Positions 1-64,000 of a stretch of 64,000 nucleotides of DNA are shown one piece after another. How positions within the stretch are numbered: position 1 is the stretch's first letter; each line of letters starts with the position of its first letter. This DNA comes from an uncultured delta proteobacterium (GTDB taxonomy: Bacteria > Myxococcota_A > Polyangia > Polyangiales > Polyangiaceae). Made by a program: the position numbers and the translations under genes. Location of the stretch: the NCBI GenBank assembly GCA_963850305.1, contig CAWKKR010000003.1, positions 51,133 through 115,132 on the forward strand, written 5' to 3'. The notes under the pieces were generated by a model, which ran no database searches, was not told the DNA's origin, and was given only the letters and a program-made list of their open reading frames with translations.

Positions 1-1
1 G

Positions 2-433
2 TTTCCGGATCGATACTCGCCGATCCGATACTACCCGACGAAGGACTTTCTCGTCCGCCTGACGGTCGGGGGCGGTATCCTGAAGAGCCCGGCCGAGGTC
101 CATCGGGGCATGTACGAGATTGGGCGGCTCAACGCGGTCGTGCTCTCGGAGAGCCTGCTGGGTGCGGTGCTCGTGCGGTTCCTTTCCCGCGATCCCGCGA
201 AACTCCTGCAGCAGGGCGTCGCGAGCCGCCGCCAGAGCGTCTCGGTCGGTCGGTGGGAGCTCAGGTTCGAAGGCGAACACCGCGGTGTGATCGAAATGAC
301 CGAGGAATACTCGTACCTCGATTCGTACTTGCTCGGCGCGGGGGTCGGCACGTTCGAGGCCGTATCCGTGGCGGCGGAGGTCCGAGCGGAGGTCACGGAC
401 CGCTTCTCGGGGCGCCACGTCATCGACTGGTAG
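2..433 (+). CDS. DUF2378-like myxobacterial protein, 5' partial
   Basis: Frame is open from the window edge (FPDRYSPIRYYPTKDFLVRL...GMYEIGR...GRHVIDW). Pattern resembles DUF2378 proteins. Confidence 0.55.
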   Translation, partial: FPDRYSPIRYYPTKDFLVRLTVGGGILKSPAEVHRGMYEIGRLNAVVLSESLLGAVLVRFLSRDPAKLLQQGVASRRQSVSVGRWELRFEGEHRGVIEMTEEYSYLDSYLLGAGVGTFEAVSVAAEVRAEVTDRFSGRHVIDW

Positions 434-477
434 ACGGTCCGGACACGAATCGCTCGGCGAGGTATCCTCCGGCTGCC

Positions 478-1978
478 ATGGGCGAAGTCGGCGCGCTCAT
501 CTTGGTCCGCGATCCCGGGGCGCGGTCCGAGCTCACGGATCTTCTCGAAACGGTTGCCGTCGACATCCGGCCTCGCGCTCGCGTTTGCTTCCCTCGAAGG
601 TGACCTCGGGCCCGCCGTCGCGCGCGCGAGAACGGCCGCGGGCGGCGGTCCCGTCGGGGTGATCGTCGATGCCGACTCGGATGTCATCGCCGCGCTTCTC
701 GCCGGCGCCGACGAAGCGGAGACGCTATCCTCGGTGGCCCCGAAGCCGTTCGCGCGGTTCGTCGAGCGCTTGCTGGTTCGAGCCAAGCTCCGAGCCGAAG
801 CCGCCCGGCTCGGCGAATCGCTCGTGCACGCCGAGCGCTTGATGGCCCTCGGTACGCTCGTCGCCGGCATCGCTCACGAGATCAACAACCCGCTCACCGC
901 GGTCGACCTCGGACTGCAGGTGGTTCGAAAAGCGCTCGGCCCCTCCGCCCCGGACGGAAGCCTCGAGTCGCTCGGACCGCTCCTCGATGATCTCGGCAGC
1001 GCGACGGCCGCGATCGCCACGATCGTGCGCGATCTCCGCGTCTTCGCGACCACGGGCGCCGGAGAACCCGTCGAGCTCGTCGACGTCCGCGAGCTCGCGG
1101 ACCAGGTCCTCCGTCTCGTCTCGAGACAGCTCTCGCACGCGATGGTCGAGCGCGACTACGCGGCCGTCGTACCCGCGCTCGTGTTACCGCGCAATCGGGT
1201 CGCGCAGGTGCTCGTGAACATCCTCGTCAACGCGGCGCAGGCCACTCGCGAGATCGAGCAGCCGATGCACCGCGTTCGCGTTACAGTCCGCTCCGACGGC
1301 GAGTTCGTGGCCGTTCTGGTGGCGGACACGGGGCCCGGCGTGCCCCAGGAGCACGTCGCGCGCATCTTCAATCCGTTCTTCACGACGAAGCGCGAGCGTC
1401 TCGGCAGCGGCCTCGGGCTGTCCATCTCACGCGCGATTCTGAGGGACCTGGGCGGCGAGCTCACCGTAGAGTCGATGTTCGGCGATGGCGCGACCTTCCT
1501 CTGCTTGCTGCCCGTGCCGCCGCCCGATCTCGTCAAGAAGCTCGCCGCGTCCGCCTCCGTGCCCGGCAAGGAGCGAGAGCCCTCGCGAGCCCTGTCGATT
1601 CTCGTCGTGGAAGACGACGCCCGCGTCGCGCGGTCCTACTTCCGGCTCCTCGATCCCCCGCACCGCGTGCTGCTCGCCGCGGACGCTCTCGAAGCGCTCG
1701 AGTTCCTGAACTCCGGGATCGAGCCCGACGTGATCCTCCTCGAGCTCGATCTGCCCGAAGCCGGCGGCGCGGGGCTCCTCGCCGCGATCGACGAGCGCTG
1801 GCCGGAGCTCGCGTCGCGAGTCGTCGTCACGGCGTCGGCTCCGCGCGCGGACTACGGCGGCCTTCGCGCCCATCCGCTGGTGGTCGAGAAACCCGTGAGT
1901 GGCGACGTTCTCCAGGCCGCGCTCCGAGAAATCGGCGCTCGCCGGCGCGGGATGAAGGGCGTCAGTGGGACATCGTGA
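478..1978 (+). CDS. Hybrid sensor histidine kinase (HisKA-HATPase plus atypical C-terminal receiver); start uncertain (ATG 478 via a possible frameshift near 565, or TTG 554)
   Basis: H-box AGIAHEINNPL, N-box NILVNAAQA, DTGPG, FFTTK, GSGLGLSI. C-terminal REC has VVEDD...PDVILLELDLP. Confidence 0.85.
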
Positions 1979-2123
1979 ACATCACCGGAGCGGCCCGTCA
2001 TGACGGCCTCCGCGACGATCGCCCCGAGGACTCCGTTCACGAAGGGCTGGCGCCTGCGTCGATGACGGAAGGGCTTCGTCGCTGCCGGGCACGAGGACCG
2101 TTCATCGCTGGAGCAGCGTGATC

Positions 2124-3663
2124 ATGAGACTCGTGAAGACCGGATGGAACAGGGGGCCAGCACAGCTCCTCCCGTCGCTCCTCAGCGTCGCACTGTCCGC
2201 CGCGGCGATTCTGGGTCGTCCTCCAGCCGTTTGCCACGTTCATCGGCGTGGCACTCGTGCGCCTGCGCTACCCCTACGAACTCGAGTGGATGGAGGGCGG
2301 CATCGTCACGCACGTGCAAGTAGTTCTTTCCGGACGGTCCATCTACCGCGCGCCTTCTCTCGACTTCACGCCGTTCATCTACACGCCCCTCTACTATTAC
2401 GTGTCGGCGCTCGTCTCCCTGGTGGTCGGTGAAGGGTACTTCGCGCCGAGGCTCGTGTCGTTCCTCTCCATCCTGGGCGCCTTCACCATCATGGGGTACT
2501 GGGTGCGACGCGAAACGGACAGTATCGTCGCCGCGTTCGCGGCGATGGGGCTCTTCAGCGCCACCTACGCCGCCACCGCTTTCTGGTTCGACATCGCGCG
2601 GGTGGACTCTCTCTTCGTGCTCTTGATCGTAGCGGGTTTTGCGCTCTGCCGCTTTGCGGGATCGACGCAGCTAGCCGCGCTCTCGGGCGTCGTCTTCGGC
2701 ATGAGCTTCCTGGCGAAGCAGAGCGGCCTCGTGATCGCGGTGCCCGCGCTGCTGCATCTCGTGCTTCGGGCACCGCGCCGCGGCCTCGTGGCTGTCGCTT
2801 CCTTCTTGCTCGTGGCGGGCGCCGGGTTCCTGGCCTTCCAGTTCGCATCGCACGGCTGGTTCTACTACTACGTCTTTGAGGTTCCCTCGCGGCACCAGAT
2901 CCTCTGGGGCGACGTCGACAAGACGCTCCGGGACTACTTCTGGTCGCCGGTCGTCCTATTTTCGCTGGCCGGCGTGGCCGTGGTTTCGGGGATCGGCTTC
3001 TTCGGCGGCCGCTTCCGGGACTGGCTGCTCTTCGCTGGCTTCGTGATCGTCACGTGCGGGACATCGTTGGTTTCTCTGCTCCACACGGGTGGCTACCCGA
3101 ATGCGCTCATCCCCGCGTACGCGGCGCTCTCGATCGCGTTCGGTATCGCGGCAGGCGCGCTGCTGCGTGCAGCCCGCGGCGGCGCGTTCGCGGATGTCTC
3201 CGCGCGCGCTTTCGTGCTCGTAGCCGTGCTCCTCCAGCTCGCCCTCTTGTCCTACGACCCGGCGCGAGCCGTTCCCACCGAGCGTGACCGTCTCGTGATG
3301 GATAACGTGATGCGGCGGCTCGCCAAGTTGCCCAGGCCGCTGTTCATCACCGCCTCCAGCTACTACGGCGTGATCGCGGGACAGCCGGACATCGTCACCC
3401 CCACGATGGGCCCAGTCGACGTCTTCAAGGCTTCCGGCCGCGTGGCGCAGCGGCTCCACGCAGATCTGGTTCGGCAGATCCGTGGCCACCGCTTCCGCAC
3501 CATCGTCCTTGATCGCGCCGCCGGGTTCTTGCCGCCGGATCTCGTCAACGAGATCCACGGGAGCTATCACCAGACCGGCCGACTCTTCACGAGCAGAGAG
3601 CGCGACATCTGGCCAAGGAGCGGCGCCTCGATTCGTCCGGACGAGGTCTGGCAAGCAGACTGA
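2124..3663 (+). CDS. GT-C (ArnT/PMT-like) integral membrane glycosyltransferase; +1 frameshift at ~2209
   Basis: YPYELEWMEGG, IYTPLYYY, RVDSL and KQSG motifs with many TM segments. Removing one T in GATTC (2207-2211) joins ORF 2118 to ORF 2248 (AAAIWVVLQPFATFIG). Confidence 0.75.
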
Positions 3664-3725
3664 CGCGGGAATCGCCCGATCGTCGCCGCTGCATTCGGGC
3701 GGGCTGACGCCGGTGACCGCGACGT

Positions 3726-4481
3726 TCACATGCGGGAGTTCATGTGAACGAAGCCGTTCTGTAGCTCCGCCCGGGAGGCGTTCAGCATGCCGAGCGTCAT
3801 GCCGTAGCCGATCTCGGTAGTGCCGCTCTCGAGGCCTTTCATGACCGCGGCCACGAACGGCTCCGGCGCGAGATCGGGCTTGAAACCGCCACGCCTGGCA
3901 CGCCCTTCGGGGTTCAGCTCGGTGTCGACGGATGGCGGCACGACCTCGAACACCTGGATGCCGAGCCTGGAGAGCTGAAACCTCAGCGCCATCGTGAAGG
4001 CGTGGATGCCGGCCTTGGTCGCGGAATAGACGGGCATCTTCGCCGCAGGAATGAAGCCGAGCCCCGAGGATACGTTGATGATCGCGGCGTTGTCCCGGCC
4101 GGCCAGGAGCGGCGCGGCGAGCGCCGAGAGGACGATGGGAGCCTTCAGATTGACCGCGATCTCGTCTTCGCCTCCCTCGAGCTCTGCCGCACCGCCACCG
4201 AAGGCGATGTCCCGCTGGATGCCCGCGTTGTTGACGAGCACGTTGAACCTGGGAAATGTGTCCGCGACCCACTTCATGAGCGCCTGACGTTCTTCCGCAT
4301 TCGCGATGTCGCATGCCTTGATGAGGAGTGACGGACGCCGGGCGCGCGCCTCGTGTAGCCGCGCCTCGCGCCGGCCGCAGATGACGACATCACTGCCGGC
4401 GTCGACGAATGCCTCGGCCATCGCGCGGCCGATGCCCGTCCCGCCGCCGGTGATCAGCACCGTGTTACCCGAGAGTCGCAT
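3726..4481 (-). CDS. Short-chain dehydrogenase/reductase (DltE-like)
   Basis: TGGGTGIG, NNAG, SSG and YSATK motifs. Start at MRLSGNTVLIT. Confidence 0.9.
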   Translation of the reverse strand: MRLSGNTVLITGGGTGIGRAMAEAFVDAGSDVVICGRREARLHEARARRPSLLIKACDIANAEERQALMKWVADTFPRFNVLVNNAGIQRDIAFGGGAAELEGGEDEIAVNLKAPIVLSALAAPLLAGRDNAAIINVSSGLGFIPAAKMPVYSATKAGIHAFTMALRFQLSRLGIQVFEVVPPSVDTELNPEGRARRGGFKPDLAPEPFVAAVMKGLESGTTEIGYGMTLGMLNASRAELQNGFVHMNSRM

Positions 4482-5172
4482 CGTTCGTCTTCGCCTTCCG
4501 CTTCGCCGGATACCCGACGGTCTGAGCGAAGAGCACCCGCTCGGTCCGTCCGAGTCCGAGCTTCTTCGCGAGGGCAACCTTATCGCAGTTGTGAAACCAG
4601 CAAGCGAGTCCCTCGGAAGCTGCGAACAGATAGACGTTCCCCGCGATGAGCCCCGTGTCCACGAAGTAGTAGGACTTCTGCACCTCGGGGTCGTGGAGCC
4701 CTGGCTCCTCGAATCCCTGCGTGTGCTCGAGCCTGTCCACATCAACCACGAAGACGAGCTGGACCGGGGCGTCCGGTGAGACCGGCGGCTGCCTGGAACC
4801 GAGGGCGAGCGCGCGGATGTCCTCGGCGAGAACGGGCACGAGCGCGTGGGACGAAGGGTCGAACCGATAAACACCCTGCTCGAGCGCGACGTAAACGACT
4901 ATCTCCCGCGAGTTACTCGCGGAAGCTGCCGTGACGCCCGCTCGACCGAATGGTCCCTGTCGCCGGTTCACACCGCAGGCCGCAAACAGCAGATTCGATA
5001 GCAGCTGCGCTCCGATGGCCTTTCCGCCGATGTCCCGGGTCGTCCGCCGCTCGCGAAGGGCTGCGGAGACACCGCGGCCGCCCGTGAGCTTCGGTTTCGG
5101 CAGGCGAAACGGCGGCGCGCTCTTCGATCGGGCGCTCTTCTTCGGGTGCTGCACCGGGCGCGGCGAGTCCAT
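4465..5172 (-). CDS. Nitroreductase family (SagB/ThcOx-like)
   Basis: LPKP...ALRERRTTR, TAASASNSREI, DTGLIAGNVYLFAASEGL, QTVGYP. Overlaps the SDR start. Confidence 0.85.
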   Translation of the reverse strand: MDSPRPVQHPKKSARSKSAPPFRLPKPKLTGGRGVSAALRERRTTRDIGGKAIGAQLLSNLLFAACGVNRRQGPFGRAGVTAASASNSREIVVYVALEQGVYRFDPSSHALVPVLAEDIRALALGSRQPPVSPDAPVQLVFVVDVDRLEHTQGFEEPGLHDPEVQKSYYFVDTGLIAGNVYLFAASEGLACWFHNCDKVALAKKLGLGRTERVLFAQTVGYPAKRKAKTNDATLG

Positions 5173-5366
5173 GCGTGGCCCACCCCTGCAGCGCATGTGC
5201 CAAGGGGCGGAGCGCGGAGAGTGTGGCAGCGCATGCCCGAATCGAAATGCCGCGACACGAATCTTTTGCGCTCACGCGACCGGCTTGCGTTGTAAATGGC
5301 GAAGAGCAGGCAACTTCACGTCCGAACGCCCCCGGCACGCACCTTGCGTCGGGCGGCACGCTGGTC

Positions 5367-5633
5367 ATGAACGTCCTCGAGTTCACGGGTTTCGGCATGT
5401 TCGGAAGCGCCATCGCCGCGGCCTATACCGCGTCGCTCGCGCATAACACGCGCCTGTATCTCTCACCGGATCGAATCGCCCGTGCACTGTTCATGCACGT
5501 GAGCCGCCTCGTGCTGCTCGCCGCCGTGCTGGTCTTCCTGGCCCGGGCGGGAGGGCACGCATTCCTCGTCGCCGTCGCGTGCTTCGCCGTCACGCAAGGG
5601 CTGCTCGTCGCGTGGTCACGGAGAAGCCAGTGA
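5367..5633 (+). CDS. atpR: N-ATPase AtpR subunit (small membrane protein)
   Basis: 88 aa, about 3 TM helices, AY..SL..N.RLY pattern. Its stop overlaps the atpB start (GTGA). Confidence 0.7.
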
Positions 5634-6313
5634 GTTCGCCGCTATTCGAATCGCCGCTCTTCCGAGTCGGACCGATCCCGGTCGACGGCTCGCTTCTCAC
5701 GAGCTTCGGAATCACGGTCGTGCTCGGGGTCTCGAGTTTCCTCGCGACGCGGAGCCTGTCGCTCACGCCGAGCAGGACGCAGGCTGCTCTCGAAGCCGTG
5801 GTGTCGACCATCGACGGTCAGCTACGGGATGTCCTCCACCGGGATCCGGAGCCGTACACGCCGCTCGTCGGGACGCTCTTCATCTTCCTTTTGGTCGCGA
5901 ACAGCATCGAGGTGGTGCCCTTGCTCCATTCGCCGACGGCACGGCTCGAGACGACCATGGCGCTCGCGCTCGTCGTGTTCTTCTCCGTCTACTACTACGG
6001 CATCCGGGCAAACGGGTTCGTCGGATACCTCCGGCACTTCCTTTCGCCCACTCCCCTGCTCGCGCCGATCCACCTCCTCTCGGAGATCACTCGGACGTTC
6101 GCGCTCATGATGCGCCTGCTCGGCAACATCATGAGCCACGGGCTCGTGCTGGCGATCGTGGTGTCACTGGCCGGCCTTTTCGTACCGATTCCGGTCATGG
6201 CGTTCGGGCTCTTCGTGGGGCTCGTGCAGGCATATATCTTCGCGACGCTCGCTGCCGTCTACGTCGCCGCCGCGGTCGAGACGGAAAGGACGGAGAAGGA
6301 GGCTCGGAAATGA
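5630..6313 (+). CDS. atpB: F0 subunit a (N-ATPase type)
   Basis: [31 protein letters not shown] (essential Arg), QAYIFATL. Confidence 0.95.
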
Positions 6314-6552
6314 CGATTCAATCTTGGAGTATCCTGGGTGCGGTCATCGCGGTTTGCTTCGGAGCCGTGGGCCCCGCGTTCGCGGAAGGCCGTGCCATCG
6401 CGGCCGCGATGGAAGCCATCGCGCGACAACCCGAAGCAGGCGGCACGATTTCGCGAACGCTGTTCGTCGGACTCGCGATGATCGAGGCGATCGCGATCTA
6501 CTGTCTGGTGATCGCGCTCGTGCTCCTCTTCGCGAACCCGTTCGTTCACTGA
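6310..6552 (+). CDS. atpE: F0 subunit c (N-ATPase type, two glutamates)
   Basis: GPAFAEGRA...IARQPEA...[10 protein letters not shown]...LLFANP. Confidence 0.97.
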
Positions 6553-6558
6553 GGGTCC

Positions 6559-7308
6559 ATGCACATCTCCGGCTGGAACGTCGTTCTGGAGGTCATCAAC
6601 TTCCTGATCCTGGCGTGGCTCCTCCAACGCTTCGTCTTCGTGCCGATACGGGGCGTCCTCGAGAAACGGCAGCAGGCGGTCGACGCTTCGCTGAAGCAAG
6701 CCGAAGGCAAGACGGCCGACGCGGAGCACCTTCTCGAGGAGTACCGAGCGAAGACGGCCGCCATCGCCGACGACGCGGCACGTGCACGTGACGACGCCCT
6801 CGCTGCCGCCCGACGCGAAGCGGAGGGCATCCACCAGGAGATGCTCGTGAAGGCGCAAGCGGAGCTCGAGCTCGCCAGGCGCGCGCTGCAGCAAGAAAGG
6901 GCGGATACTCTGCACGACCTCGAGGCGCGCGCCGCGGACCTGGCGACGTCGATCGCCGAACGCCTGCTTCATGGAACGCGCCCGGACTCCGACGCGCCGT
7001 ACCTGTGGCAGGCGACGGCGAGCATCGATTCGCTGGATCCGGCGGCGAAGACGGCCCTGGCGAAGGAGCTCGTCGCTCGGGGCATCGAGACCGTCTCCTC
7101 GCGCCCGCTCGACGCGGCAACGCGCGAGCGGTTCGAACGGTGGCTGTCCACGCTCGCCGACGGTCCCGTTCGTCCCGTGTACGGCGTCGACGATGCGCTC
7201 ATCGCAGGCGTCGAGTTGCGCGTGCCCACGGGCGTGTACCGGTCGCACCTCCGTGCTTCCCTGGACCGCGTTCGCGCGGAGCTGACGGGCCATGCCGCCG
7301 CTGCGTGA
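6559..7308 (+). CDS. atpF: F0 subunit b fused to a delta-like C-terminus
   Basis: INFLILAWLLQRFVFVPI TM segment, coiled coil, DDALIAGVELR. No separate atpH, as is typical of N-ATPases. Confidence 0.9.
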   Translation: MHISGWNVVLEVINFLILAWLLQRFVFVPIRGVLEKRQQAVDASLKQAEGKTADAEHLLEEYRAKTAAIADDAARARDDALAAARREAEGIHQEMLVKAQAELELARRALQQERADTLHDLEARAADLATSIAERLLHGTRPDSDAPYLWQATASIDSLDPAAKTALAKELVARGIETVSSRPLDAATRERFERWLSTLADGPVRPVYGVDDALIAGVELRVPTGVYRSHLRASLDRVRAELTGHAAAA

Positions 7309-8830
7309 CGAGGTTTCCGGGTGGTTCGAGGGTGCCGCGCGCCGTGTCCGCGACGCCGATCTGCGTCCCGTGCACGAAGCGTTCGGGCGCGTCGTGAGCA
7401 TCGCCGACGAGGTGGCCACCGTCGAGGGACTGCCCGACACGCGGCTGAACGAGATCCTCGAGTTCGAAAACGGGCTCTCGGGTATCGCGGTGCTCCTCGA
7501 CGAGGCTACCATCGGCTGTTTGCTCCTCGGGCCCCAAGCCGGCATCCTGGCCGGATCGCGAGTGCGCGGCACCGGCACCGTCGTCCGCGTTCCGATCGGC
7601 GACGAGCTCCTCGGGCGCGTCGTCGATCCGCTCGGCGAACCGCTCGACGGCTTGCCGCGACCGTGCACGACGCGACGCGCGCCGGTGGAGAAACCAGCGC
7701 CGGCCATCGTGGATCGAGCGCCCGTCACGGAGCCGCTCTTCACCGGAATCACGGCGATCGACGCGATGTTGCCGCTCGGACGCGGGCAGCGCGAGCTCAT
7801 CATCGGCGATCACTCGACGGGAAAGACGGCGATCGCCGTCGATGCGATCATTCGCCAGAGGTCGACGGACGTGGTGTGCGTGTACGCCGCCATCGGACGG
7901 CGATCCTCGTCGGTCGCGGCGACCATCCAGGCAATGCGGACGCTCGGGAGGGCGGATCGGACGATCTGTGTCGTGGCGTCGGGTGACGACGCCCCGGGTC
8001 TCCAGTGGCTCGCGCCGTACGCCGCCTGCACCATGGCGGAGTACTTCTCCGAGCGCGGCCAGGACGCGCTCCTCGTCCTGGACGATCTGACGAAGCACGC
8101 GGAGGTGCACCGGCAGATCGCGCTGCTCCTGAGAGAGCCGCCCGGCCGCGAGGCGTACCCGGGCGATGTCTTCTATCTTCACTCGCGGCTCCTCGAGCGC
8201 GCCGCGCGCCTGGTGCCGGAGCTCGGAGGCGGCTCACTCACCGTGCTACCGATTGCAGAGACGCAGGGCGGCAACCTGAGCTCGTACATCCCGACGAACC
8301 TCATCTCGATAACGGACGGCCAGATCTTCCTCGAGCCGCGCCTCTTCAACGAAGGCGTTCGTCCCGCGATCGACATCGGCAAGAGCGTGTCGCGCGTCGG
8401 CGGACGGACGCAATCACAGGCGATGCGGAGCGTCGCGGACAGGCTTCGTCTCGACTATGCGCAGTTCCTCGAGCTCGAGCTGTTCACGCGGATCGAAGGC
8501 GCCGGCGACGAGTCGTCTCGGCGAGTGCTCGACCGGGGGCGCCGCGTGCGTGCCGCGCTCGTCCAGCCGTCCGGCGAGCCACTCACTCAGGGCGAGCAGA
8601 TCCTCCTGCTCGCCGCACTCGAAGCCGGGGTTCTCGACGACGCGCCCGCCGACGCGGTCGCACCGATCCGGAGCAAGCTCCGGGCGGCGCTCGAACGCCG
8701 GGACGCGCGTCTCCTGGCGGACATCGACGCGGGGCGCGCACCGGCTGCCGGGGAGCGCGACGTCATGGTCGCGGTCGTGCGCGAGCTCGTCGCAAACGTC
8801 GTGAAAGGCCTGGGTCATGGAACCGAGTGA
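7292..8830 (+). CDS. atpA: F1 subunit alpha
   Basis: GRGQRELIIGDHSTGKT, PPGREAYPGDVFYLHSRLLERA, YIPTNLISITDGQI, SVSRVGG. Confidence 0.97.
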   Translation: MPPLRDEVSGWFEGAARRVRDADLRPVHEAFGRVVSIADEVATVEGLPDTRLNEILEFENGLSGIAVLLDEATIGCLLLGPQAGILAGSRVRGTGTVVRVPIGDELLGRVVDPLGEPLDGLPRPCTTRRAPVEKPAPAIVDRAPVTEPLFTGITAIDAMLPLGRGQRELIIGDHSTGKTAIAVDAIIRQRSTDVVCVYAAIGRRSSSVAATIQAMRTLGRADRTICVVASGDDAPGLQWLAPYAACTMAEYFSERGQDALLVLDDLTKHAEVHRQIALLLREPPGREAYPGDVFYLHSRLLERAARLVPELGGGSLTVLPIAETQGGNLSSYIPTNLISITDGQIFLEPRLFNEGVRPAIDIGKSVSRVGGRTQSQAMRSVADRLRLDYAQFLELELFTRIEGAGDESSRRVLDRGRRVRAALVQPSGEPLTQGEQILLLAALEAGVLDDAPADAVAPIRSKLRAALERRDARLLADIDAGRAPAAGERDVMVAVVRELVANVVKGLGHGTE

Positions 8831-9667
8831 TCTGGCCTCCCGGACGCACGTGATCGGGGAGCTCTCGAACGTCGTTCAGGCCATGCGCACTCTCGCGAGC
8901 GCGCGGAGGCGCCAGGCTCAGGAGCGGCTCGCCGGGCTCGCACGCTACGCGGTCGCCGCCGAGCGGGCGCTCGAGGAGGCCCTCGCTCTCCTGGGCCCGG
9001 AAGCGCCGCGCGAGCCTTCCACGCCTTCCGACCGGCGGCGCGTCGTCGTGCTGTTCTCCGAGCACGGGTTCGTGGGCGCCTTGAACGATCGCTTGCTCGA
9101 CCTCGCCCTGTCGCAGTCTCGCTCCCGCGCGGCAGAGCTGGTTGCCGCGGGCAATCGGGGGATGCGCCTCTGCCGCGAGCGGGGCGTCGGCGCGACGTTC
9201 GGCGGCTCGATGCCGACCACGCTCGGCGCGGTTCACGCGGTGGCGGAGAGATTGCTCGAGGACGTGCTCCTGGCCGTGACGGAAGGAGGCATCGGCGAGA
9301 TCGATCTCGTCTTCGCCGAGCACAGGGCGCAGGTCGGGTGGGAGCCACGCACGTCGAAGCTGTTTCCACCGGCGGTCATCGCGACACCCGGAGCCGCCGC
9401 GCGAAGAGCGCCGCTCCACACGCTGCCTCCGCGGACCCTCGTGCTCCACGCGATGGAGGAATACGCCTTCGCGCAGGTGAACTGGGCGGTGAGCGAGGCG
9501 TTCGCGACCGAGCAAGCGGCGCGGTTCGTCGCGATGGACGCCGCGCGCCGTCACATCGACGAGAAGCTCGACGAGCTCCGCGCGCTCGGACGGACCCTGC
9601 GCCAGGAAGCCATCACGAGCGAGATCCTGGAGATCGCCTCGGGCGCCCAGCTCGTCGGTGGGACGCC

Positions 9668-9671
<4 letters not shown>
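8817..9671 (+). CDS. atpG: F1 subunit gamma
   Basis: VVQAMRTLAS, SEHGFVGALN, EQAARFVAMDAA, RQEAITSEILEI. Confidence 0.93.
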
Positions 9672-11482
<1,811 letters not shown>

Positions 11483-11484
11483 CC

Positions 11485-11778
11485 GTGGCCGAGAACTCGC
11501 GGAAGCCTCGAGATCGCGACGCGGACCGGATGAGCCATAGCGTCGCGCGGTTCGGCGAACGGCGGCGAAAGTGGAGGGACGATGCGGGGCGCACCCTCCT
11601 CGCCGCGTTCAACCTGACGGGCATCGGATGGGTCGTCGTCGTGCCCACCGTCCTTGGCTTCGTGCTGGGTCACTACCTCGACGCCCGATTCTCTAGCGGC
11701 ATCACGCTCGCCGCGGGCATGGGTTTCCTCGGGCTCGGCCTCGGGTGCTGGTCGGCGTGGCGGCGCATCGAGCGATGA
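11485..11778 (+). CDS. atpQ: N-ATPase AtpQ (AtpZ/AtpI family)
   Basis: GIGWVVVVPTVLGFVLGHYLD...GLGLGCWSAWRRI. Confidence 0.85.
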   Translation: MAENSRKPRDRDADRMSHSVARFGERRRKWRDDAGRTLLAAFNLTGIGWVVVVPTVLGFVLGHYLDARFSSGITLAAGMGFLGLGLGCWSAWRRIER

Positions 11779-11927
11779 CCGACGAATGGCCGAGGCGTGT
11801 CGCCGCCGGGGGGGATCCTCAACCGAGACCGGAGGGAACCAATCAGGATGTTCGTGGCTCATCCGGAATCGTGACACGGGGAGTCCACCCCGGGACTCCC
11901 CGCGTCACTTCGACCACATCGGACTCA

Positions 11928-12358
11928 ATGCACGTTCGTCCTCGCGGTGGCCGGCTGGATCCACCGCAGTCAGCAGGACGTGATCGAGTACCTGGTGGTC
12001 GCCGAGTTCGTCGACCACTACCACCGAGAGCGCAACCCACCAGGGGCTCGGCAACGAGCTGATCGAGCCGAGCGGCTCGGGCCGTCATACCGTATGGTGC
12101 CGAAACTCGACCGAGCGCCTTCGGGCCGAAGTTGCAGGGTTTCGCACGGGTTCGGGGAGCGGCCATCAGCAGGTGGGATCGGCCGGAAGATGAACGCCAT
12201 TCTGTTCCGGTTCTACTCTGGAATCTCGGCCACAATCTCGGGCGAAACACAATCCGGCGAATCCTCGTGGACGCGGGGCTTGAGCCCGCGCCGGAGCGTG
12301 GGAAGCGAACAAGCGAGGCCGCATGATTCCCGAGCGATCGAGTTTCGGCACACTACGG
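11928..12358 (+). mobile_element. Degraded integrase-core (rve-type) transposase remnants, including an internally deleted TIR-bounded element at 12090-12358
   Basis: Fragments AVAGWIHRSQQDVIEYL, EFVDHYHRERN(HQGLGNELI), NLGHNLGRNTIRRILVDAGLEPAPERGKRT, EAA*. 24-bp inverted repeats at 12090-12113 and 12335-12358 (21/24 identical). Confidence 0.75.
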
Positions 12359-12406
12359 GGCCCTGGGTGACGCTCCCATGAGCGACCAGGACCATCGGCT
12401 CGCGCT

Positions 12407-12613
12407 TCAGTGCGCGAAACGATTCGCGGGGACCGTGCCGAGCGTCAGCGCGTGGGGCGCTGGAGCCTCCGTGATGGTCATGTCATAATCGCACCGGCAG
12501 GAGTCCGCTGCCTTCTGCGCCGAGGGCACTGCGTCAGCGCCGGGTTCATGACTGGGCACCAGCGAAAGCGCCGCCGCGTGAAGCAGCAGGGACAGGACGA
12601 GTCCGACCTTCAT
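12407..12613 (-). CDS. Small membrane-anchored or secreted hypothetical protein (68 aa)
   Basis: Purine-rich RBS region before the ATG. Hydrophobic N-terminus VLSLLLHAAAL (SxxxH), CxC motif. Confidence 0.45.
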   Translation of the reverse strand: MKVGLVLSLLLHAAALSLVPSHEPGADAVPSAQKAADSCRCDYDMTITEAPAPHALTLGTVPANRFAH

Positions 12614-12641
12614 CTCCGTCTTCCTCTCCAGGGCGTCGTAC

Positions 12642-12679
12642 GTGACGCTACCGAACCAATCATGTGACGAATGAGTGAC
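12642..12679 (-). promoter_or_regulatory. Pho-box/OmpR-family-like direct repeats
   Basis: GTCAC on the minus strand at 12642, 12664 and 12675 (spacings 22 and 11) in an AT-richer intergenic region. Confidence 0.5.
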
Positions 12680-12982
12680 TTTAGCAAGTTTGGAACCGAT
12701 TTATCTTGCCTACATTGACCCTCTGAACGGGGGCGGCTCCCCTGAAGGCCCTCCGCTCGAACGGCAACGCGGGGGGTTCGCCAGGGCGTCAACGACAGCC
12801 GCGTGACGACGGCCATGCCCACGGCAACCGAGTCCGGGGACCACGCCACCCCGGGCGGCGCGCATCGCTAACGGGTGCTGGTCACCGATTCTGACCAGAT
12901 GGCTCCGAGCCTTCGGGCTCGACCCCCGCCGCCGCGCCGGCTCCGCCCAGGCTCGCGAGGAACCTTCGGCGCGAGCCTGCCG

Positions 12983-15725
12983 TCATCGGCTCCCCGTATG
13001 ACGGTTGCCCTTCGCGTCTTTCCAGAGAATGCGATTGAGTTTGCGCGAATCGACGGCGTCGGGCCGTGAGAAGTCCATGGCCATCGACGCCGCCGCCCCG
13101 GGCGCGGCGCTCGTGTTCGTCTGGTAAATGAGGCCATCGTCACGGTTGCGGTAGTCGGCCGAGAAGGGCGGCTGGTCCCCCGCGCCGGAGAAGAGCGGAG
13201 CCATCACGGGTGCATAGGCGTCGTTGGCGTTCATGGGAGGCAGGCCGAGGAGCGCCTCGATGGTGTGGACCAGGCTCACGGTCGTGTAGAAGTGGTGGTC
13301 GACGAACGGCATCGCCAGCCGCGGCGCATACTTGCTGACGACGAACGCGGTGCTGCGGTGCGCGTCCACGTGATCGGCGCCGTTCTGCGCGTCGTCCTCG
13401 AGCACGAGGATGGCCGTGTCGTCCCAGAACGCGCTGTGCGAGACGGCTTCCACGATCCGGCCGAGCGCGAGAATCGTTGTCCGCGACCGAAGCAGCAGGA
13501 CGCGCCATGCCGGGCCGCGTGCCTCCCGTGTGGTCGTCGGGGAGCCTCATCACCATCAGCTGGGGCATCGAGTCGCGGCCTCGCGCGCGATCACGCACGA
13601 ACCCCTCGAACTCCACGAGAAACTCGTCGGCGCGGAGCTGATCCGGATAGTCGAGCTGGAAGCCCGGGAAGTAAGGGTCGAAGCGGTCACGGAGCTCCGG
13701 CTTGGTCGCCACCGCGAGAACGGGCACCGGCAGTTGCCACGGCCAAGGGCTCTTGCCGCCGGGAGGCTGACCGACGCGCGCCGGCAGCGCTTCCCCGGGA
13801 TGGATCGTGGGATGCGTACAGCGCTCGGCGAGCAGCTGCGCGTAACGCGCGAGGTAAGAAGGAAGTTTCCGGTCGCACCAGATGGTGGAGATGAACTCGC
13901 CGTAGTCGCGGAACGTCACCCGCCGGCGCACGGCGTTCGCCCAGAGGTACCCCGTCGCCGGTTCGTCGACGTCGGGCAGTTGCTGGAGCATCGGAATGTC
14001 TCCGGCGGCCTCGCCTTCGTAATCGTACGTGTGCTCCTTGCCGCGATAGACGATCTGCCAGGTCTTCTCGGTGTAGTCGGTCGTGATCGCCGCGGTCGAC
14101 CACACGTGTCCGTCGCCGGAGACCTCCGCACTGTCGTAGAAGTCGTCGACGACTCCGAAGCGGAGCGCGAGGAGATGCTGGTTCGGCGTGATCTCGCGAC
14201 CGTACATGGTGAGCGAGGGGTCGCCGTCGCCGACGCCCAGATCGCCGAGGATCTGATCGTAGGTCCGATTCTCCTTGATGATGTAGATGACGTGGCGAAT
14301 GGGATTCGGCCGGGAGGAAAACAGGGGCGCGATCTTCGCGTCGAGGTGGTTGTTCTCGACGACTTCCGCCGTCAGCTCCGGAAGCCGCTTTTCGGTGGCC
14401 TCGAGATCCATGCGCGCGATGGAGCCGTGCAGGAGAGCGGCGATGTACGGGTGAGGCTGGCCACCGGCGTAGGCGTTCGGCGTGGTGCCGCGCCCTTTGC
14501 CCGACGCGACGAGAAGCTCGTTTCCATGAACGGCGAGCGCGGTCGGATACCACTCGGTGGGAATGAATCCGAGGGGCGCCGGTGCTTGCGGCGCAGCCCC
14601 CGAGGAGAGATCGAACACCGCAACCGCGTTCGCGGAGGAATCGGCGACCAGGAGCTGCTTGCCGTCGGGCGTGATCGCGAGCGCCGTCGGGAAGGAGCCC
14701 GCGTACTGCTGGTTCGGCAGAAGCGTGGACAGATAGCTCCGCACCGCATGTGTGTCCGTGTCGATGACCGCGACCTGATCGGCGTTGGCGAGCGCGACGA
14801 AGAGCGACTTCTCGTCGGGGCTCAGGACCATCGCCGTGGGGTGCGGACCCGCCGCCGTGCGGGACGCCGGCTTCGAGACGGAGATCCGCCGGCTCGTTCC
14901 ATCGCCGAGGTCGAGCTCCGCGATCTCGGACGCGTTCCAGAGGCTGACCCACGCGCGCCGGCCGTCGCGGCTCACGACGACCGTGTACGGAAACGAAGAC
15001 GGGATGCTGTCCGCCGTGCTGAGGTCGAAGCGACGCAGGACGGCGCCGCTCGTCGCATCCATCAGCACGGCGTCGTCGGAGAGATCGTCCGCCACGAGGA
15101 GCTTTTCGCCCGACTCGGTGACGAAATCGGCGATGCCCGCCGGATAGGGCACGGCGTAGCCAAGCGGCTCGCCCGCCGAGGCGCTCGACGCCTTCTTGCC
15201 AGCCGGCACCATGGCCGGGGGGATCGGCAGAAAGCGCTCGGGCCTGACCGTCCCGCGGGCGAACGTGTACACCGCAATCCCGTTTCCGGTGCTGCCCCGC
15301 TCCTTTCCGAGTGGGTCGGTGATCGACGCGATCGACGCGAACAGACGATCGCCCGTTCGATCGAACGTCAGCCCCAGAAAATACGTCTGCCGTGCCTGAA
15401 AGCCGAGCCTCGGATCGGCGAACTGAGTGATGCGATGCGTCCGGAGGTCCAGGACGACGATCCCCTGGTGCAGATCGTTCTCTGGCGTACCGTAACCGCA
15501 GTCGAGCAGCGCCGCATAGCGACCGCTGGGATCGAGCGCGAGGGTCGTCGGAAATCCTCCGGCGACGTGAGGCTCGCCGGGCACGGGGAGCAACAGGCTC
15601 TTGCTGCTCGGAAGCTGAATGGCGCTCCGCGGCGCCGCCTGCTGAGCCCGCGCCGCGCAGGCCCGGAGAACCAGGAGCAACACGAGGGCGCACCGAGCCG
15701 AGATCCGTGGCGCTTGCCTGAGCAC
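12983..15725 (-). CDS. Secreted YVTN/YncE beta-propeller plus alkaline-phosphatase-superfamily phosphoesterase; +1 frameshift at ~13472
   Basis: IPTEWYPT, HVIYIIKENRTYDQILGD, SGDGH, LPDDHTGG, ADND(LALGRIVEA), EDDAQNGADHVDAHRS. Removing one base in GAATC (13471-13475) fuses the two ORFs. Start uncertain. Confidence 0.88.
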
Positions 15726-15813
15726 CGGCCGAAACTCGCACGGCGTCCCGGCGAGCTGCAAGTCGAAGTCGCCGAGCTCGTCGATGGCGACCGATGGCAG
15801 CGCACGCTCGATG

Positions 15814-16698
15814 TCAGAATGTGACGGACGCGACTGCCCGCCCGAGCAGCGCCGGTGCGCCCCCGCCCAGGCCGAAGGCGGGACCGGCGGCGAGCGAGAC
15901 GCGATCGTTCGCCCACGCCAGCGACAAGCTCGCGAAGTCGCGGGCGCCACCTTCGGCGTCGTGCGACCAGGCGTCTTCGATTTCTTGAACCACGTACTCT
16001 GCGCCAATGCGCAGGCGATCCACGACGCGCACCGACGTGCCGGCGTCCACGTAGAGGTCGATGGCATCTCGGCCCGGCGCAAACGCGTGCTCCGCGTGAA
16101 CCAGGCCAGCGAAGCGCAGCCGGTCCACGTCATACGTGGCAGTGACGGCGCCGTAAGCAACGCTCGTCTCGGCGAAGTCGCGGAGATAGGCGCCATCCAG
16201 GGCCACGCGGAAGTGCTCCGAGTCCGGGTCCGTCACGAGAAAGCGCGCGCCGGCCTCGAACGCGCCACGAACTCTGGACTCGTTCTCGAGCGGCGGCGCG
16301 AGATATGCCGTCGCAAAGGGCGCGAAGCGGTCCAGAATTCCGAGCTCGAAGTGAAGCTCATTCACCAGTCCACTGCGACCGACGTTCGCGGCCAGCGGTC
16401 GGACCGCGGCGCCGATCGAAGTGTAGCTCGGCGAATAGGAGACCAACGGCTCGAGTGGCGCGGGCAGACGAGGATCGACCAGATAGAGCAAGGGGCGATC
16501 GAGCGTCTCGCTGCGGCGATCCCGGTCGGTCTTGCGATCCGCGACGGATCGAGGCTCGTCTGCAGTCGTCGACCCGTACGAGGGGTCCGTCGGCGCGGGC
16601 GCCGGTTCCACCGTCGCGTCGAAGTCTTCAGCCGCAAGGGCAGCGCCGGGGAGGATCGTCGCAACGAGTGCGGTCGTGCAGAGCCATGCGATATGCAT
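15814..16698 (-). CDS. Secreted hypothetical protein, probable outer-membrane beta-barrel
   Basis: Signal peptide (AALA-AE), alternating amphipathic strands, C-terminal Phe (ASVTF). Confidence 0.6.
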   Translation of the reverse strand: MHIAWLCTTALVATILPGAALAAEDFDATVEPAPAPTDPSYGSTTADEPRSVADRKTDRDRRSETLDRPLLYLVDPRLPAPLEPLVSYSPSYTSIGAAVRPLAANVGRSGLVNELHFELGILDRFAPFATAYLAPPLENESRVRGAFEAGARFLVTDPDSEHFRVALDGAYLRDFAETSVAYGAVTATYDVDRLRFAGLVHAEHAFAPGRDAIDLYVDAGTSVRVVDRLRIGAEYVVQEIEDAWSHDAEGGARDFASLSLAWANDRVSLAAGPAFGLGGGAPALLGRAVASVTF

Positions 16699-16782
16699 GG
16701 CCGTGCCGATGCCATGGCGCGTGTCAGAAGGCCAGGTCCGTAATACGTCCGCCGGGGCCCCGGCGCGCGACCGAATGCGCCG

Positions 16783-17412
16783 TCACTTCCGCGCTTCAGC
16801 CGCGAGCACCCAGCCGTGCGCGATCGCGCGCACCCGCGCTCTCCGGAGACCGACGCCGATCAGCAATTCAAGTAGCCTGTGCTGGTCGAGCTTCGTCGGA
16901 TGCAGGTTGCGCCGGCTGAACCCCTGGGTCCGGGCGACGGCCTCGAGCACCGTGTCCTCGATCACCCGGAGCGACGCGGAGCCGTAGTTCGGCGTCGTCA
17001 AGAACATGAGCCCACCCGGCCGGAGCACACGCAGCGCCTCCCGGAGCCACGGCTCGGGAGCCCGCACGTGCTCGATGACGTCCATGGATGCGACCATGTC
17101 GAAGGTCGAGTCCTCGTACGGGAGGGGCGCGTTCATCCGGACCACGTCGGCGCGCTCGACGGCCCCTCCGTGGAGCTCTCGCGCTAGCTCGACCGCTCGC
17201 GCATCGACGTCGCAGAGGGTGAAACGCTTTTCATTGCACGTGAGCTCCGGGAGCTCGAGAAATGGCCCCGACCCGATGTTGAGCACCCGCGTCCCCTCGC
17301 TCGAATGGAGCGCGTGGTCGAGTTCGCGCACTATGGGCGCATGATAGAGGCTCCACGGGAACCGGAGCTTGTGCCGGTGATTGGAGAAGTAGTCGACCGC
17401 TTCGGCGCTCAT
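16783..17412 (-). CDS. Class I SAM-dependent methyltransferase
   Basis: VLNIGSG, LPYEDSTFD, DVIEHV, RVLRPGG, TTPN. ATGA overlap with the upstream gene. Confidence 0.9.
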   Translation of the reverse strand: MSAEAVDYFSNHRHKLRFPWSLYHAPIVRELDHALHSSEGTRVLNIGSGPFLELPELTCNEKRFTLCDVDARAVELARELHGGAVERADVVRMNAPLPYEDSTFDMVASMDVIEHVRAPEPWLREALRVLRPGGLMFLTTPNYGSASLRVIEDTVLEAVARTQGFSRRNLHPTKLDQHRLLELLIGVGLRRARVRAIAHGWVLAAEARK

Positions 17413-18350
17413 CGGTCGGGGCGCCTCGCGACGATCAGAAACTCCGCGGTCGGCGCGCCGTCGGCGCGCGCCATCACGCTTCCCACGAGCTCGTAGACGG
17501 GGCGCGCGAAGATCCGGCGCAAGGCGGGAAAGTTCGTCCAGCGCGTCGTCAGGTGCTTGTTCACCCACCCGGCGAGCGACGGCAGGAGAAACGCTTCGAA
17601 AGCCACCGTCGTCGCGGTCGAAAGCACGGGTTCGACGCGGAGGACCTCGAGCTCCGACTCTTCCACGACGCCCCGCCAGCCCATTTCGTCGTAAAGATGA
17701 TGATGCTTGAAGAAGCGATCGATGGTCCGCTGCAGACCGTGTCCGGCGGCGGCCGCGCCGACGCGCTTCAGTGCACGCACGGTCGCGAAGTGGCTCGCCC
17801 ACTCGGCGTTCGGAACGAATAGATAAGCCGTCCCTCCCGGACGCAGCGACCTCCAGATGGTGCGCAACGCGAGATCGATCCGGGGAACGTGCTCGAGCGA
17901 ACAGTTCGCGACGCAGGTGGCGAAGAACCCTTCCGGAAGCCCTGCTCGTGTCACGTCGCCCAGGATCACCTGCCGGTAAGCCTGGCTCGTCGCGGCCCAG
18001 CGTCCCTCCGCACCGTCGACGTCGATCCCCCACACCTCCACGTCCCCGAACGCGATCGCCGCGAAGAGCCCGTCGCCACAACCGACGTCGAGCACTGGCC
18101 CCGGGCAAGGATGACGCCTCACCACGGAAAGACGCGCGCATTCTTTGATCGCGAGCGCGGTCGGAGTGTGGGGGAAGTACCGCCGAAAGTCGTCGAAAGC
18201 GATCTCCGGGCCGATCTGGGTTGGGGCGCGCGCGCCGTCGCGCACGGCGCGCAACCGAGCGCGGCTCGCCGTCATGGTGCGGCGCACGCTGGAGGGGTTC
18301 GCGCCGCTCTCTTCGGTGACGGCCACGGCCGGTGTCCATCGCTGGGTCAC
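17409..18350 (-). CDS. Class I SAM-dependent methyltransferase
   Basis: VLDVGCGDG, NCSLEHVP, LRPGG. GTG start overlaps the upstream stop. Confidence 0.88.
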   Translation of the reverse strand: MTQRWTPAVAVTEESGANPSSVRRTMTASRARLRAVRDGARAPTQIGPEIAFDDFRRYFPHTPTALAIKECARLSVVRRHPCPGPVLDVGCGDGLFAAIAFGDVEVWGIDVDGAEGRWAATSQAYRQVILGDVTRAGLPEGFFATCVANCSLEHVPRIDLALRTIWRSLRPGGTAYLFVPNAEWASHFATVRALKRVGAAAAGHGLQRTIDRFFKHHHLYDEMGWRGVVEESELEVLRVEPVLSTATTVAFEAFLLPSLAGWVNKHLTTRWTNFPALRRIFARPVYELVGSVMARADGAPTAEFLIVARRPDR

Positions 18351-19852
18351 TGCGTTCTCTCCTCGGTAACTGCCGGGCGCGGGGACCGATACGCCCACCA
18401 ATCGCCCTCGTGAAAGATCGGCTCCATCGCGTGCGCGCGGAACAAGGCCAGGGTGCGCTCGGCCGCGGCGTGAATGAGAAAGACGTCGTATCGATCGAGC
18501 TCGGCGGCCGAGAGCCACTCCGGATGCCATTCCGCACCGCCTGGCATTCCGGGAACGAACGCCCCGACGTATCGAATGACGCTCGTCGGGTACATCGCGA
18601 ACGAGTAGCCTTGAAGGCCGCCTTTCTCCGCCATGTAATAGGCGGACAGATGCAGGAGCGCGGGCAACCCGGGGAATGCCGAACTCTCTCGTCCGAACAC
18701 GACGGGCCGCACGCTCAGGCCTTCCGGCATCTGCGCGACGAAATCACGGACGGGGCGCGTCTCCTTCGTGAACGCGGCCAGGCGCACCGCGAGCAACGAG
18801 AACCAGGTCCCTACGAACACCGGCACGACGCGCGACACCCATGAGGCGCGCAAGCGCTCACGCGGCTCGAACGCGACCAGCAGTGCCGGCACGAAGAACG
18901 CGGCAAATCGTGGATGGAGCGGCCCGAACCCGCTCAGCATGATCGGAAACAGGCAGAACGCGGCCAGGAGGAGCGCAAGCGGTGCCCAGCGCTCCGGATG
19001 TCGCGCTGGTCGACCGAGCGCCACTGCGACCAGAGCGAGCGTTGCGTAGCCAAAGAGGAGCGCCACATGGTCCGCGGCCGACGCTGCGAACCAGAGCGCC
19101 GGAGAAGAGAAGAGCTCGAGCCCCCGCGGCGCCCACACGGTGGCGCCGATGGTGCGAATCGAGCCCCCTGGCGCAACCCAGACGGCCCACAGCACCGCCG
19201 GCGCAGAGAGCGGCAGAAGGCGGGCGAAGAGACGCCCGCCGCCGCGAAGTAACGAGGGACCGACCATCATCACCGCGACGCCGAGAGCGAACCCGTGCAT
19301 CACCAGCGTCGCCGAGAGCAAGACCGCGAGCACGAGCCCATGGGCCAGTGTCGGCGCTTCGCGGTGCGCAAGCGCGGCCGACATCGAGAAAAGCACGAAG
19401 GGCATCGCCGCGATGAAGCTCACGAGCCCGAAGTAGAATGGATACCCAAGCCCGAGCGGCAAACCGAGCAGCCCGAGCCAGGGCGGGTACCCCAGACGCC
19501 GCACGAGCCGCGAAAACGCGAACCAGTAAAGGACCGCCGAGCCCCAGACCACTCCCTTCAGTGCCGCCACGACGCCCACCCATCCGGCGAGGACGCGAGC
19601 CGCCGCGTACGCTCCGAGATAGGGCGTTCCGAGATTGAGCCTGAAATAGCGGGTCATCGGGAAGCGCGGATCGTGCAGATGCAGCCACACGCTGATCTGC
19701 GCCGCGTGCTGCGGCAGATCGACCATCGGCAGATACGGCGTCACGGCGAACGCCACGAGCAAGGCGGCCGAGAACCCCATTGCCGTCACTGCGTCGCGTG
19801 AGACGCCGAATGCCCAATCGCGGGGCTCCGAGCGAACACTCTCCACGAACAT
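18347..19852 (-). CDS. Polytopic membrane protein, possible GT-C-fold transferase
   Basis: YLPMVDLPQHAAQ, GTPY, about 10 TM segments, soluble C-terminal region. Confidence 0.65.
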   Translation of the reverse strand: MFVESVRSEPRDWAFGVSRDAVTAMGFSAALLVAFAVTPYLPMVDLPQHAAQISVWLHLHDPRFPMTRYFRLNLGTPYLGAYAAARVLAGWVGVVAALKGVVWGSAVLYWFAFSRLVRRLGYPPWLGLLGLPLGLGYPFYFGLVSFIAAMPFVLFSMSAALAHREAPTLAHGLVLAVLLSATLVMHGFALGVAVMMVGPSLLRGGGRLFARLLPLSAPAVLWAVWVAPGGSIRTIGATVWAPRGLELFSSPALWFAASAADHVALLFGYATLALVAVALGRPARHPERWAPLALLLAAFCLFPIMLSGFGPLHPRFAAFFVPALLVAFEPRERLRASWVSRVVPVFVGTWFSLLAVRLAAFTKETRPVRDFVAQMPEGLSVRPVVFGRESSAFPGLPALLHLSAYYMAEKGGLQGYSFAMYPTSVIRYVGAFVPGMPGGAEWHPEWLSAAELDRYDVFLIHAAAERTLALFRAHAMEPIFHEGDWWAYRSPRPAVTEERTQ

Positions 19853-19859
19853 GAACCGG

Positions 19860-19928
19860 CCGACTTTCGCCGGCCGCGTCGCGTCGATGTGCGACGAGTG
19901 CGCGAACTCGCCGTTACGACGGCGTTAC
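19860..19928 (-). promoter_or_regulatory. Conserved 5' leader/promoter, copy A, with 11-bp-periodic half-sites
   Basis: 52/60 identical to 23381-23440 in inverted orientation. Minus-strand half-sites GTAAC, GTAAC, TTCGC, GTCGC at 19924, 19913, 19902, 19891. Confidence 0.6.
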
Positions 19929-20066
19929 GGTTTCACACCGACGCTGCGCTGCGGAGCCCGGCGCGGTGGCTACCTGAGCCGTCTCGCTCTGGGTGAATTC
20001 GCCAGGAAGCCACACGGGCGACATCGGCAAGAGCGCTTCGCCCCCGAATCGTGAGAGGCTAGTGCC

Positions 20067-20486
20067 GTGCGATTTCAGTCGGCGGCCGAGCGCCTGCACC
20101 GCTTTGCGCGGGCTCTCATCGTCGGGAGCGGCGCCACCGTGGTCGACTTCTCCATCTTCACGACGTGCATCCGGGTGATTGGCGTCGCCCCCACGTCGGC
20201 GCGACTTCCGGCCCTGATGGCGGGAGCGTCGGTACAGTTCTTTGGCAACCGGACGTTCACGTTTCGCGCCCAGGCCGGCAGTCTCACTCGCCAGGCCAGG
20301 CTGTTTCTCGGCGCGGAACTGGTCACGCTCATCCTGAACTGGTCGACGTTCCGTCTGCTCGCTCCGCGGATGTCGACCCTGCCCCCCGAGATTGTCGGCT
20401 TCATGGGCTCGTTTCTCGTGTTCGTGTCCTTCGCTTACCCCGTGCGTCGGCTCGTCATTTTCCGGCTTCCGGAGCAGCAGCGCTGA
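20067..20486 (+). CDS. GtrA family (lipid-linked sugar flippase)
   Basis: RALIVGSGATVVDF...FFGNRTFTFR, about 4 TM segments, ends with RRLVIFR. Confidence 0.85.
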   Translation: MRFQSAAERLHRFARALIVGSGATVVDFSIFTTCIRVIGVAPTSARLPALMAGASVQFFGNRTFTFRAQAGSLTRQARLFLGAELVTLILNWSTFRLLAPRMSTLPPEIVGFMGSFLVFVSFAYPVRRLVIFRLPEQQR

Positions 20487-20660
20487 GCGCGTCCCACGCC
20501 TGCACACGCCGAAGCCGCGTGGCCGGGCCTCTCGCTTTCACAAATGTGACGTAACCGAGCCCCGGGCGCGAAGCGGCGTTCGCGTGACAAACATTTGTCT
20601 TTCACGTGACAACTTGATTCGGATCGCGAACAATCGTGGTTCCCGGAGGACGCGACGACC

Positions 20661-21443
20661 GTGAGCGATTCAAGGAAGGTTTGGACTTGGTGGACCTGCC
20701 TGCGGGTTGTCGCGGTGTTCAACGTGCTGCTTTGGGCGGCTACCTGCCTACCCTTCGTCGGCGCCGGCGGCGACGGTGGGTGGCAGGTCGCGTTGTCCGG
20801 CATCTTCGTCGCAGTGTGCGCCTTCCGATCCTGGCTGCCCCGCGTCGATCTCGAACGCTACTGCCTCGTCGACAGCCCGCTATCGAGCATGTTCGTCGGC
20901 CGCAGCGCCGCGACGATTGCGGAAGTCTGCTTTGCGATGCAGATCGCGTTGTGCCTGCGTCAGGTTGGCATCGCCGCCCAGCTTCCGTGGATCGTCACTG
21001 CCTCACACTTCGTCGTGCCACCACTGGTGCTGGCGCAATGCTTCTGCTGGTACAGCGTGCTCACCCTCAAGCACGTCGGCCATGCGATCGAGGAGTCGCT
21101 GTGGACCGCTACCATGGCGCTCGTCGGCATCTGTCTGCTCGCCGCTCTCGGCCACCTCGACGGCGCCGTGTTCTGGTGCGCATCCGGTGGCGCGGCGCTT
21201 GCGGTCGGCTTCGTCGCCTTCATGACGCTGGTCGACGTCCCGATGTACGTCGGTCGCTGGCGCCAAGCCCGCCGCGAACGGCGCGCGTTCCTCAGCGTGC
21301 GCGCGGGGGTACGAGATGCAATGAGCCGTCGGATCGCGACCAGACAGTGGTCGGTCTGGCGACCCGAGGTCGCGTGGCTCACCGGTTATTTCAGCGTCGC
21401 AGTCTGGCTCAGCGTCTCCCTCGTGCACTTCTCGTTGCGCTGA
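20661..21443 (+). CDS. Uncharacterised ~7-TM membrane protein
   Basis: GGAGG RBS. Motifs CAFRSWLPRVDLER, GRSAATIAE, HAIEESLW, VDVPMY, W...YFS. Confidence 0.75.
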   Translation: MSDSRKVWTWWTCLRVVAVFNVLLWAATCLPFVGAGGDGGWQVALSGIFVAVCAFRSWLPRVDLERYCLVDSPLSSMFVGRSAATIAEVCFAMQIALCLRQVGIAAQLPWIVTASHFVVPPLVLAQCFCWYSVLTLKHVGHAIEESLWTATMALVGICLLAALGHLDGAVFWCASGGAALAVGFVAFMTLVDVPMYVGRWRQARRERRAFLSVRAGVRDAMSRRIATRQWSVWRPEVAWLTGYFSVAVWLSVSLVHFSLR

Positions 21444-21576
21444 GCCGCTCTCCCCCCGCGAGGACGGGCTCAGGCTCGGAACCGTCACCTCGCGACTTTC
21501 GTGGGCTCCCGACCTCCCGGATACAGCGTCGCGCGGATCGACCGCTCGTTCCAGCGCGTGGTTCCCCCCGCGCTTT

Positions 21577-21939
21577 TCATCGTGCGTGCTCGCGGACCTT
21601 GCTACGGAGTTCGGCCAGATCGCCCTTGCAGACGTAGCCGGCCACGCTGAGGCGCTTCGCGGTCTCGCGAAGCGAATCCGCGTCATTCGACGAATAGAAG
21701 AGCACCGGGATGCTCGACACCCGGTCGTTCCGCGCGAGGACCTCCGCCAGCCCCTCGCCCGACAGGGCCGGCATGTTCACGTCGAGCAGGATGAGGTTCG
21801 GTTGAAGCTCGCGCACGAGCTTGGAGACGCCAAAAGGCGAGGTCGTGACCGAGACGGAATACCCCTCGCGCTCGAGGAATGCCTTCGTCGTTAGCAACAG
21901 ACGTTCGTCGTCGTCCACGATCAGTATTTGCTTGTTCAT
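21577..21939 (-). CDS. Single-domain response regulator
   Basis: ILIVDDD, LILLDVNMP, YSS, CKG. Confidence 0.92.
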   Translation of the reverse strand: MNKQILIVDDDERLLLTTKAFLEREGYSVSVTTSPFGVSKLVRELQPNLILLDVNMPALSGEGLAEVLARNDRVSSIPVLFYSSNDADSLRETAKRLSVAGYVCKGDLAELRSKVREHAR

Positions 21940-23150
21940 TTTCTCATCTGAGGAATGTCGACCGCGAAAGTGCTGCCGACGCCGGGCGTACTTTCCACTC
22001 GTATCCGTCCATCGATGAGTCGCAGCAACTGCGACGCGATCGACAGACCCAGACCGGTCCCCTCGTGCTTCCTCGTATGGACGTCGTCTGCCTGGACGAA
22101 CGCTTCGAAGACGTCGGCAAGTTTGTGCTTCGGAATGCCGATTCCGGTATCGCGAACGGTGACCGTGACTCCATCGGTCGTCGTCGCAATCTCGAAGCGG
22201 ACCTGGCCCTCGTTGGTGAACTTGGCGGCGTTGCCTGCCAGATTCGTCAAGATCTGTTTCACCTTGACGGAATCCGAGACCAGCTCCACCGGCCCCTCGT
22301 GCGCGACGACTTCGACCCTGACCGGCTTTGGTCCGATGAGGACGCGTGTCATCGCCGCGACGTCGCGCAGCATCGCGGCCACGTCGAAGCTCTCGGCGAC
22401 CACGTCCATGTGCCCGGCTTCGAGCTTCGATAAATCCAGGATGTTCGTGACGAGGCTCCGGAGCGACGTCGCGCTCGACGCGAGCAGATTCAACATCTCC
22501 TCCATCGTCCGAACGTCACCCTCGCGGCTCGAGTGCTTGAGTAGGTCCACCATGCCGATGATGGCGTTCACGGGCGCACGGAGTTCGTGCGTGACGTGCG
22601 CCACGAACCTCGACTTCAGCTCATTGACCCGTTCGAGCTCTCGCGTCCGTCGGTCGGAAACGCGTTGTTCGACCGTCGCGTTCGAAAGAGCGCTTGTCTG
22701 CTGCAAGATGAGTTCCTTCACCGACACGAGCCCGATGAAGTTCAAGTCGTCGTCGGTCACGACAATCGAGTCGTACAGATCCGACTCGCCTCGTTCGAGG
22801 ACGCGGCCGAGCGCCTCGGAGAGGTCGGCGCGCGCCGACATGACGAGAGGACTCGGGTCGAGGACCTTCGTGACGGGTGCGCGTGCGTAGAGGGCGTAGC
22901 CGTACTGGTGAGAGAGCTTGAGAAACAGCTTCGAGCGATCGAGCAACCCGAGGGCCGTCCCATGTTCGTCCACGACACCCACCGCTTCCAGTCGCGGTTC
23001 GTTTCGGAACCGCGCCGCCAGGTCCACGACGCGCACGTGCCCCTGCACGGCCTCGTGCGACGTCACCAGTTCTGCAAGACAGGGCTCGCTGGACTCCGGT
23101 GCGGGTACTCGGTCTTCGGCGGTCTCCTCCGGAAGCTCGATCGGAATCAT
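21936..23150 (-). CDS. Cytoplasmic histidine kinase with an N-terminal CBS pair
   Basis: CBS-like VGVVDE...GLLDR...YGYALY...IGLVSVKELI. THELRAP, NAAKFT, DTGIGI, GTGLGL. Confidence 0.88.
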   Translation of the reverse strand: MIPIELPEETAEDRVPAPESSEPCLAELVTSHEAVQGHVRVVDLAARFRNEPRLEAVGVVDEHGTALGLLDRSKLFLKLSHQYGYALYARAPVTKVLDPSPLVMSARADLSEALGRVLERGESDLYDSIVVTDDDLNFIGLVSVKELILQQTSALSNATVEQRVSDRRTRELERVNELKSRFVAHVTHELRAPVNAIIGMVDLLKHSSREGDVRTMEEMLNLLASSATSLRSLVTNILDLSKLEAGHMDVVAESFDVAAMLRDVAAMTRVLIGPKPVRVEVVAHEGPVELVSDSVKVKQILTNLAGNAAKFTNEGQVRFEIATTTDGVTVTVRDTGIGIPKHKLADVFEAFVQADDVHTRKHEGTGLGLSIASQLLRLIDGRIRVESTPGVGSTFAVDIPQMRK

Positions 23151-23380
23151 GAACGAATGTGCTGAGAGTTCGACGAACGCTCGACCGTCCTTCAGCGTCT
23201 CTCAGGACGGAGCGACGGTTCGTGACGTTTCTGCAAACGTCGCCGCTTCGCGTGCGTTCCCGTTCCCGCATGCGCGGCCGCAGCGACGCCTACACACGCG
23301 CACGGCAACCCACCGTTTCGAACCGTCTGAAGCCGCGCTCGCTTCAGCGGTGCGCCCTTGAAACATCGCCCGCGCTGCTT

Positions 23381-23440
23381 TCGTAACGGCGAGTTCGCGC
23401 ATTCGTCGCATTTCGGAGCGCCGCGGACGGCGAAAGTCAG
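23381..23440 (+). promoter_or_regulatory. Conserved 5' leader/promoter, copy B
   Basis: Paralog of 19860-19919. GTAAC, TTCGC, GTCGC at 23383, 23394, 23405 (11-bp period). Confidence 0.6.
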
Positions 23441-23467
23441 CCAAGGTATGACGCTCGCGGCCGAAGG

Positions 23468-24577
23468 ATGGACGTGACGGCGAGGCTCCCGGCGCGTCCG
23501 TTTCTGGCAGACCTTCGGCGATCCGCGTCGGCGCTCCGCCTCCTGGCGGGCCCCGACGCGTTCGAACGCGTGAGGGATCGCGGCCTCCGACTCGAAGACT
23601 TCGACGTCCTCGTCGCGCCTGCGGGCGGAACGAAATTCTTGATGCTGGGCGGGCTCGATCGCGTGCTGTTCGGGGGCCTCAAGAAGGAGCGGCACGAGCC
23701 GCTCCACGCCGTCGGCGCTTCCATCGGTGCGTTTCGGCTCGCGTGCCTCGCGTGCGACGAGCCGGAGTCCGCCCTCGACAGGCTCGCAGCGGCTTATATC
23801 GCACTGGCTTTCACGCCGGCCCGCGCGGATGCGCGTCGCCTCGCGCTCGGTCTCGTGCAAAAGATGCTCGGCGACGAACGGCGAGAGGACATCGCCGATT
23901 CGACCCAGGTGCGCCTGCACGTGCTCACGACTCGATGCCGCGGGCTCATGTCGCTCGACCGCTGGCCCCCGCTCTTGACGGGCCTGGGACTCGCCGCAGC
24001 GGGCAACTTCGTCAGCCGGCGCTCGCTAGGGGCGCAGCTCACTCGCGTCGCGTTTCATAGCCGCGGAGAGCCGGGCCCCCTCGGTGCACTCCGCGATCTG
24101 CCGACGGAGCACGCGACGCTGGCGGCGCACAATCTGGAAGCGGCTCTGATGGCGTCGGCGGCCGTGCCGGCGCTCGTACCGGGCGTGAGGATCCCCGGCG
24201 GGCCCGAGGGCGTGCATCGCGATGGCGGGCTGCTCGACTATCACCCGGTGCTCTCGCTTCATCCGTCCGAAAAGCTCGTCCTGTACCCGCACTTCTACGA
24301 GCATCTGACGCCGGGTTGGTTCGATCGCGGGCTCTCGCGCCGCCGGGCGCGGGGCCAGGCAGTCCGCAGAATGGTGCTTCTGGCTCCGTCGGAATCGTTC
24401 CTCGCAAGCTTGCCAGGCGGAGTCAGACCGACGCGGCGCGATGCCTTTCGTTACTCGAAGGCCGAGTGCGCGCGCAGATGGCGCGCCGTGTGGGAGCGCG
24501 GCACCGAGCTCGGGCACGCGCTAGCAGATATGCTCGCATCACCGCGCCGCGCCGCCCTCGCCGTGGAGGCGCTGTAG
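23468..24577 (+). CDS. Patatin-like phospholipase
   Basis: Gly-rich PAGGTK, nucleophile GASIG, ASAAVP, DGG. Confidence 0.85.
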   Translation: MDVTARLPARPFLADLRRSASALRLLAGPDAFERVRDRGLRLEDFDVLVAPAGGTKFLMLGGLDRVLFGGLKKERHEPLHAVGASIGAFRLACLACDEPESALDRLAAAYIALAFTPARADARRLALGLVQKMLGDERREDIADSTQVRLHVLTTRCRGLMSLDRWPPLLTGLGLAAAGNFVSRRSLGAQLTRVAFHSRGEPGPLGALRDLPTEHATLAAHNLEAALMASAAVPALVPGVRIPGGPEGVHRDGGLLDYHPVLSLHPSEKLVLYPHFYEHLTPGWFDRGLSRRRARGQAVRRMVLLAPSESFLASLPGGVRPTRRDAFRYSKAECARRWRAVWERGTELGHALADMLASPRRAALAVEAL

Positions 24578-24641
24578 TTCCGCATCGACGAGCAGCGTCG
24601 TCCCTGAAGCATCAAAGAGCTGCGGAACTACGCGAGCGCAG

Positions 24642-25053
24642 CGAGCCCGCCGAAGGCGGCGGGGGAGCGGTCGCGAAGCGAGCCGCGGGGGTCAAGACCC
24701 CCTTGCGAGCACGAGCCCGCCGAAGGCGGCGGGGGAGCGGTCGCGAAGCGAGCCGCGGGGGTCAAGACCCCCTTGCGAGCACGAGCCCGCCGAAGGCGGC
24801 GGGGGAGCGGTCGCGAAGCGAGCCGCGGGGGTCAAGACCCCCTTGCGAGACCGAGCCCGCCGAAGGCGGCGGGGGAGCGGTCGCGAAGCGAGCCGCGGGG
24901 GTCAAGACCCCCTTGCGAGACCGAGCCCGCCGAAGGCGGCGGGGGAGCGGTCGCGAAGCGAGCCGCGGGGGTCAAGACCCCCTTGCGAGACCGAGCCCGC
25001 CGAAGGCGGCGGGGGAGCGGTCGCGAAGCGAGCCGCGGGGGTCAAGACCCCCT
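24642..25053. repeat. Tandem array of about six 70-bp REP-like units, each with three hairpins
   Basis: Units start at 24642, 24712, 24782, 24852, 24922 and 24992. Unit: CGAGCCCGCCGAAGGCGGCGGGGGAGCGGTCGCGAAGCGAGCCGCGGGGGTCAAGACCCCCTTGCGAG(CA/AC). Confidence 0.95.
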
Positions 25054-25151
25054 CGTGCGCAGGCGCGAGATGTTGACGAAACGTCACACGCGGAATACGC
25101 GCACTGAACATTAGCCGGGTAGCGTTCGCCGGTGGCCCTCGGGTCGTTCCG

Positions 25152-26102
25152 GTGACGAGCACGTTCCAACAGCAAAGCTTTCCGGCTCCGCGCCAGCGCC
25201 TGACGCTGCCTCGGGTCGTGGCGCGGATCTTTCAGCACGAAGACGTGAACTTCCTCGTCACGAACCGCGTTCCACGGCGCTACGCGACGCTCTTCATGGG
25301 CTGGTTCAGCCAGATCGAGAGTCGCGCGTTGACTCGGCTCTCGATCGCGGTCTGGCAGCTCTTCGGTGGAGATCTCGGGCTCGACGAGGCGAAGCGGTCG
25401 GAGTTCGTGAGTCTCCAGGAGTGCTTCACGCGCGAGCTCCGTGACGGCGTGCGACCCATCGACCGCGACCCCGACGTCCTCGTGAGCCCATGCGACGCGG
25501 TGGTCGGCGCGCACGGACGGGTCGAAGCGGGCTCCTTGTTTCAGGCGAAGGGCTTTCCGTACACGCTCCGCGATCTGTTCGGAGACACGGAGCTCGCCGC
25601 CCGTTATCGCGACGCCACGTTCGTGACGCTGCGCCTGAAGTCGAACATGTATCATCGCTTCCACGCGCCCGCGGATGCCACGGTAGAACGGGTGCGATAC
25701 CTGTCCGGGGATACGTGGAACGTGAATCCCATCGCTCTCCAGCGAGTCGAGCGGCTGTTTTGCAAGAATGAGCGCGCCGTGCTCGAGCTAGGCTCGGGGG
25801 AGCCGGAAGAAGCTCTCGCCCTCGTCGCGGTTGCATCGATCCTCGTCGCGAGTATCCGGATCCACTGCACGGGCGAGGTGTTCGATCTGCGGTATCGCGG
25901 CAGAGGAATGGTGAACTGCGGGGGAGTGCAAGTCGCGAAGGGCGACGAGCTCGGCTTCTTCCAGAGCGGTTCCACGATCGTGATGTTCGCGGCCGGCGCG
26001 TTCGCCTTCGAGCCCGGCGTGAACGACGGAACCGCAATCCAGGTCGGACGAGCACTGCTCAGGCGAACTCATTCACCGAGAAAGACAGAGAGGCGAGCAT
26101 GA
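25152..26102 (+). CDS. psd: Phosphatidylserine decarboxylase family proenzyme
   Basis: FTRELRDG, VSPCD, QAKG..Y, YHRFHAP, KNER, self-cleavage motif GSTIV. Confidence 0.9.
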   Translation: MTSTFQQQSFPAPRQRLTLPRVVARIFQHEDVNFLVTNRVPRRYATLFMGWFSQIESRALTRLSIAVWQLFGGDLGLDEAKRSEFVSLQECFTRELRDGVRPIDRDPDVLVSPCDAVVGAHGRVEAGSLFQAKGFPYTLRDLFGDTELAARYRDATFVTLRLKSNMYHRFHAPADATVERVRYLSGDTWNVNPIALQRVERLFCKNERAVLELGSGEPEEALALVAVASILVASIRIHCTGEVFDLRYRGRGMVNCGGVQVAKGDELGFFQSGSTIVMFAAGAFAFEPGVNDGTAIQVGRALLRRTHSPRKTERRA

Positions 26103-26749
26103 CGGAACTCACGGCTGAATCCCACCTCAGTTTCATGGAAGAGCTGCACGAGCAGCGCTGGGACGATCATCGCTACTACCATCGGAGCCGCGTGAACCAG
26201 AGCTTGCACCTCTTGAGCGCGTGCTGCTTCCTGACGACCTACGCGCTCATTCCGGTGAACCCGCTCGCTGCCGCGATCTTCGGATGGGTCATCGCCATGT
26301 GGCCGCGACAGATCGGGCACTTCTTCTTCGAACCCAAGGGCTACGACGAGATCAACCACGTTACCTTCGAGAAGAAGGAGGAGATCAAGGTTGGGTTCAA
26401 CCTGCGGCGCAAGGTCATCCTGTTCGCGGTCTGGTCGGGCATACCGCTCCTGCTTCGAGTGAGCCCGGACGTGGCGCGATTCGTCGAGTCGCTGAGCGGC
26501 TATCGTTCGTACCAGCAGCAACTGGGCGTGCTCTGGCTCGCGCTCGCCTTTGCCGGGGTCATGGCCCGGACGCTCTGGCTCTGCGCGACCCGGAACCTCC
26601 AGACGGGGCTCGTCTGGTGCACGAAGATCCTCACCGATCCGTTCCACGACATCACGATGTACTACTCGGCCCCGCTCCACCTGCTCAGAGGGGAGTGGCT
26701 CGATCCGATGGATCACGTCGCAGCGCGGACCGAAGAGCAACCGCACTGA
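26099..26749 (+). CDS. Mpo1/DUF962-like membrane protein (putative His-ligated metalloenzyme)
   Basis: YYHRSRVNQSLH and RQIGHFFFEPK resemble the YH...N..LH and QFIGH..FE motifs of DUF962/Mpo1. Confidence 0.6.
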   Translation: MTELTAESHLSFMEELHEQRWDDHRYYHRSRVNQSLHLLSACCFLTTYALIPVNPLAAAIFGWVIAMWPRQIGHFFFEPKGYDEINHVTFEKKEEIKVGFNLRRKVILFAVWSGIPLLLRVSPDVARFVESLSGYRSYQQQLGVLWLALAFAGVMARTLWLCATRNLQTGLVWCTKILTDPFHDITMYYSAPLHLLRGEWLDPMDHVAARTEEQPH

Positions 26750-28325
26750 GCATCTCCCGGAGAACGCGCCGTTTGATGCCGCGGTTCGTGAGCGCAAGCG
26801 GGGCCGACCACCACCCGTCAGCTTGCATGGCGGTGGCGGCGGCAACGAATCGATCGGAGATCTCGCGAAAGTCATCGTCCGTCAGGTCGTGTGCGAAGAT
26901 GAGGCGCCCGCTACCAATCCAGCTGAGCGCGAGGCCCTGCGCCCGGAGGTAATATTGAAGCATCCAGTTGTAACGGCCTGGTTCGATATAGAGAGTCGTC
27001 CAGACCGAGGTCATGTTGGCAACACGAACGGGCAGGCCGCGCGATTCCAGTGCCGCGTTGAGTGAACGCGCCCGCAAATCCCAGCGCGCGTCGAGATCCC
27101 CGTAAGTGCCGCGGATCTCCGGCTCTTCGAGCCTCCGCAGAAATTCGTTCATCGTCGCCATGACGACGGGGTGGGAGTTGAACGTGCCGCGTGCGAAGCA
27201 GACGTCGGCGGGGCGATCGTCGCGGAAGCGCCGCATCAACGTACGCCGACCGCAAACCACGCCGACCGGAAGTCCACCCCCGAGAGTCTTGCCGTACGTC
27301 ACGAGATCTGCTCGAACACCGAAGTATTCCTGAGTGCCCCCGGGTGCCAGGCGAAAGCCCATGAAGACGTCGTCGATGACGAACACGATGCCGCGCGCGG
27401 TGCACACGTCACTGAGCTTCCGGAGCCACGCACCGTATGCGGCCTTGTCGTAGCGCGCCGAACGGTCGCTGCCGATGAGCGTCGAATCGCTCGGGGGCGC
27501 GCCGTTCGGGTGCATTGCCTGAATGGGGTTCACGAGCACGCACGCGATATCGTCGCGGGTCGCGAGGACGCGCAGCGTAACGTCGTCCATTTCCTTCAGC
27601 GTGTAGACCTCGTGCGCGGGGCGCGGATTGCCGACGCCCGCCTGCACGCCGTCCCACCACCCGTGATACGCGCCGCAAAAACGTACGACGTGCGAGCGCC
27701 CCGTATGGTACCGCGCGAGCCGGACCGCTTGCATGACGGCTTCCGTGCCGGACATGTGGAACGACACTTCGTCCAGCCCGGAGAGCGACTGGAGTCGCTT
27801 CACGTTGTCCGCAACAATCGGATGATAACTGCCGAGCGTGACGCCGAGCATTTTCGCGCGCTCGAACCCGCGCTCGAGAGTTTGCTTGTAGAACTCCTGC
27901 CCAAAGACGTTCACTCCATAGGAGCCGCCGAGGTCGTACGACCATCGGCCGTCGAGATCGCGAACACGAGGCCCCTCGGATTCCTCGACGAAGAAGCCGA
28001 CCTTCAGGCGCGACGCAACGTAGCGCTGGTACTGGAACGGTACACGGTACGAATTGACGAATGCCGCGTCCGAAAGTCCTCCTTGGACTTCGCTGCCGAG
28101 CGCGAGGGTCTTCGGCGAGCGCGCCAGCAACTCCGCAGCAAGGCGTTCGAACCCTTGCCGCCGGCGCTGAGCGACATCCTCCGACGCGCCGTCGGTAGCG
28201 AAGAAACTGCCCTCGCCGAACTCGTAGCGCGGAATGAGCTTGGCGACGCGGAGCGACATCTTCGCGTGACCGCGCAGGGACGGATGCTTCGCCCTGGAGA
28301 GAAGCAAGCGCGCCTTCAACATCAC
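26685..28325 (-). CDS. Class III PLP-dependent aminotransferase (GSA-aminomutase-like, N-terminally extended)
   Basis: RDLDGR..YD, SGTEA, GAYHGWWD, DDVFMGFR, TYGKTLGGGLP (PLP Lys), GTFNSHP. Confidence 0.88.
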   Translation of the reverse strand: MMLKARLLLSRAKHPSLRGHAKMSLRVAKLIPRYEFGEGSFFATDGASEDVAQRRRQGFERLAAELLARSPKTLALGSEVQGGLSDAAFVNSYRVPFQYQRYVASRLKVGFFVEESEGPRVRDLDGRWSYDLGGSYGVNVFGQEFYKQTLERGFERAKMLGVTLGSYHPIVADNVKRLQSLSGLDEVSFHMSGTEAVMQAVRLARYHTGRSHVVRFCGAYHGWWDGVQAGVGNPRPAHEVYTLKEMDDVTLRVLATRDDIACVLVNPIQAMHPNGAPPSDSTLIGSDRSARYDKAAYGAWLRKLSDVCTARGIVFVIDDVFMGFRLAPGGTQEYFGVRADLVTYGKTLGGGLPVGVVCGRRTLMRRFRDDRPADVCFARGTFNSHPVVMATMNEFLRRLEEPEIRGTYGDLDARWDLRARSLNAALESRGLPVRVANMTSVWTTLYIEPGRYNWMLQYYLRAQGLALSWIGSGRLIFAHDLTDDDFREISDRFVAAATAMQADGWWSAPLALTNRGIKRRVLREMLSAVALRSALRRDPSDRATPL

Positions 28326-31003
28326 GCGACGATTTTAGTCTCATTCGAGCCGGAAGGGTCGTCCTCCGCGGCAAGAAGAGCAAAGACCCGGGAATGGAGG
28401 TCGCTCTGACCCTTCAATTGACGACGGTACTTGTCCGAATCGAAGATGGCAGTGAACGGTTCGTCGATGCGCCGCGCTTCGGCAAACTCTCGAGCCTGGC
28501 TCCCGAGGCGCATCCGGAGACCGCCGTTCATCAGACTCTCCATGGCGTGGCGAAGCTCATCCACGTCGTGTCCACCGATCTGGATCCCGGTCACACCGTC
28601 CTCCATCAGCTCGGCAGGGCCCCCAATCGACGATACGATGACAGGCAAGCCGGAAGCCTGCGCTTCGACCGGTGCGTTCCCCCATGTGTCCGTCGTGCTC
28701 GGAAACAGCTTCACGTCCGCGGAAGCATAGGCCCGACACAGGTCCGTCCGCTCCAAAAAGCCCGTGAACGTCACGGGCAGCCCGTCGAGCAAGCGCTCGA
28801 ACTCTGCACGGTACGGGCCATCGCCGACGACGATTAGGTGCGCGTTCGGCTGGGTCTTTCGAAGCTCCCGGTACGCCTCCGCGAGCAGCTTCAAGTTCTT
28901 CTCGACACCGAGGCGGCCGACGTAAATGAACTTCACGAGTTGCTCGGCGTTGTCGAGATTGAAGCGACCCCAGAAACCCGCAGTGCGGTTCTTCGGGTGG
29001 AACCTATCGACGTCCACCCAGCGGTCGAGGATGAGGAGCTTGCGGTTCCGAAGGCCGCGCTTGTGAAGGAGGCGCGCGATGAACGCGGACGGTACGAGCA
29101 CCTCGTCGACCGCATGATAAAAGCCGATCATGTACTTCCACGCGAGCGCTTCCAGGCTGATGTCGCGCGTGTAGTTCTCCACGTATTCGGGGATGCTCGT
29201 GTGATAGGTCGCCGCGGTTTCCATCTGCAGCGCCTTGGCCGCGAACAGGCCGTAGAGCCCGATGACGCCGGGGGTGCTCAGCTGCATCTTGTTGAAGCCG
29301 GATTCCTGCAAGTACCGGAGAAGATCGAGGAAGGGCGGGAACCGGATCTGCAAGCGATCGTATTCCGGGAAGCCGAGGCGCACGACGGACGGCAGGATCT
29401 TCAGACGCCCGCGCTCGATGAAGTCACGGATCTCGGGATCGCGCGTATGCTCGTCCATTTCGTCTTCGCCGAGGCATGTCACGACGGTGAAGGCATGCTC
29501 GTGCCGGATCGCTTCGCGAATCATGCGCTTGATGCTCGCGGCCACGCCGTTGATCTCGAAGAAGGTGTCGGTGATGAGCACGACCTTACGTTGCTCGGCA
29601 AGGCCGAAGGTCTTCCGGACGTCGCGAACGATCAAGCAGTCCGAACTCTGCGCCATGAACGACATGAGGTACGGGAGCGACACCAGCGCGTTGGAGGTCA
29701 CGAGCGCGACGACCTCCTTCACGAGACCGACCAGGTTCGCCTCTCCGGCGTCGCGCAGGTTCTCCACATACCGAGCGAAGATGCGGTTCAGTAGCGTTCC
29801 GACGACCAGAAAGATCCGCTCGTCCGCCTGCGTCGCCGGGTCCAATCGGGACAGCGCGGTGTGGAACTTCGAGTCAGAGAGCAGACGACACACCTCCGAC
29901 TCGAACACCTGTTCGAAGGGTACCCCCGTGCGTGAGCGCACGTGGCGAGTGAGCGCGGGATGCGCGAGCCACCGCTGTAATTGGGCCTTCGCCAGTATCC
30001 GCAAACGATCGACGCGGCTCGCGGTATCCGAATCGAAGACCAGCCGGAGGAGCGTGTACACGGAGCCGCCGATCGGCAGCGACTTCCCTCCGTTCCCCTT
30101 CTTCCGTGTGCTGCCGTCGTAGAGCAGTTTCAAGATGGAGTGTGCGAGCGTGATGGGACCGCCGTGCAAACCCCCCGGCCGCGTCTCACGCCGCCGGATC
30201 GCGTCCACGATGTCGTTCGCGGTTGGTGCGGAGGGACCGTGCGGAAAGGTGGTCCAGGTCCTTCCGGGATTGATGCCCGAGTGGTCATCCGATCCGCCGA
30301 CGACGGCCTTCAGCCACGGGGTGTCACCCTTCGGATGGATCCCGTACCTGTTTGCGAGGCGCTCGATGTGCGTCCGGTCCAGCGTATCGAGCATCGTGCC
30401 CGTGAGTTCGTTCAGCGCCCGCGTCCGTGCGCCATTCTGGATCTCGAAGCAATTACAGAGCAGGAGTGCCTTCTCGATGTGCTGGATGCCGAGCGAGCCC
30501 TCTCGCCCGTAGGGGCGGTTTTGCGTGCTCATGAGCGGGTGCGTCATGAAGTACGCAAGCCTATTTCCGGCTGTGTTCCGACCTTCGGCCGCGATCTCCC
30601 CGTCGGCGTAAGCGATCATCTCGTACACGTTCTTGCGGAGACGATGAAGCTCCCCGAACTGCGCCTCGGTCATGTTCGCCACCGTGACGTGGATGTTGCA
30701 GCCATCCTCGGGGAACGTGGTCGTCATCTCGGCGCTGATGAAGACGTCCTCGAGACCCCGATCGAGGAGCTCACGCACCCCGTCGATGGAGTTGTGATCC
30801 GTCAGCGTCACGATGCTCATTCCCCGCTCTTTCAGCAGGCGATACACCTTGATCGGCTCCGAGTACGACTCGGGGATCGAGAAGGCGTTCGCCGCGTAGT
30901 AGTCGGTGACGTTCGACGCGTACGAGTGAAGGTGGAAGTCGACTCGGCCTCGAAGTGGGATTATTTGGATGCTCGCGGGGTACCGCTGGGTAGGAGCATC
31001 CAC
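28322..31003 (-). CDS. PHP phosphoesterase domain fused to a GT4 glycosyltransferase
   Basis: PHP motifs DFHLHS, TLTDHN, GGSDDH. GT4 motifs TDTFFEINGV, YVGRLGVEKN, FPSTTDTWGNAPVEAQASGLP. Confidence 0.9.
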   Translation of the reverse strand: MDAPTQRYPASIQIIPLRGRVDFHLHSYASNVTDYYAANAFSIPESYSEPIKVYRLLKERGMSIVTLTDHNSIDGVRELLDRGLEDVFISAEMTTTFPEDGCNIHVTVANMTEAQFGELHRLRKNVYEMIAYADGEIAAEGRNTAGNRLAYFMTHPLMSTQNRPYGREGSLGIQHIEKALLLCNCFEIQNGARTRALNELTGTMLDTLDRTHIERLANRYGIHPKGDTPWLKAVVGGSDDHSGINPGRTWTTFPHGPSAPTANDIVDAIRRRETRPGGLHGGPITLAHSILKLLYDGSTRKKGNGGKSLPIGGSVYTLLRLVFDSDTASRVDRLRILAKAQLQRWLAHPALTRHVRSRTGVPFEQVFESEVCRLLSDSKFHTALSRLDPATQADERIFLVVGTLLNRIFARYVENLRDAGEANLVGLVKEVVALVTSNALVSLPYLMSFMAQSSDCLIVRDVRKTFGLAEQRKVVLITDTFFEINGVAASIKRMIREAIRHEHAFTVVTCLGEDEMDEHTRDPEIRDFIERGRLKILPSVVRLGFPEYDRLQIRFPPFLDLLRYLQESGFNKMQLSTPGVIGLYGLFAAKALQMETAATYHTSIPEYVENYTRDISLEALAWKYMIGFYHAVDEVLVPSAFIARLLHKRGLRNRKLLILDRWVDVDRFHPKNRTAGFWGRFNLDNAEQLVKFIYVGRLGVEKNLKLLAEAYRELRKTQPNAHLIVVGDGPYRAEFERLLDGLPVTFTGFLERTDLCRAYASADVKLFPSTTDTWGNAPVEAQASGLPVIVSSIGGPAELMEDGVTGIQIGGHDVDELRHAMESLMNGGLRMRLGSQAREFAEARRIDEPFTAIFDSDKYRRQLKGQSDLHSRVFALLAAEDDPSGSNETKIVA

Positions 31004-31010
31004 CCCTATT

Positions 31011-31037
31011 GTGACCTCCGGGTGATGAACAAATGAC
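31011..31037 (-). promoter_or_regulatory. Pho-box-like triple direct repeat
   Basis: Minus strand GTCAT-N6-ATCAC-N6-GTCAC immediately upstream of the PHP-GT4 gene. Confidence 0.55.
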
Positions 31038-31358
31038 GAGTATGAAAGGACTCCGCACCGAATGAGAAACGGGTAGCGGGTCCGGAGAGAGCGGCGAAGT
31101 CACACGACACCAGGCGAGGCCTGCGACGACACGCGTGGCCTTGGATGGAGCGCGGGAACCTAGCTGCATCGCGCCAGCTCCACCGCGCTCGACGCGAGGA
31201 CAGCACGGCGCGAACTCGTCGCCACGAGACAGTCTCAGACGTGACGAGGGCCGTGCTTGATCTCCACCGAATCGTTGCTGAAAGGCCAGATCGTCCGCCT
31301 ATAGGATGCGAGCCCGATTTCCAAACGCCGCCTCGATTGTTTCCTTCGGAGGTTTCGC

Positions 31359-33134
31359 ATGACCGCTCGACATTGTGGTTCTCTCATCTCGCTGCTCGCG
31401 CTCTCGGTAGGACTCGCGAGTTGTTCGGGCTCGAACGGCAAGGACGGCGCCCCTGGCGCGAAGGGGGACACGGGCGACACCGGCGCGCCCGGAGCCAACG
31501 GAACCGACGGAACCAACGGCACCAACGGGGCCGATGGCACCAACGGCGCGCCGGGCCCAGCCGGCTCGGCCGGGCCTGCGGGACCCACCGGGCCCGCGGG
31601 ATCCACCGGGCCTGCGGGACCCACCGGGCCTGCGGGATCCACCGGGCCTGCGGGACCCGCCGGGCCTGCGGGGCCCGCCGGACCGCCGGGACCGAAAGGT
31701 GACGCGGGTCCGCCCGGACCGAAGGGTGACCCGGGAACGCTCGCCGAGTCCGCCTGGGTCGAGATCGGAGCAAATAATCAAGCCATCGCGCGGCTTCTCA
31801 CGCCGTACGGCGTGTGTCCCGCCATCACCGTGGACGGCGTCACCAGCGCCATGACCGTCCGCGCGCCGGCTGGAGCCGAGCCGATTCGCACGACCAGCAC
31901 CGATACAACGCTGAGCGCCGCGCAGACCTCGGGCAACTCGAAGGCCTCGATCTTCACGACCACGACCTGCGAGTTCTTGCTCCCTGCTGGGGCAACCACC
32001 GCCACGGTGGCCGGCATCAGCCTGCCGCTTCCGAAGGCGGTCGTGAACCGCGTCGTGATCGTGGGCGACACCGGGTGCCGCATCTCGATCGGAAACATCT
32101 ACCAGAACTGCGCCGATCCAGCGCAGTGGCCCTTCCCCGTGATCGCGGCGGCCGCCGCCGCCCTCAAGCCCGATCTCGTGCTTCACGTCGGTGACTACGA
32201 GTACCGCGACAATCCTTGCCCGCCAGGCAACACGGCCTGCGCCGGCCAGCCCTGGGGCTACGGGTCCGATGCCTGGTTCGCCGATTTCTTCGCGCCGGCC
32301 GCGCCTTTGCTGGCGGCGGCGCCCTGGGTCATCGTCCGCGGCAATCACGAGGTGTGCAACCGCGCCGGCCAGGGCTGGTACAGATACCTCGATCCGAATC
32401 CGTTCGATGGCAACGATGTCAAGACCTGCGACGATCCGGCCAACGACGCCATCGGCAACTACAACGATCCCTGGGCGGTTTCCTTCGGAGATACGCAGTT
32501 CATCGTCTTCGACTCCTCGGGTGTGGCGAAGGCCGCCTACTCGCCCCCAGCGTTTCAGCCCTACACGGACGAGCTGGCGGAAACAGGCACCCTGGCGGAC
32601 GCGAACCTGCTGAACATCTTCGCGGTTCACCACCCGATCCTCGGCTACACGGCAGCCAACCCGCCCACGGTGGGAAACGCAGGGCTGCAGTCCGTCATGA
32701 ACGCGGCATACCCCGGCAACTATTATCCCCCGAACATCGATATCGCCATCCATGGCCACGTGCACGACTTCCAGGCCTTCGACTTCACCAGCAACCACCC
32801 GGCGACCTTCGTCGCCGGGAACGGCGGCGACAACCTGGATTCGGCGCTCCCCGCTGCATTCGACCCCAACACCGACCTGCCCGCGCCGGGCACGGTCGTC
32901 AATGCGTTTGCTTACTCGCAGGAGTTCGGCTTCATGGTCATGGACCGCGTGGGTGCGGTGGGCACGCACAACTGGAAGTTTAGCTCATACCGCACCGACG
33001 GTTCGCTCATCGCCGTCTGCAGCATGGCGGCTCCGAGCGCCTGTAGCGGCACCTGTGACACCACCCCCGGCAGCCGGATCACCTGCACGGACGGCGGCGG
33101 CAACGTGGTCGGCGGCTACGACAACATCCCGTAA
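31359..33134 (+). CDS. Lipoprotein with a collagen-like stalk and a calcineurin-like metallophosphoesterase domain
   Basis: GGAGG RBS, lipobox LASC, about 35 G-X-Y triplets (~31428-31742), GDTG, HVGDY, RGNHE, HHP, HGHVH. Confidence 0.9.
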
Positions 33135-33197
33135 GCCAGGCGCAACCTGAAAAACGAATCAGGATCCCGGCGGCGCCTGGCAACAGGCGCCGCGCTC

Positions 33198-34517
33198 GTG
33201 TTGGTGCTCGGCGGGTGGGCTACGGACGGATGCGGGCACAGGGTGCCGCCGCCCACGCCAAAGCCAACGATCGCGCAAGCCTTTGCCGCTGCGAAGATCC
33301 CGAAGCTGCCGCGCGCGCCGGTGATCCCAGCCCGTCGCACGAATGTCCTCCCCGTGCCCCCCCGCCAAGGGCCGCCGGACGATCCCGCGCTGGTGGCGCT
33401 GGGCAAGACGATCTTCTTCGACGAGCGATTGTCGGAGCCGCCTGGAACGAGCTGCGCGAGCTGCCACGATCCTTCGCGCGCTTTTTCCGGAGGCCACGGC
33501 TCGCACATCGGCGTTCCTCTGGGGAGCCGTCCCGGGCACTACGCGCGGCGTTCGACGCCGTCCGTGCTCTACATGCGGTACGTCCCCAGGTTCCACTATT
33601 TCGAGGACGACGAGGCTCCGGCGCCGCAGCCGCGCGGCGGTTTCTTCTGGGACGGGCGCGTCGACAGCGTCGCGGAGTTGGTGCGCCAGCCTCTCTTCAA
33701 CCCCGACGAAATGAACGCCGGCACTCCCCGTCGTCTGGCCGGCAAGATTGCGCGCGGACCTTACGCCAAGGAATTCCGCGCCGCGATGGGCGCCTCGCCG
33801 GACCCGGAGGCGGTGCTGCGCGGAGTCGGCCGAGCGCTCGAGGCTTACCTGAACAGCGACGAGATGAACCCAGCGAGCTCCAAGTACGACGCCTATGTGC
33901 GCGGCCAGGCGACCTTGACCGAGCAAGAGCTGCAGGGTCTCGAGATCTTCAAGGACCGACGCCGCGGCGCCTGTTCCGGTTGCCACCGCCTCGCCGAGAC
34001 CTCGACCAACCCCGCCGAATCCATGTTCACGGACTACGGGTACGACGCGGTCGCCCTGCCCCGGAACCGCGAGCTGCCCGGCAACGGCAAGGCCGGGCAT
34101 TTCGATCTCGGTCTGTGCGAGCGGAAGAACGCGAAGACTCCGTCGAGCGACGAGAAGTGGTGCTCGAACTTCCGTACGCCGTCGCTTAGAAACGTCGCGG
34201 TTCTCGAAAGCTTCGGGCACAACGGCGTCTACAAGAACCTGCGCGACGTGATCTCCTTCTATGCCCATCGCGCGGTCGCGCCGGAGCGCATCTACCCGCC
34301 AGGCCAGAAATTCGACGACGTGCCGCTCAAATACCGCGGCAACGTCAACATCTACGCCCCCGTCTACAACCGGCTCGAGGGCTCCACCCCGCCGCTTTCC
34401 GACGACGACATCGACGCGGTCGTGGCGTTTCTGCGGACCTTGACGGACGCTCCCTACGTCGGCGTCCTGGCGGACTCGGCGAGCGGCGGCCCGATCGCGC
34501 AGGCGCCATCACATTGA
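33198..34517 (+). CDS. Di-heme cytochrome c peroxidase/MauG family (possible CTG start at 33147)
   Basis: CASCH and CSGCH heme motifs, FFWDGR, FRTPSLRNVA, FGHNG, VAFLRTLTD. Confidence 0.92.
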   Translation: MLVLGGWATDGCGHRVPPPTPKPTIAQAFAAAKIPKLPRAPVIPARRTNVLPVPPRQGPPDDPALVALGKTIFFDERLSEPPGTSCASCHDPSRAFSGGHGSHIGVPLGSRPGHYARRSTPSVLYMRYVPRFHYFEDDEAPAPQPRGGFFWDGRVDSVAELVRQPLFNPDEMNAGTPRRLAGKIARGPYAKEFRAAMGASPDPEAVLRGVGRALEAYLNSDEMNPASSKYDAYVRGQATLTEQELQGLEIFKDRRRGACSGCHRLAETSTNPAESMFTDYGYDAVALPRNRELPGNGKAGHFDLGLCERKNAKTPSSDEKWCSNFRTPSLRNVAVLESFGHNGVYKNLRDVISFYAHRAVAPERIYPPGQKFDDVPLKYRGNVNIYAPVYNRLEGSTPPLSDDDIDAVVAFLRTLTDAPYVGVLADSASGGPIAQAPSH

Positions 34518-34527
34518 TGGTCGCCGG

Positions 34528-35634
34528 ATGATGAGGCTCATCGCAAGAGCGCTCCGCGACGCGGGCCTCCTCGCGCTCGCCGCTGTCAGCATCCTCATGC
34601 TTGCGCCCGAGGGCCTCGCCTTCGCCCATCCGGTCGGGGTTTCGAGCGGCGAGTACCGCCTCGTCGGCAAGGTGCTCTACGGCGACATCGGGATGGCGGG
34701 GCGGGAGCTCAGCCGCTGGCTGCCCGCGATCGACACGAACCACGACGGGGCGATCGAGTCCGCGGAGATCGACGCGGGTCGCGCGATCGTCGCCCGCGCC
34801 CTGATCGACGGCCTGACCGTGCACGCGGACGGCAATGCCTGCCCCGGCTCGCTCGATCGGGCCTGGGCACTGGAGGGCGAAAGCGGCGTCGTCTTTCAGG
34901 TCCATTACACCTGCCCCGCGGTTCCCGGTCGGCTCACGCTGGCCATGCCGGCGCTCGACGCCCTTGCTCCGAGACACCGCCACCTGGCGCGCGTCTTTCG
35001 CTCCGGCAAGGCCCAGATGAAGGTGCTCGATCGGGCGCACGCCACCTGGACGTTGGACGACGGCAGCGCGCCCTCGAGTGGCGTCACGCTGGCGGGCTCG
35101 ATGCTGAAGCTCGGCATCGAGCACATCCTGACCGGCGCGGATCACCTGGTGTTCTTGCTGGGCCTCATCCTGGTGGGCGGGACGCTGCGCTCGCTGGTGG
35201 GCGTGGTGTCGGCCTTCACGGTCGCCCATTCGATCACGCTCGCACTCTCCGCGCTCTCGATCTTCGCGCCGAGCCCGCGGCTCGTCGAACCGGCGATCGC
35301 ACTGTCCATCGCCTACGTCGGCTTCGACAACTTGTTCGTCAAGGATACGACCAAGCGCTGGCGCATCACCTTCGCGTTCGGTCTCATCCACGGGTTCGGC
35401 TTCGCATCGGCCCTGCGCGAGATCGCGCTGCCGCACGCGCAGCTTGCGATCGCCCTGGTCTCGTTCAACCTGGGCGTCGAGGTCGGCCAACTCGCCGTTC
35501 TCTCGATCGCCTTGCCCCTCACGCTCGTCGCGATCCGCGCCCCTTGGTTCGGAAGCCGCGGCGTCAAGATACTGAGCTCGGCAATCGCCGTCGGCGGCAT
35601 CGTCCTCTTCATCGCGCGGGTCGTCGCCCGCTGA
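34528..35634 (+). CDS. HupE/UreJ family protein with an N-terminal EF-hand-like periplasmic domain
   Basis: AFA-HP signal, DTNHDGAIESAE, GIEHILTGADH, AFTVAHSITL, FGLIHGFGFA, FNLGVEVGQ. Confidence 0.9.
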   Translation: MMRLIARALRDAGLLALAAVSILMLAPEGLAFAHPVGVSSGEYRLVGKVLYGDIGMAGRELSRWLPAIDTNHDGAIESAEIDAGRAIVARALIDGLTVHADGNACPGSLDRAWALEGESGVVFQVHYTCPAVPGRLTLAMPALDALAPRHRHLARVFRSGKAQMKVLDRAHATWTLDDGSAPSSGVTLAGSMLKLGIEHILTGADHLVFLLGLILVGGTLRSLVGVVSAFTVAHSITLALSALSIFAPSPRLVEPAIALSIAYVGFDNLFVKDTTKRWRITFAFGLIHGFGFASALREIALPHAQLAIALVSFNLGVEVGQLAVLSIALPLTLVAIRAPWFGSRGVKILSSAIAVGGIVLFIARVVAR

Positions 35635-35724
35635 GCGCAGCCGGGGTTCCCCCTTCGAGTTTTGCCGCGCTGGTCAGCCGACTCAGTTTGCCGGTCGGAG
35701 GCGGCGACTACACGCCGGTCCTCG

Positions 35725-36393
35725 TCACTGACAGGTGCTGTATTCCTTGGCCGTCGACCACGGGCGGCACGTGCCGCGGTTGCACTCGCCATTCGTGCGG
35801 CAGAACTGAACACTGCCGGTCGAGCAGGCCTTGGAGCACCCGGTTCCCGAGGTGGAACCGCAGCAGATGTTGCCGCTGGCGCAATCCGCTGCATCATCGC
35901 AGGCGAACGGTACACCGGTCGTGACGCAACCCGGGAACGACGGGAAGCACCCGGTCGGAAACGGTGGGAACGAGAGAGGTAGCGCGCAGCACACATCCGT
36001 GAGACCAGTCGTGATGGTGCACGTCGACGTTCCGCAGGAAATCGCCATCGGCGTGGCCCCGGCGGTGGCATTGCCCGCATCACGATTGGCGCCGCCGTCC
36101 TGACCCCCGCTCGCGGTGCCGACGTCGCCACCGGCGTCGCCAAGCCCGGCCTCTGAACCATCGCCTCCGCCGGACGAAGAGAGAGTCGCCCCATCGCCGC
36201 CACTTCCCTCGTTCGATGCGCCCGAACCGCCTGCCCCGCCGCCACCCGAAATAGACCCGCCTGAACCGTGTGTCGCGCCGCTCGCACCGCCGCTGTTACC
36301 AGCTCCGCCGTAAAGCAACGCACCGTTGCTTCCGCCGCAGCCCGCGAGGCAGATCGAAACGGCCAGGAGGGTCCAGCGACGAAACATCCCCAA
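35725..36393 (-). CDS. Cys-rich myxobacterial lipoprotein
   Basis: Lipobox LAGC, G/S-rich linker, CDDAADC...CC C-terminal module. Confidence 0.75.
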   Translation of the reverse strand: MGMFRRWTLLAVSICLAGCGGSNGALLYGGAGNSGGASGATHGSGGSISGGGGAGGSGASNEGSGGDGATLSSSGGGDGSEAGLGDAGGDVGTASGGQDGGANRDAGNATAGATPMAISCGTSTCTITTGLTDVCCALPLSFPPFPTGCFPSFPGCVTTGVPFACDDAADCASGNICCGSTSGTGCSKACSTGSVQFCRTNGECNRGTCRPWSTAKEYSTCQ

Positions 36394-36712
36394 ACCTGGA
36401 ACATAGCATGCGCTTCGGGAAGCGCGCTCGCCACACGGATCGCGCGGCTCCGAGACTGAGCGCGGGCGCCTTCACGAATGCGTCCACTTCCTCAGGCCGA
36501 GCGACACCGACGCGCCGGGCCAAGGTCGTTCCGAGCTCCCCCGGTACGCGCCCAGCCCGAGCACGTGCTGGCCGCCGTCCTGCGCTGGTGACGACCGCGC
36601 GGCAACAGAGACGCCACGTCCGCATCACGAACCCGCGCCGGACGACCGGGTTACCACGCCGATCATGTTGGATATGGGTGCCCGTACAATTCGATATTGC
36701 TACCCTGTAGCG

Positions 36713-36952
36713 ATGAAAACGACCGTGGAGCTGGCGGACTCGTTGCTGGCGCGGGCCAAGCGGCACGCTAGACGTACGGGGCGCCCCTTGCGCGCCTTGA
36801 TCGAAGAAGGGCTGCGGCGCGTCCTTTCCGGCGACGCGACGCCGCCTGCCTACGGTCTTCCGGAGCGAGCCGTGGGGAAGCCCGGGGGCCGGAATCCTCT
36901 CGACCATCTGTCCTGGCAGGATCTGCGGGACGAGATCTACGGAGGTCGGTGA
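36713..36952 (+). CDS. vapB: VapB-like antitoxin (RHH)
   Basis: MKTTVELADSLLARAK...LIEEGLR, directly upstream of a PIN toxin. Confidence 0.85.
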   Translation: MKTTVELADSLLARAKRHARRTGRPLRALIEEGLRRVLSGDATPPAYGLPERAVGKPGGRNPLDHLSWQDLRDEIYGGR

Positions 36953-37387
36953 GTGCTCGCGGTCGACACCAACGTGCTCGTCTATGCGCACAGGCGCGAG
37001 GCGGTTGAGCACGATCGTGCGCGAGGGGTCGTCGCGCAGTGTGCCGAGGGAACTCGAGCCTGGGCCATTCCGTGGCCCTGCGTCTTCGAATTCTTCAGTG
37101 TCGTGACGAGCGACCGGATCTGGAAAGGTGCTGCGAGCACTCCGGCGCAGGCCGCCGACCAGATCGCGGCATGGCTGGGCTCACCGTCAGTCCGCACGCT
37201 CGCCGAGACCCCGGAATTCTGGTCCATTCTGAGCGAGCTCGTCAGGCGTCCGCGAGTGCGCGGTCCAGTAATCCACGACGCACGGATCGCCGCAATCTGC
37301 ATGGCTCACGGCGTGGAGGAACTCTTGACCCGCGATCGCGACCTTTCGCTCTTCCCCGAGCTCCGAAGACGAAATCCCTTCGACTGA
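36953..37387 (+). CDS. vapC: VapC PIN-domain toxin
   Basis: VDTNVLVYA, EF..VVT, HDARIAA, TRDRD. Confidence 0.9.
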   Translation: MLAVDTNVLVYAHRREAVEHDRARGVVAQCAEGTRAWAIPWPCVFEFFSVVTSDRIWKGAASTPAQAADQIAAWLGSPSVRTLAETPEFWSILSELVRRPRVRGPVIHDARIAAICMAHGVEELLTRDRDLSLFPELRRRNPFD

Positions 37388-37419
37388 AGGAGCGCCCGCG
37401 CGCGCCTAGCCAGCCCGTC

Positions 37420-38838
37420 TCAGTGAATCTGCGCCTTCTGCGTCGCGCAGCCGAGGAGCACGTTGACGAGGGGCTGCGTCCCGCCGTCCCCGGGTACGAC
37501 GCCACCGTCGCCGATGGGGCCCTGGATGGCCGAACACGAATCCGGACAGAGGATGATGTCCGTGGGCGTCCCGACGCTCGGGTCCACGTCGTAATACCAG
37601 GCCTTCGTCGTGGCGAGCGCACAGTCGGACGCCGTCGAGACCTCGTACGCGGAGCCCTTCACGCCGAGGTGATCGACGTAATCCACGTTGACCTTGCTCG
37701 GGTCGAAAGTCTGTCCCGTCGGCGGCGGGGGGATTTCGTACTTGCACGCGAGCGTCGAGGACTTCACGACGGTCTTCGTCACCGTTTGCGTCGTGGTGAC
37801 GGTCACGGTGTCGCGGATCGCCGCGAGCGAGGCGGCGAAGTCCGAGCCGCCACCGATGTTGCAGGCTTCATTGCCGGGGTTCGGCGGGTTGCAGTTGGTG
37901 TGGCCCGCGACGGCGATGGCGTCGAGGAGTCCGAAATCCACTTCATTCCCGGCCGCGACGTTCATGCCGATCGCGAAGGTCAAGACCCCGCTCTGCGTGT
38001 AAGCGTCGCCGGCGACGCCCGCCAGCGTGGCTTGATCGGAGCTGCACCCGTTCGGCACGCCATCCGTCACGAACACGACGACGCACTTCTCCGGCGGGCT
38101 CGAGGTTTGGGCGGCTTCGTACGCCTCGCAATAGCTCTCCGCACCGCGAAGGGCAGGCTCTGTGGGCGTGCAGCCGCCACCGGGGTTCGACGGCATTCCG
38201 GCGATGATGGCCGGGGCATTGGTAGGCAAGGGCCCCATCGGCACCTGGGCCGTCGTGTACGCCGAGCCCGTGCAGTCACTCGGCGGGCACCCGTTGCCAC
38301 CCCCGCCGAACAACCCACCGAGGAAGCCGCCGCCGCCCCCGGAACTCGGCGTCGGAAAGACCGAGAGCGCGACATCGATACCGGCGGACGCCGGATCGTT
38401 CACGAAGCCAGTGATGCCTCCGGAGACGACCGCCCACTTGCTCATGTTGCCGGTCGCCGCGGGTTCACCCATGCTGCCCGACTGATCGAGCATGATGTAG
38501 AGCGCGACCGGCTGTGCCTCGGTCACGGTGGTCGTCACCGGCACCTGGGTGGTCACGGTGATGCGCTCCGCGGAGAACGGCAACGCCGCGCAAGCGGCGT
38601 CCGAGCCGTTCCCGACGACCCCCGAGTCGCCGATAATCCCGAAACCCGAGCCGGCATTGCCGAACAGCCCGTTGCCGGTGCCCGAATTGCCGCTCGACGC
38701 GCCGGCGCCGGAATTTCCGGAGCCACCGTTGCCCGCGCCTGACCCGACCGTGTCGAGCCCGGTCTTCGGCGAGCACGCGACCGCACCCCACGCGCCCGTG
38801 ACGAGCCCCGCAATCAACGCAAGCTTTCGCCCCTTCAT
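37420..38838 (-). CDS. vWA-domain Cys-rich lipoprotein
   Basis: Lipobox AVAC, MIDAS DQSGSM, TPT.PAL, VTDGVP, C-terminal C.Y.IP..P...DP.KVNV...ILCP.SC. Confidence 0.85.
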   Translation of the reverse strand: MKGRKLALIAGLVTGAWGAVACSPKTGLDTVGSGAGNGGSGNSGAGASSGNSGTGNGLFGNAGSGFGIIGDSGVVGNGSDAACAALPFSAERITVTTQVPVTTTVTEAQPVALYIMLDQSGSMGEPAATGNMSKWAVVSGGITGFVNDPASAGIDVALSVFPTPSSGGGGGFLGGLFGGGGNGCPPSDCTGSAYTTAQVPMGPLPTNAPAIIAGMPSNPGGGCTPTEPALRGAESYCEAYEAAQTSSPPEKCVVVFVTDGVPNGCSSDQATLAGVAGDAYTQSGVLTFAIGMNVAAGNEVDFGLLDAIAVAGHTNCNPPNPGNEACNIGGGSDFAASLAAIRDTVTVTTTQTVTKTVVKSSTLACKYEIPPPPTGQTFDPSKVNVDYVDHLGVKGSAYEVSTASDCALATTKAWYYDVDPSVGTPTDIILCPDSCSAIQGPIGDGGVVPGDGGTQPLVNVLLGCATQKAQIH

Positions 38839-39171
38839 GCTGCCCAGCAATTGTCGTCCCAATCGTCCCGAATTGTTAGCCCCGACGGGCACCATTCTTT
38901 CGCTGTGATATTCCGTTTCCGCTGGAGTACGCGGGTCGCCTTCATGTCAACCCTAGTGGCCGCAGCGATAGTAACCGGCTCGCACCGATTTCAGGCATCG
39001 CGCGGAAGAAACGCCACATTCACTCGCCTTCTTGTCGGACGACCAGCGAGCCAGTTCTCTGAAATCACCCGAACATCCAGGCCTCGCCAGATTGGAGCCC
39101 GCCGCGCGCGGCGACGGACGGCGCCCTGCTCGCCGGTTCGCATCCGGTCGAGCGGGATGCCCCGACGATTC

Positions 39172-40629
39172 TCACTTGCAATCGTCGAAGGCGTCCGCGG
39201 CCGTGGGGGCGGGCGGTTTCTTGGTCGTCATGGGCTTCGCTTCGGCGGGCGCGGAGTGCGCGTGTGAAGCGGCCGCGTGTGCGTGCGAAGCGGCCGCGTG
39301 CGCGACGACGGGCTCGCCAGGGTGAACAGCGGCGGGTTCGGCCGCGGGTGCAGACGCCGCCACAGGCGCGGGGGCCACGACGGCCGCGGGTGCGGCGGCG
39401 GCCGGGACGACGGCGGGTTGCGGCGCCGCCACGGGCACCGGCGGTGTTGCGGGCACCGCGGCCGCGACGTGCGGCGCGGAGTCCACGGATGCCGCCGGAG
39501 CGGGTTTTCGTGTTGCCAGGAAGACGCCCAGTAGAGCGACAGCCAGCGTACCCCCGGTCGCCGCCAGGATGAGCGTGTTGCGGCGACCCGCGGCCCCGCC
39601 GGGCTCCGTTCGCCCCCACGACGCGAGCGTCGCCCCGCCCCGGGGCGGCGCCACGGAGTCCATCGCCGGGATGCCGATGCTGCTCGTGGACATGCCCGCA
39701 CTCTGGATGATGCCGGTGATGCGCTCCACGGATGATCGCGAGCGCTTCGGCGCGAACTCGCTCAGGGCCACGGCAAAGTCGGCGATGTGCGCGAAGCGCT
39801 TCGCCGGTTCCTTCTCGAGCGAGTGGAAGATTGCCGCCTCGAGGCCCGGGGGTACGTCCGGACACTTCTTGACGAGCGAGGGCGGCGCCGCCGAAATGAT
39901 CGCGACGCAGAGTTCGGGAAGGGATTCACCGTTGAACGGGACGTCGCCGGCAATGAGCTCGTACAGCATGATACCGAGCGACCACACGTCGGACCGCGCA
40001 TCCGCGTTGCGCGCCGACGCCATCTGCTCGGGCGACATGTAGAGCGGCGAGCCCATGACGGCGGTGGTCTTGGTGAGACTCATGTCGCTCCCGGAGGAGC
40101 TCCCGTTGAACTTCGAGATCCCGAAGTCGAGCACCTTCACGCACTCCGTGTTGTCCGCGCGCTTCACGACGAAGAGGTTCGCCGGCTTGAGATCGCGGTG
40201 CACGATGCCGAGCGAGTGCGCTTCCGCGATCGCCTCCGACGCCTGGAGCACGATGTCGATGGCGTCCGGATACGGGATCTTCCCCTTCTCCGTCAGGATC
40301 TGCCCGACGTCGGAGCCCAACAGGTACTCCATCACCATGTAAGGCGAGCCGTTCGGAAGCGTCCCGACGTCGATGACACGCGCGACGTGTTCGTTCTTGA
40401 TGCGCACGGCGGCGCGCGCCTCGCGCGCGAAGCGTCCGACGGCTTCCTGATTGCCGAGCGCTTCCGGCAAGAGGAACTTGATCGCGACGTTCTCGTCGAG
40501 CTGCAGATGTCTGGCCGCGACGACGACGCCCATCCCGCCCATGCCGAGTACCCGATCCACGCGGTATTTCTCCGCGAGGACGTCGCCGGGTTGCACCATC
40601 TTCAGATTAGCTTGGTCCACGTCGCTCAT
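39172..40629 (-). CDS. Membrane Ser/Thr protein kinase (Pkn type)
   Basis: GMGGMG, VAIK, HRDLKPAN, DFGISK, GSPLYMSPEQ, DVWSLG, TM segment, P/A-rich tail. Confidence 0.95.
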   Translation of the reverse strand: MSDVDQANLKMVQPGDVLAEKYRVDRVLGMGGMGVVVAARHLQLDENVAIKFLLPEALGNQEAVGRFAREARAAVRIKNEHVARVIDVGTLPNGSPYMVMEYLLGSDVGQILTEKGKIPYPDAIDIVLQASEAIAEAHSLGIVHRDLKPANLFVVKRADNTECVKVLDFGISKFNGSSSGSDMSLTKTTAVMGSPLYMSPEQMASARNADARSDVWSLGIMLYELIAGDVPFNGESLPELCVAIISAAPPSLVKKCPDVPPGLEAAIFHSLEKEPAKRFAHIADFAVALSEFAPKRSRSSVERITGIIQSAGMSTSSIGIPAMDSVAPPRGGATLASWGRTEPGGAAGRRNTLILAATGGTLAVALLGVFLATRKPAPAASVDSAPHVAAAVPATPPVPVAAPQPAVVPAAAAPAAVVAPAPVAASAPAAEPAAVHPGEPVVAHAAASHAHAAASHAHSAPAEAKPMTTKKPPAPTAADAFDDCK

Positions 40630-40883
40630 CGGAAGCAAGCTCCCGGGCGCAAAGCTCGCCCTTCACGCCCATGGTCCCAAGGGTACGTCATCCAGGCCTA
40701 CACCGAAAGGGCCATTTGCCGCTCTCCCGCGACGGGTTTTCATCCTCGTCTCGGGCTCCGGAGTGAGCCGATGTGCGACATCCTTCCTGGCTCGCCTGGC
40801 TCGCTCCAACCCGGTGTCGCTCGTGTTTCGCAAAGAACCGTTGCCGGCCGAGTTCGGGGATGTGACCATGTGAGGCTAGATTT

Positions 40884-43800
40884 ATGCGCTGGCTTACGAA
40901 GGTTGCTTGTGGGGCGGCAGGGATCGTCGCGCTCGGATGTGGGGGTTCCCACGGGGACAAGTCACGCGCGAGCCACGACGCCGGGTCGTCGCGGTTGCTC
41001 GACGCGGCGCCGCCGACGGTGGCCAGTGCGCCACCGTCGAGCGCGGTCGCACGGTCGCTTTCGACCCTCCTGGACCGCCATCGACTGCGGGTGTTCACTC
41101 CCCCCGCGAGCACGGCGACCGACAGCGAGGTCCTTAGGGACGCCGGGATCAGCGCCTCCTCGCCGCCCCCGGCCATCCCTCTCAGTGAGGTCACCGGCTT
41201 CGATTGGGCCGGCGCGGACCCGCACGGCAACGGAGCCGGATTACGAGCGCGGCTCCCGCCGAACAAGAAAGTGTTCCTGTCGGTCACGCTGCCCGCGCGC
41301 GCGTCCGGCGCGTTCACGATCGAGGACGCGCGCGACCACAAGATGACGCTCACCGCCGCGCTCGAAGGCGCGCGTGACGTCGACGCGGTCGCGTCGCAAG
41401 GGCTCGTCTTTTACCCGGCCGCCTCCGCACAAGGGGCGAGCGTCATCCATCGCGTCGACGAATTCGGGACGGAGGATTTTCTCTCCTTCGACTCGAAGCC
41501 GGCGAACGAAGAGATCCGGTATCGCGTCGACACGTCGCAGGTCACGGGACTCCGGCTCGTCGAGAACGTGCTCGAGTTCCTCGATGCCGAGGCGCGACCA
41601 CGGATCCGCATCAATCGACCCGCGGTCATCGACGCGAACGGCGATCGTCACGACGGGTTCCTGCGTGTCGTCGGGTGCGCGGTGGATACGTCGCCGCTGC
41701 CGCCGACGCATCGCGCGTTCACGAAGCTCGACTCCACCTCGTGCGAGATCGTGATCACGTGGGGCGACGCGGCGTCCGCGCCGATCGCATATCCGGCGCT
41801 GCTCGATCCGACATGGACGAGCGGCGCGACGATGAACACGCCGCGCGCGGATCACACGGCCACGCCGTTCTTCATCACGGACGAGATGATCCTCGTGACG
41901 GGCGGGTACTCGATCCCCGCGGGCAAGAGCGGACCGGCGCTCCAGACAGCGGAGATGCTCGACGAGAGCGGCGGCGGCTGGGTCTACACGACGAGCAGCA
42001 TGCAAAACCCCCGCGCGTACCACCGCGCGTCTCCCGTCAACGTGAACGCGAACGGCTACGGCGACGTTCTCGTCACCGGCGGCATGATACAGGTCGGCAC
42101 AGCCGCCAGCATCGAGCCAACCGCCGAGCGCTGGTCGCCGAGCACCGGCACCTGGACCCTGACCGGGCCCATGGCCTCGGGTGGTCACGCGTTCCACGGG
42201 CAAAGCTTGCTTGCGAGCGGCACGGTCCTCGTCGCAGGCGGCTACGCGAATACCACCTCGAACGGCCCCGTAACACCTGTCACCGAGATTTACTCCCCAT
42301 CGACGAACACGTGGCAGACGGTGCCCCCCATGCCCAATGGGGGAGCCGCAAACGGGAGCTTCGCCACCCTCCAGGACGGGCGCGTGCTGTACGCAGGAGG
42401 CACCAGCGGCGCGTACACCAGCTTCAATCCCATCCCCGCCTGCGAGATTCTACGACCCCAAGGCGAACGCGTGGACGTCCGTACCGTCGCTGGCAGCGCC
42501 GCTCGCGCGCGCGCGCGCCACGGTGCTCCCGAACGGCAACGTGCTCGTGGCGGGCGGCATCAGTACGTCCCTGTCGACCTCGTACCAGGGCTCACAGGTT
42601 TTCAACGTGGCGACAGGCAGCTGGTCACCTGTGGTGAACATGGTCACGCCGCGCTCGCTGCATACGCAAGCCTTGCTTCGAAGCGGCCTTGTCCTCGCCG
42701 CGGGCGGCGAACCGGCGAACAGCGCGCCGGGCATGCAACAAGCCGAACTGTTCGACTTCAATGCCGGCACGTGGACGGCGACCGCGCCCATGCTTTACCC
42801 GCTCACGCATCAGGCATCGGTTGCGGACAACGTCGGGGACGTCTGGGTGATCGGCGGTATCGAGTCGACGCTCCCGGTCCCTGTCGTCGAGCGCTACGCG
42901 CCCGCAGGGGCGATCGGCGGAACCTGCCAGATCAACGCGGACTGCTCTTCCGGCTTCTGCGTGGACGGCGTGTGTTGCAACACAGCATGCCTGGGTACCT
43001 GCCAGGCCTGCTCCGCGGCAACCAAAGGGCAGGGCGCCGACGGCACCTGCGGCAACGTCATCGCGGGAACGCCGGACAAGATCAACTGCCCTTCGCAGGC
43101 GCCGAGCACGTGCGGCGATGACGGCACCTGCGACGGCAACGGCGCTTGTCGGTTGTACGCGGCGGGAACCCCCTGCCGTCCGTCCGCGGGCGATTGCGAC
43201 GTCGCGGAGAGCTGTCCCGGCGCCGGCAAGGCATGCCCGCCGGACGTCGTGCTCTCGGCGAACACCGCGTGCCCGAGCGGCGCCGACACGAACGTGTGCA
43301 CGCTCGACATCTGCGACGGCACGGACGTCGCCTGCCAGCACCCGCCGGCGAGCTCCGCCACGCTTTGCCGTGCGTCGGCCGGAGTATGCGACATCGACGA
43401 CTACTGCACGGGCACGAGCACGACGTGCCCCGCCGACGCGAAGCAACCGAGTACGTACGTCTGCCGGACGTCCGCGGGCGAATGCGACCCCGCGGAGACC
43501 TGCACCGGCACGACCAACACCTGTCCAGCGGACGGCAAGCTGCCGAACAACACGGCCTGTCCGAGCGGCGCCGACACGAACCCCTGCACCTCCGACATCT
43601 GCGACGGCACGGACAACACCTGCCAGCATCCCGCGGGCAACGGGGGCGTCGTGTGCAGGGCCGCGGCCGGGGAGTGCGACCTCGCCGAGACTTGCACGGG
43701 AACGAGCACGGCCTGTCCGTCCGACTCCAAGGTGACGGCGAACACCGCCTGTCCGAGCGGCGCCGACACGAACCCCTGCACCTCCGACATCTGCGACGGC

Positions 43801-46800
43801 ACGGACGTCACCTGCCAGCATCCCGCGGGCAACGCGGGCACCGTGTGCCGCGCCGCGGTCGATGTTTGCGACCTGGCCGACACCTGCACGGGCACCTCCA
43901 CGTCGTGCCCGGCCGACGCAAAAGAACCGAAGACGTACGTCTGCCGGCCCGCTGCCTCGGGAGGATGTGACGTCGCGGAGGACTGCGACGGGTCGTCGAA
44001 CTCGTGCCCGGCCGATGGCTTCGAGCCGAGCACGTATCAGTGCCGCGCTCCATCCTGCGCGTCCTCCGTGGCGACGCTCGCCGCCAACTGCACGGGGAGC
44101 TCCGCCGCGTGCCCCACGGCGCAGACCCAGAACTGTTCGCCCTCCACGTGCAGCGGAACGGTGTGTGGCGGCTGCACGACGGACAGCCAGTGCGCCAGCA
44201 ATCAATATTGCTCGAGCGGCGTCTGCATTTCGAAGAAGAGCAACGGCACCTCCTGCAACGGCGCAAACGAGTGTAATAGCGCCGAGTGCGCCGACGGGGT
44301 CTGCTGCGACACCGCTTGCAACGCCGGGACGTGCGACTCCTGCGTGCAGCCGAACCTGGTCGGAACCTGCTCTCCCGTCGCCGCCTCGACAGTGTGCCGC
44401 GCGGCGGTCGACGCCTGCGATGCGGTCGAGACGTGCGGCGGCAATCTGACGTGCCCCGCGGATGCCAAGCTTCCATCCGGGACGCCGTGCACCGACGACG
44501 GCAACGCCTGCACGACCGATCTCTGCAACGGCACGAGCACCGCTTGCCAGCACGCGCCCGGGAACGCCGGCACGATCTGCCGCCCTGCGGACGGCTCGGC
44601 ATGCGACGTCGCGGACGCTTGCGACGGCGTCACGACGGCGTGCAACGACGCAAAGCGCCCGAACACCTACGTCTGCAGGCCCGCGGCCGGCGAGTGCGAC
44701 ATCGCGGACGACTGCGACGGCACGCACGACGCGTGCCCGGCGGATCAGGTCGTGACCAAAGGGACCGCGTGCAGCGACGACGGCAACATCTGCACCACGG
44801 ACGCCTGCGACGGCACGAACCCGACCTGCCAGCACCCGCCGGGAAACGCGGGAACGGTGTGTCAGCCCTCGAACGGCCCCTGCGACGTCGCGGATACCTG
44901 CAACGGCACGTCGACGGCGTGCGTCGACCAGAAGGAACCGAAGACGTTCGTGTGCCGGGCCGCGGCAGGCGAGTGCGACAAGGCCGACACGTGCGACGGC
45001 GTCGGCAACGCGTGTCCGGTGGACGCGAAGCTGCCGAGCGGCACGGCGTGCACCGACGACGGCAACCCCTGCACGACGGACACGTGCTCGGGCTCCGGTG
45101 ATCTCTGCCAGCACGCGACGGGCAACTCGGGCGCCGTCTGCCGCACGGCCGCCGGCGCCTGCGACGCGGCCGAGACGTGCACCGGGACCTCGCCGGTGTG
45201 CCCGGACGACGCGAAGGCCCCGAACACGAAAGTGTGCCGGCCCTCCGTGGGCCCGTGCGACGTCGCGGATACCTGCGACGGCGTGAGCAATACGTGCCCA
45301 CCCGATACGTTCGAGCCGGCCACGTACGCCTGCACCCCGGGGAGCTGCACGTCGGGAGTCGCGACCCTGCCGACGGATTGCACCGGCAGCTCCGCGAGCT
45401 GCCCGACCCCCGTGACGCAAGTCTGTCCGACGGGCTGCGCGGGCACTCTCTGCGCGAACCCCTGCACCGACGACTCCTCGTGCAATCCCCCCGAAGCAGG
45501 CACGACGCCCACGGAGTATTGCTCGCAGGCCGGCCTCTGCACGCCGAAGGTCGGTGCCGGCAGCGCGTGCGACAGGGATTCAGCGTGTCTCACCGGGCAC
45601 TGTGCGGACGGGGTCTGCTGCGACACTGCCTGCAATGCCGGACCCTGCGACTCGTGCGTCGAGTCCGGGAAGATCGGGACATGCTCGCCCGTGGCCAGCG
45701 GCACCGTGTGCCGCCCGTCGACCGGTGAGTGCGACGTCGCGGAAACGTGCAGCGGACAGCTCACGTGTCCGGCGGACACGACGCTCGACGGCCAACCCTG
45801 CAGCACGGACGGCGAACCGTGCACGACCGACGTTTGCTCCGGCAAGGTCTGCTCGCACGTCCCGGCTCCGCCGAATACCGTCTGTCGTCCCGCCGGCAGC
45901 GAGTGCGACGTCGCGGAGACGTGCGGCGGCGCCGCGACCTGCCCGCCCGACGCGCGACAGCCGGACGGCACGAGCTGCACGGACGACGGCGTGCTCTGCA
46001 CGACCGACGTCTGCCAGGCCGGAACCTGCCAGCACCCGGCGGGCAATGCGGGCGTCGCCTGCCGTCCTGCCGTCGGCGAATGCGACGTCGCGGAGGCGTG
46101 CGACGGCGTATCGCCCGCGTGTCCGACCGATATTCACATCGTCGACGGCACCGCGTGCAGCGGCGACAACGACGTGTGCACGACCGACTCGTGCCAGGCG
46201 GGCGTCTGCGCGCACCTCGCCGGCAACGCGGGCACCGTGTGTCGCGTCTCCGCCGGCGAATGCGACGTCATCGAGAAGTGCGACGGAACCAACACGCAGT
46301 GCCCCCCGGACGGCTTCAAGACGGACGGCACGGCGTGCACCGCGGACGCGAACCCGTGCACGGGCGACATCTGCCGCTCGGGGGCGTGCAGCCACCCCGC
46401 GGGCAACCCGGGCACCGTGTGCCGGGTCGCCGCGAGCGTGTGCGACGTCTCGGAGACCTGCGACGGCAAATCGACGGACTGTCCGCCCGACGGCTTTCAA
46501 CCCGACGGAACCGGATGCACGGAAGACGGCAAGCTCTGCACGATCGATTCGTGTGCGGCCGGCGTCTGCACCCACGTGTCCGCGGACGGAGCGAGCTGCA
46601 ACGACGGCAACAAGTGCACCTCGCCGGACGCGTGCAGCGCGGGGCAGTGCTCCGGGGCGCCCGTGACCGGCTGCACGTGCGCGAGTGACTCGGACTGCGA
46701 TGATGGCAACGTGTGCAACGGCGCGGAGAAATGCGTGGCCGGGGCCTGCAAGGCTGGAACGGCGCTCGACTGCGACGACGGCCAGAGCTGCACGACCGAC

Positions 46801-48675
46801 GGCTGCGACCCTGCCAACGGCTGCACGAACGTGGCGCTCACGGACGGGGCGCCCTGCGACGACGGCAACTATTGCACCGTCAACGACGTCTGCTTCCACG
46901 GCGGGTGCGTCTCGGGCACGAACCGAGTCTGCTCCGACGACTCCGCGGGGCCGTGCCAGAACGCCGTCTGCAATGCGAGCAGCAGCAGCTGCACCCTGCA
47001 GAGCAAGCCGAACGGGACCACCTGCGACGACGGCAACGCCTGCACGACGAACGACAAGTGCGCCGCGGCCACGTGCACTGGCACCTCCGCCAGCGGTTGT
47101 CGTCCTTGCACGACTGCGTCCGACTGCAACGACGGCAACGGCTGCACGACGGACATCTGCGACGACGTGAGCAACCGCTGTCAGTATGTCGCGATCGCCG
47201 GCTGCACCGACGGCGGCATCTCGGACGGCGGAGAGACGCCCGACGCGATCGCGCCCGGCGCCGGCGGCACGACCGGCAACGGGGGTCGAGGCGGCGCAAG
47301 CGGCAACTCCGGCGGAAACGCAGGCGGGCCGAGCGCCGACTCGGGGGTGGGCGGTAACGTGCAAGGCGCCGGTGGGGGGGCCCTCGGCGGCGCGGGCGGC
47401 AAAGTTGCCATGGACGGAGGCAACGCGGGCGCGACGTCGGGCCCGGGCGCGAAGGGACACTCGAACATGAAGAGTCCATACGGGTGCTCCTGCGAGGTCG
47501 TGTCGCGGCGCTCGACACCACCGATCGGTCCCGCCCTCGCCGCGGCGGTGCTCGGCGGCCTCGTGTTCCGTCGCCGGCGCGCGCGAGCTCGCCGCCGCGC
47601 GAGGAAGCTCGCGTCGTTCTTCGGCGCGCTCCTCGCGCTCCTCGCCGTCGGCGGACGGGCGGCGCACGCGCAGGAAGCAGCAGAGGATAGGGCCGCCGCG
47701 CAGGCTCTCTACGACGAGGCCAAGCAGCTCACCGCCAAGGGCGACTATGCGTCGGCGTGTCCCAAATTCGAAGCGAGTCAGCGTCTCGACGCGGGGCTCG
47801 GCACGCAGTTTTACCTGGCGGACTGCTGGCAGCACATCGGACGCACGGCGAGCGCGTGGGCCCTGTACCTGGACGTCGCGATGGGCAGCAAGGCCGAGGG
47901 CCGGCTCGATCGAGCCACCGTCGCCGACGCTCGCGCGCAGGCGCTGCAAGCCAACCTTTCGAAGCTCTCGATCTCCGTCGCTTCCCCTGCGCCCGGCCTC
48001 AAGGTCACGCGCGACGGAGAAGCGGTCCAGTCCGCCGTCTTTGGCTCCCCTCTCCCGATCGACCCTGGCGACCACACGATCGGCGCCACCGCCCCGGGCA
48101 AGAAGCCCTGGCAGACGAAGATCACCATTCCCGCCGACGGCTCGTCGAAGGTCGTCCAGGTGCCGGCGCTCGAAGACGCGCCCGCCATGCCCGTGGCGCC
48201 CCCGACCGCGCCGGGGCCGGCGGTCGTCGCGCCGGCAGGTACGCCCGGCGCGGACCAGGGCACGACGACCTCACCCGCGACGCTCTCGCACGCCGGGCAA
48301 TTCGGCGCCGTGCTCCGCGCGGACATCGACGGCAAGCTGCGGGGCGCCGTCACGGCCGTCGGCGCCAGCTACGGCGCGCTTCCGTTCCTCGACGTATCCC
48401 TCGTCGCGCTCCTCGGTGGAAGCCAGGGTGTCGAGCCGGCGGTGACGGTGTTGCCGCTCAAAGGTGCCATCAAGCCGCGCATCACCTTCGCGGCGCCGAT
48501 CTTCTTCATCCAGGGCGCGCGTCCGGGGTTCCGCGGCGCCGCCGGGGTCGAGTGGGATGCCTCACGCCAGTTCGGCGCTTTTGCGGAGCTCGGGGGCGCC
48601 GTGTTCCCCGGTCTCCCCGCGGGCTACGACAAGGCCGTCTTCCTGCCCACCATCGGCGTCTCCGCGAGGCTCTGA
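40884..48675 (+). CDS. Giant (~2600 aa) surface protein: lipoprotein signal, Kelch propeller, Cys-rich disintegrin-like repeats, internal MYXO-CTERM, then TPR-PEGA-beta-barrel-like module; +1 frameshift at ~42448
   Basis: ALGC lipobox, Kelch repeats (VLVAGG...EIYSP...W). Removing one T in GATTC (42446-42450) gives CEIYDP and fuses the ORFs. CR.A.GECD.AE.C and CDDGN.CT.D.C repeats; GCSC...AAAVLGGLVFRRRR; AAAQALYDEAK...ACPKFEAS; DPGDHTIGATAPG. Confidence 0.85.
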
Positions 48676-48678
48676 GCC

Positions 48679-49461
48679 TCAGAGAGCGCGCTCTATCCGC
48701 ACGACGATCGCGCTCACGTTGTCCGGCGCGCCACCATCGCGAGCCGCCTCGATGAGCGCCCCGCAGATCGATTCGACGTCCGCGGAGCTGTCCACCATCC
48801 GCGCCAGCGCCTCATCCGTGACGACACCGCTGAGGCCGTCGGAGCACAGTAAATACGCGTCGCCCGCCTCGACGGCCTCCGTGCGCACGTCCACCTGAAC
48901 GGTGGGGCCTCGGCCTAGCGCGCGAGAGATCACGTTCTTCGGCAGCATCGCCAGCTGCTCGGGGGTCAGGTCCGGCATCTGCGCGAGCGCCTCGCCGATG
49001 AGCGAATGATCCTGCGTCAGCTGCTCGAGGATGCCCCCTCGGAGCCGGTAACAGCGGCTGTCCCCCACATGCGCGACGTGGAACTCGCCGGTCTCGGGCG
49101 TGAAGCACGCGGCGACGACGGTCGTGCCCATTCCCTTGTGCTCCGCGTGAGTACACGCGATCTCGTGCACGTCCGCGTTGGCCTTCCGTACGGCCGCGAG
49201 CAACCGGCGAGCGTCGGGGCCGAGGTCGCGCGGGTCGTCGATGAGCTCGGCCGGGAGAGGAGCTTTCGCCCCCGCGGCAAAACAGTTCTCGAGCGACAGC
49301 GCGGCGAGCGCGCTCGCCACCTCGCCCGCGTTGTGCCCTCCCATCCCGTCGGCCACGAGGAAGAGATTCAGCGCCGGTCGCACCAGCATCCGATCCTCGT
49401 TGTGGCCCCGCACGCGCCCCACATCCGTCTTGCCCGCAGAGATCGCTCGGTAGTGCTGCAT
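48679..49461 (-). CDS. PP2C-family Ser/Thr phosphatase
   Basis: TDVGRVRGHNED, VADGMGGH, GMGTT, HVGDSR, LCSDGL, GGAPDNVS. Confidence 0.95.
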   Translation of the reverse strand: MQHYRAISAGKTDVGRVRGHNEDRMLVRPALNLFLVADGMGGHNAGEVASALAALSLENCFAAGAKAPLPAELIDDPRDLGPDARRLLAAVRKANADVHEIACTHAEHKGMGTTVVAACFTPETGEFHVAHVGDSRCYRLRGGILEQLTQDHSLIGEALAQMPDLTPEQLAMLPKNVISRALGRGPTVQVDVRTEAVEAGDAYLLCSDGLSGVVTDEALARMVDSSADVESICGALIEAARDGGAPDNVSAIVVRIERAL

Positions 49462-49695
49462 TGGAATTCAACCCCGGCCCCTCCAGGTTAAAACGGGACC
49501 GGGGACGCCGCGAAGCGGAGAAATCGCCCCTGCCCCCGGAACCTACATAGGCGACGCCCGCGTCGCCCAATCGGGGTGGCCGTCCCAGGCCGAACGGCCC
49601 CTGGGATCCGCGCGCCGGCCGAAACCGTCGCTCGAAACTGGTGCCGTTCTTGCTCCTCCACCCGGTATCCGAATCGAACCCCCGCGGAGGTGAAC

Positions 49696-50136
49696 ATGCT
49701 CAGCATCCGGATGACCACGGCCGAGGACATCATGACCCGCGACATCGTCACCCTCTTCGAAGAGGACAATCTGACGCGAATCGAGACGGCGATGCGGCGG
49801 TTCCATTTCCACCAGGTCCCGGTGGTCGATGGCCTGCGCGTCGTGGGGATGGTCAGCCACGAACGGCTTCTGGAACTGTACGCGGGCCACCTCGACCCGA
49901 CCGCGCCCCTTCACGACGCAACCATCGAGCAGCTGCTCTTCGTGCGCGATGTCATGACCACGCGGTTCAAAACCGCACGCCCCGACGCGCCCATCGAGGA
50001 CCTCCTGGACCTGATGCTCGACGAACGCCAGACGGCCATCCCCATCGTCGCGGACTCGAGGCGCCTCGTGGGCATCGTGACGCACACGGACGTGCTGGTG
50101 CTGCTCCGACGATCGCTCGTACAGAGGGCCGCGTGA
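49696..50136 (+). CDS. CBS-pair protein
   Basis: GGAGGTG RBS, EDIMTRD, VRDVMTT, LVGIVTHTDVL. Confidence 0.88.
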   Translation: MLSIRMTTAEDIMTRDIVTLFEEDNLTRIETAMRRFHFHQVPVVDGLRVVGMVSHERLLELYAGHLDPTAPLHDATIEQLLFVRDVMTTRFKTARPDAPIEDLLDLMLDERQTAIPIVADSRRLVGIVTHTDVLVLLRRSLVQRAA

Positions 50137-50246
50137 CGAACGCCGACGCGCGGGCGGGCGACACCGCACGGATCACCTCGGACGGAGTCGTCGATGCCGG
50201 ACCCGCGCGTCTCGTCCAATTTTAGCGTACGGTCTCGTCCACCATC

Positions 50247-50861
50247 ATGACGACCAGACCCAGACTCACCTACTTCGACGCCCCCGTGAGCCGAGGCGAA
50301 GAGTGCCGCCTGGCCTTACATCTCGCGGGAGTGGACTTCGAGGACGTTCGGATCCCGCGGAGCGAGTGGGCCGCGCTCAAGCCCACGACCCCGTTCGGCG
50401 GAGTGCCGACGTTCGAGCTCCCCGGCAAACCGGTCCTCGCACAATCGAATGCGATCCTCGTGTACGTGGGTCGTCAATACGGACTTCACCCCAAGGACGA
50501 CTTCGAAGCGGCGCGGCACGAGGCCGTGATGAGCCACGTGGAGGATCTCCGAGCCCACGTCAGTCCGACGCTCCGCATCGAGGACGAAGCAGAGAAGAAG
50601 AAGGCGCGAGAAGCCCTCGCTGCGACGTATCTGCCGGCCTGGGGCGCCCGCACCGAGAAACAAATCGGAGACGGTCCCTTCTTCGGAGGTGCCAAGATCG
50701 GAGTCGTCGATCTCAAGCTCTACGTCGTCGTCCACTGGCTCACGCGCGGCGTCCTCGATCACATCCCCCCGACGATCTTCTCCACGTACCCGAAGCTCCT
50801 GCGCGTCCACGACGCCGTTGCGGATCACCCCGGCGTGAAGGCCTGGTACGCGAAGGGGTAG
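50247..50861 (+). CDS. Glutathione S-transferase
   Basis: LTYFD...RGEECRLAL, TPFGGVP, QSNAILVYVG. Confidence 0.92.
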   Translation: MTTRPRLTYFDAPVSRGEECRLALHLAGVDFEDVRIPRSEWAALKPTTPFGGVPTFELPGKPVLAQSNAILVYVGRQYGLHPKDDFEAARHEAVMSHVEDLRAHVSPTLRIEDEAEKKKAREALAATYLPAWGARTEKQIGDGPFFGGAKIGVVDLKLYVVVHWLTRGVLDHIPPTIFSTYPKLLRVHDAVADHPGVKAWYAKG

Positions 50862-51205
50862 AAGCCTACGACACCGTCCTCGCGCGAGGCGCGCATGCTC
50901 AGGCGCGCGCCACGAGGCTCGCCGAGCGGCCGCTCGGAGATCGTGCCGCCGGCACGCGCTCCAGTGCGGTCATATTCTGAATCACTGAACCCGCGCCCAT
51001 GCTCTGGCGCGACAAAGCGCCACGCGACCTTGCCGAATCTTGGCGAGCCGAGACTGATTGCCACACACGCTTCGAACCATCTCCGTGCCGAGCTTGCTTC
51101 TCACAGAAAACTTACGCTTTGCGCGACGCGCCTCGTGATACAGGTCGAGTCGATCGGCTGACTGGCGAAGGCCCGAAGAACGCGCGCGGCGCGTAGAGGT
51201 TCTGG

Positions 51206-54200
51206 ATGGCTCGCGGTTCGAAACCACGATCCGACAGAGAACGCGAACTAGCGGTGGTCGTACGCGCGACTACCGGGCGGAAGACAATTCGTTCGAGAGG
51301 CGCGAAGGACCCCCTCCTCGCTCGCACGGCGAAAGCTCGAAAGTCAGCGAAGCCAGGGCTCACCCGGAAACCCGGCCGCAGGACGCACGAGTCCCGCGCG
51401 GAACCGACGAGCGCGAGCAGTGGGACGCGCCCGGAGAAGGGCGTCGCTCCGGAGCCGAGCCCGTCGGCGTCGGCCGTTCATGTCCGCTCGAGCGAAACGC
51501 GCTTTCCAATCGTGGGCATTGGGGCTTCCGCGGGCGGGCTCGAAGCGCTCGAAGAGTTCTTGAAGCACGTGCCGGAGAAGAGCGGCATGGCGTTCGTCGT
51601 CGTGCAGCACCTCGATCCGACGCACAAGGGGCTCCTGGTGGAGCTTCTCCAGCGCTCCTCCAAGATGCCCGTCGCTCAGGCGCAGGACGCGGTCCGGGTG
51701 GAGCGCGAGCACGTTTACGTCATCCCGCCCAACAAGGACCTGTCGATTCTGAGGGGCGTTTTGCACCTCGATCCCCTGGCGTCGCCGCGCGGGCTGAGTC
51801 TGCCGATCGACTTTTTCTTTCGGAGCCTGGCCGAAGATCGAGGCGAGTGCAGCATCGGCGTCATCCTTTCCGGAATGGGTTCGGACGGCACCCTCGGACT
51901 CCGCGCAATCAAGGAGAAAGCGGGCGCCTCGTTCGTTCAAACCCCTTCTTCGGCGAAGTTCGACGGCATGCCCCGGAGCGCGATCGGTGCGGGCCTGGCC
52001 GACGTCGTCGCTCCGGCCTCGGAGCTTCCTGCCAAGATCGCCGCGTACCGGAAGCACGCTCCGCACATCCACGGGCAAGGCGCGTCTTTCGTGGAAGAAA
52101 AGTCGTCGAGCGCGCTCGACAAAGTGTTCGCCATCCTACGGTCACAGACGGGAAACGACTTTTCGCATTACAAGAAGAGCACGGTTTGCCGGCGCATCGA
52201 GCGGCGCATGGGTCTGCACCAGATCGATAGCGTCGCCCACTACGTCCGGTACTTGCAGGAGGCTCCGCGTGAGGTCGAGCTTCTTTTCAACGAGCTCTTG
52301 ATCGGCGTGACGAGCTTCTTCCGCGATCCGCCGGCGTGGGACTCTCTGAAGCGGGAAGCCATGCCGGCGCTGCTGAAGAAGCGCATGCCCGGCAGCGCGC
52401 TGCGCGCCTGGGTGCCGGGATGCTCGACCGGCGAAGAGGCGTACTCGCTCGCAATGACGTTCAAAGAGGCGATGGATCCCCTCAGGCACGTGAGAAACCT
52501 CTCGCTGCAGATCTTCGCGACCGATCTCGACCGCGACGCCGTCGAAAGAGCCCGGCAAGGGCTCTACCCCGACAACATCGCGCAGGACGTGTCGCCGGAG
52601 CGCCTGCGCCGCTTCTTCGATCAAGACGAGCGCGGATATCGAGTCAACAAGGAGATCCGGGAGATGGTGGTGTTCGCGCCGCAGAACATCATCATGGATC
52701 CGCCCTTCACGAGGCTCGACATCTTGTCGTGCCGCAACCTGCTCATCTACCTGTCGAGCGAGCTCCAGCGACGGCTCATCCCACTTTTTCACTACAGCAT
52801 GAACCCGGGGGGCATTCTGTTTCTGGGCAGCGCGGAGACGATCGGCACCTTCTCCGGGCTGTTCTCGACGCTCGACGCCAAGGCACGGCTCTACAGGAAG
52901 ATCGATCAACCGGGCGTCACCGCCACCGTCGAGTTTCCGTTGGCGACGGGGGCCCCGAAGCCGGGTTCCTTGGATGTCGGCGACGTGGATTCGGCGCCCG
53001 CCCTGGAGTCCATGTCGCAAAGCCTGCAAACGCTCGCCGATCGCGTGCTCGTGCAGCGATTTTCGCCCGTGGGCATCCTCTGCAACGACAAGGGCGACGT
53101 CCTCTACGTCAGCGCGCGGGCCGGGAAGTATTTCGAGCCGGCCGTCGGAAAGGCGAACCTCAACGTCTTCGCCATGGCGCGCGAGGGGCTCCGCTACGAG
53201 CTCTCGCGCGCGTTCGCCGCCGTGCTCCGCGATTCGGGAACGGTCTCGGTCGGGGACGTGAAGGTCGGGACCAACGGCGGCAGGCAGACCGTCGATTTCG
53301 AGGCTGGAGAAGCTCGCCGAGCCGAGGGAGCTCCGGGGAGCGGTGATGATCATCGTGTCCGACACGCCTCCCGGCGCCGATGTTGCTCAAAAAAAGTCGC
53401 ACCGTGCCGCCGAGCCGCGCCGTATCGCGGAGCTCGAGCGGGAGCTCGCGCGGGCTCGCGAGGAGGTCCAGACGGGGCGCGAGGAAATGCAGACCTCGCA
53501 GGAAGAGCTGAAGTCGGCCAACGAGGAGCTCCAGAGCACCAACGAGGAACTCCAGAGCACCAACGAGGAGCTCACGACCGCGAAAGAGGAAATGCAGTCC
53601 TTGAACGAAGAGCTGCAGACCGTAAACCACGAGCTTCAGGCGAAGGTCGACGAGCTCTCTCGTTCCAGCAACGACATGAAGAATCTCATGAACAGCACCG
53701 ACATCGCGACGCTGTTCTTGGACACGGAACTCCGCGTCCGTCGCTTCACCACCCCGACGGCGCGGATCATCAAGCTCATTCCGGGAGACGTCGGGCGCGC
53801 CATCACGGACATCGCGTCCTACATCGACTACGAGGATCTCGCCAAGGACGCGCGCGAGGTGCTGCGAACGCTGGTGTTCCGCGAGACGCAGGTCGCCAGT
53901 CGCAACGGACACTGGTTTTCGGTGCGGATCTTGCCGTATCGCACGCTCGAGAACGTCATCGACGGCGTCGTGATCACGTTCACCGACGCGACGGCGACGC
54001 GAGCGCTCGAGGTCGCGCTGAGGGAGCAAGCGAGCGAGCTCAGGCAGATGGCCGAGTCGCTCCCGAACCTGGTGTGGACGTGCCGCCCCGACGGCGCTTG
54101 CGAATACTTGAGCCGCCAGTGGAGCGAGTACACCGGCGTCGCGGACACGGAACACTAGGTTACGGATGGCTCGAGCGCGTCCACCCGGACGATCGCGACC

Positions 54201-54751
54201 GCGTCCGCGACGCGTGGAGGGTGGCGATCAGAGCCGGAACGCGCTTCGACCTCGAATTTCGGCTCCAGAGCACCGACGGCTCTTACCGGTGGTTCAAGGG
54301 TCGGTCGGTCGCGATTCGAAACACGGAAGGGACCATTCTGAAGTGGTACGGCGCGAACACCGACGTCGACGACCTGAAACGCGTCGAGGAACTACGCCAG
54401 CAAAACCTTGACAGGTTCGAGGGAGTTCTCAACGCTCTCAGCGAGGGCCTTCTCACCGTGGACGAAGGCCTCGTCATCACCTTCTTCAATCGTGCAGCCG
54501 AACGAATTTTCGGCGCGGATGAAGGAGGGCTGGACGGAAGGAAGCTCATCGACGTTTTCCCCGACGTTGGAGGCTCCACGTTCGAGAAAAAGTTAGCTCG
54601 AGCATTTCGAGACAAGGCGCCCACGTCGTTCGAAGTCGAGCTCCGCCTCGTCGCCTCCGCGGGTCGGTACCGTGTTCGGACTTACCCGCTCGAGCACCCG
54701 GAAGGAATGTCGGTGTTTTTGGAGCGCCTTGCCGGAAGGACAGCGAAATGA
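51206..54751 (+). CDS. CheB-CheR fusion with coiled coil and PAS domains; two compensating frameshifts (~53297 and ~54153); start uncertain
   Basis: GIGASAGG, QHLDP, SGMGSDG (CheB); IGVTSFFRD, GCSTGEEAYS, ATDLD, CRNLLIY (CheR). The ELQSTNEEL coil and PAS lie in the alternative frame (53343-54158). Confidence 0.9.
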   Translation: MARGSKPRSDRERELAVVVRATTGRKTIRSRGAKDPLLARTAKARKSAKPGLTRKPGRRTHESRAEPTSASSGTRPEKGVAPEPSPSASAVHVRSSETRFPIVGIGASAGGLEALEEFLKHVPEKSGMAFVVVQHLDPTHKGLLVELLQRSSKMPVAQAQDAVRVEREHVYVIPPNKDLSILRGVLHLDPLASPRGLSLPIDFFFRSLAEDRGECSIGVILSGMGSDGTLGLRAIKEKAGASFVQTPSSAKFDGMPRSAIGAGLADVVAPASELPAKIAAYRKHAPHIHGQGASFVEEKSSSALDKVFAILRSQTGNDFSHYKKSTVCRRIERRMGLHQIDSVAHYVRYLQEAPREVELLFNELLIGVTSFFRDPPAWDSLKREAMPALLKKRMPGSALRAWVPGCSTGEEAYSLAMTFKEAMDPLRHVRNLSLQIFATDLDRDAVERARQGLYPDNIAQDVSPERLRRFFDQDERGYRVNKEIREMVVFAPQNIIMDPPFTRLDILSCRNLLIYLSSELQRRLIPLFHYSMNPGGILFLGSAETIGTFSGLFSTLDAKARLYRKIDQPGVTATVEFPLATGAPKPGSLDVGDVDSAPALESMSQSLQTLADRVLVQRFSPVGILCNDKGDVLYVSARAGKYFEPAVGKANLNVFAMAREGLRYELSRAFAAVLRDSGTVSVGDVKVGTNGGRQTVDFEAGEARRAEGAPGSGDDHRVRHASRRRCCSKKVAPCRRAAPYRGARAGARAGSRGGPDGARGNADLAGRAEVGQRGAPEHQRGTPEHQRGAHDRERGNAVLERRAADRKPRASGEGRRALSFQQRHEESHEQHRHRDAVLGHGTPRPSLHHPDGADHQAHSGRRRARHHGHRVLHRLRGSRQGRARGAANAGVPRDAGRQSQRTLVFGADLAVSHARERHRRRRDHVHRRDGDASARGRAEGASERAQADGRVAPEPGVDVPPRRRLRILEPPVERVHRRRGHGTLGYGWLERVHPDDRDRVRDAWRVAIRAGTRFDLEFRLQSTDGSYRWFKGRSVAIRNTEGTILKWYGANTDVDDLKRVEELRQQNLDRFEGVLNALSEGLLTVDEGLVITFFNRAAERIFGADEGGLDGRKLIDVFPDVGGSTFEKKLARAFRDKAPTSFEVELRLVASAGRYRVRTYPLEHPEGMSVFLERLAGRTAK

Positions 54752-56448
54752 GCGTGAAGAAGGAACTACCGTTGTCAGCCGATATCGCGAGCCTGAGGCA
54801 AAAAGCAGCAAAGCGTTTGAACCGGGTCGCTCCGAAGTCCGAGACGGTGTCCGAGCGGGACGCGCAGCGCCTGTTGCACGAACTCGAGGTGCATCAGGTC
54901 GAGCTCGAGATCCAGAACGAAGAGCTCCGAGCGGCTCGCGTCGAGGTGGAGACGGCGCTCGAGCGGTATACCGAGGTCTTCCTGTTCGCGCCGATCGGCT
55001 ACGCGATCTTGGCGCTCGACGGGACGATTCGTGAAATCAACCACATGGGGGCCCGCCTTCTCGGGAGGGAGAGCTCGCGCCTCGTCGGCGCGCGATTTCG
55101 AGGGCTGATCGCTCCCGAGGACGCTTCTCAAATCGGAGAGCTGCTCGCGGCGGCACACAGGACCGGTGCCGACGGCAAAGAGACCAGCGAAGTGCAGCTC
55201 GGCCATGGAGAGCCCCCGATTCGCGTCCATTTGACGGCCACCGCGCTCTCTCGCGCCGAGCCTGTCACGCTGCTCGCGTTCGAAGACATCACCGAGCGGA
55301 TTTCTCGGGAAGCGAAGCTCGCCCGCGCGGAAGAAGCCTTGCGCGAGGTCGACCGGCGCAAGAACGATTTCCTCGCGGTACTCTCCCACGAGCTCAGAAA
55401 TCCCATGGGCCCGATCAAGAGCAGCCTGTTCGTGCTCACGCGCGCGGACCCGATGAGCGAGCAGGCGCAGCATGCGCGGGCGATCATCGATCGTCAGGTG
55501 ACCCACCTCACCCGCCTCATCGACGATCTCCTCGACGTCGCGCGCATCGCCCGCGGCAAAATCCACCTCCAGCGCGAGCACGTCGACCTCGGGGATCTGG
55601 TGCGTCGAACGATGGACGATCACCGCGCGGAGTTCGACGCAAGCGGCGTGAGACTCGGGGAGCGGCTCGAACCAGGTCCGCACTGGGTCGACGTCGATCC
55701 GTCGCGACTAACCCAAGCAATCAGCAACCTCCTCGGAAACGCCGAGAAATTCACGCCGCGCGGAGGCTCGGTCGTCGTCACGCTCTGGAGCCAGGACAAC
55801 GACGTCGCGGTGAGCGTGCGAGATACGGGGACCGGCATCGCGCCGGAGGTGCTGGCGCACCTCTTCGAGCCGTTCATGCAGGCGCCCCAAACCGTGGAAC
55901 GCTCGCGAGGCGGGCTCGGGCTCGGGCTCGCGATGGTGCGCGGCCTCATCGAGCTGCACGGAGGCAAGGTGAGCATCTCGAGCCAGGGCCCCGGCTGCGG
56001 CACCGAGATCACGGCCGTCCTACCCTCGAGCGATCCTCCCACCGTCGTAGAGGCACCAAGGCAATCCAACGTTACCGATGGGCGCCGTGTGCTGGTCATC
56101 GAGGACAACCGAGACGCCGCAACGAGCCTCAAATACCTACTCGAGCTCAGCGGGCACGACGTGCAGATCGCCCACGACGGCAAGGCGGGCCTCGAGCTTG
56201 CCATGCGATTTCGACCCGAGGTCGTCATCTGCGACATCGGCTTGCCGCGAATGGACGGGTACGCCGTCGCCAAGGCCTTTCGCGCATGCCAAGCGCTGCA
56301 CGAAGCGTATCTCATCGCCCTCAGCGGCTACGCGCAGCCGGAAGATCTCCAGCGAGCCGCCGACGCGGGGTTCAACGAACACGTCGCAAAGCCCGCGAGC
56401 ATCGAAAAGCTCGATTCCATTTTCGCGCAAACCGCTCTGCGACATTGA
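54748..56448 (+). CDS. Hybrid histidine kinase (PAS-HisKA-HATPase-REC)
   Basis: HELEVHQVELEIQNEEL, SHELRNP, NAEKFT, DTGTG, GGLGLGL, CDIGLP. Confidence 0.95.
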   Translation: MSVKKELPLSADIASLRQKAAKRLNRVAPKSETVSERDAQRLLHELEVHQVELEIQNEELRAARVEVETALERYTEVFLFAPIGYAILALDGTIREINHMGARLLGRESSRLVGARFRGLIAPEDASQIGELLAAAHRTGADGKETSEVQLGHGEPPIRVHLTATALSRAEPVTLLAFEDITERISREAKLARAEEALREVDRRKNDFLAVLSHELRNPMGPIKSSLFVLTRADPMSEQAQHARAIIDRQVTHLTRLIDDLLDVARIARGKIHLQREHVDLGDLVRRTMDDHRAEFDASGVRLGERLEPGPHWVDVDPSRLTQAISNLLGNAEKFTPRGGSVVVTLWSQDNDVAVSVRDTGTGIAPEVLAHLFEPFMQAPQTVERSRGGLGLGLAMVRGLIELHGGKVSISSQGPGCGTEITAVLPSSDPPTVVEAPRQSNVTDGRRVLVIEDNRDAATSLKYLLELSGHDVQIAHDGKAGLELAMRFRPEVVICDIGLPRMDGYAVAKAFRACQALHEAYLIALSGYAQPEDLQRAADAGFNEHVAKPASIEKLDSIFAQTALRH

Positions 56449-56599
56449 CCTGCCGAAGGGGCTCGTCGTGGCTACTCGGCTCCTCTGCCGCAGGATCGCC
56501 CAGGAATCCGGTACAGTACAAGACTTGAACGGCCCCGCGCGCTGTCCGGTCGGGGCTCCATGGCGTCAGTTCCGACGGAACCGAAGGCAACCCACGCCG

Positions 56600-57000
56600 G
56601 GGTCCATGCGCGATCCGTCGGCATCATGAGCGACCCGGACGAGATCGTCGATGATCGCGTCGGAATCACCCATGGACCCATCGAGGTCATGTCGTTGCCC
56701 TGTCGCGCGTCAGAGACGAACCCGTCGCGATCACGCATGGACCCGCCAGGGTCCACCCGTTGACCCTGACGGGTCAGCGGTGAATCCGTCGCGATCATGC
56801 ATGGACCCGTCGGGGTCAACTCATCGCCCTGCCCCGGGTCAGCGGCGAACCCGTCGCGATCAGCACAGACCCTACGCGGTCATATCGTTGACCTCGCCCG
56901 GGTAAGCGACGGATGCCGACCGGTTCACGCTTGATTGCGGCGGGTTCACGCGTGACCCCGACGCGGTTGCCACTGAATCCGAAGCATCCGACGCTCGTGC
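56600..57000. repeat. Degenerate ~21-bp-periodic array with three ~64-bp higher-order units
   Basis: GAA(C/T)CCGTCGCGATCA at 56718, 56782 and 56847. Recurrent GACC...GGTC mini-palindromes. Confidence 0.7.
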
Positions 57001-57291
57001 CACGAAGACGACCCGATGAGGTCGCGACGGTCGTCGCCGATCTCGGCGGTTGAATACACGATCGCAACGACGTCGTGAGCAGACCCGGCGCACTGTTGCA
57101 AGATTACCACACCAGTGTCGTCGAATTGCGCCGCTGTGAATCCCATTCACAGTTGTCCCTCGGGCCGAAGCGTGTCGGCACCGAAGGAATCCTTCGTGGT
57201 CCGAGATGGCCCTGCGTTTGCAGAAGGGGAGCGCGGCGCTCATGTCGAGCGTCGTGTGAACGACAAACAACGAGAACAGGAGCCAAGTGTC

Positions 57292-57897
57292 ATGACCCAA
57301 AACCCAAGCAAAGTAGTTCTCATCAATCTGGAAGAGAACGTGATCGCGGGACTCGCGAAGCTCGCGCCCGATGCGAGCTTGCCCCTCGGAGGCAAGCTCG
57401 TCGCGAGCAAGGATCTGCAAGCGCAGATTCAAGCTCACGTGGACACGATGAACTCGGTGAACGACGCGCGAGCGAAGTTCTCCGAGCTCGTCGGTCTCAA
57501 CAGGGCGCAACGAACCGCCATGAAACCGGTGCTCGCGACGATCCGGAACTACGTCGCTGGACTCTACGGAGAGAACAGCGCCGAGTTCGCCTCCTTCGGT
57601 TTCAAGCCGAAGAAGGTGGCCCAGCGAACGCCCTTGTCGAAGGTGGAAGCCGCGGAGAAGTTGCGCGCTACACGCGCTGCCCGTCACACGATGGGCAAAG
57701 TGCAGCGCTCGACGATCCACGGCGTCGTCCCGACGCCGGCGACGGTTGCACCCGTCGTCTCGCCACCGGTGACTCCAGCACCGATCGTCGTGACGCCCGT
57801 GAGCCCCGCGCCGATCGCGAACCCGACGCCCCCGCTCGACCCGGTGACGAATGGAGCACCGACGGCCAGCGTCGTCATGAACGGGGCGGCGCATTGA
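57292..57897 (+). CDS. Basic helical hypothetical protein with a P/T/V-rich tail
   Basis: AGGAG RBS; YGENSAEFASFGFKPKK...KLRATRAARHTMGK. Confidence 0.8.
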   Translation: MTQNPSKVVLINLEENVIAGLAKLAPDASLPLGGKLVASKDLQAQIQAHVDTMNSVNDARAKFSELVGLNRAQRTAMKPVLATIRNYVAGLYGENSAEFASFGFKPKKVAQRTPLSKVEAAEKLRATRAARHTMGKVQRSTIHGVVPTPATVAPVVSPPVTPAPIVVTPVSPAPIANPTPPLDPVTNGAPTASVVMNGAAH

Positions 57898-57910
57898 GAA
57901 GAATGAGGAA

Positions 57911-57967
57911 GCCGCGGGGAGCTTCGAAGCAAGGGCTCCCCGCGGCGATGAGGGGGCCAGCCCCTCA
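57911..57967 (+). terminator. Double hairpin downstream of the 57292 gene (terminator or REP-like)
   Basis: Perfect 12-bp stem 57911-57922/57935-57946 and 7-bp stem 57949-57955/57961-57967. No U-tract. Confidence 0.5.
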
Positions 57968-58027
57968 GGGTGCAGCCGCATCGAACTCACGGCACGACGT
58001 TCACGACGATGGAGAATCGAGCCGCGA

Positions 58028-58150
58028 CTCGAAAGCCGCGCGATCATCGGTCAATGCATGCCCGGCGCCGAGGACTACGTTGCGTCGGCGACGATCGAAG
58101 CCAAAAAGCCGGGCGGCAAGACGTGCTGCGCCCCCTCCTGCTGCACGTGA
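58028..58150 (+). pseudogene. arsM: 3' remnant of arsenite methyltransferase
   Basis: ESRAIIGQCMPGAEDYVASATIEAKKPGGKTCCAPSCCT* resembles an ArsM C-terminus with vicinal Cys pairs. Confidence 0.6.
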
Positions 58151-58160
58151 GAGGCGAAGG

Positions 58161-58401
58161 ATGATCGCACGGGAGTCCCGCGGCGAAGGACGCCTCCGAG
58201 ATGCTCGGAATTTCGCTCTCCGGAATGAAATCGCGAATCCAACGCGGTCGCGACAAGATCCGCGAGATGTTCGAGGAGTGCTGCAAGATCTCCCTCGACT
58301 GTCGGGGACGGGTGGTCGAATGCGTGGCTCGCAAATTGGACGAGGTGCCGGAGGACTGCCGCGGCGCCGCGGCGGCATTGGCCGCGAAACACCGCGTATG
58401 A
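58161..58401 (+). pseudogene. sigZ: Internally deleted SigZ-like ECF sigma factor
   Basis: MIARESRG start joined out of frame to region 4, KDASEMLGISLSGMKSRIQRGR...EECC...DCRGRVVEC. Confidence 0.75.
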
Positions 58402-58438
58402 CGCCACCCAGCGCGCTCGCGAGTACAATGCGTCGTTG

Positions 58439-59446
58439 ATGTCTCCCCTGCGTCGCGCCGTCGCGTATCTCGGTTGTTCGCTCGGAGCCGCGCTGTCGCT
58501 ATCGTGTGGGCGACTCGGTTACGAACTCGAGGTATCTTCGCGCCCTCCACAGATGGGAGGCGGTGGAAGCGCCGCGACGGCAACCGGCGGCGCGGAGAGC
58601 CAAGGCGGGACGGCATCCACGCCGGATGGGTCGCTTTCGTCCGGAGGGACCGGCACCGGCGGCGCTCGGTCGCGTCCCGACGCCGGTGCTTCGAGTGACG
58701 CGGGAGGCGACGCAGCGACCCCGGTCGACGCAGCCGCGGACGCGGCGGATGCAACCGACGCGGCGGATGCAACCGACGCGGCGGATGCAACCGACGCGGC
58801 CAGCCCAAAGGACGCCGCTGCCGACAGCGGAAGCATCTATCCACCGTGCACTTCGACACTTCAGTGGATCACCAACTTCGACTCCGATCCGACCACGACG
58901 GACGCCAACCATGACGGCATCTTCGATTGGGTCGTGCGGGACGCCACGCCCTTCCAGACGAGCGAGTTGTCGAACGGCATCTGGACGACGTCCAGCGGCA
59001 AACCTCTAGATTCGCGGCCGCTGAATGATTTCTCCGCGCGCACGGTCGTCGACGTCACGCTTCGCAGCTTGACGGTTCCCGCATCACACCGGGGCGCCAT
59101 CTTTTGGATCAACTTGAACGAAGGCGCGGCCCTGTTCTCCGCCTTGTTCGTGAACGTCGTCTTGCAACCAGGCGGTGGTCAGGAGCTCGATCTCTTCGGA
59201 AAGACGGACAACGCGACGGAAACGCCACTCGCGACGTTTCCGAATCTCCCTGAGGCGTTCATCGCCGTCCATCTCGACGTCGATCCGAGTGCACTCACCG
59301 TCGCGCTGTGGATCGACGGCACGCTCGAAAACACTTACGCCATTCCCGCGACAGGCACGCCGAACGGCGACGCGTTCGCGACGCTGCTCTCGTGGGAAGG
59401 GACGTCCCAATTCGACTTCGTCGACGTCCGAACGTGCGCGCTCTGA
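58439..59446 (+). CDS. Lipoprotein with a low-complexity linker and beta-rich C-terminal domain
   Basis: Lipobox SLSC. 18-bp repeat (DAADAT) x3 at 58739-58792. Confidence 0.75.
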   Translation: MSPLRRAVAYLGCSLGAALSLSCGRLGYELEVSSRPPQMGGGGSAATATGGAESQGGTASTPDGSLSSGGTGTGGARSRPDAGASSDAGGDAATPVDAAADAADATDAADATDAADATDAASPKDAAADSGSIYPPCTSTLQWITNFDSDPTTTDANHDGIFDWVVRDATPFQTSELSNGIWTTSSGKPLDSRPLNDFSARTVVDVTLRSLTVPASHRGAIFWINLNEGAALFSALFVNVVLQPGGGQELDLFGKTDNATETPLATFPNLPEAFIAVHLDVDPSALTVALWIDGTLENTYAIPATGTPNGDAFATLLSWEGTSQFDFVDVRTCAL

Positions 59447-60160
59447 CGGCGCCGGCATCCCACGCGCCTGCGAGCGCTGTCGACCCTGCCGATGGCCGCG
59501 CCGAAGGCCGTCGCGGCCGAGCTCGAACGCGCCGCCAGCCTCGGGTGCGTGGGGGTGATGGTCTACGGCCGCACCGGTGACACTCCCCTCGACGATCGCT
59601 GCTACGATGAAATGTTCGCGGCCGCGGCCGCGCTGAAGCAGCCGATCTTCATCCATCCGCAGATCCCCCCGAACGCCGTGCGGACGGCGGCATACTCGGG
59701 ACTCGGCGCGATGACCGACCTGGCACTGTCGACGTTCGCGTGGGGGTGGCACCTCGAGGCGGCCCTCTCCGCGCTGCGCCTCATCGCGCGCGGCACCTTC
59801 GACCGTCACCCCGACCTCGACATCATCCTGGGGCACTGGGGCGAGCTGTTGCTCTTCTGGCTGGATCGCGCGGAAAGCCTCTCCCGCATCGCGGGCCTTC
59901 AGCGCAAGGTCACCGACTACGTCCGTAGCAACCTCTTCATCACCAGCTCCGGCATGTTCAACCCGGCGCTGCTCCGCCACACGCTGTCGGTCACCACCAT
60001 CGACCGGCTTCTCTTCTCCACCGACTATCCCTTCCAGCGTCCCACCCGCGACGAGATCCAGCGGTTCTTGACCGAGTTCGACACCGACGAGCAACGCGAC
60101 AAATTCAGCGCCGACAACGCCCGCCAGCTCTTCGGCATCCACCGTGAAGAGCCCCGATGA
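59447..60160 (+). pseudogene. 5'-truncated amidohydrolase_2 (ACMSD-like)
   Basis: Similarity begins mid-protein (RHPTRLRALSTLPM). IFIHP, GHWGE and FSTDYP are present; the N-terminal metal-binding motif is absent. Confidence 0.75.
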
Positions 60161-60204
60161 ACGCGCCGCGAAGTGCGTCGTGGATTTCGCTCGGCGAGAA
60201 AGCG

Positions 60205-60412
60205 GATGCGGGCGACGACGGCGGCGCGGGAGCCGCGGGGGCCGGCGGCGCGACTCGTGCGGGCGCTCGAGTGGCAGCGGCAGTTCGACGCGTGCGAGGT
60301 CTCGTTGCGGGCGGAGATTGCGCGGCGGGAGGGGATTTCGCGGGCGCGGGTGACGCAGATCATGGCCGCCCTTACCGGAGACCCGAGTACTCGCCGTTCG
60401 TCGTGCGGTTGA
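60205..60412 (+). pseudogene. HTH fragment of a type often found at integrative element ends
   Basis: LVRALEWQRQFD..EV..RAEIARREGISRARVTQIM. Confidence 0.5.
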
Positions 60413-60580
60413 GGTCGTCCAGGATCGCGACAACACTCGAGCCCTCCCGTTGAGGACGCTCTACTCCGTCCCTCGGACGGCCATCTCGCTCCGTTCCGAA
60501 TTTCCGCGAGTTCGCGCGATCGTCAACACCAAGGGCAATCGTAATTGGTCCGAAGAAAGTCGCGGGGTACAGTCGGCAGC

Positions 60581-62290
60581 ATGGCCGAGCCGCCGATTCC
60601 GAAACCCAATGCCACCACGTACTCGTTGGAGGACATTGTTCAAGAAGTCCTCAACGGCCGGGTCCGGATCCCTGAGTTTCAGCGGAGCTTCCGATGGCAG
60701 TGGGAGGACGTCAGGAGGCTCGTTGAAAGCATTGTTAGAGGCTACCCGATCGGATCGTTGCTCCTGTGGTCGCGTCCGGCCGAGCAAGACAACCTGCAAC
60801 TCGGCGCGCTGACCATTCCCGCCGCGAAGACAGACGAGGCTCTCTGGGTCGTCGACGGTCAACAGCGACTGACGAGTTTGGCGAATGCGCTCAGCGACGA
60901 GGGCGCCAGCGATCCACGATTCTCGGTTGCGTACGACCTTGAAGAGGACGTTTTCTGCAAGATATCGAACGAACGTCCTCACGCCGTGCCGCTTCCCGTA
61001 CTTTTCGATCTTCAGCGCCTACTTCGTTGGTTCGCCGACCACCCTGAGGCTAGCGGCTACTTCGATGAAGGGACTCGAGTCGCAAAAGCGATTCGCCAGT
61101 ACGCGATCCCCGCATACATCGTGAAACAGCGCGACGAAGATGTTCTGCGCGACATTTTCGACCGCATGAACAACTACGGGAAGCGTCTCACCCGGGCCGA
61201 GGTTTTCTCCGCTCTGCACGCGGGAAAGGGACAGGAAGGGCCGCCGCGAACATTCGGCGACATTGTCGACCACATCGATACGCAGCGGGGCTTCGGCAGA
61301 CTCGACGAGGACACGGTCCTTCGAGCCGTGCTGGCTCGTCGGGGTCCGGACGTCACGAGGGAGATTCGGAATGAGTTTGGTGGTGGTCGTGCATCAAAAG
61401 AATTCCCGAACGAAGCACCCGATGAAGCGTACCGGCTCGGGGACGAAGCCCTAACGCGGGCCGTCGCGTTCTTGCAGATCGACGCAGGGGTTCCGCACTT
61501 CGGGTTCCTGACGTACCGATATCTGCTGGTTGTTCTAACTCGCTTCTTCGCGCACCACCCCGCCCCATCCCCGAGGAATCGTGAACTCTTGAAACGTTGG
61601 TTTTGGCGAGCCGCGCTTGTGGGGCCAGAAGTATTCCGCGGATGGACCGAAGCCATGCGGATCCTCGGCCTTCGAGTTCAACCAGGGGACGAAAGCGGAT
61701 CCGTCCAGTCCTTGCTGGACGCGGTATCTAGTTTTTCCGTGAAGCTTCCCCCGATCGGAAGGTTTCGTAGCACGTCGGCGCACGCGCGGATGCTCCTCTG
61801 CGCACTTTGGTCGTTGGAGCCTCGTTCCGTACTCACTGCGGAACCATACGACCTCGCACTACTCGCCCAATCGCTCTCGGGACGACGAACTGCCATTGAC
61901 GTGATCTACACAATTCTGAAGCGCGAACCCGACGGAGGCCGAGCGCGCGCGGCGAACCGATGCATCTTACTCGGCGACGATACCGCCGAGGACGCGCGGA
62001 GCCGGTTTGCGAACCCGCCACTCGACGTACCGCAAAACAAGTGGACGAGCGTCCTTGAATCGCATGGCCTTAACGACGACATCGCGACGCTTCTTAGCAG
62101 ACGGGACTACCCCGCCTTTTTAAGCGAACGCGAGGCACTACTAGCCTCCGTGACCAAGTCGTTCCTCGCCAAAATGACCGCGACCAACTTCGAAGACACG
62201 CCTCCGCTCGACACTCTGGATATGGATGAGGACGACGACGACGACGACGACGACAACGAAAACGAGAGCCCGGACCATGAGAGCGATTGA
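60581..62290 (+). CDS. DUF262 (GmrS/ParB-like) domain protein with an acidic tail
   Basis: IPEFQRSFRW, GYPIGSLL, VDGQQRLT, IFDRMNNYGKRL. Ends DMDEDDDDDDDNENE. Confidence 0.9.
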   Translation: MAEPPIPKPNATTYSLEDIVQEVLNGRVRIPEFQRSFRWQWEDVRRLVESIVRGYPIGSLLLWSRPAEQDNLQLGALTIPAAKTDEALWVVDGQQRLTSLANALSDEGASDPRFSVAYDLEEDVFCKISNERPHAVPLPVLFDLQRLLRWFADHPEASGYFDEGTRVAKAIRQYAIPAYIVKQRDEDVLRDIFDRMNNYGKRLTRAEVFSALHAGKGQEGPPRTFGDIVDHIDTQRGFGRLDEDTVLRAVLARRGPDVTREIRNEFGGGRASKEFPNEAPDEAYRLGDEALTRAVAFLQIDAGVPHFGFLTYRYLLVVLTRFFAHHPAPSPRNRELLKRWFWRAALVGPEVFRGWTEAMRILGLRVQPGDESGSVQSLLDAVSSFSVKLPPIGRFRSTSAHARMLLCALWSLEPRSVLTAEPYDLALLAQSLSGRRTAIDVIYTILKREPDGGRARAANRCILLGDDTAEDARSRFANPPLDVPQNKWTSVLESHGLNDDIATLLSRRDYPAFLSEREALLASVTKSFLAKMTATNFEDTPPLDTLDMDEDDDDDDDDNENESPDHESD

Positions 62291-63506
62291 GCGCCGCTAC
62301 TCAGTCCTGCTGCACGATCGAGTCGTGGGTGCGCTTCACTCGCACGACGATCACACTCGATTCGTATTGGACGCCGGATACGTCCGCGATTCAGACCGGG
62401 CCGTGCTTGGGTTGCTTTTCGAGCAGGATCTTGCTGCGCAGCACCGCTCGAACATGCGGCTCCCGCCATGGTTTTCCAATTTGTTACCCGAAGGCCGCCT
62501 GCGCCGATTGATCGCCCACGCTCGAAACGTTTCTGAGTCTCGGGAACTTGAACTCCTTGCAGAGGTCGGACACGACCTTCCGGGAGCGGTGCGCGTGACC
62601 GAAACGGAGGACGTCCCAACCGACACCCGAACGCCAATGCGCGAGGTCGTGAGCGAGCAATCCAGGGCGCGCCACGACAGTGTGTGGCGGTTTTCGCTCG
62701 CCGGCGTTGCATTGAAGTTCTCGATGCTCGCAAAGGGCGAGCGATTTACTGCACCCGGAGTCGGCGAAGGCGGCGATTGGATCGTGAAGTTGCCGGACCC
62801 CACCTACCCTCAGGTTCCGCTGAACGAGTACTCCATGATGGAGCTGGCACGATCCGCGGGGCTCGAAGTACCGGAGACGCGACTCGTACACAGAAGCGAG
62901 CTCGGATCGGTGCCGGAGGAGTTTTGGCGCCCCGGCGAGGAGCGAGCGTATGCCATCCGTCGTTTCGACCGGACCAGCACGGGGCAGCGGGTGCACATGG
63001 AGGACCTCGCTCAGGTTCGAGGGCTCTATCCAGACGACAAGTACGCAGGCTCGTTCGAGACCGTTGGCGCCTTGATCTATAGGCGGCGCGATGCTCCTTC
63101 GCTCATCGAATTCGCCAAGCGGCTCGCTTTCAACGTCCTGATCGGCAACGGAGATGCCCATCTAAAGAATTGGTCGCTCCTCTATCGCGATCCCCGCATC
63201 CCAACCCTCTCTCCAGCGTATGATCTCGTGGCGACGGCGGTTTATCGCCCCGCAAACGAGCCTGAGGACCTCGGTCTCAAGTTCGGACGGTCACGTCGAT
63301 TTGAGACAGTCTCGATCGCGACGTTCAGCGCGCTCGAGGAGAGGCTGGGAGCAAAAAACGTGTACCTGGCCGACGAAGTCCGGGCCGTGGTGACCCGTGC
63401 GCGCGACGCGTGGCCACAGGTTGCCGAAGGATTCCGTGAGCATCCCGCGCTCCTCAACGGAATTGGGCGAACGATCTCGGAACGAGCGGCAAGCCTACTG
63501 CGCTAG
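62277..63506 (+). CDS. hipA: HipA-family kinase toxin with an N-terminal Couple_hipA domain
   Basis: PPWFSNLLPEG, FSLAGVALKFS, WIVKLP, RRFDR, HMEDLAQ, GNGDAHLKNWS, LSPAYDL. Confidence 0.93.
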   Translation: MRAIERRYSVLLHDRVVGALHSHDDHTRFVLDAGYVRDSDRAVLGLLFEQDLAAQHRSNMRLPPWFSNLLPEGRLRRLIAHARNVSESRELELLAEVGHDLPGAVRVTETEDVPTDTRTPMREVVSEQSRARHDSVWRFSLAGVALKFSMLAKGERFTAPGVGEGGDWIVKLPDPTYPQVPLNEYSMMELARSAGLEVPETRLVHRSELGSVPEEFWRPGEERAYAIRRFDRTSTGQRVHMEDLAQVRGLYPDDKYAGSFETVGALIYRRRDAPSLIEFAKRLAFNVLIGNGDAHLKNWSLLYRDPRIPTLSPAYDLVATAVYRPANEPEDLGLKFGRSRRFETVSIATFSALEERLGAKNVYLADEVRAVVTRARDAWPQVAEGFREHPALLNGIGRTISERAASLLR

Positions 63507-63559
63507 GCGGCGAGTTCAGAGTTCCGCCGCGTAACACGCGTCTACGGTCTACGGAGTAA

Positions 63560-63785
63560 GCCCTTCAGCTCCGCGTTGGCGACATCGTCGTGCTCGACAA
63601 CCTGCGTCCACACAAGGATCCCGCCGTGTTCGCCGACGCTGAGAAGCGTCGGGGCACGCGGCCGCCTTCTCCCTCCCTACTCGCCCGACATGAACCCGAT
63701 CGAGCTGCTTTGGAGCTTCGTGAAACGGAGCGTCCGCGCTGTCGCCCATCGTACTGACGCTTACGTGGCCGCGCTCGCGGCGGAC
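63560..63785 (+). mobile_element. IS630-family transposase fragment (frameshifted)
   Basis: GDIVVLDNLRPHK, then in another frame LPPYSPDMNPIELLWSFVK. Confidence 0.85.
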
Positions 63786-64000
63786 ACGGACGGGACGGTG
63801 GTCACCATCGCCTTCAACCGCGCCGCGCCTCAGGTGGCGTAGCGTTGCGCCCGCGGGGTTGGCGCCGGTACCCTAGGCGGACTCGATCCGGCAACCGCAG
63901 TGGTCGCAACCATCTACCCGCGATCCGCAGGCACGCACCGATCCGCCAACGAGGCGAGGCCAGGCGAACTGGGGAGCAAGCTCCAACTTGCGAACAGGGG

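Follow-up and report, generated by a model that had tools for sequence, protein, structure and literature searches.

The 64,000-nucleotide stretch of DNA analysed here (the window) holds four open reading frames arranged as two convergent pairs. On the forward strand, a paralogue of the Psd-family decarboxylases (25152-26102, 316 aa) is followed by an Mpo1-like protein (26099-26749, 216 aa), the stop codon of the former overlapping the start of the latter as ATGA. On the reverse strand, a PHP-GT4 protein (28322-31003, 893 aa) precedes a class III aminotransferase (26685-28325, 546 aa from GTG, or 545 aa from the ATG at 28322), and here stop and start overlap as GTGATG. The pairs share a convergent 3' overlap of 65 bp (26685-26749). 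The reading frames thus confirm the four genes, the coupled pairs and the overlap described in the initial annotation. Gene 20661 (20661-21443, forward strand), which the initial annotation added to these four, is an orphan six-helix membrane protein by hydropathy with no Pfam, NCBIfam or PHROG match, and only a loose associate, found beside the gene set (hereafter, the module) at 9 of 155 loci. A patatin gene (23468) and two methyltransferase genes (16786-18530) were rejected as module parts, being present only in close relatives.

The module genes cluster far beyond chance, and the linkage expected by the initial annotation extends to other taxa. Both partners accompany the Mpo1-like gene at 66 of 75 loci, most of the misses being contig ends. 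Among 53 loci with at least 5 kb on each side, the aminotransferase is present at 52, the Psd paralogue at 50 and a GT4 at 48; when only loci from an even sampling of Pseudomonadota are counted, the linkage holds at 21 of 22. The proposed four-gene set stands in part: the aminotransferase and the Mpo1-like protein form a fixed core, whereas Psd and PHP-GT4 are not constant members. Psd is encoded at 96 of 108 loci with separate genes but at 0 of 36 loci of the fused type, including 0 of 13 with at least 3.5 kb on each side. Fusions of aminotransferase and Mpo1-like protein occur in several clades and form one open frame in 21 of the 22 loci tested; a triple fusion of GT4, aminotransferase and Mpo1-like protein (P0415) was set aside as a single sequence that did not recur in 22 loci. 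The N-methyltransferases PmtA and PEMT, absent from the gene list of the initial annotation, also belong to the set; they are linked or fused to the module, and clusters of PmtA-Mpo1 fusions reach 53 members. UDP-glucose dehydrogenase adjoins the module at 5 of 22 sampled loci. The module occurs in 25 of 400 evenly drawn Pseudomonadota (∼6%) and in several other phyla, and orthologues are found in dinoflagellates, chlorarachniophytes and, apparently, Euglena.

The Psd paralogue (PS_Dcarbxylase Pfam E 9e-55) retains the catalytic triad D115/H168/S274, which aligns with Asp90, His144 and Ser254 of E. coli Psd, the self-cleavage serine is kept, and the protein is by family a pyruvoyl decarboxylase. 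The cleavage motif is SGST rather than LGST, and HGST is the commonest form among 57 module copies. Arg161 occupies the position of the phosphate-binding Tyr137 of the E. coli enzyme, and alignment to the latter places Met at Asp142 in the module Psd. Since a minority of the Psd family (15%) is known to have Arg there, and this residue could still bind phosphate (PMC7952604), the replacement does not prove a changed substrate. A second, housekeeping Psd in the same genome is only 30% identical to that of the window, and the module Psd is an extra copy in 31 of 31 genomes (the second match is weak in one). The module recalls the PS-PE-PC route, with a pyruvoyl decarboxylase bearing an Asp-His-Ser triad followed by paralogues of the phospholipid N-methyltransferases (PMC7952604); it differs in that its decarboxylase is this divergent extra copy, with Arg for Tyr137, Met for Asp142 and an HGST-type motif. 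The annotated module loci contain no PS synthase.

The aminotransferase is, on its sequence, a class III PLP enzyme (Aminotran_3 Pfam E 1e-26; PF00202 score of 93.9 bits against a cut-off of 30.5), and the PLP-site residues Gly193-Thr194, Tyr220, Asp318, Lys346 and Thr381 are invariant across 33 sequences. The nearest solved structures are the MycA AMT domain, glutamate-1-semialdehyde aminomutase (GSAM/HemL) and beta-transaminases, which share the fold and PLP site but are only 27-32% identical; extra N- and C-terminal helices, an N-terminal hydrophobic anchor in many orthologues and family-specific motifs set the module enzymes apart. Automatic annotation names the protein glutamate-1-semialdehyde aminomutase, and one could suppose that the genes are unrelated and the aminotransferase is a second HemL. 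We consider this highly improbable. The protein scores 162 bits against a curated hemL cut-off of 527, and a genuine hemL (588 bits) lies on another contig of the genome, in agreement with the view of the initial annotation that the enzyme is not HemL. The module clade, in which Asn replaces the Glu of the vEP motif, has an SH-aLRT support of 99% and lies apart from the genome's own HemL in a quick tree that carried long-branch warnings, and the linkage at 66 of 75 loci speaks against unrelated genes.

The Mpo1-like protein is a helical membrane protein of the Mpo1/DUF962 type, predicted to be a metal-dependent oxygenase. Its score against PF06127 (20.1 bits) lies under the cut-off of 24, and one fused relative clears the gathering cut-off at 38.6 bits. 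Asp23, His28, Asn33, His37, Arg70, Gln71, Gly73, His74, Glu78 and Asp180 are invariant in the family; in a sequence alignment of the family alone, His28, His37, His74 and Glu78 remain so down to 23% identity. The predicted model (pLDDT 91) has no meaningful match among solved folds (Foldseek E of at least 1.8; best Z of 5.8 over 51 residues). The putative resemblance to yeast Mpo1, a 2-hydroxy fatty acid dioxygenase that cleaves a C–C bond (PMC10398889), consists of the weak Pfam match and invariant His, Glu and Gln residues in a helical membrane protein. The yeast enzyme acts in sphingoid degradation, whereas the module family is fused to aminotransferases or methyltransferases in a setting of lipid synthesis. 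A query built from an alignment, though not one with a single sequence, also retrieved 55 viral contigs that encode an Mpo1-like protein. An Agt-like GT4 accompanies it on 26 of them and plcP on 24; no aminotransferase was found. This company suggests that the Mpo1-like step comes next after the GT4.

The PHP-GT4 protein joins a predicted PHP-type phosphoesterase domain (residues ∼20-300) to a GT4 domain (residues 484-839, Pfam E 7e-33). The former shows PHP-type metal motifs (HxH at 24-26, DH at 69-70 and DDH at 239-241) with no Pfam PHP match at E ≤ 0.01; a neighbour protein at one other locus (L012) has a weak PHP match. GT4 domains score over the Pfam cut-off, the D/E-x7-E motif is present as Asp772 and Glu780, and the best NCBIfam matches, all under their cut-offs, are lipid glycosyltransferases. 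At least five GT4 clades appear interchangeably in the module, the window protein belonging to one of them. PlcP is encoded in 19 of 26 module genomes compared with 134 of 375 others, and the PHP-GT4 type is present in all seven module genomes that lack PlcP and in none of the 19 that have it. Among 155 loci, PHP-GT4 (25 loci) and plcP (25 loci) never occur together, and no close PlcP was found in the window's genome, where the best match is 26%. This mutual exclusion indicates that the PHP domain likely frees diacylglycerol, and PHP-GT4 is predicted to glycosylate the product. With PHP as the complementary alternative to PlcP, the module likely works in the manner of PlcP-Agt without being a member of that system. 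PlcP-Agt remodelling in Methylosinus trichosporium OB3b pairs a metallophosphoesterase with a GT4 under phosphate starvation, the setting also proposed for the module, and yields monoglucosyl- and glucuronosyl-diacylglycerol (PMC9239053). The module differs by adding the Mpo1-like protein, the aminotransferase, Psd and often a methyltransferase, and by having the PHP domain replace PlcP in the window's genome.

Sequences ahead of these genes point to their regulation. A triple direct repeat with 11-bp spacing, similar to Pho boxes, precedes PHP-GT4 (31011-31039, reverse strand) and is kept in four relatives; it ranks first of 163 genome matches, with a matrix trained on the relatives' sites and hence partly circular. 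A weaker copy ahead of psd (25070-25098, forward strand), present in the window and the four relatives, falls under the 13-bit threshold of the genome scan, and a third repeat (20584-20612, reverse strand; rank 6) separates the gene at 20067-20486 from gene 20661. Further copies lie ahead of ppk1 (rank 5), a phoB-like gene (rank 28) and pstS (rank 74), although total matches in this genome are no more than in shuffled DNA. Across loci, a Pho-consensus matrix detects such repeats in 25 of the 148 regions ahead of the module, compared with 2 of 145 control regions. The enrichment is specific for 11-bp spacing and drops to 0-3 with shuffled matrices; the box threshold is reached at only 20 of 70 loci, and with the canonical matrix the sites in the window itself score only 8-10 bits. 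These patterns make it likely that phosphate starvation switches on the module, in keeping with the P-free lipid proposed by the initial annotation.

We propose, with a probability of roughly 0.55, that the module is a phosphate-starvation route from glycosyl-diacylglycerol to a phosphorus-free lipid with an ethanolamine- or choline-type head, predicted to replace phosphatidylethanolamine or phosphatidylcholine. Linkage, fusions, promoter repeats, catalytic motifs and gene co-distribution are its observed basis, from which we infer the order of steps. The PHP domain, in the place of PlcP, would release diacylglycerol and phosphate, and the GT4 would add a hexose or, more likely, glucuronate. 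The Mpo1-like enzyme would then oxidise or open the sugar head with O2, and the aminotransferase would place nitrogen on the resulting carbonyl. Removal of the alpha-carboxyl by the dedicated Psd would give an ethanolamine-type head, a step that is not universal given the fused type without Psd. In genomes with PmtA or PEMT, methylation of this amine would then yield a choline-type (betaine) head. Neither methyltransferase has a close match in the window's organism, whose route would therefore end with the primary amine. Several oxidations seem to be needed along the route, yet the module has no conserved neighbour that encodes an NAD-dependent sugar oxidoreductase.

The sugar ring might instead stay intact, with the Mpo1-like enzyme oxidising one sugar carbon for amination to an (N-methylated) amino-sugar glycolipid and Psd in a side role. 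Aminoglycoside C-6' aminotransferases aminate an oxidised sugar carbon in this way and are weak structural relatives of the module enzyme (E 1e-15). Such a product would agree with the amino-glycolipid of the initial annotation, require fewer oxidations and need no Psd in the fused type. We nevertheless think it rather unlikely: a dedicated, always extra and co-transcribed Psd subfamily at most separate-gene loci is left unexplained, and yeast Mpo1 cleaves a C–C bond (PMC10398889). Less probable still is a scheme with no sugar intermediate, in which the PLP enzyme would assemble the head on diacylglycerol or ceramide directly out of serine and the GT4 would be only a co-regulated neighbour. 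The GT4 does belong to several clades and is not nearby at 5 of the 53 well-flanked loci, nor at a Sphingomonas replicon locus outside those 53, and Psd with PmtA mirrors PS-PE-PC synthesis. But the GT4 lies within the same operon in most architectures, viral contigs pair the Mpo1-like gene with GT4 and plcP, and UDP-glucose dehydrogenase adjoins some loci.

The module might also strip phospholipids. ETNPPL is a class III enzyme, and a lyase of its kind could free phosphatidate from PE that Psd had made from PS, after which PHP would remove the phosphate, the GT4 would form an ordinary glycolipid and the Mpo1-like protein would trim hydroxy fatty acids. The intact Psd triad fits such a scheme, as does an Arg that could still bind phosphate (PMC7952604). 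We hold it to be improbable, since it leaves unexplained the linked or fused PmtA/PEMT, the aminotransferase-Mpo1 fusion and a near-exclusion with btaA, and since 19 of 26 genomes already have PlcP to remove head groups. Among genomes with PlcP, btaA was found in none of the 19 that have the module and in 34 of the 134 that lack it (p 0.008, kin not being independent). Across all 401 genomes the difference is not significant (p 0.15), and btaA and the module occur together in four relatives of the same genus. No btaA (PF11899) match was found in the window's genome or in the 26 sampled module genomes. BtaA and BtaB make DGTS, a phosphorus-free zwitterionic substitute for phosphatidylcholine under phosphate limitation, whose final step is N-methylation. 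The lipid we propose for the module would resemble DGTS in all these respects, although the two systems share no enzyme family.

A more specific possibility, which we advance tentatively, is that the module is a DGCC pathway common to bacteria and protists, operating through ring opening of glucuronosyl-diacylglycerol, with phages carrying the entry steps. DGCC, a phosphorus-free phosphatidylcholine substitute of haptophytes, diatoms and dinoflagellates, has a choline ether of a carboxy-acetal as its head (PMC5835749, PMC10362313). Sugar carbons C1-C2 would supply the carboxy-acetal and O5-C5-C4 the ethanolamine. The two remaining carbons, C3 and C6, would be lost as CO2, one of them when Psd decarboxylates a serine ether. 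PmtA or PEMT would complete the choline, and bacteria without a methyltransferase would make an unreported ethanolamine analogue. Dinoflagellates, a DGCC group, have an aminotransferase orthologue; among the best 120 matches they appear by name, and the minority with organism names includes no haptophyte or diatom. Against this, DGCC has been called unprecedented in bacteria (PMC7242380), and Table 1 of PMC6630716 gives it as undetected in Euglena gracilis. As this species apparently carries the orthologue, Euglena is a possible counter-case.

Both accounts cited above for its structure state that DGCC biosynthesis is unknown, and in their available portions PMC7074452 and PMC13235166 add nothing on it. 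Searches of the open literature, mostly at abstract level, found no description of this gene set and no DGCC synthase, and the usual family names have no match in the readable supplements of PMC11208175, PMC12226003 and PMC9239053. The passages on blr4582 in PMC10888616 do not identify it as a module gene.

Module genes are usually mis-named as HemL and Psd. If the proposed route is correct, it would be a third way, beside PlcP-Agt and BtaAB, of replacing phospholipids in phosphate shortage, in which enzymes would act on a glycolipid head by new chemistry and a PHP domain would serve as a phospholipase. Were the product DGCC, the module would close what has been called a conspicuous gap in the pathway of a major marine lipid (PMC5835749), and would open that pathway to tests in bacteria that can be cultured, Sphingomonas among them.

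The four open reading frames of the module, psd (25152–26102, +), the Mpo1-like gene (26099–26749, +), the aminotransferase gene (26685–28325, −) and the PHP-GT4 gene (28322–31003, −), are joined by two start/stop overlaps and a 65-bp convergent overlap, as the initial annotation had described and as we reproduced on the sequence. Their products score over the Pfam cut-off for Psd, Aminotran_3 and GT4, with the Mpo1-like match slightly under it and a PHP match absent from the search of the PHP-GT4 protein. The genome (6.26 Mb, 95% complete) carries a true hemL elsewhere, distinct from the module aminotransferase, and a separate housekeeping Psd that is 30% identical to the module Psd; a second Psd match was present in all 31 module genomes checked, one of them weak. 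Among named organisms, the locus has its closest relatives in Polyangiaceae and other Myxococcota. Positions 24642–25053 hold 5.9 copies of a 70-bp, REP/BIME-like unit at 99% identity, and the genome holds similar copies at 65 sites.

Relatives of the Mpo1-like protein number at least 8000 (every one of the 8000 candidates scored passed). In a sample of 401 Pseudomonadota genomes drawn evenly, its gene occurs in 26, among them the genome chosen as centre; in the window organism's order it occurs in 6 of 61 genomes, the organism's own included. A GTDB scan gave 46 Mpo1-like loci; with 32 further stretches added and three duplicates left out, the set comprised 75 loci, in which the linkage seen in the window extended to other taxa (aminotransferase in 71, Psd in 67, both in 66). 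Among the 53 loci with at least 5 kb on either side, the aminotransferase is present in 52, Psd in 50, any GT4 in 48, the window's own PHP-GT4 type in 10, a plcP-like gene in 11, PmtA-like and PEMT methyltransferases in 14 and 3, and UDP-glucose dehydrogenase in 5. The Mpo1-like and aminotransferase genes are opposed in 59 loci and run in the same direction in 12, so a convergent arrangement is frequent without being essential. In a FastTree phylogeny of 58 sequences, which gave long-branch warnings, the GT4s split into at least five clades; PHP fusions make up two of these. Pfam searches of 90 chosen neighbours added BtaA, PhoX, PstS, PPK2, DAG kinase and PAP2; PlcP, Agt and BtaA are the names used here for these families.

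A divergent pair of small membrane proteins without a family match is encoded at 20067–21443, with a Pho-box-like repeat common to both; the family of one of them, the six-helix protein at 20661–21443 (+), adjoins the module at 9 of 155 loci. The genes at 16786–19852 encode two class I methyltransferases and a polytopic protein of 501 aa with no family match; their link to the module is confined to same-genus relatives. The flanking beta-propeller protein at 13140–16196, whose C-terminal part reads as phosphoesterase-like, and the secreted metallophosphoesterase with collagen repeats at 31359–33134 likely serve phosphate scavenging. An F-type ATPase-like operon of odd gene order (5367–11775) reads as N-ATPase-like from its translations. 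A lone Mpo1-like gene sits amid transposases on Bradyrhizobium plasmids (L049:9001–9615, 8 records).

The module aminotransferases form their own clade; their closest solved relatives are the MycA AMT domain, GSAM and beta-transaminases. They keep the PLP residues and carry Asn at a position occupied by Glu in HemL and the PKS domain, and many orthologues bear a hydrophobic N-terminal anchor. In a PKS/NRPS cluster of the same genome, a stand-alone ACP-aminotransferase protein (L047:4226–6298, G000 C8) has Gly at the PLP lysine position. The module Psd retains the equivalents of D90/H144/S254, with the phosphate-binding Tyr137 replaced by Arg and Asp142 by Met; Arg at the former position is given for 15% of the family in PMC7952604. 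The Mpo1-like protein is confidently modelled as all helices (pLDDT 91), fold searches returned no matching solved structure, and three His, one Glu, one Gln and two Asp are invariant down to 23% identity. According to PMC10398889, yeast Mpo1 acts as an Fe2+ dioxygenase and makes 2-hydroxy acids one carbon shorter.

Gene content differs between module types. The separate-gene type makes up 108 of 155 bacterial loci, with Psd in 96 and PmtA in 28. Among the best 80 of 559 metagenome loci matched by the fused form, 36 encode an aminotransferase-Mpo1 fusion in the order GT4, fusion, PEMT; PEMT accompanies 20 and plcP 9, and Psd none of the 36, nor any of the 13 with 3.5 kb on each side. Of 22 loci checked, 21 have the fusion as a single open frame; a GT4-aminotransferase fusion was seen in one protein only (P0415; 0/22 loci). 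PmtA-Mpo1 fusions also form clusters, the largest with 53 members. The Mpo1-like gene further occurs on 55 viral contigs, with Agt-like GT4 on 26, plcP on 24, both on 23 and a PstS-like gene on 5; a separate scan of viral sequences for the aminotransferase gave no match. Ribonucleotide reductase adjoins these genes, whose neighbours look like those of T4-type phages. The set of Mpo1-like, GT4 and plcP-like genes (L099–L153), often with pstS and a fatty-acid desaturase, is possibly a host-lipid remodelling cassette; a BPL_N/GATase-like protein is encoded on 28 of the 55.

In the same 401 Pseudomonadota genomes, PlcP is present in 19 of 26 with the module versus 134 of 375 without. Each of the seven module genomes that lack PlcP has a module gene of the PHP-GT4 type (with PHP visible in six and one cut by a contig end), against none of the 19 PlcP-bearing ones; PHP-GT4 and plcP never occur together in 155 loci, and a close PlcP was not found in the window's genome. 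From this mutual absence we infer that the PHP domain does the job of PlcP. None of the 35 btaA genomes carries the module (p 0.15 over all genomes); among PlcP carriers, btaA occurs in 0 of 19 with the module versus 34 of 134 without (p 0.008, kin not being independent), and both occur together in four same-genus relatives of the window organism.

Phosphate control was assessed with a half-site matrix that we take to represent the Pho box. Of 148 intergenic regions that run into a module gene, 25 held matches of at least 14 bits, versus 2 of 145 control regions from the same loci; such matches occurred in 20 of 70 loci. Spacings of 9, 10, 12 and 13 gave 0, 0, 2 and 7 matches, and 12 column-shuffled matrices 0–3. 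A looser earlier count was 56/221 versus 2/205. The window's own sites score low on this matrix, but close relatives keep a triple 11-bp repeat upstream of PHP-GT4 and psd. With a matrix built from eight relatives' sites, the window PHP-GT4 site ranks first of 163 genome matches, which is partly circular because the training promoters are orthologous; ppk1 (rank 5), a phoB-like gene (28) and pstS (74) are picked independently. Total matches do not exceed those in shuffled DNA, and the matrix is therefore weak.

For every step from DAG release to methylation, we infer the following order. DAG would be released by PHP or PlcP and glycosylated by GT4, with glucuronate suggested by the UDP-glucose dehydrogenase neighbours; the Mpo1-like enzyme, placed directly after GT4 because of the phage gene subset, would oxidise the product, which would then be aminated by the aminotransferase and, where these are present, decarboxylated by Psd and methylated by PmtA/PEMT. 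Psd and PmtA together mirror the serine-ethanolamine-choline series.

Such a product recalls DGCC, the one betaine lipid known to carry a choline head, whose pathway is stated as unknown in PMC5835749 and PMC10362313. The carbon count fits a glucuronide minus two carbons. Eukaryotic aminotransferase orthologues, found by searching the full library and by a second search that started from a eukaryote-like sequence of the family (best 120 of 7953), are 42–48% identical to the bacterial enzyme. Named carriers among the matches listed are Effrenium voratum, Zooxanthella nutricula, Tripos fusus, Partenskyella, Thraustochytrium, Aplanochytrium, Hondaea, Rhizochromulina, Cymbomonas, Didymoeca and Euglena mutabilis; two further identifiers are presumably Bigelowiella natans and Euglena gracilis. 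The aminotransferase of Euglena and chlorarachniophytes has, fused in front of it, a long N-terminal region common to both that matches GT2 weakly. Named haptophytes and diatoms are missing from the best 120 of 7953, most of which have no species name, so this is no test of their absence. One eukaryote-like orthologue (P0151) is fused behind another membrane domain, which has no Pfam match and whose motifs we read as ceramidase-like. In the survey PMC6630716, GlcADG is present in both DGCC-positive algae, but Table 1 lists no DGCC for Euglena gracilis; bacterial DGCC is called unprecedented in PMC7242380. Moreover, one small enzyme would have to carry several oxidations, and the fused type lacks Psd. 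Weighing these points, we favor, at a probability of roughly 0.55, a module that makes a phosphorus-free amino-lipid from a glycolipid, and regard DGCC itself as a considerably less likely product.

Our literature searches found no description of the module. Lipid replacement under phosphate starvation is a known kind of system, as for MGDG and GADG in Methylosinus (PMC9239053), to which the module would add an undescribed downstream branch.
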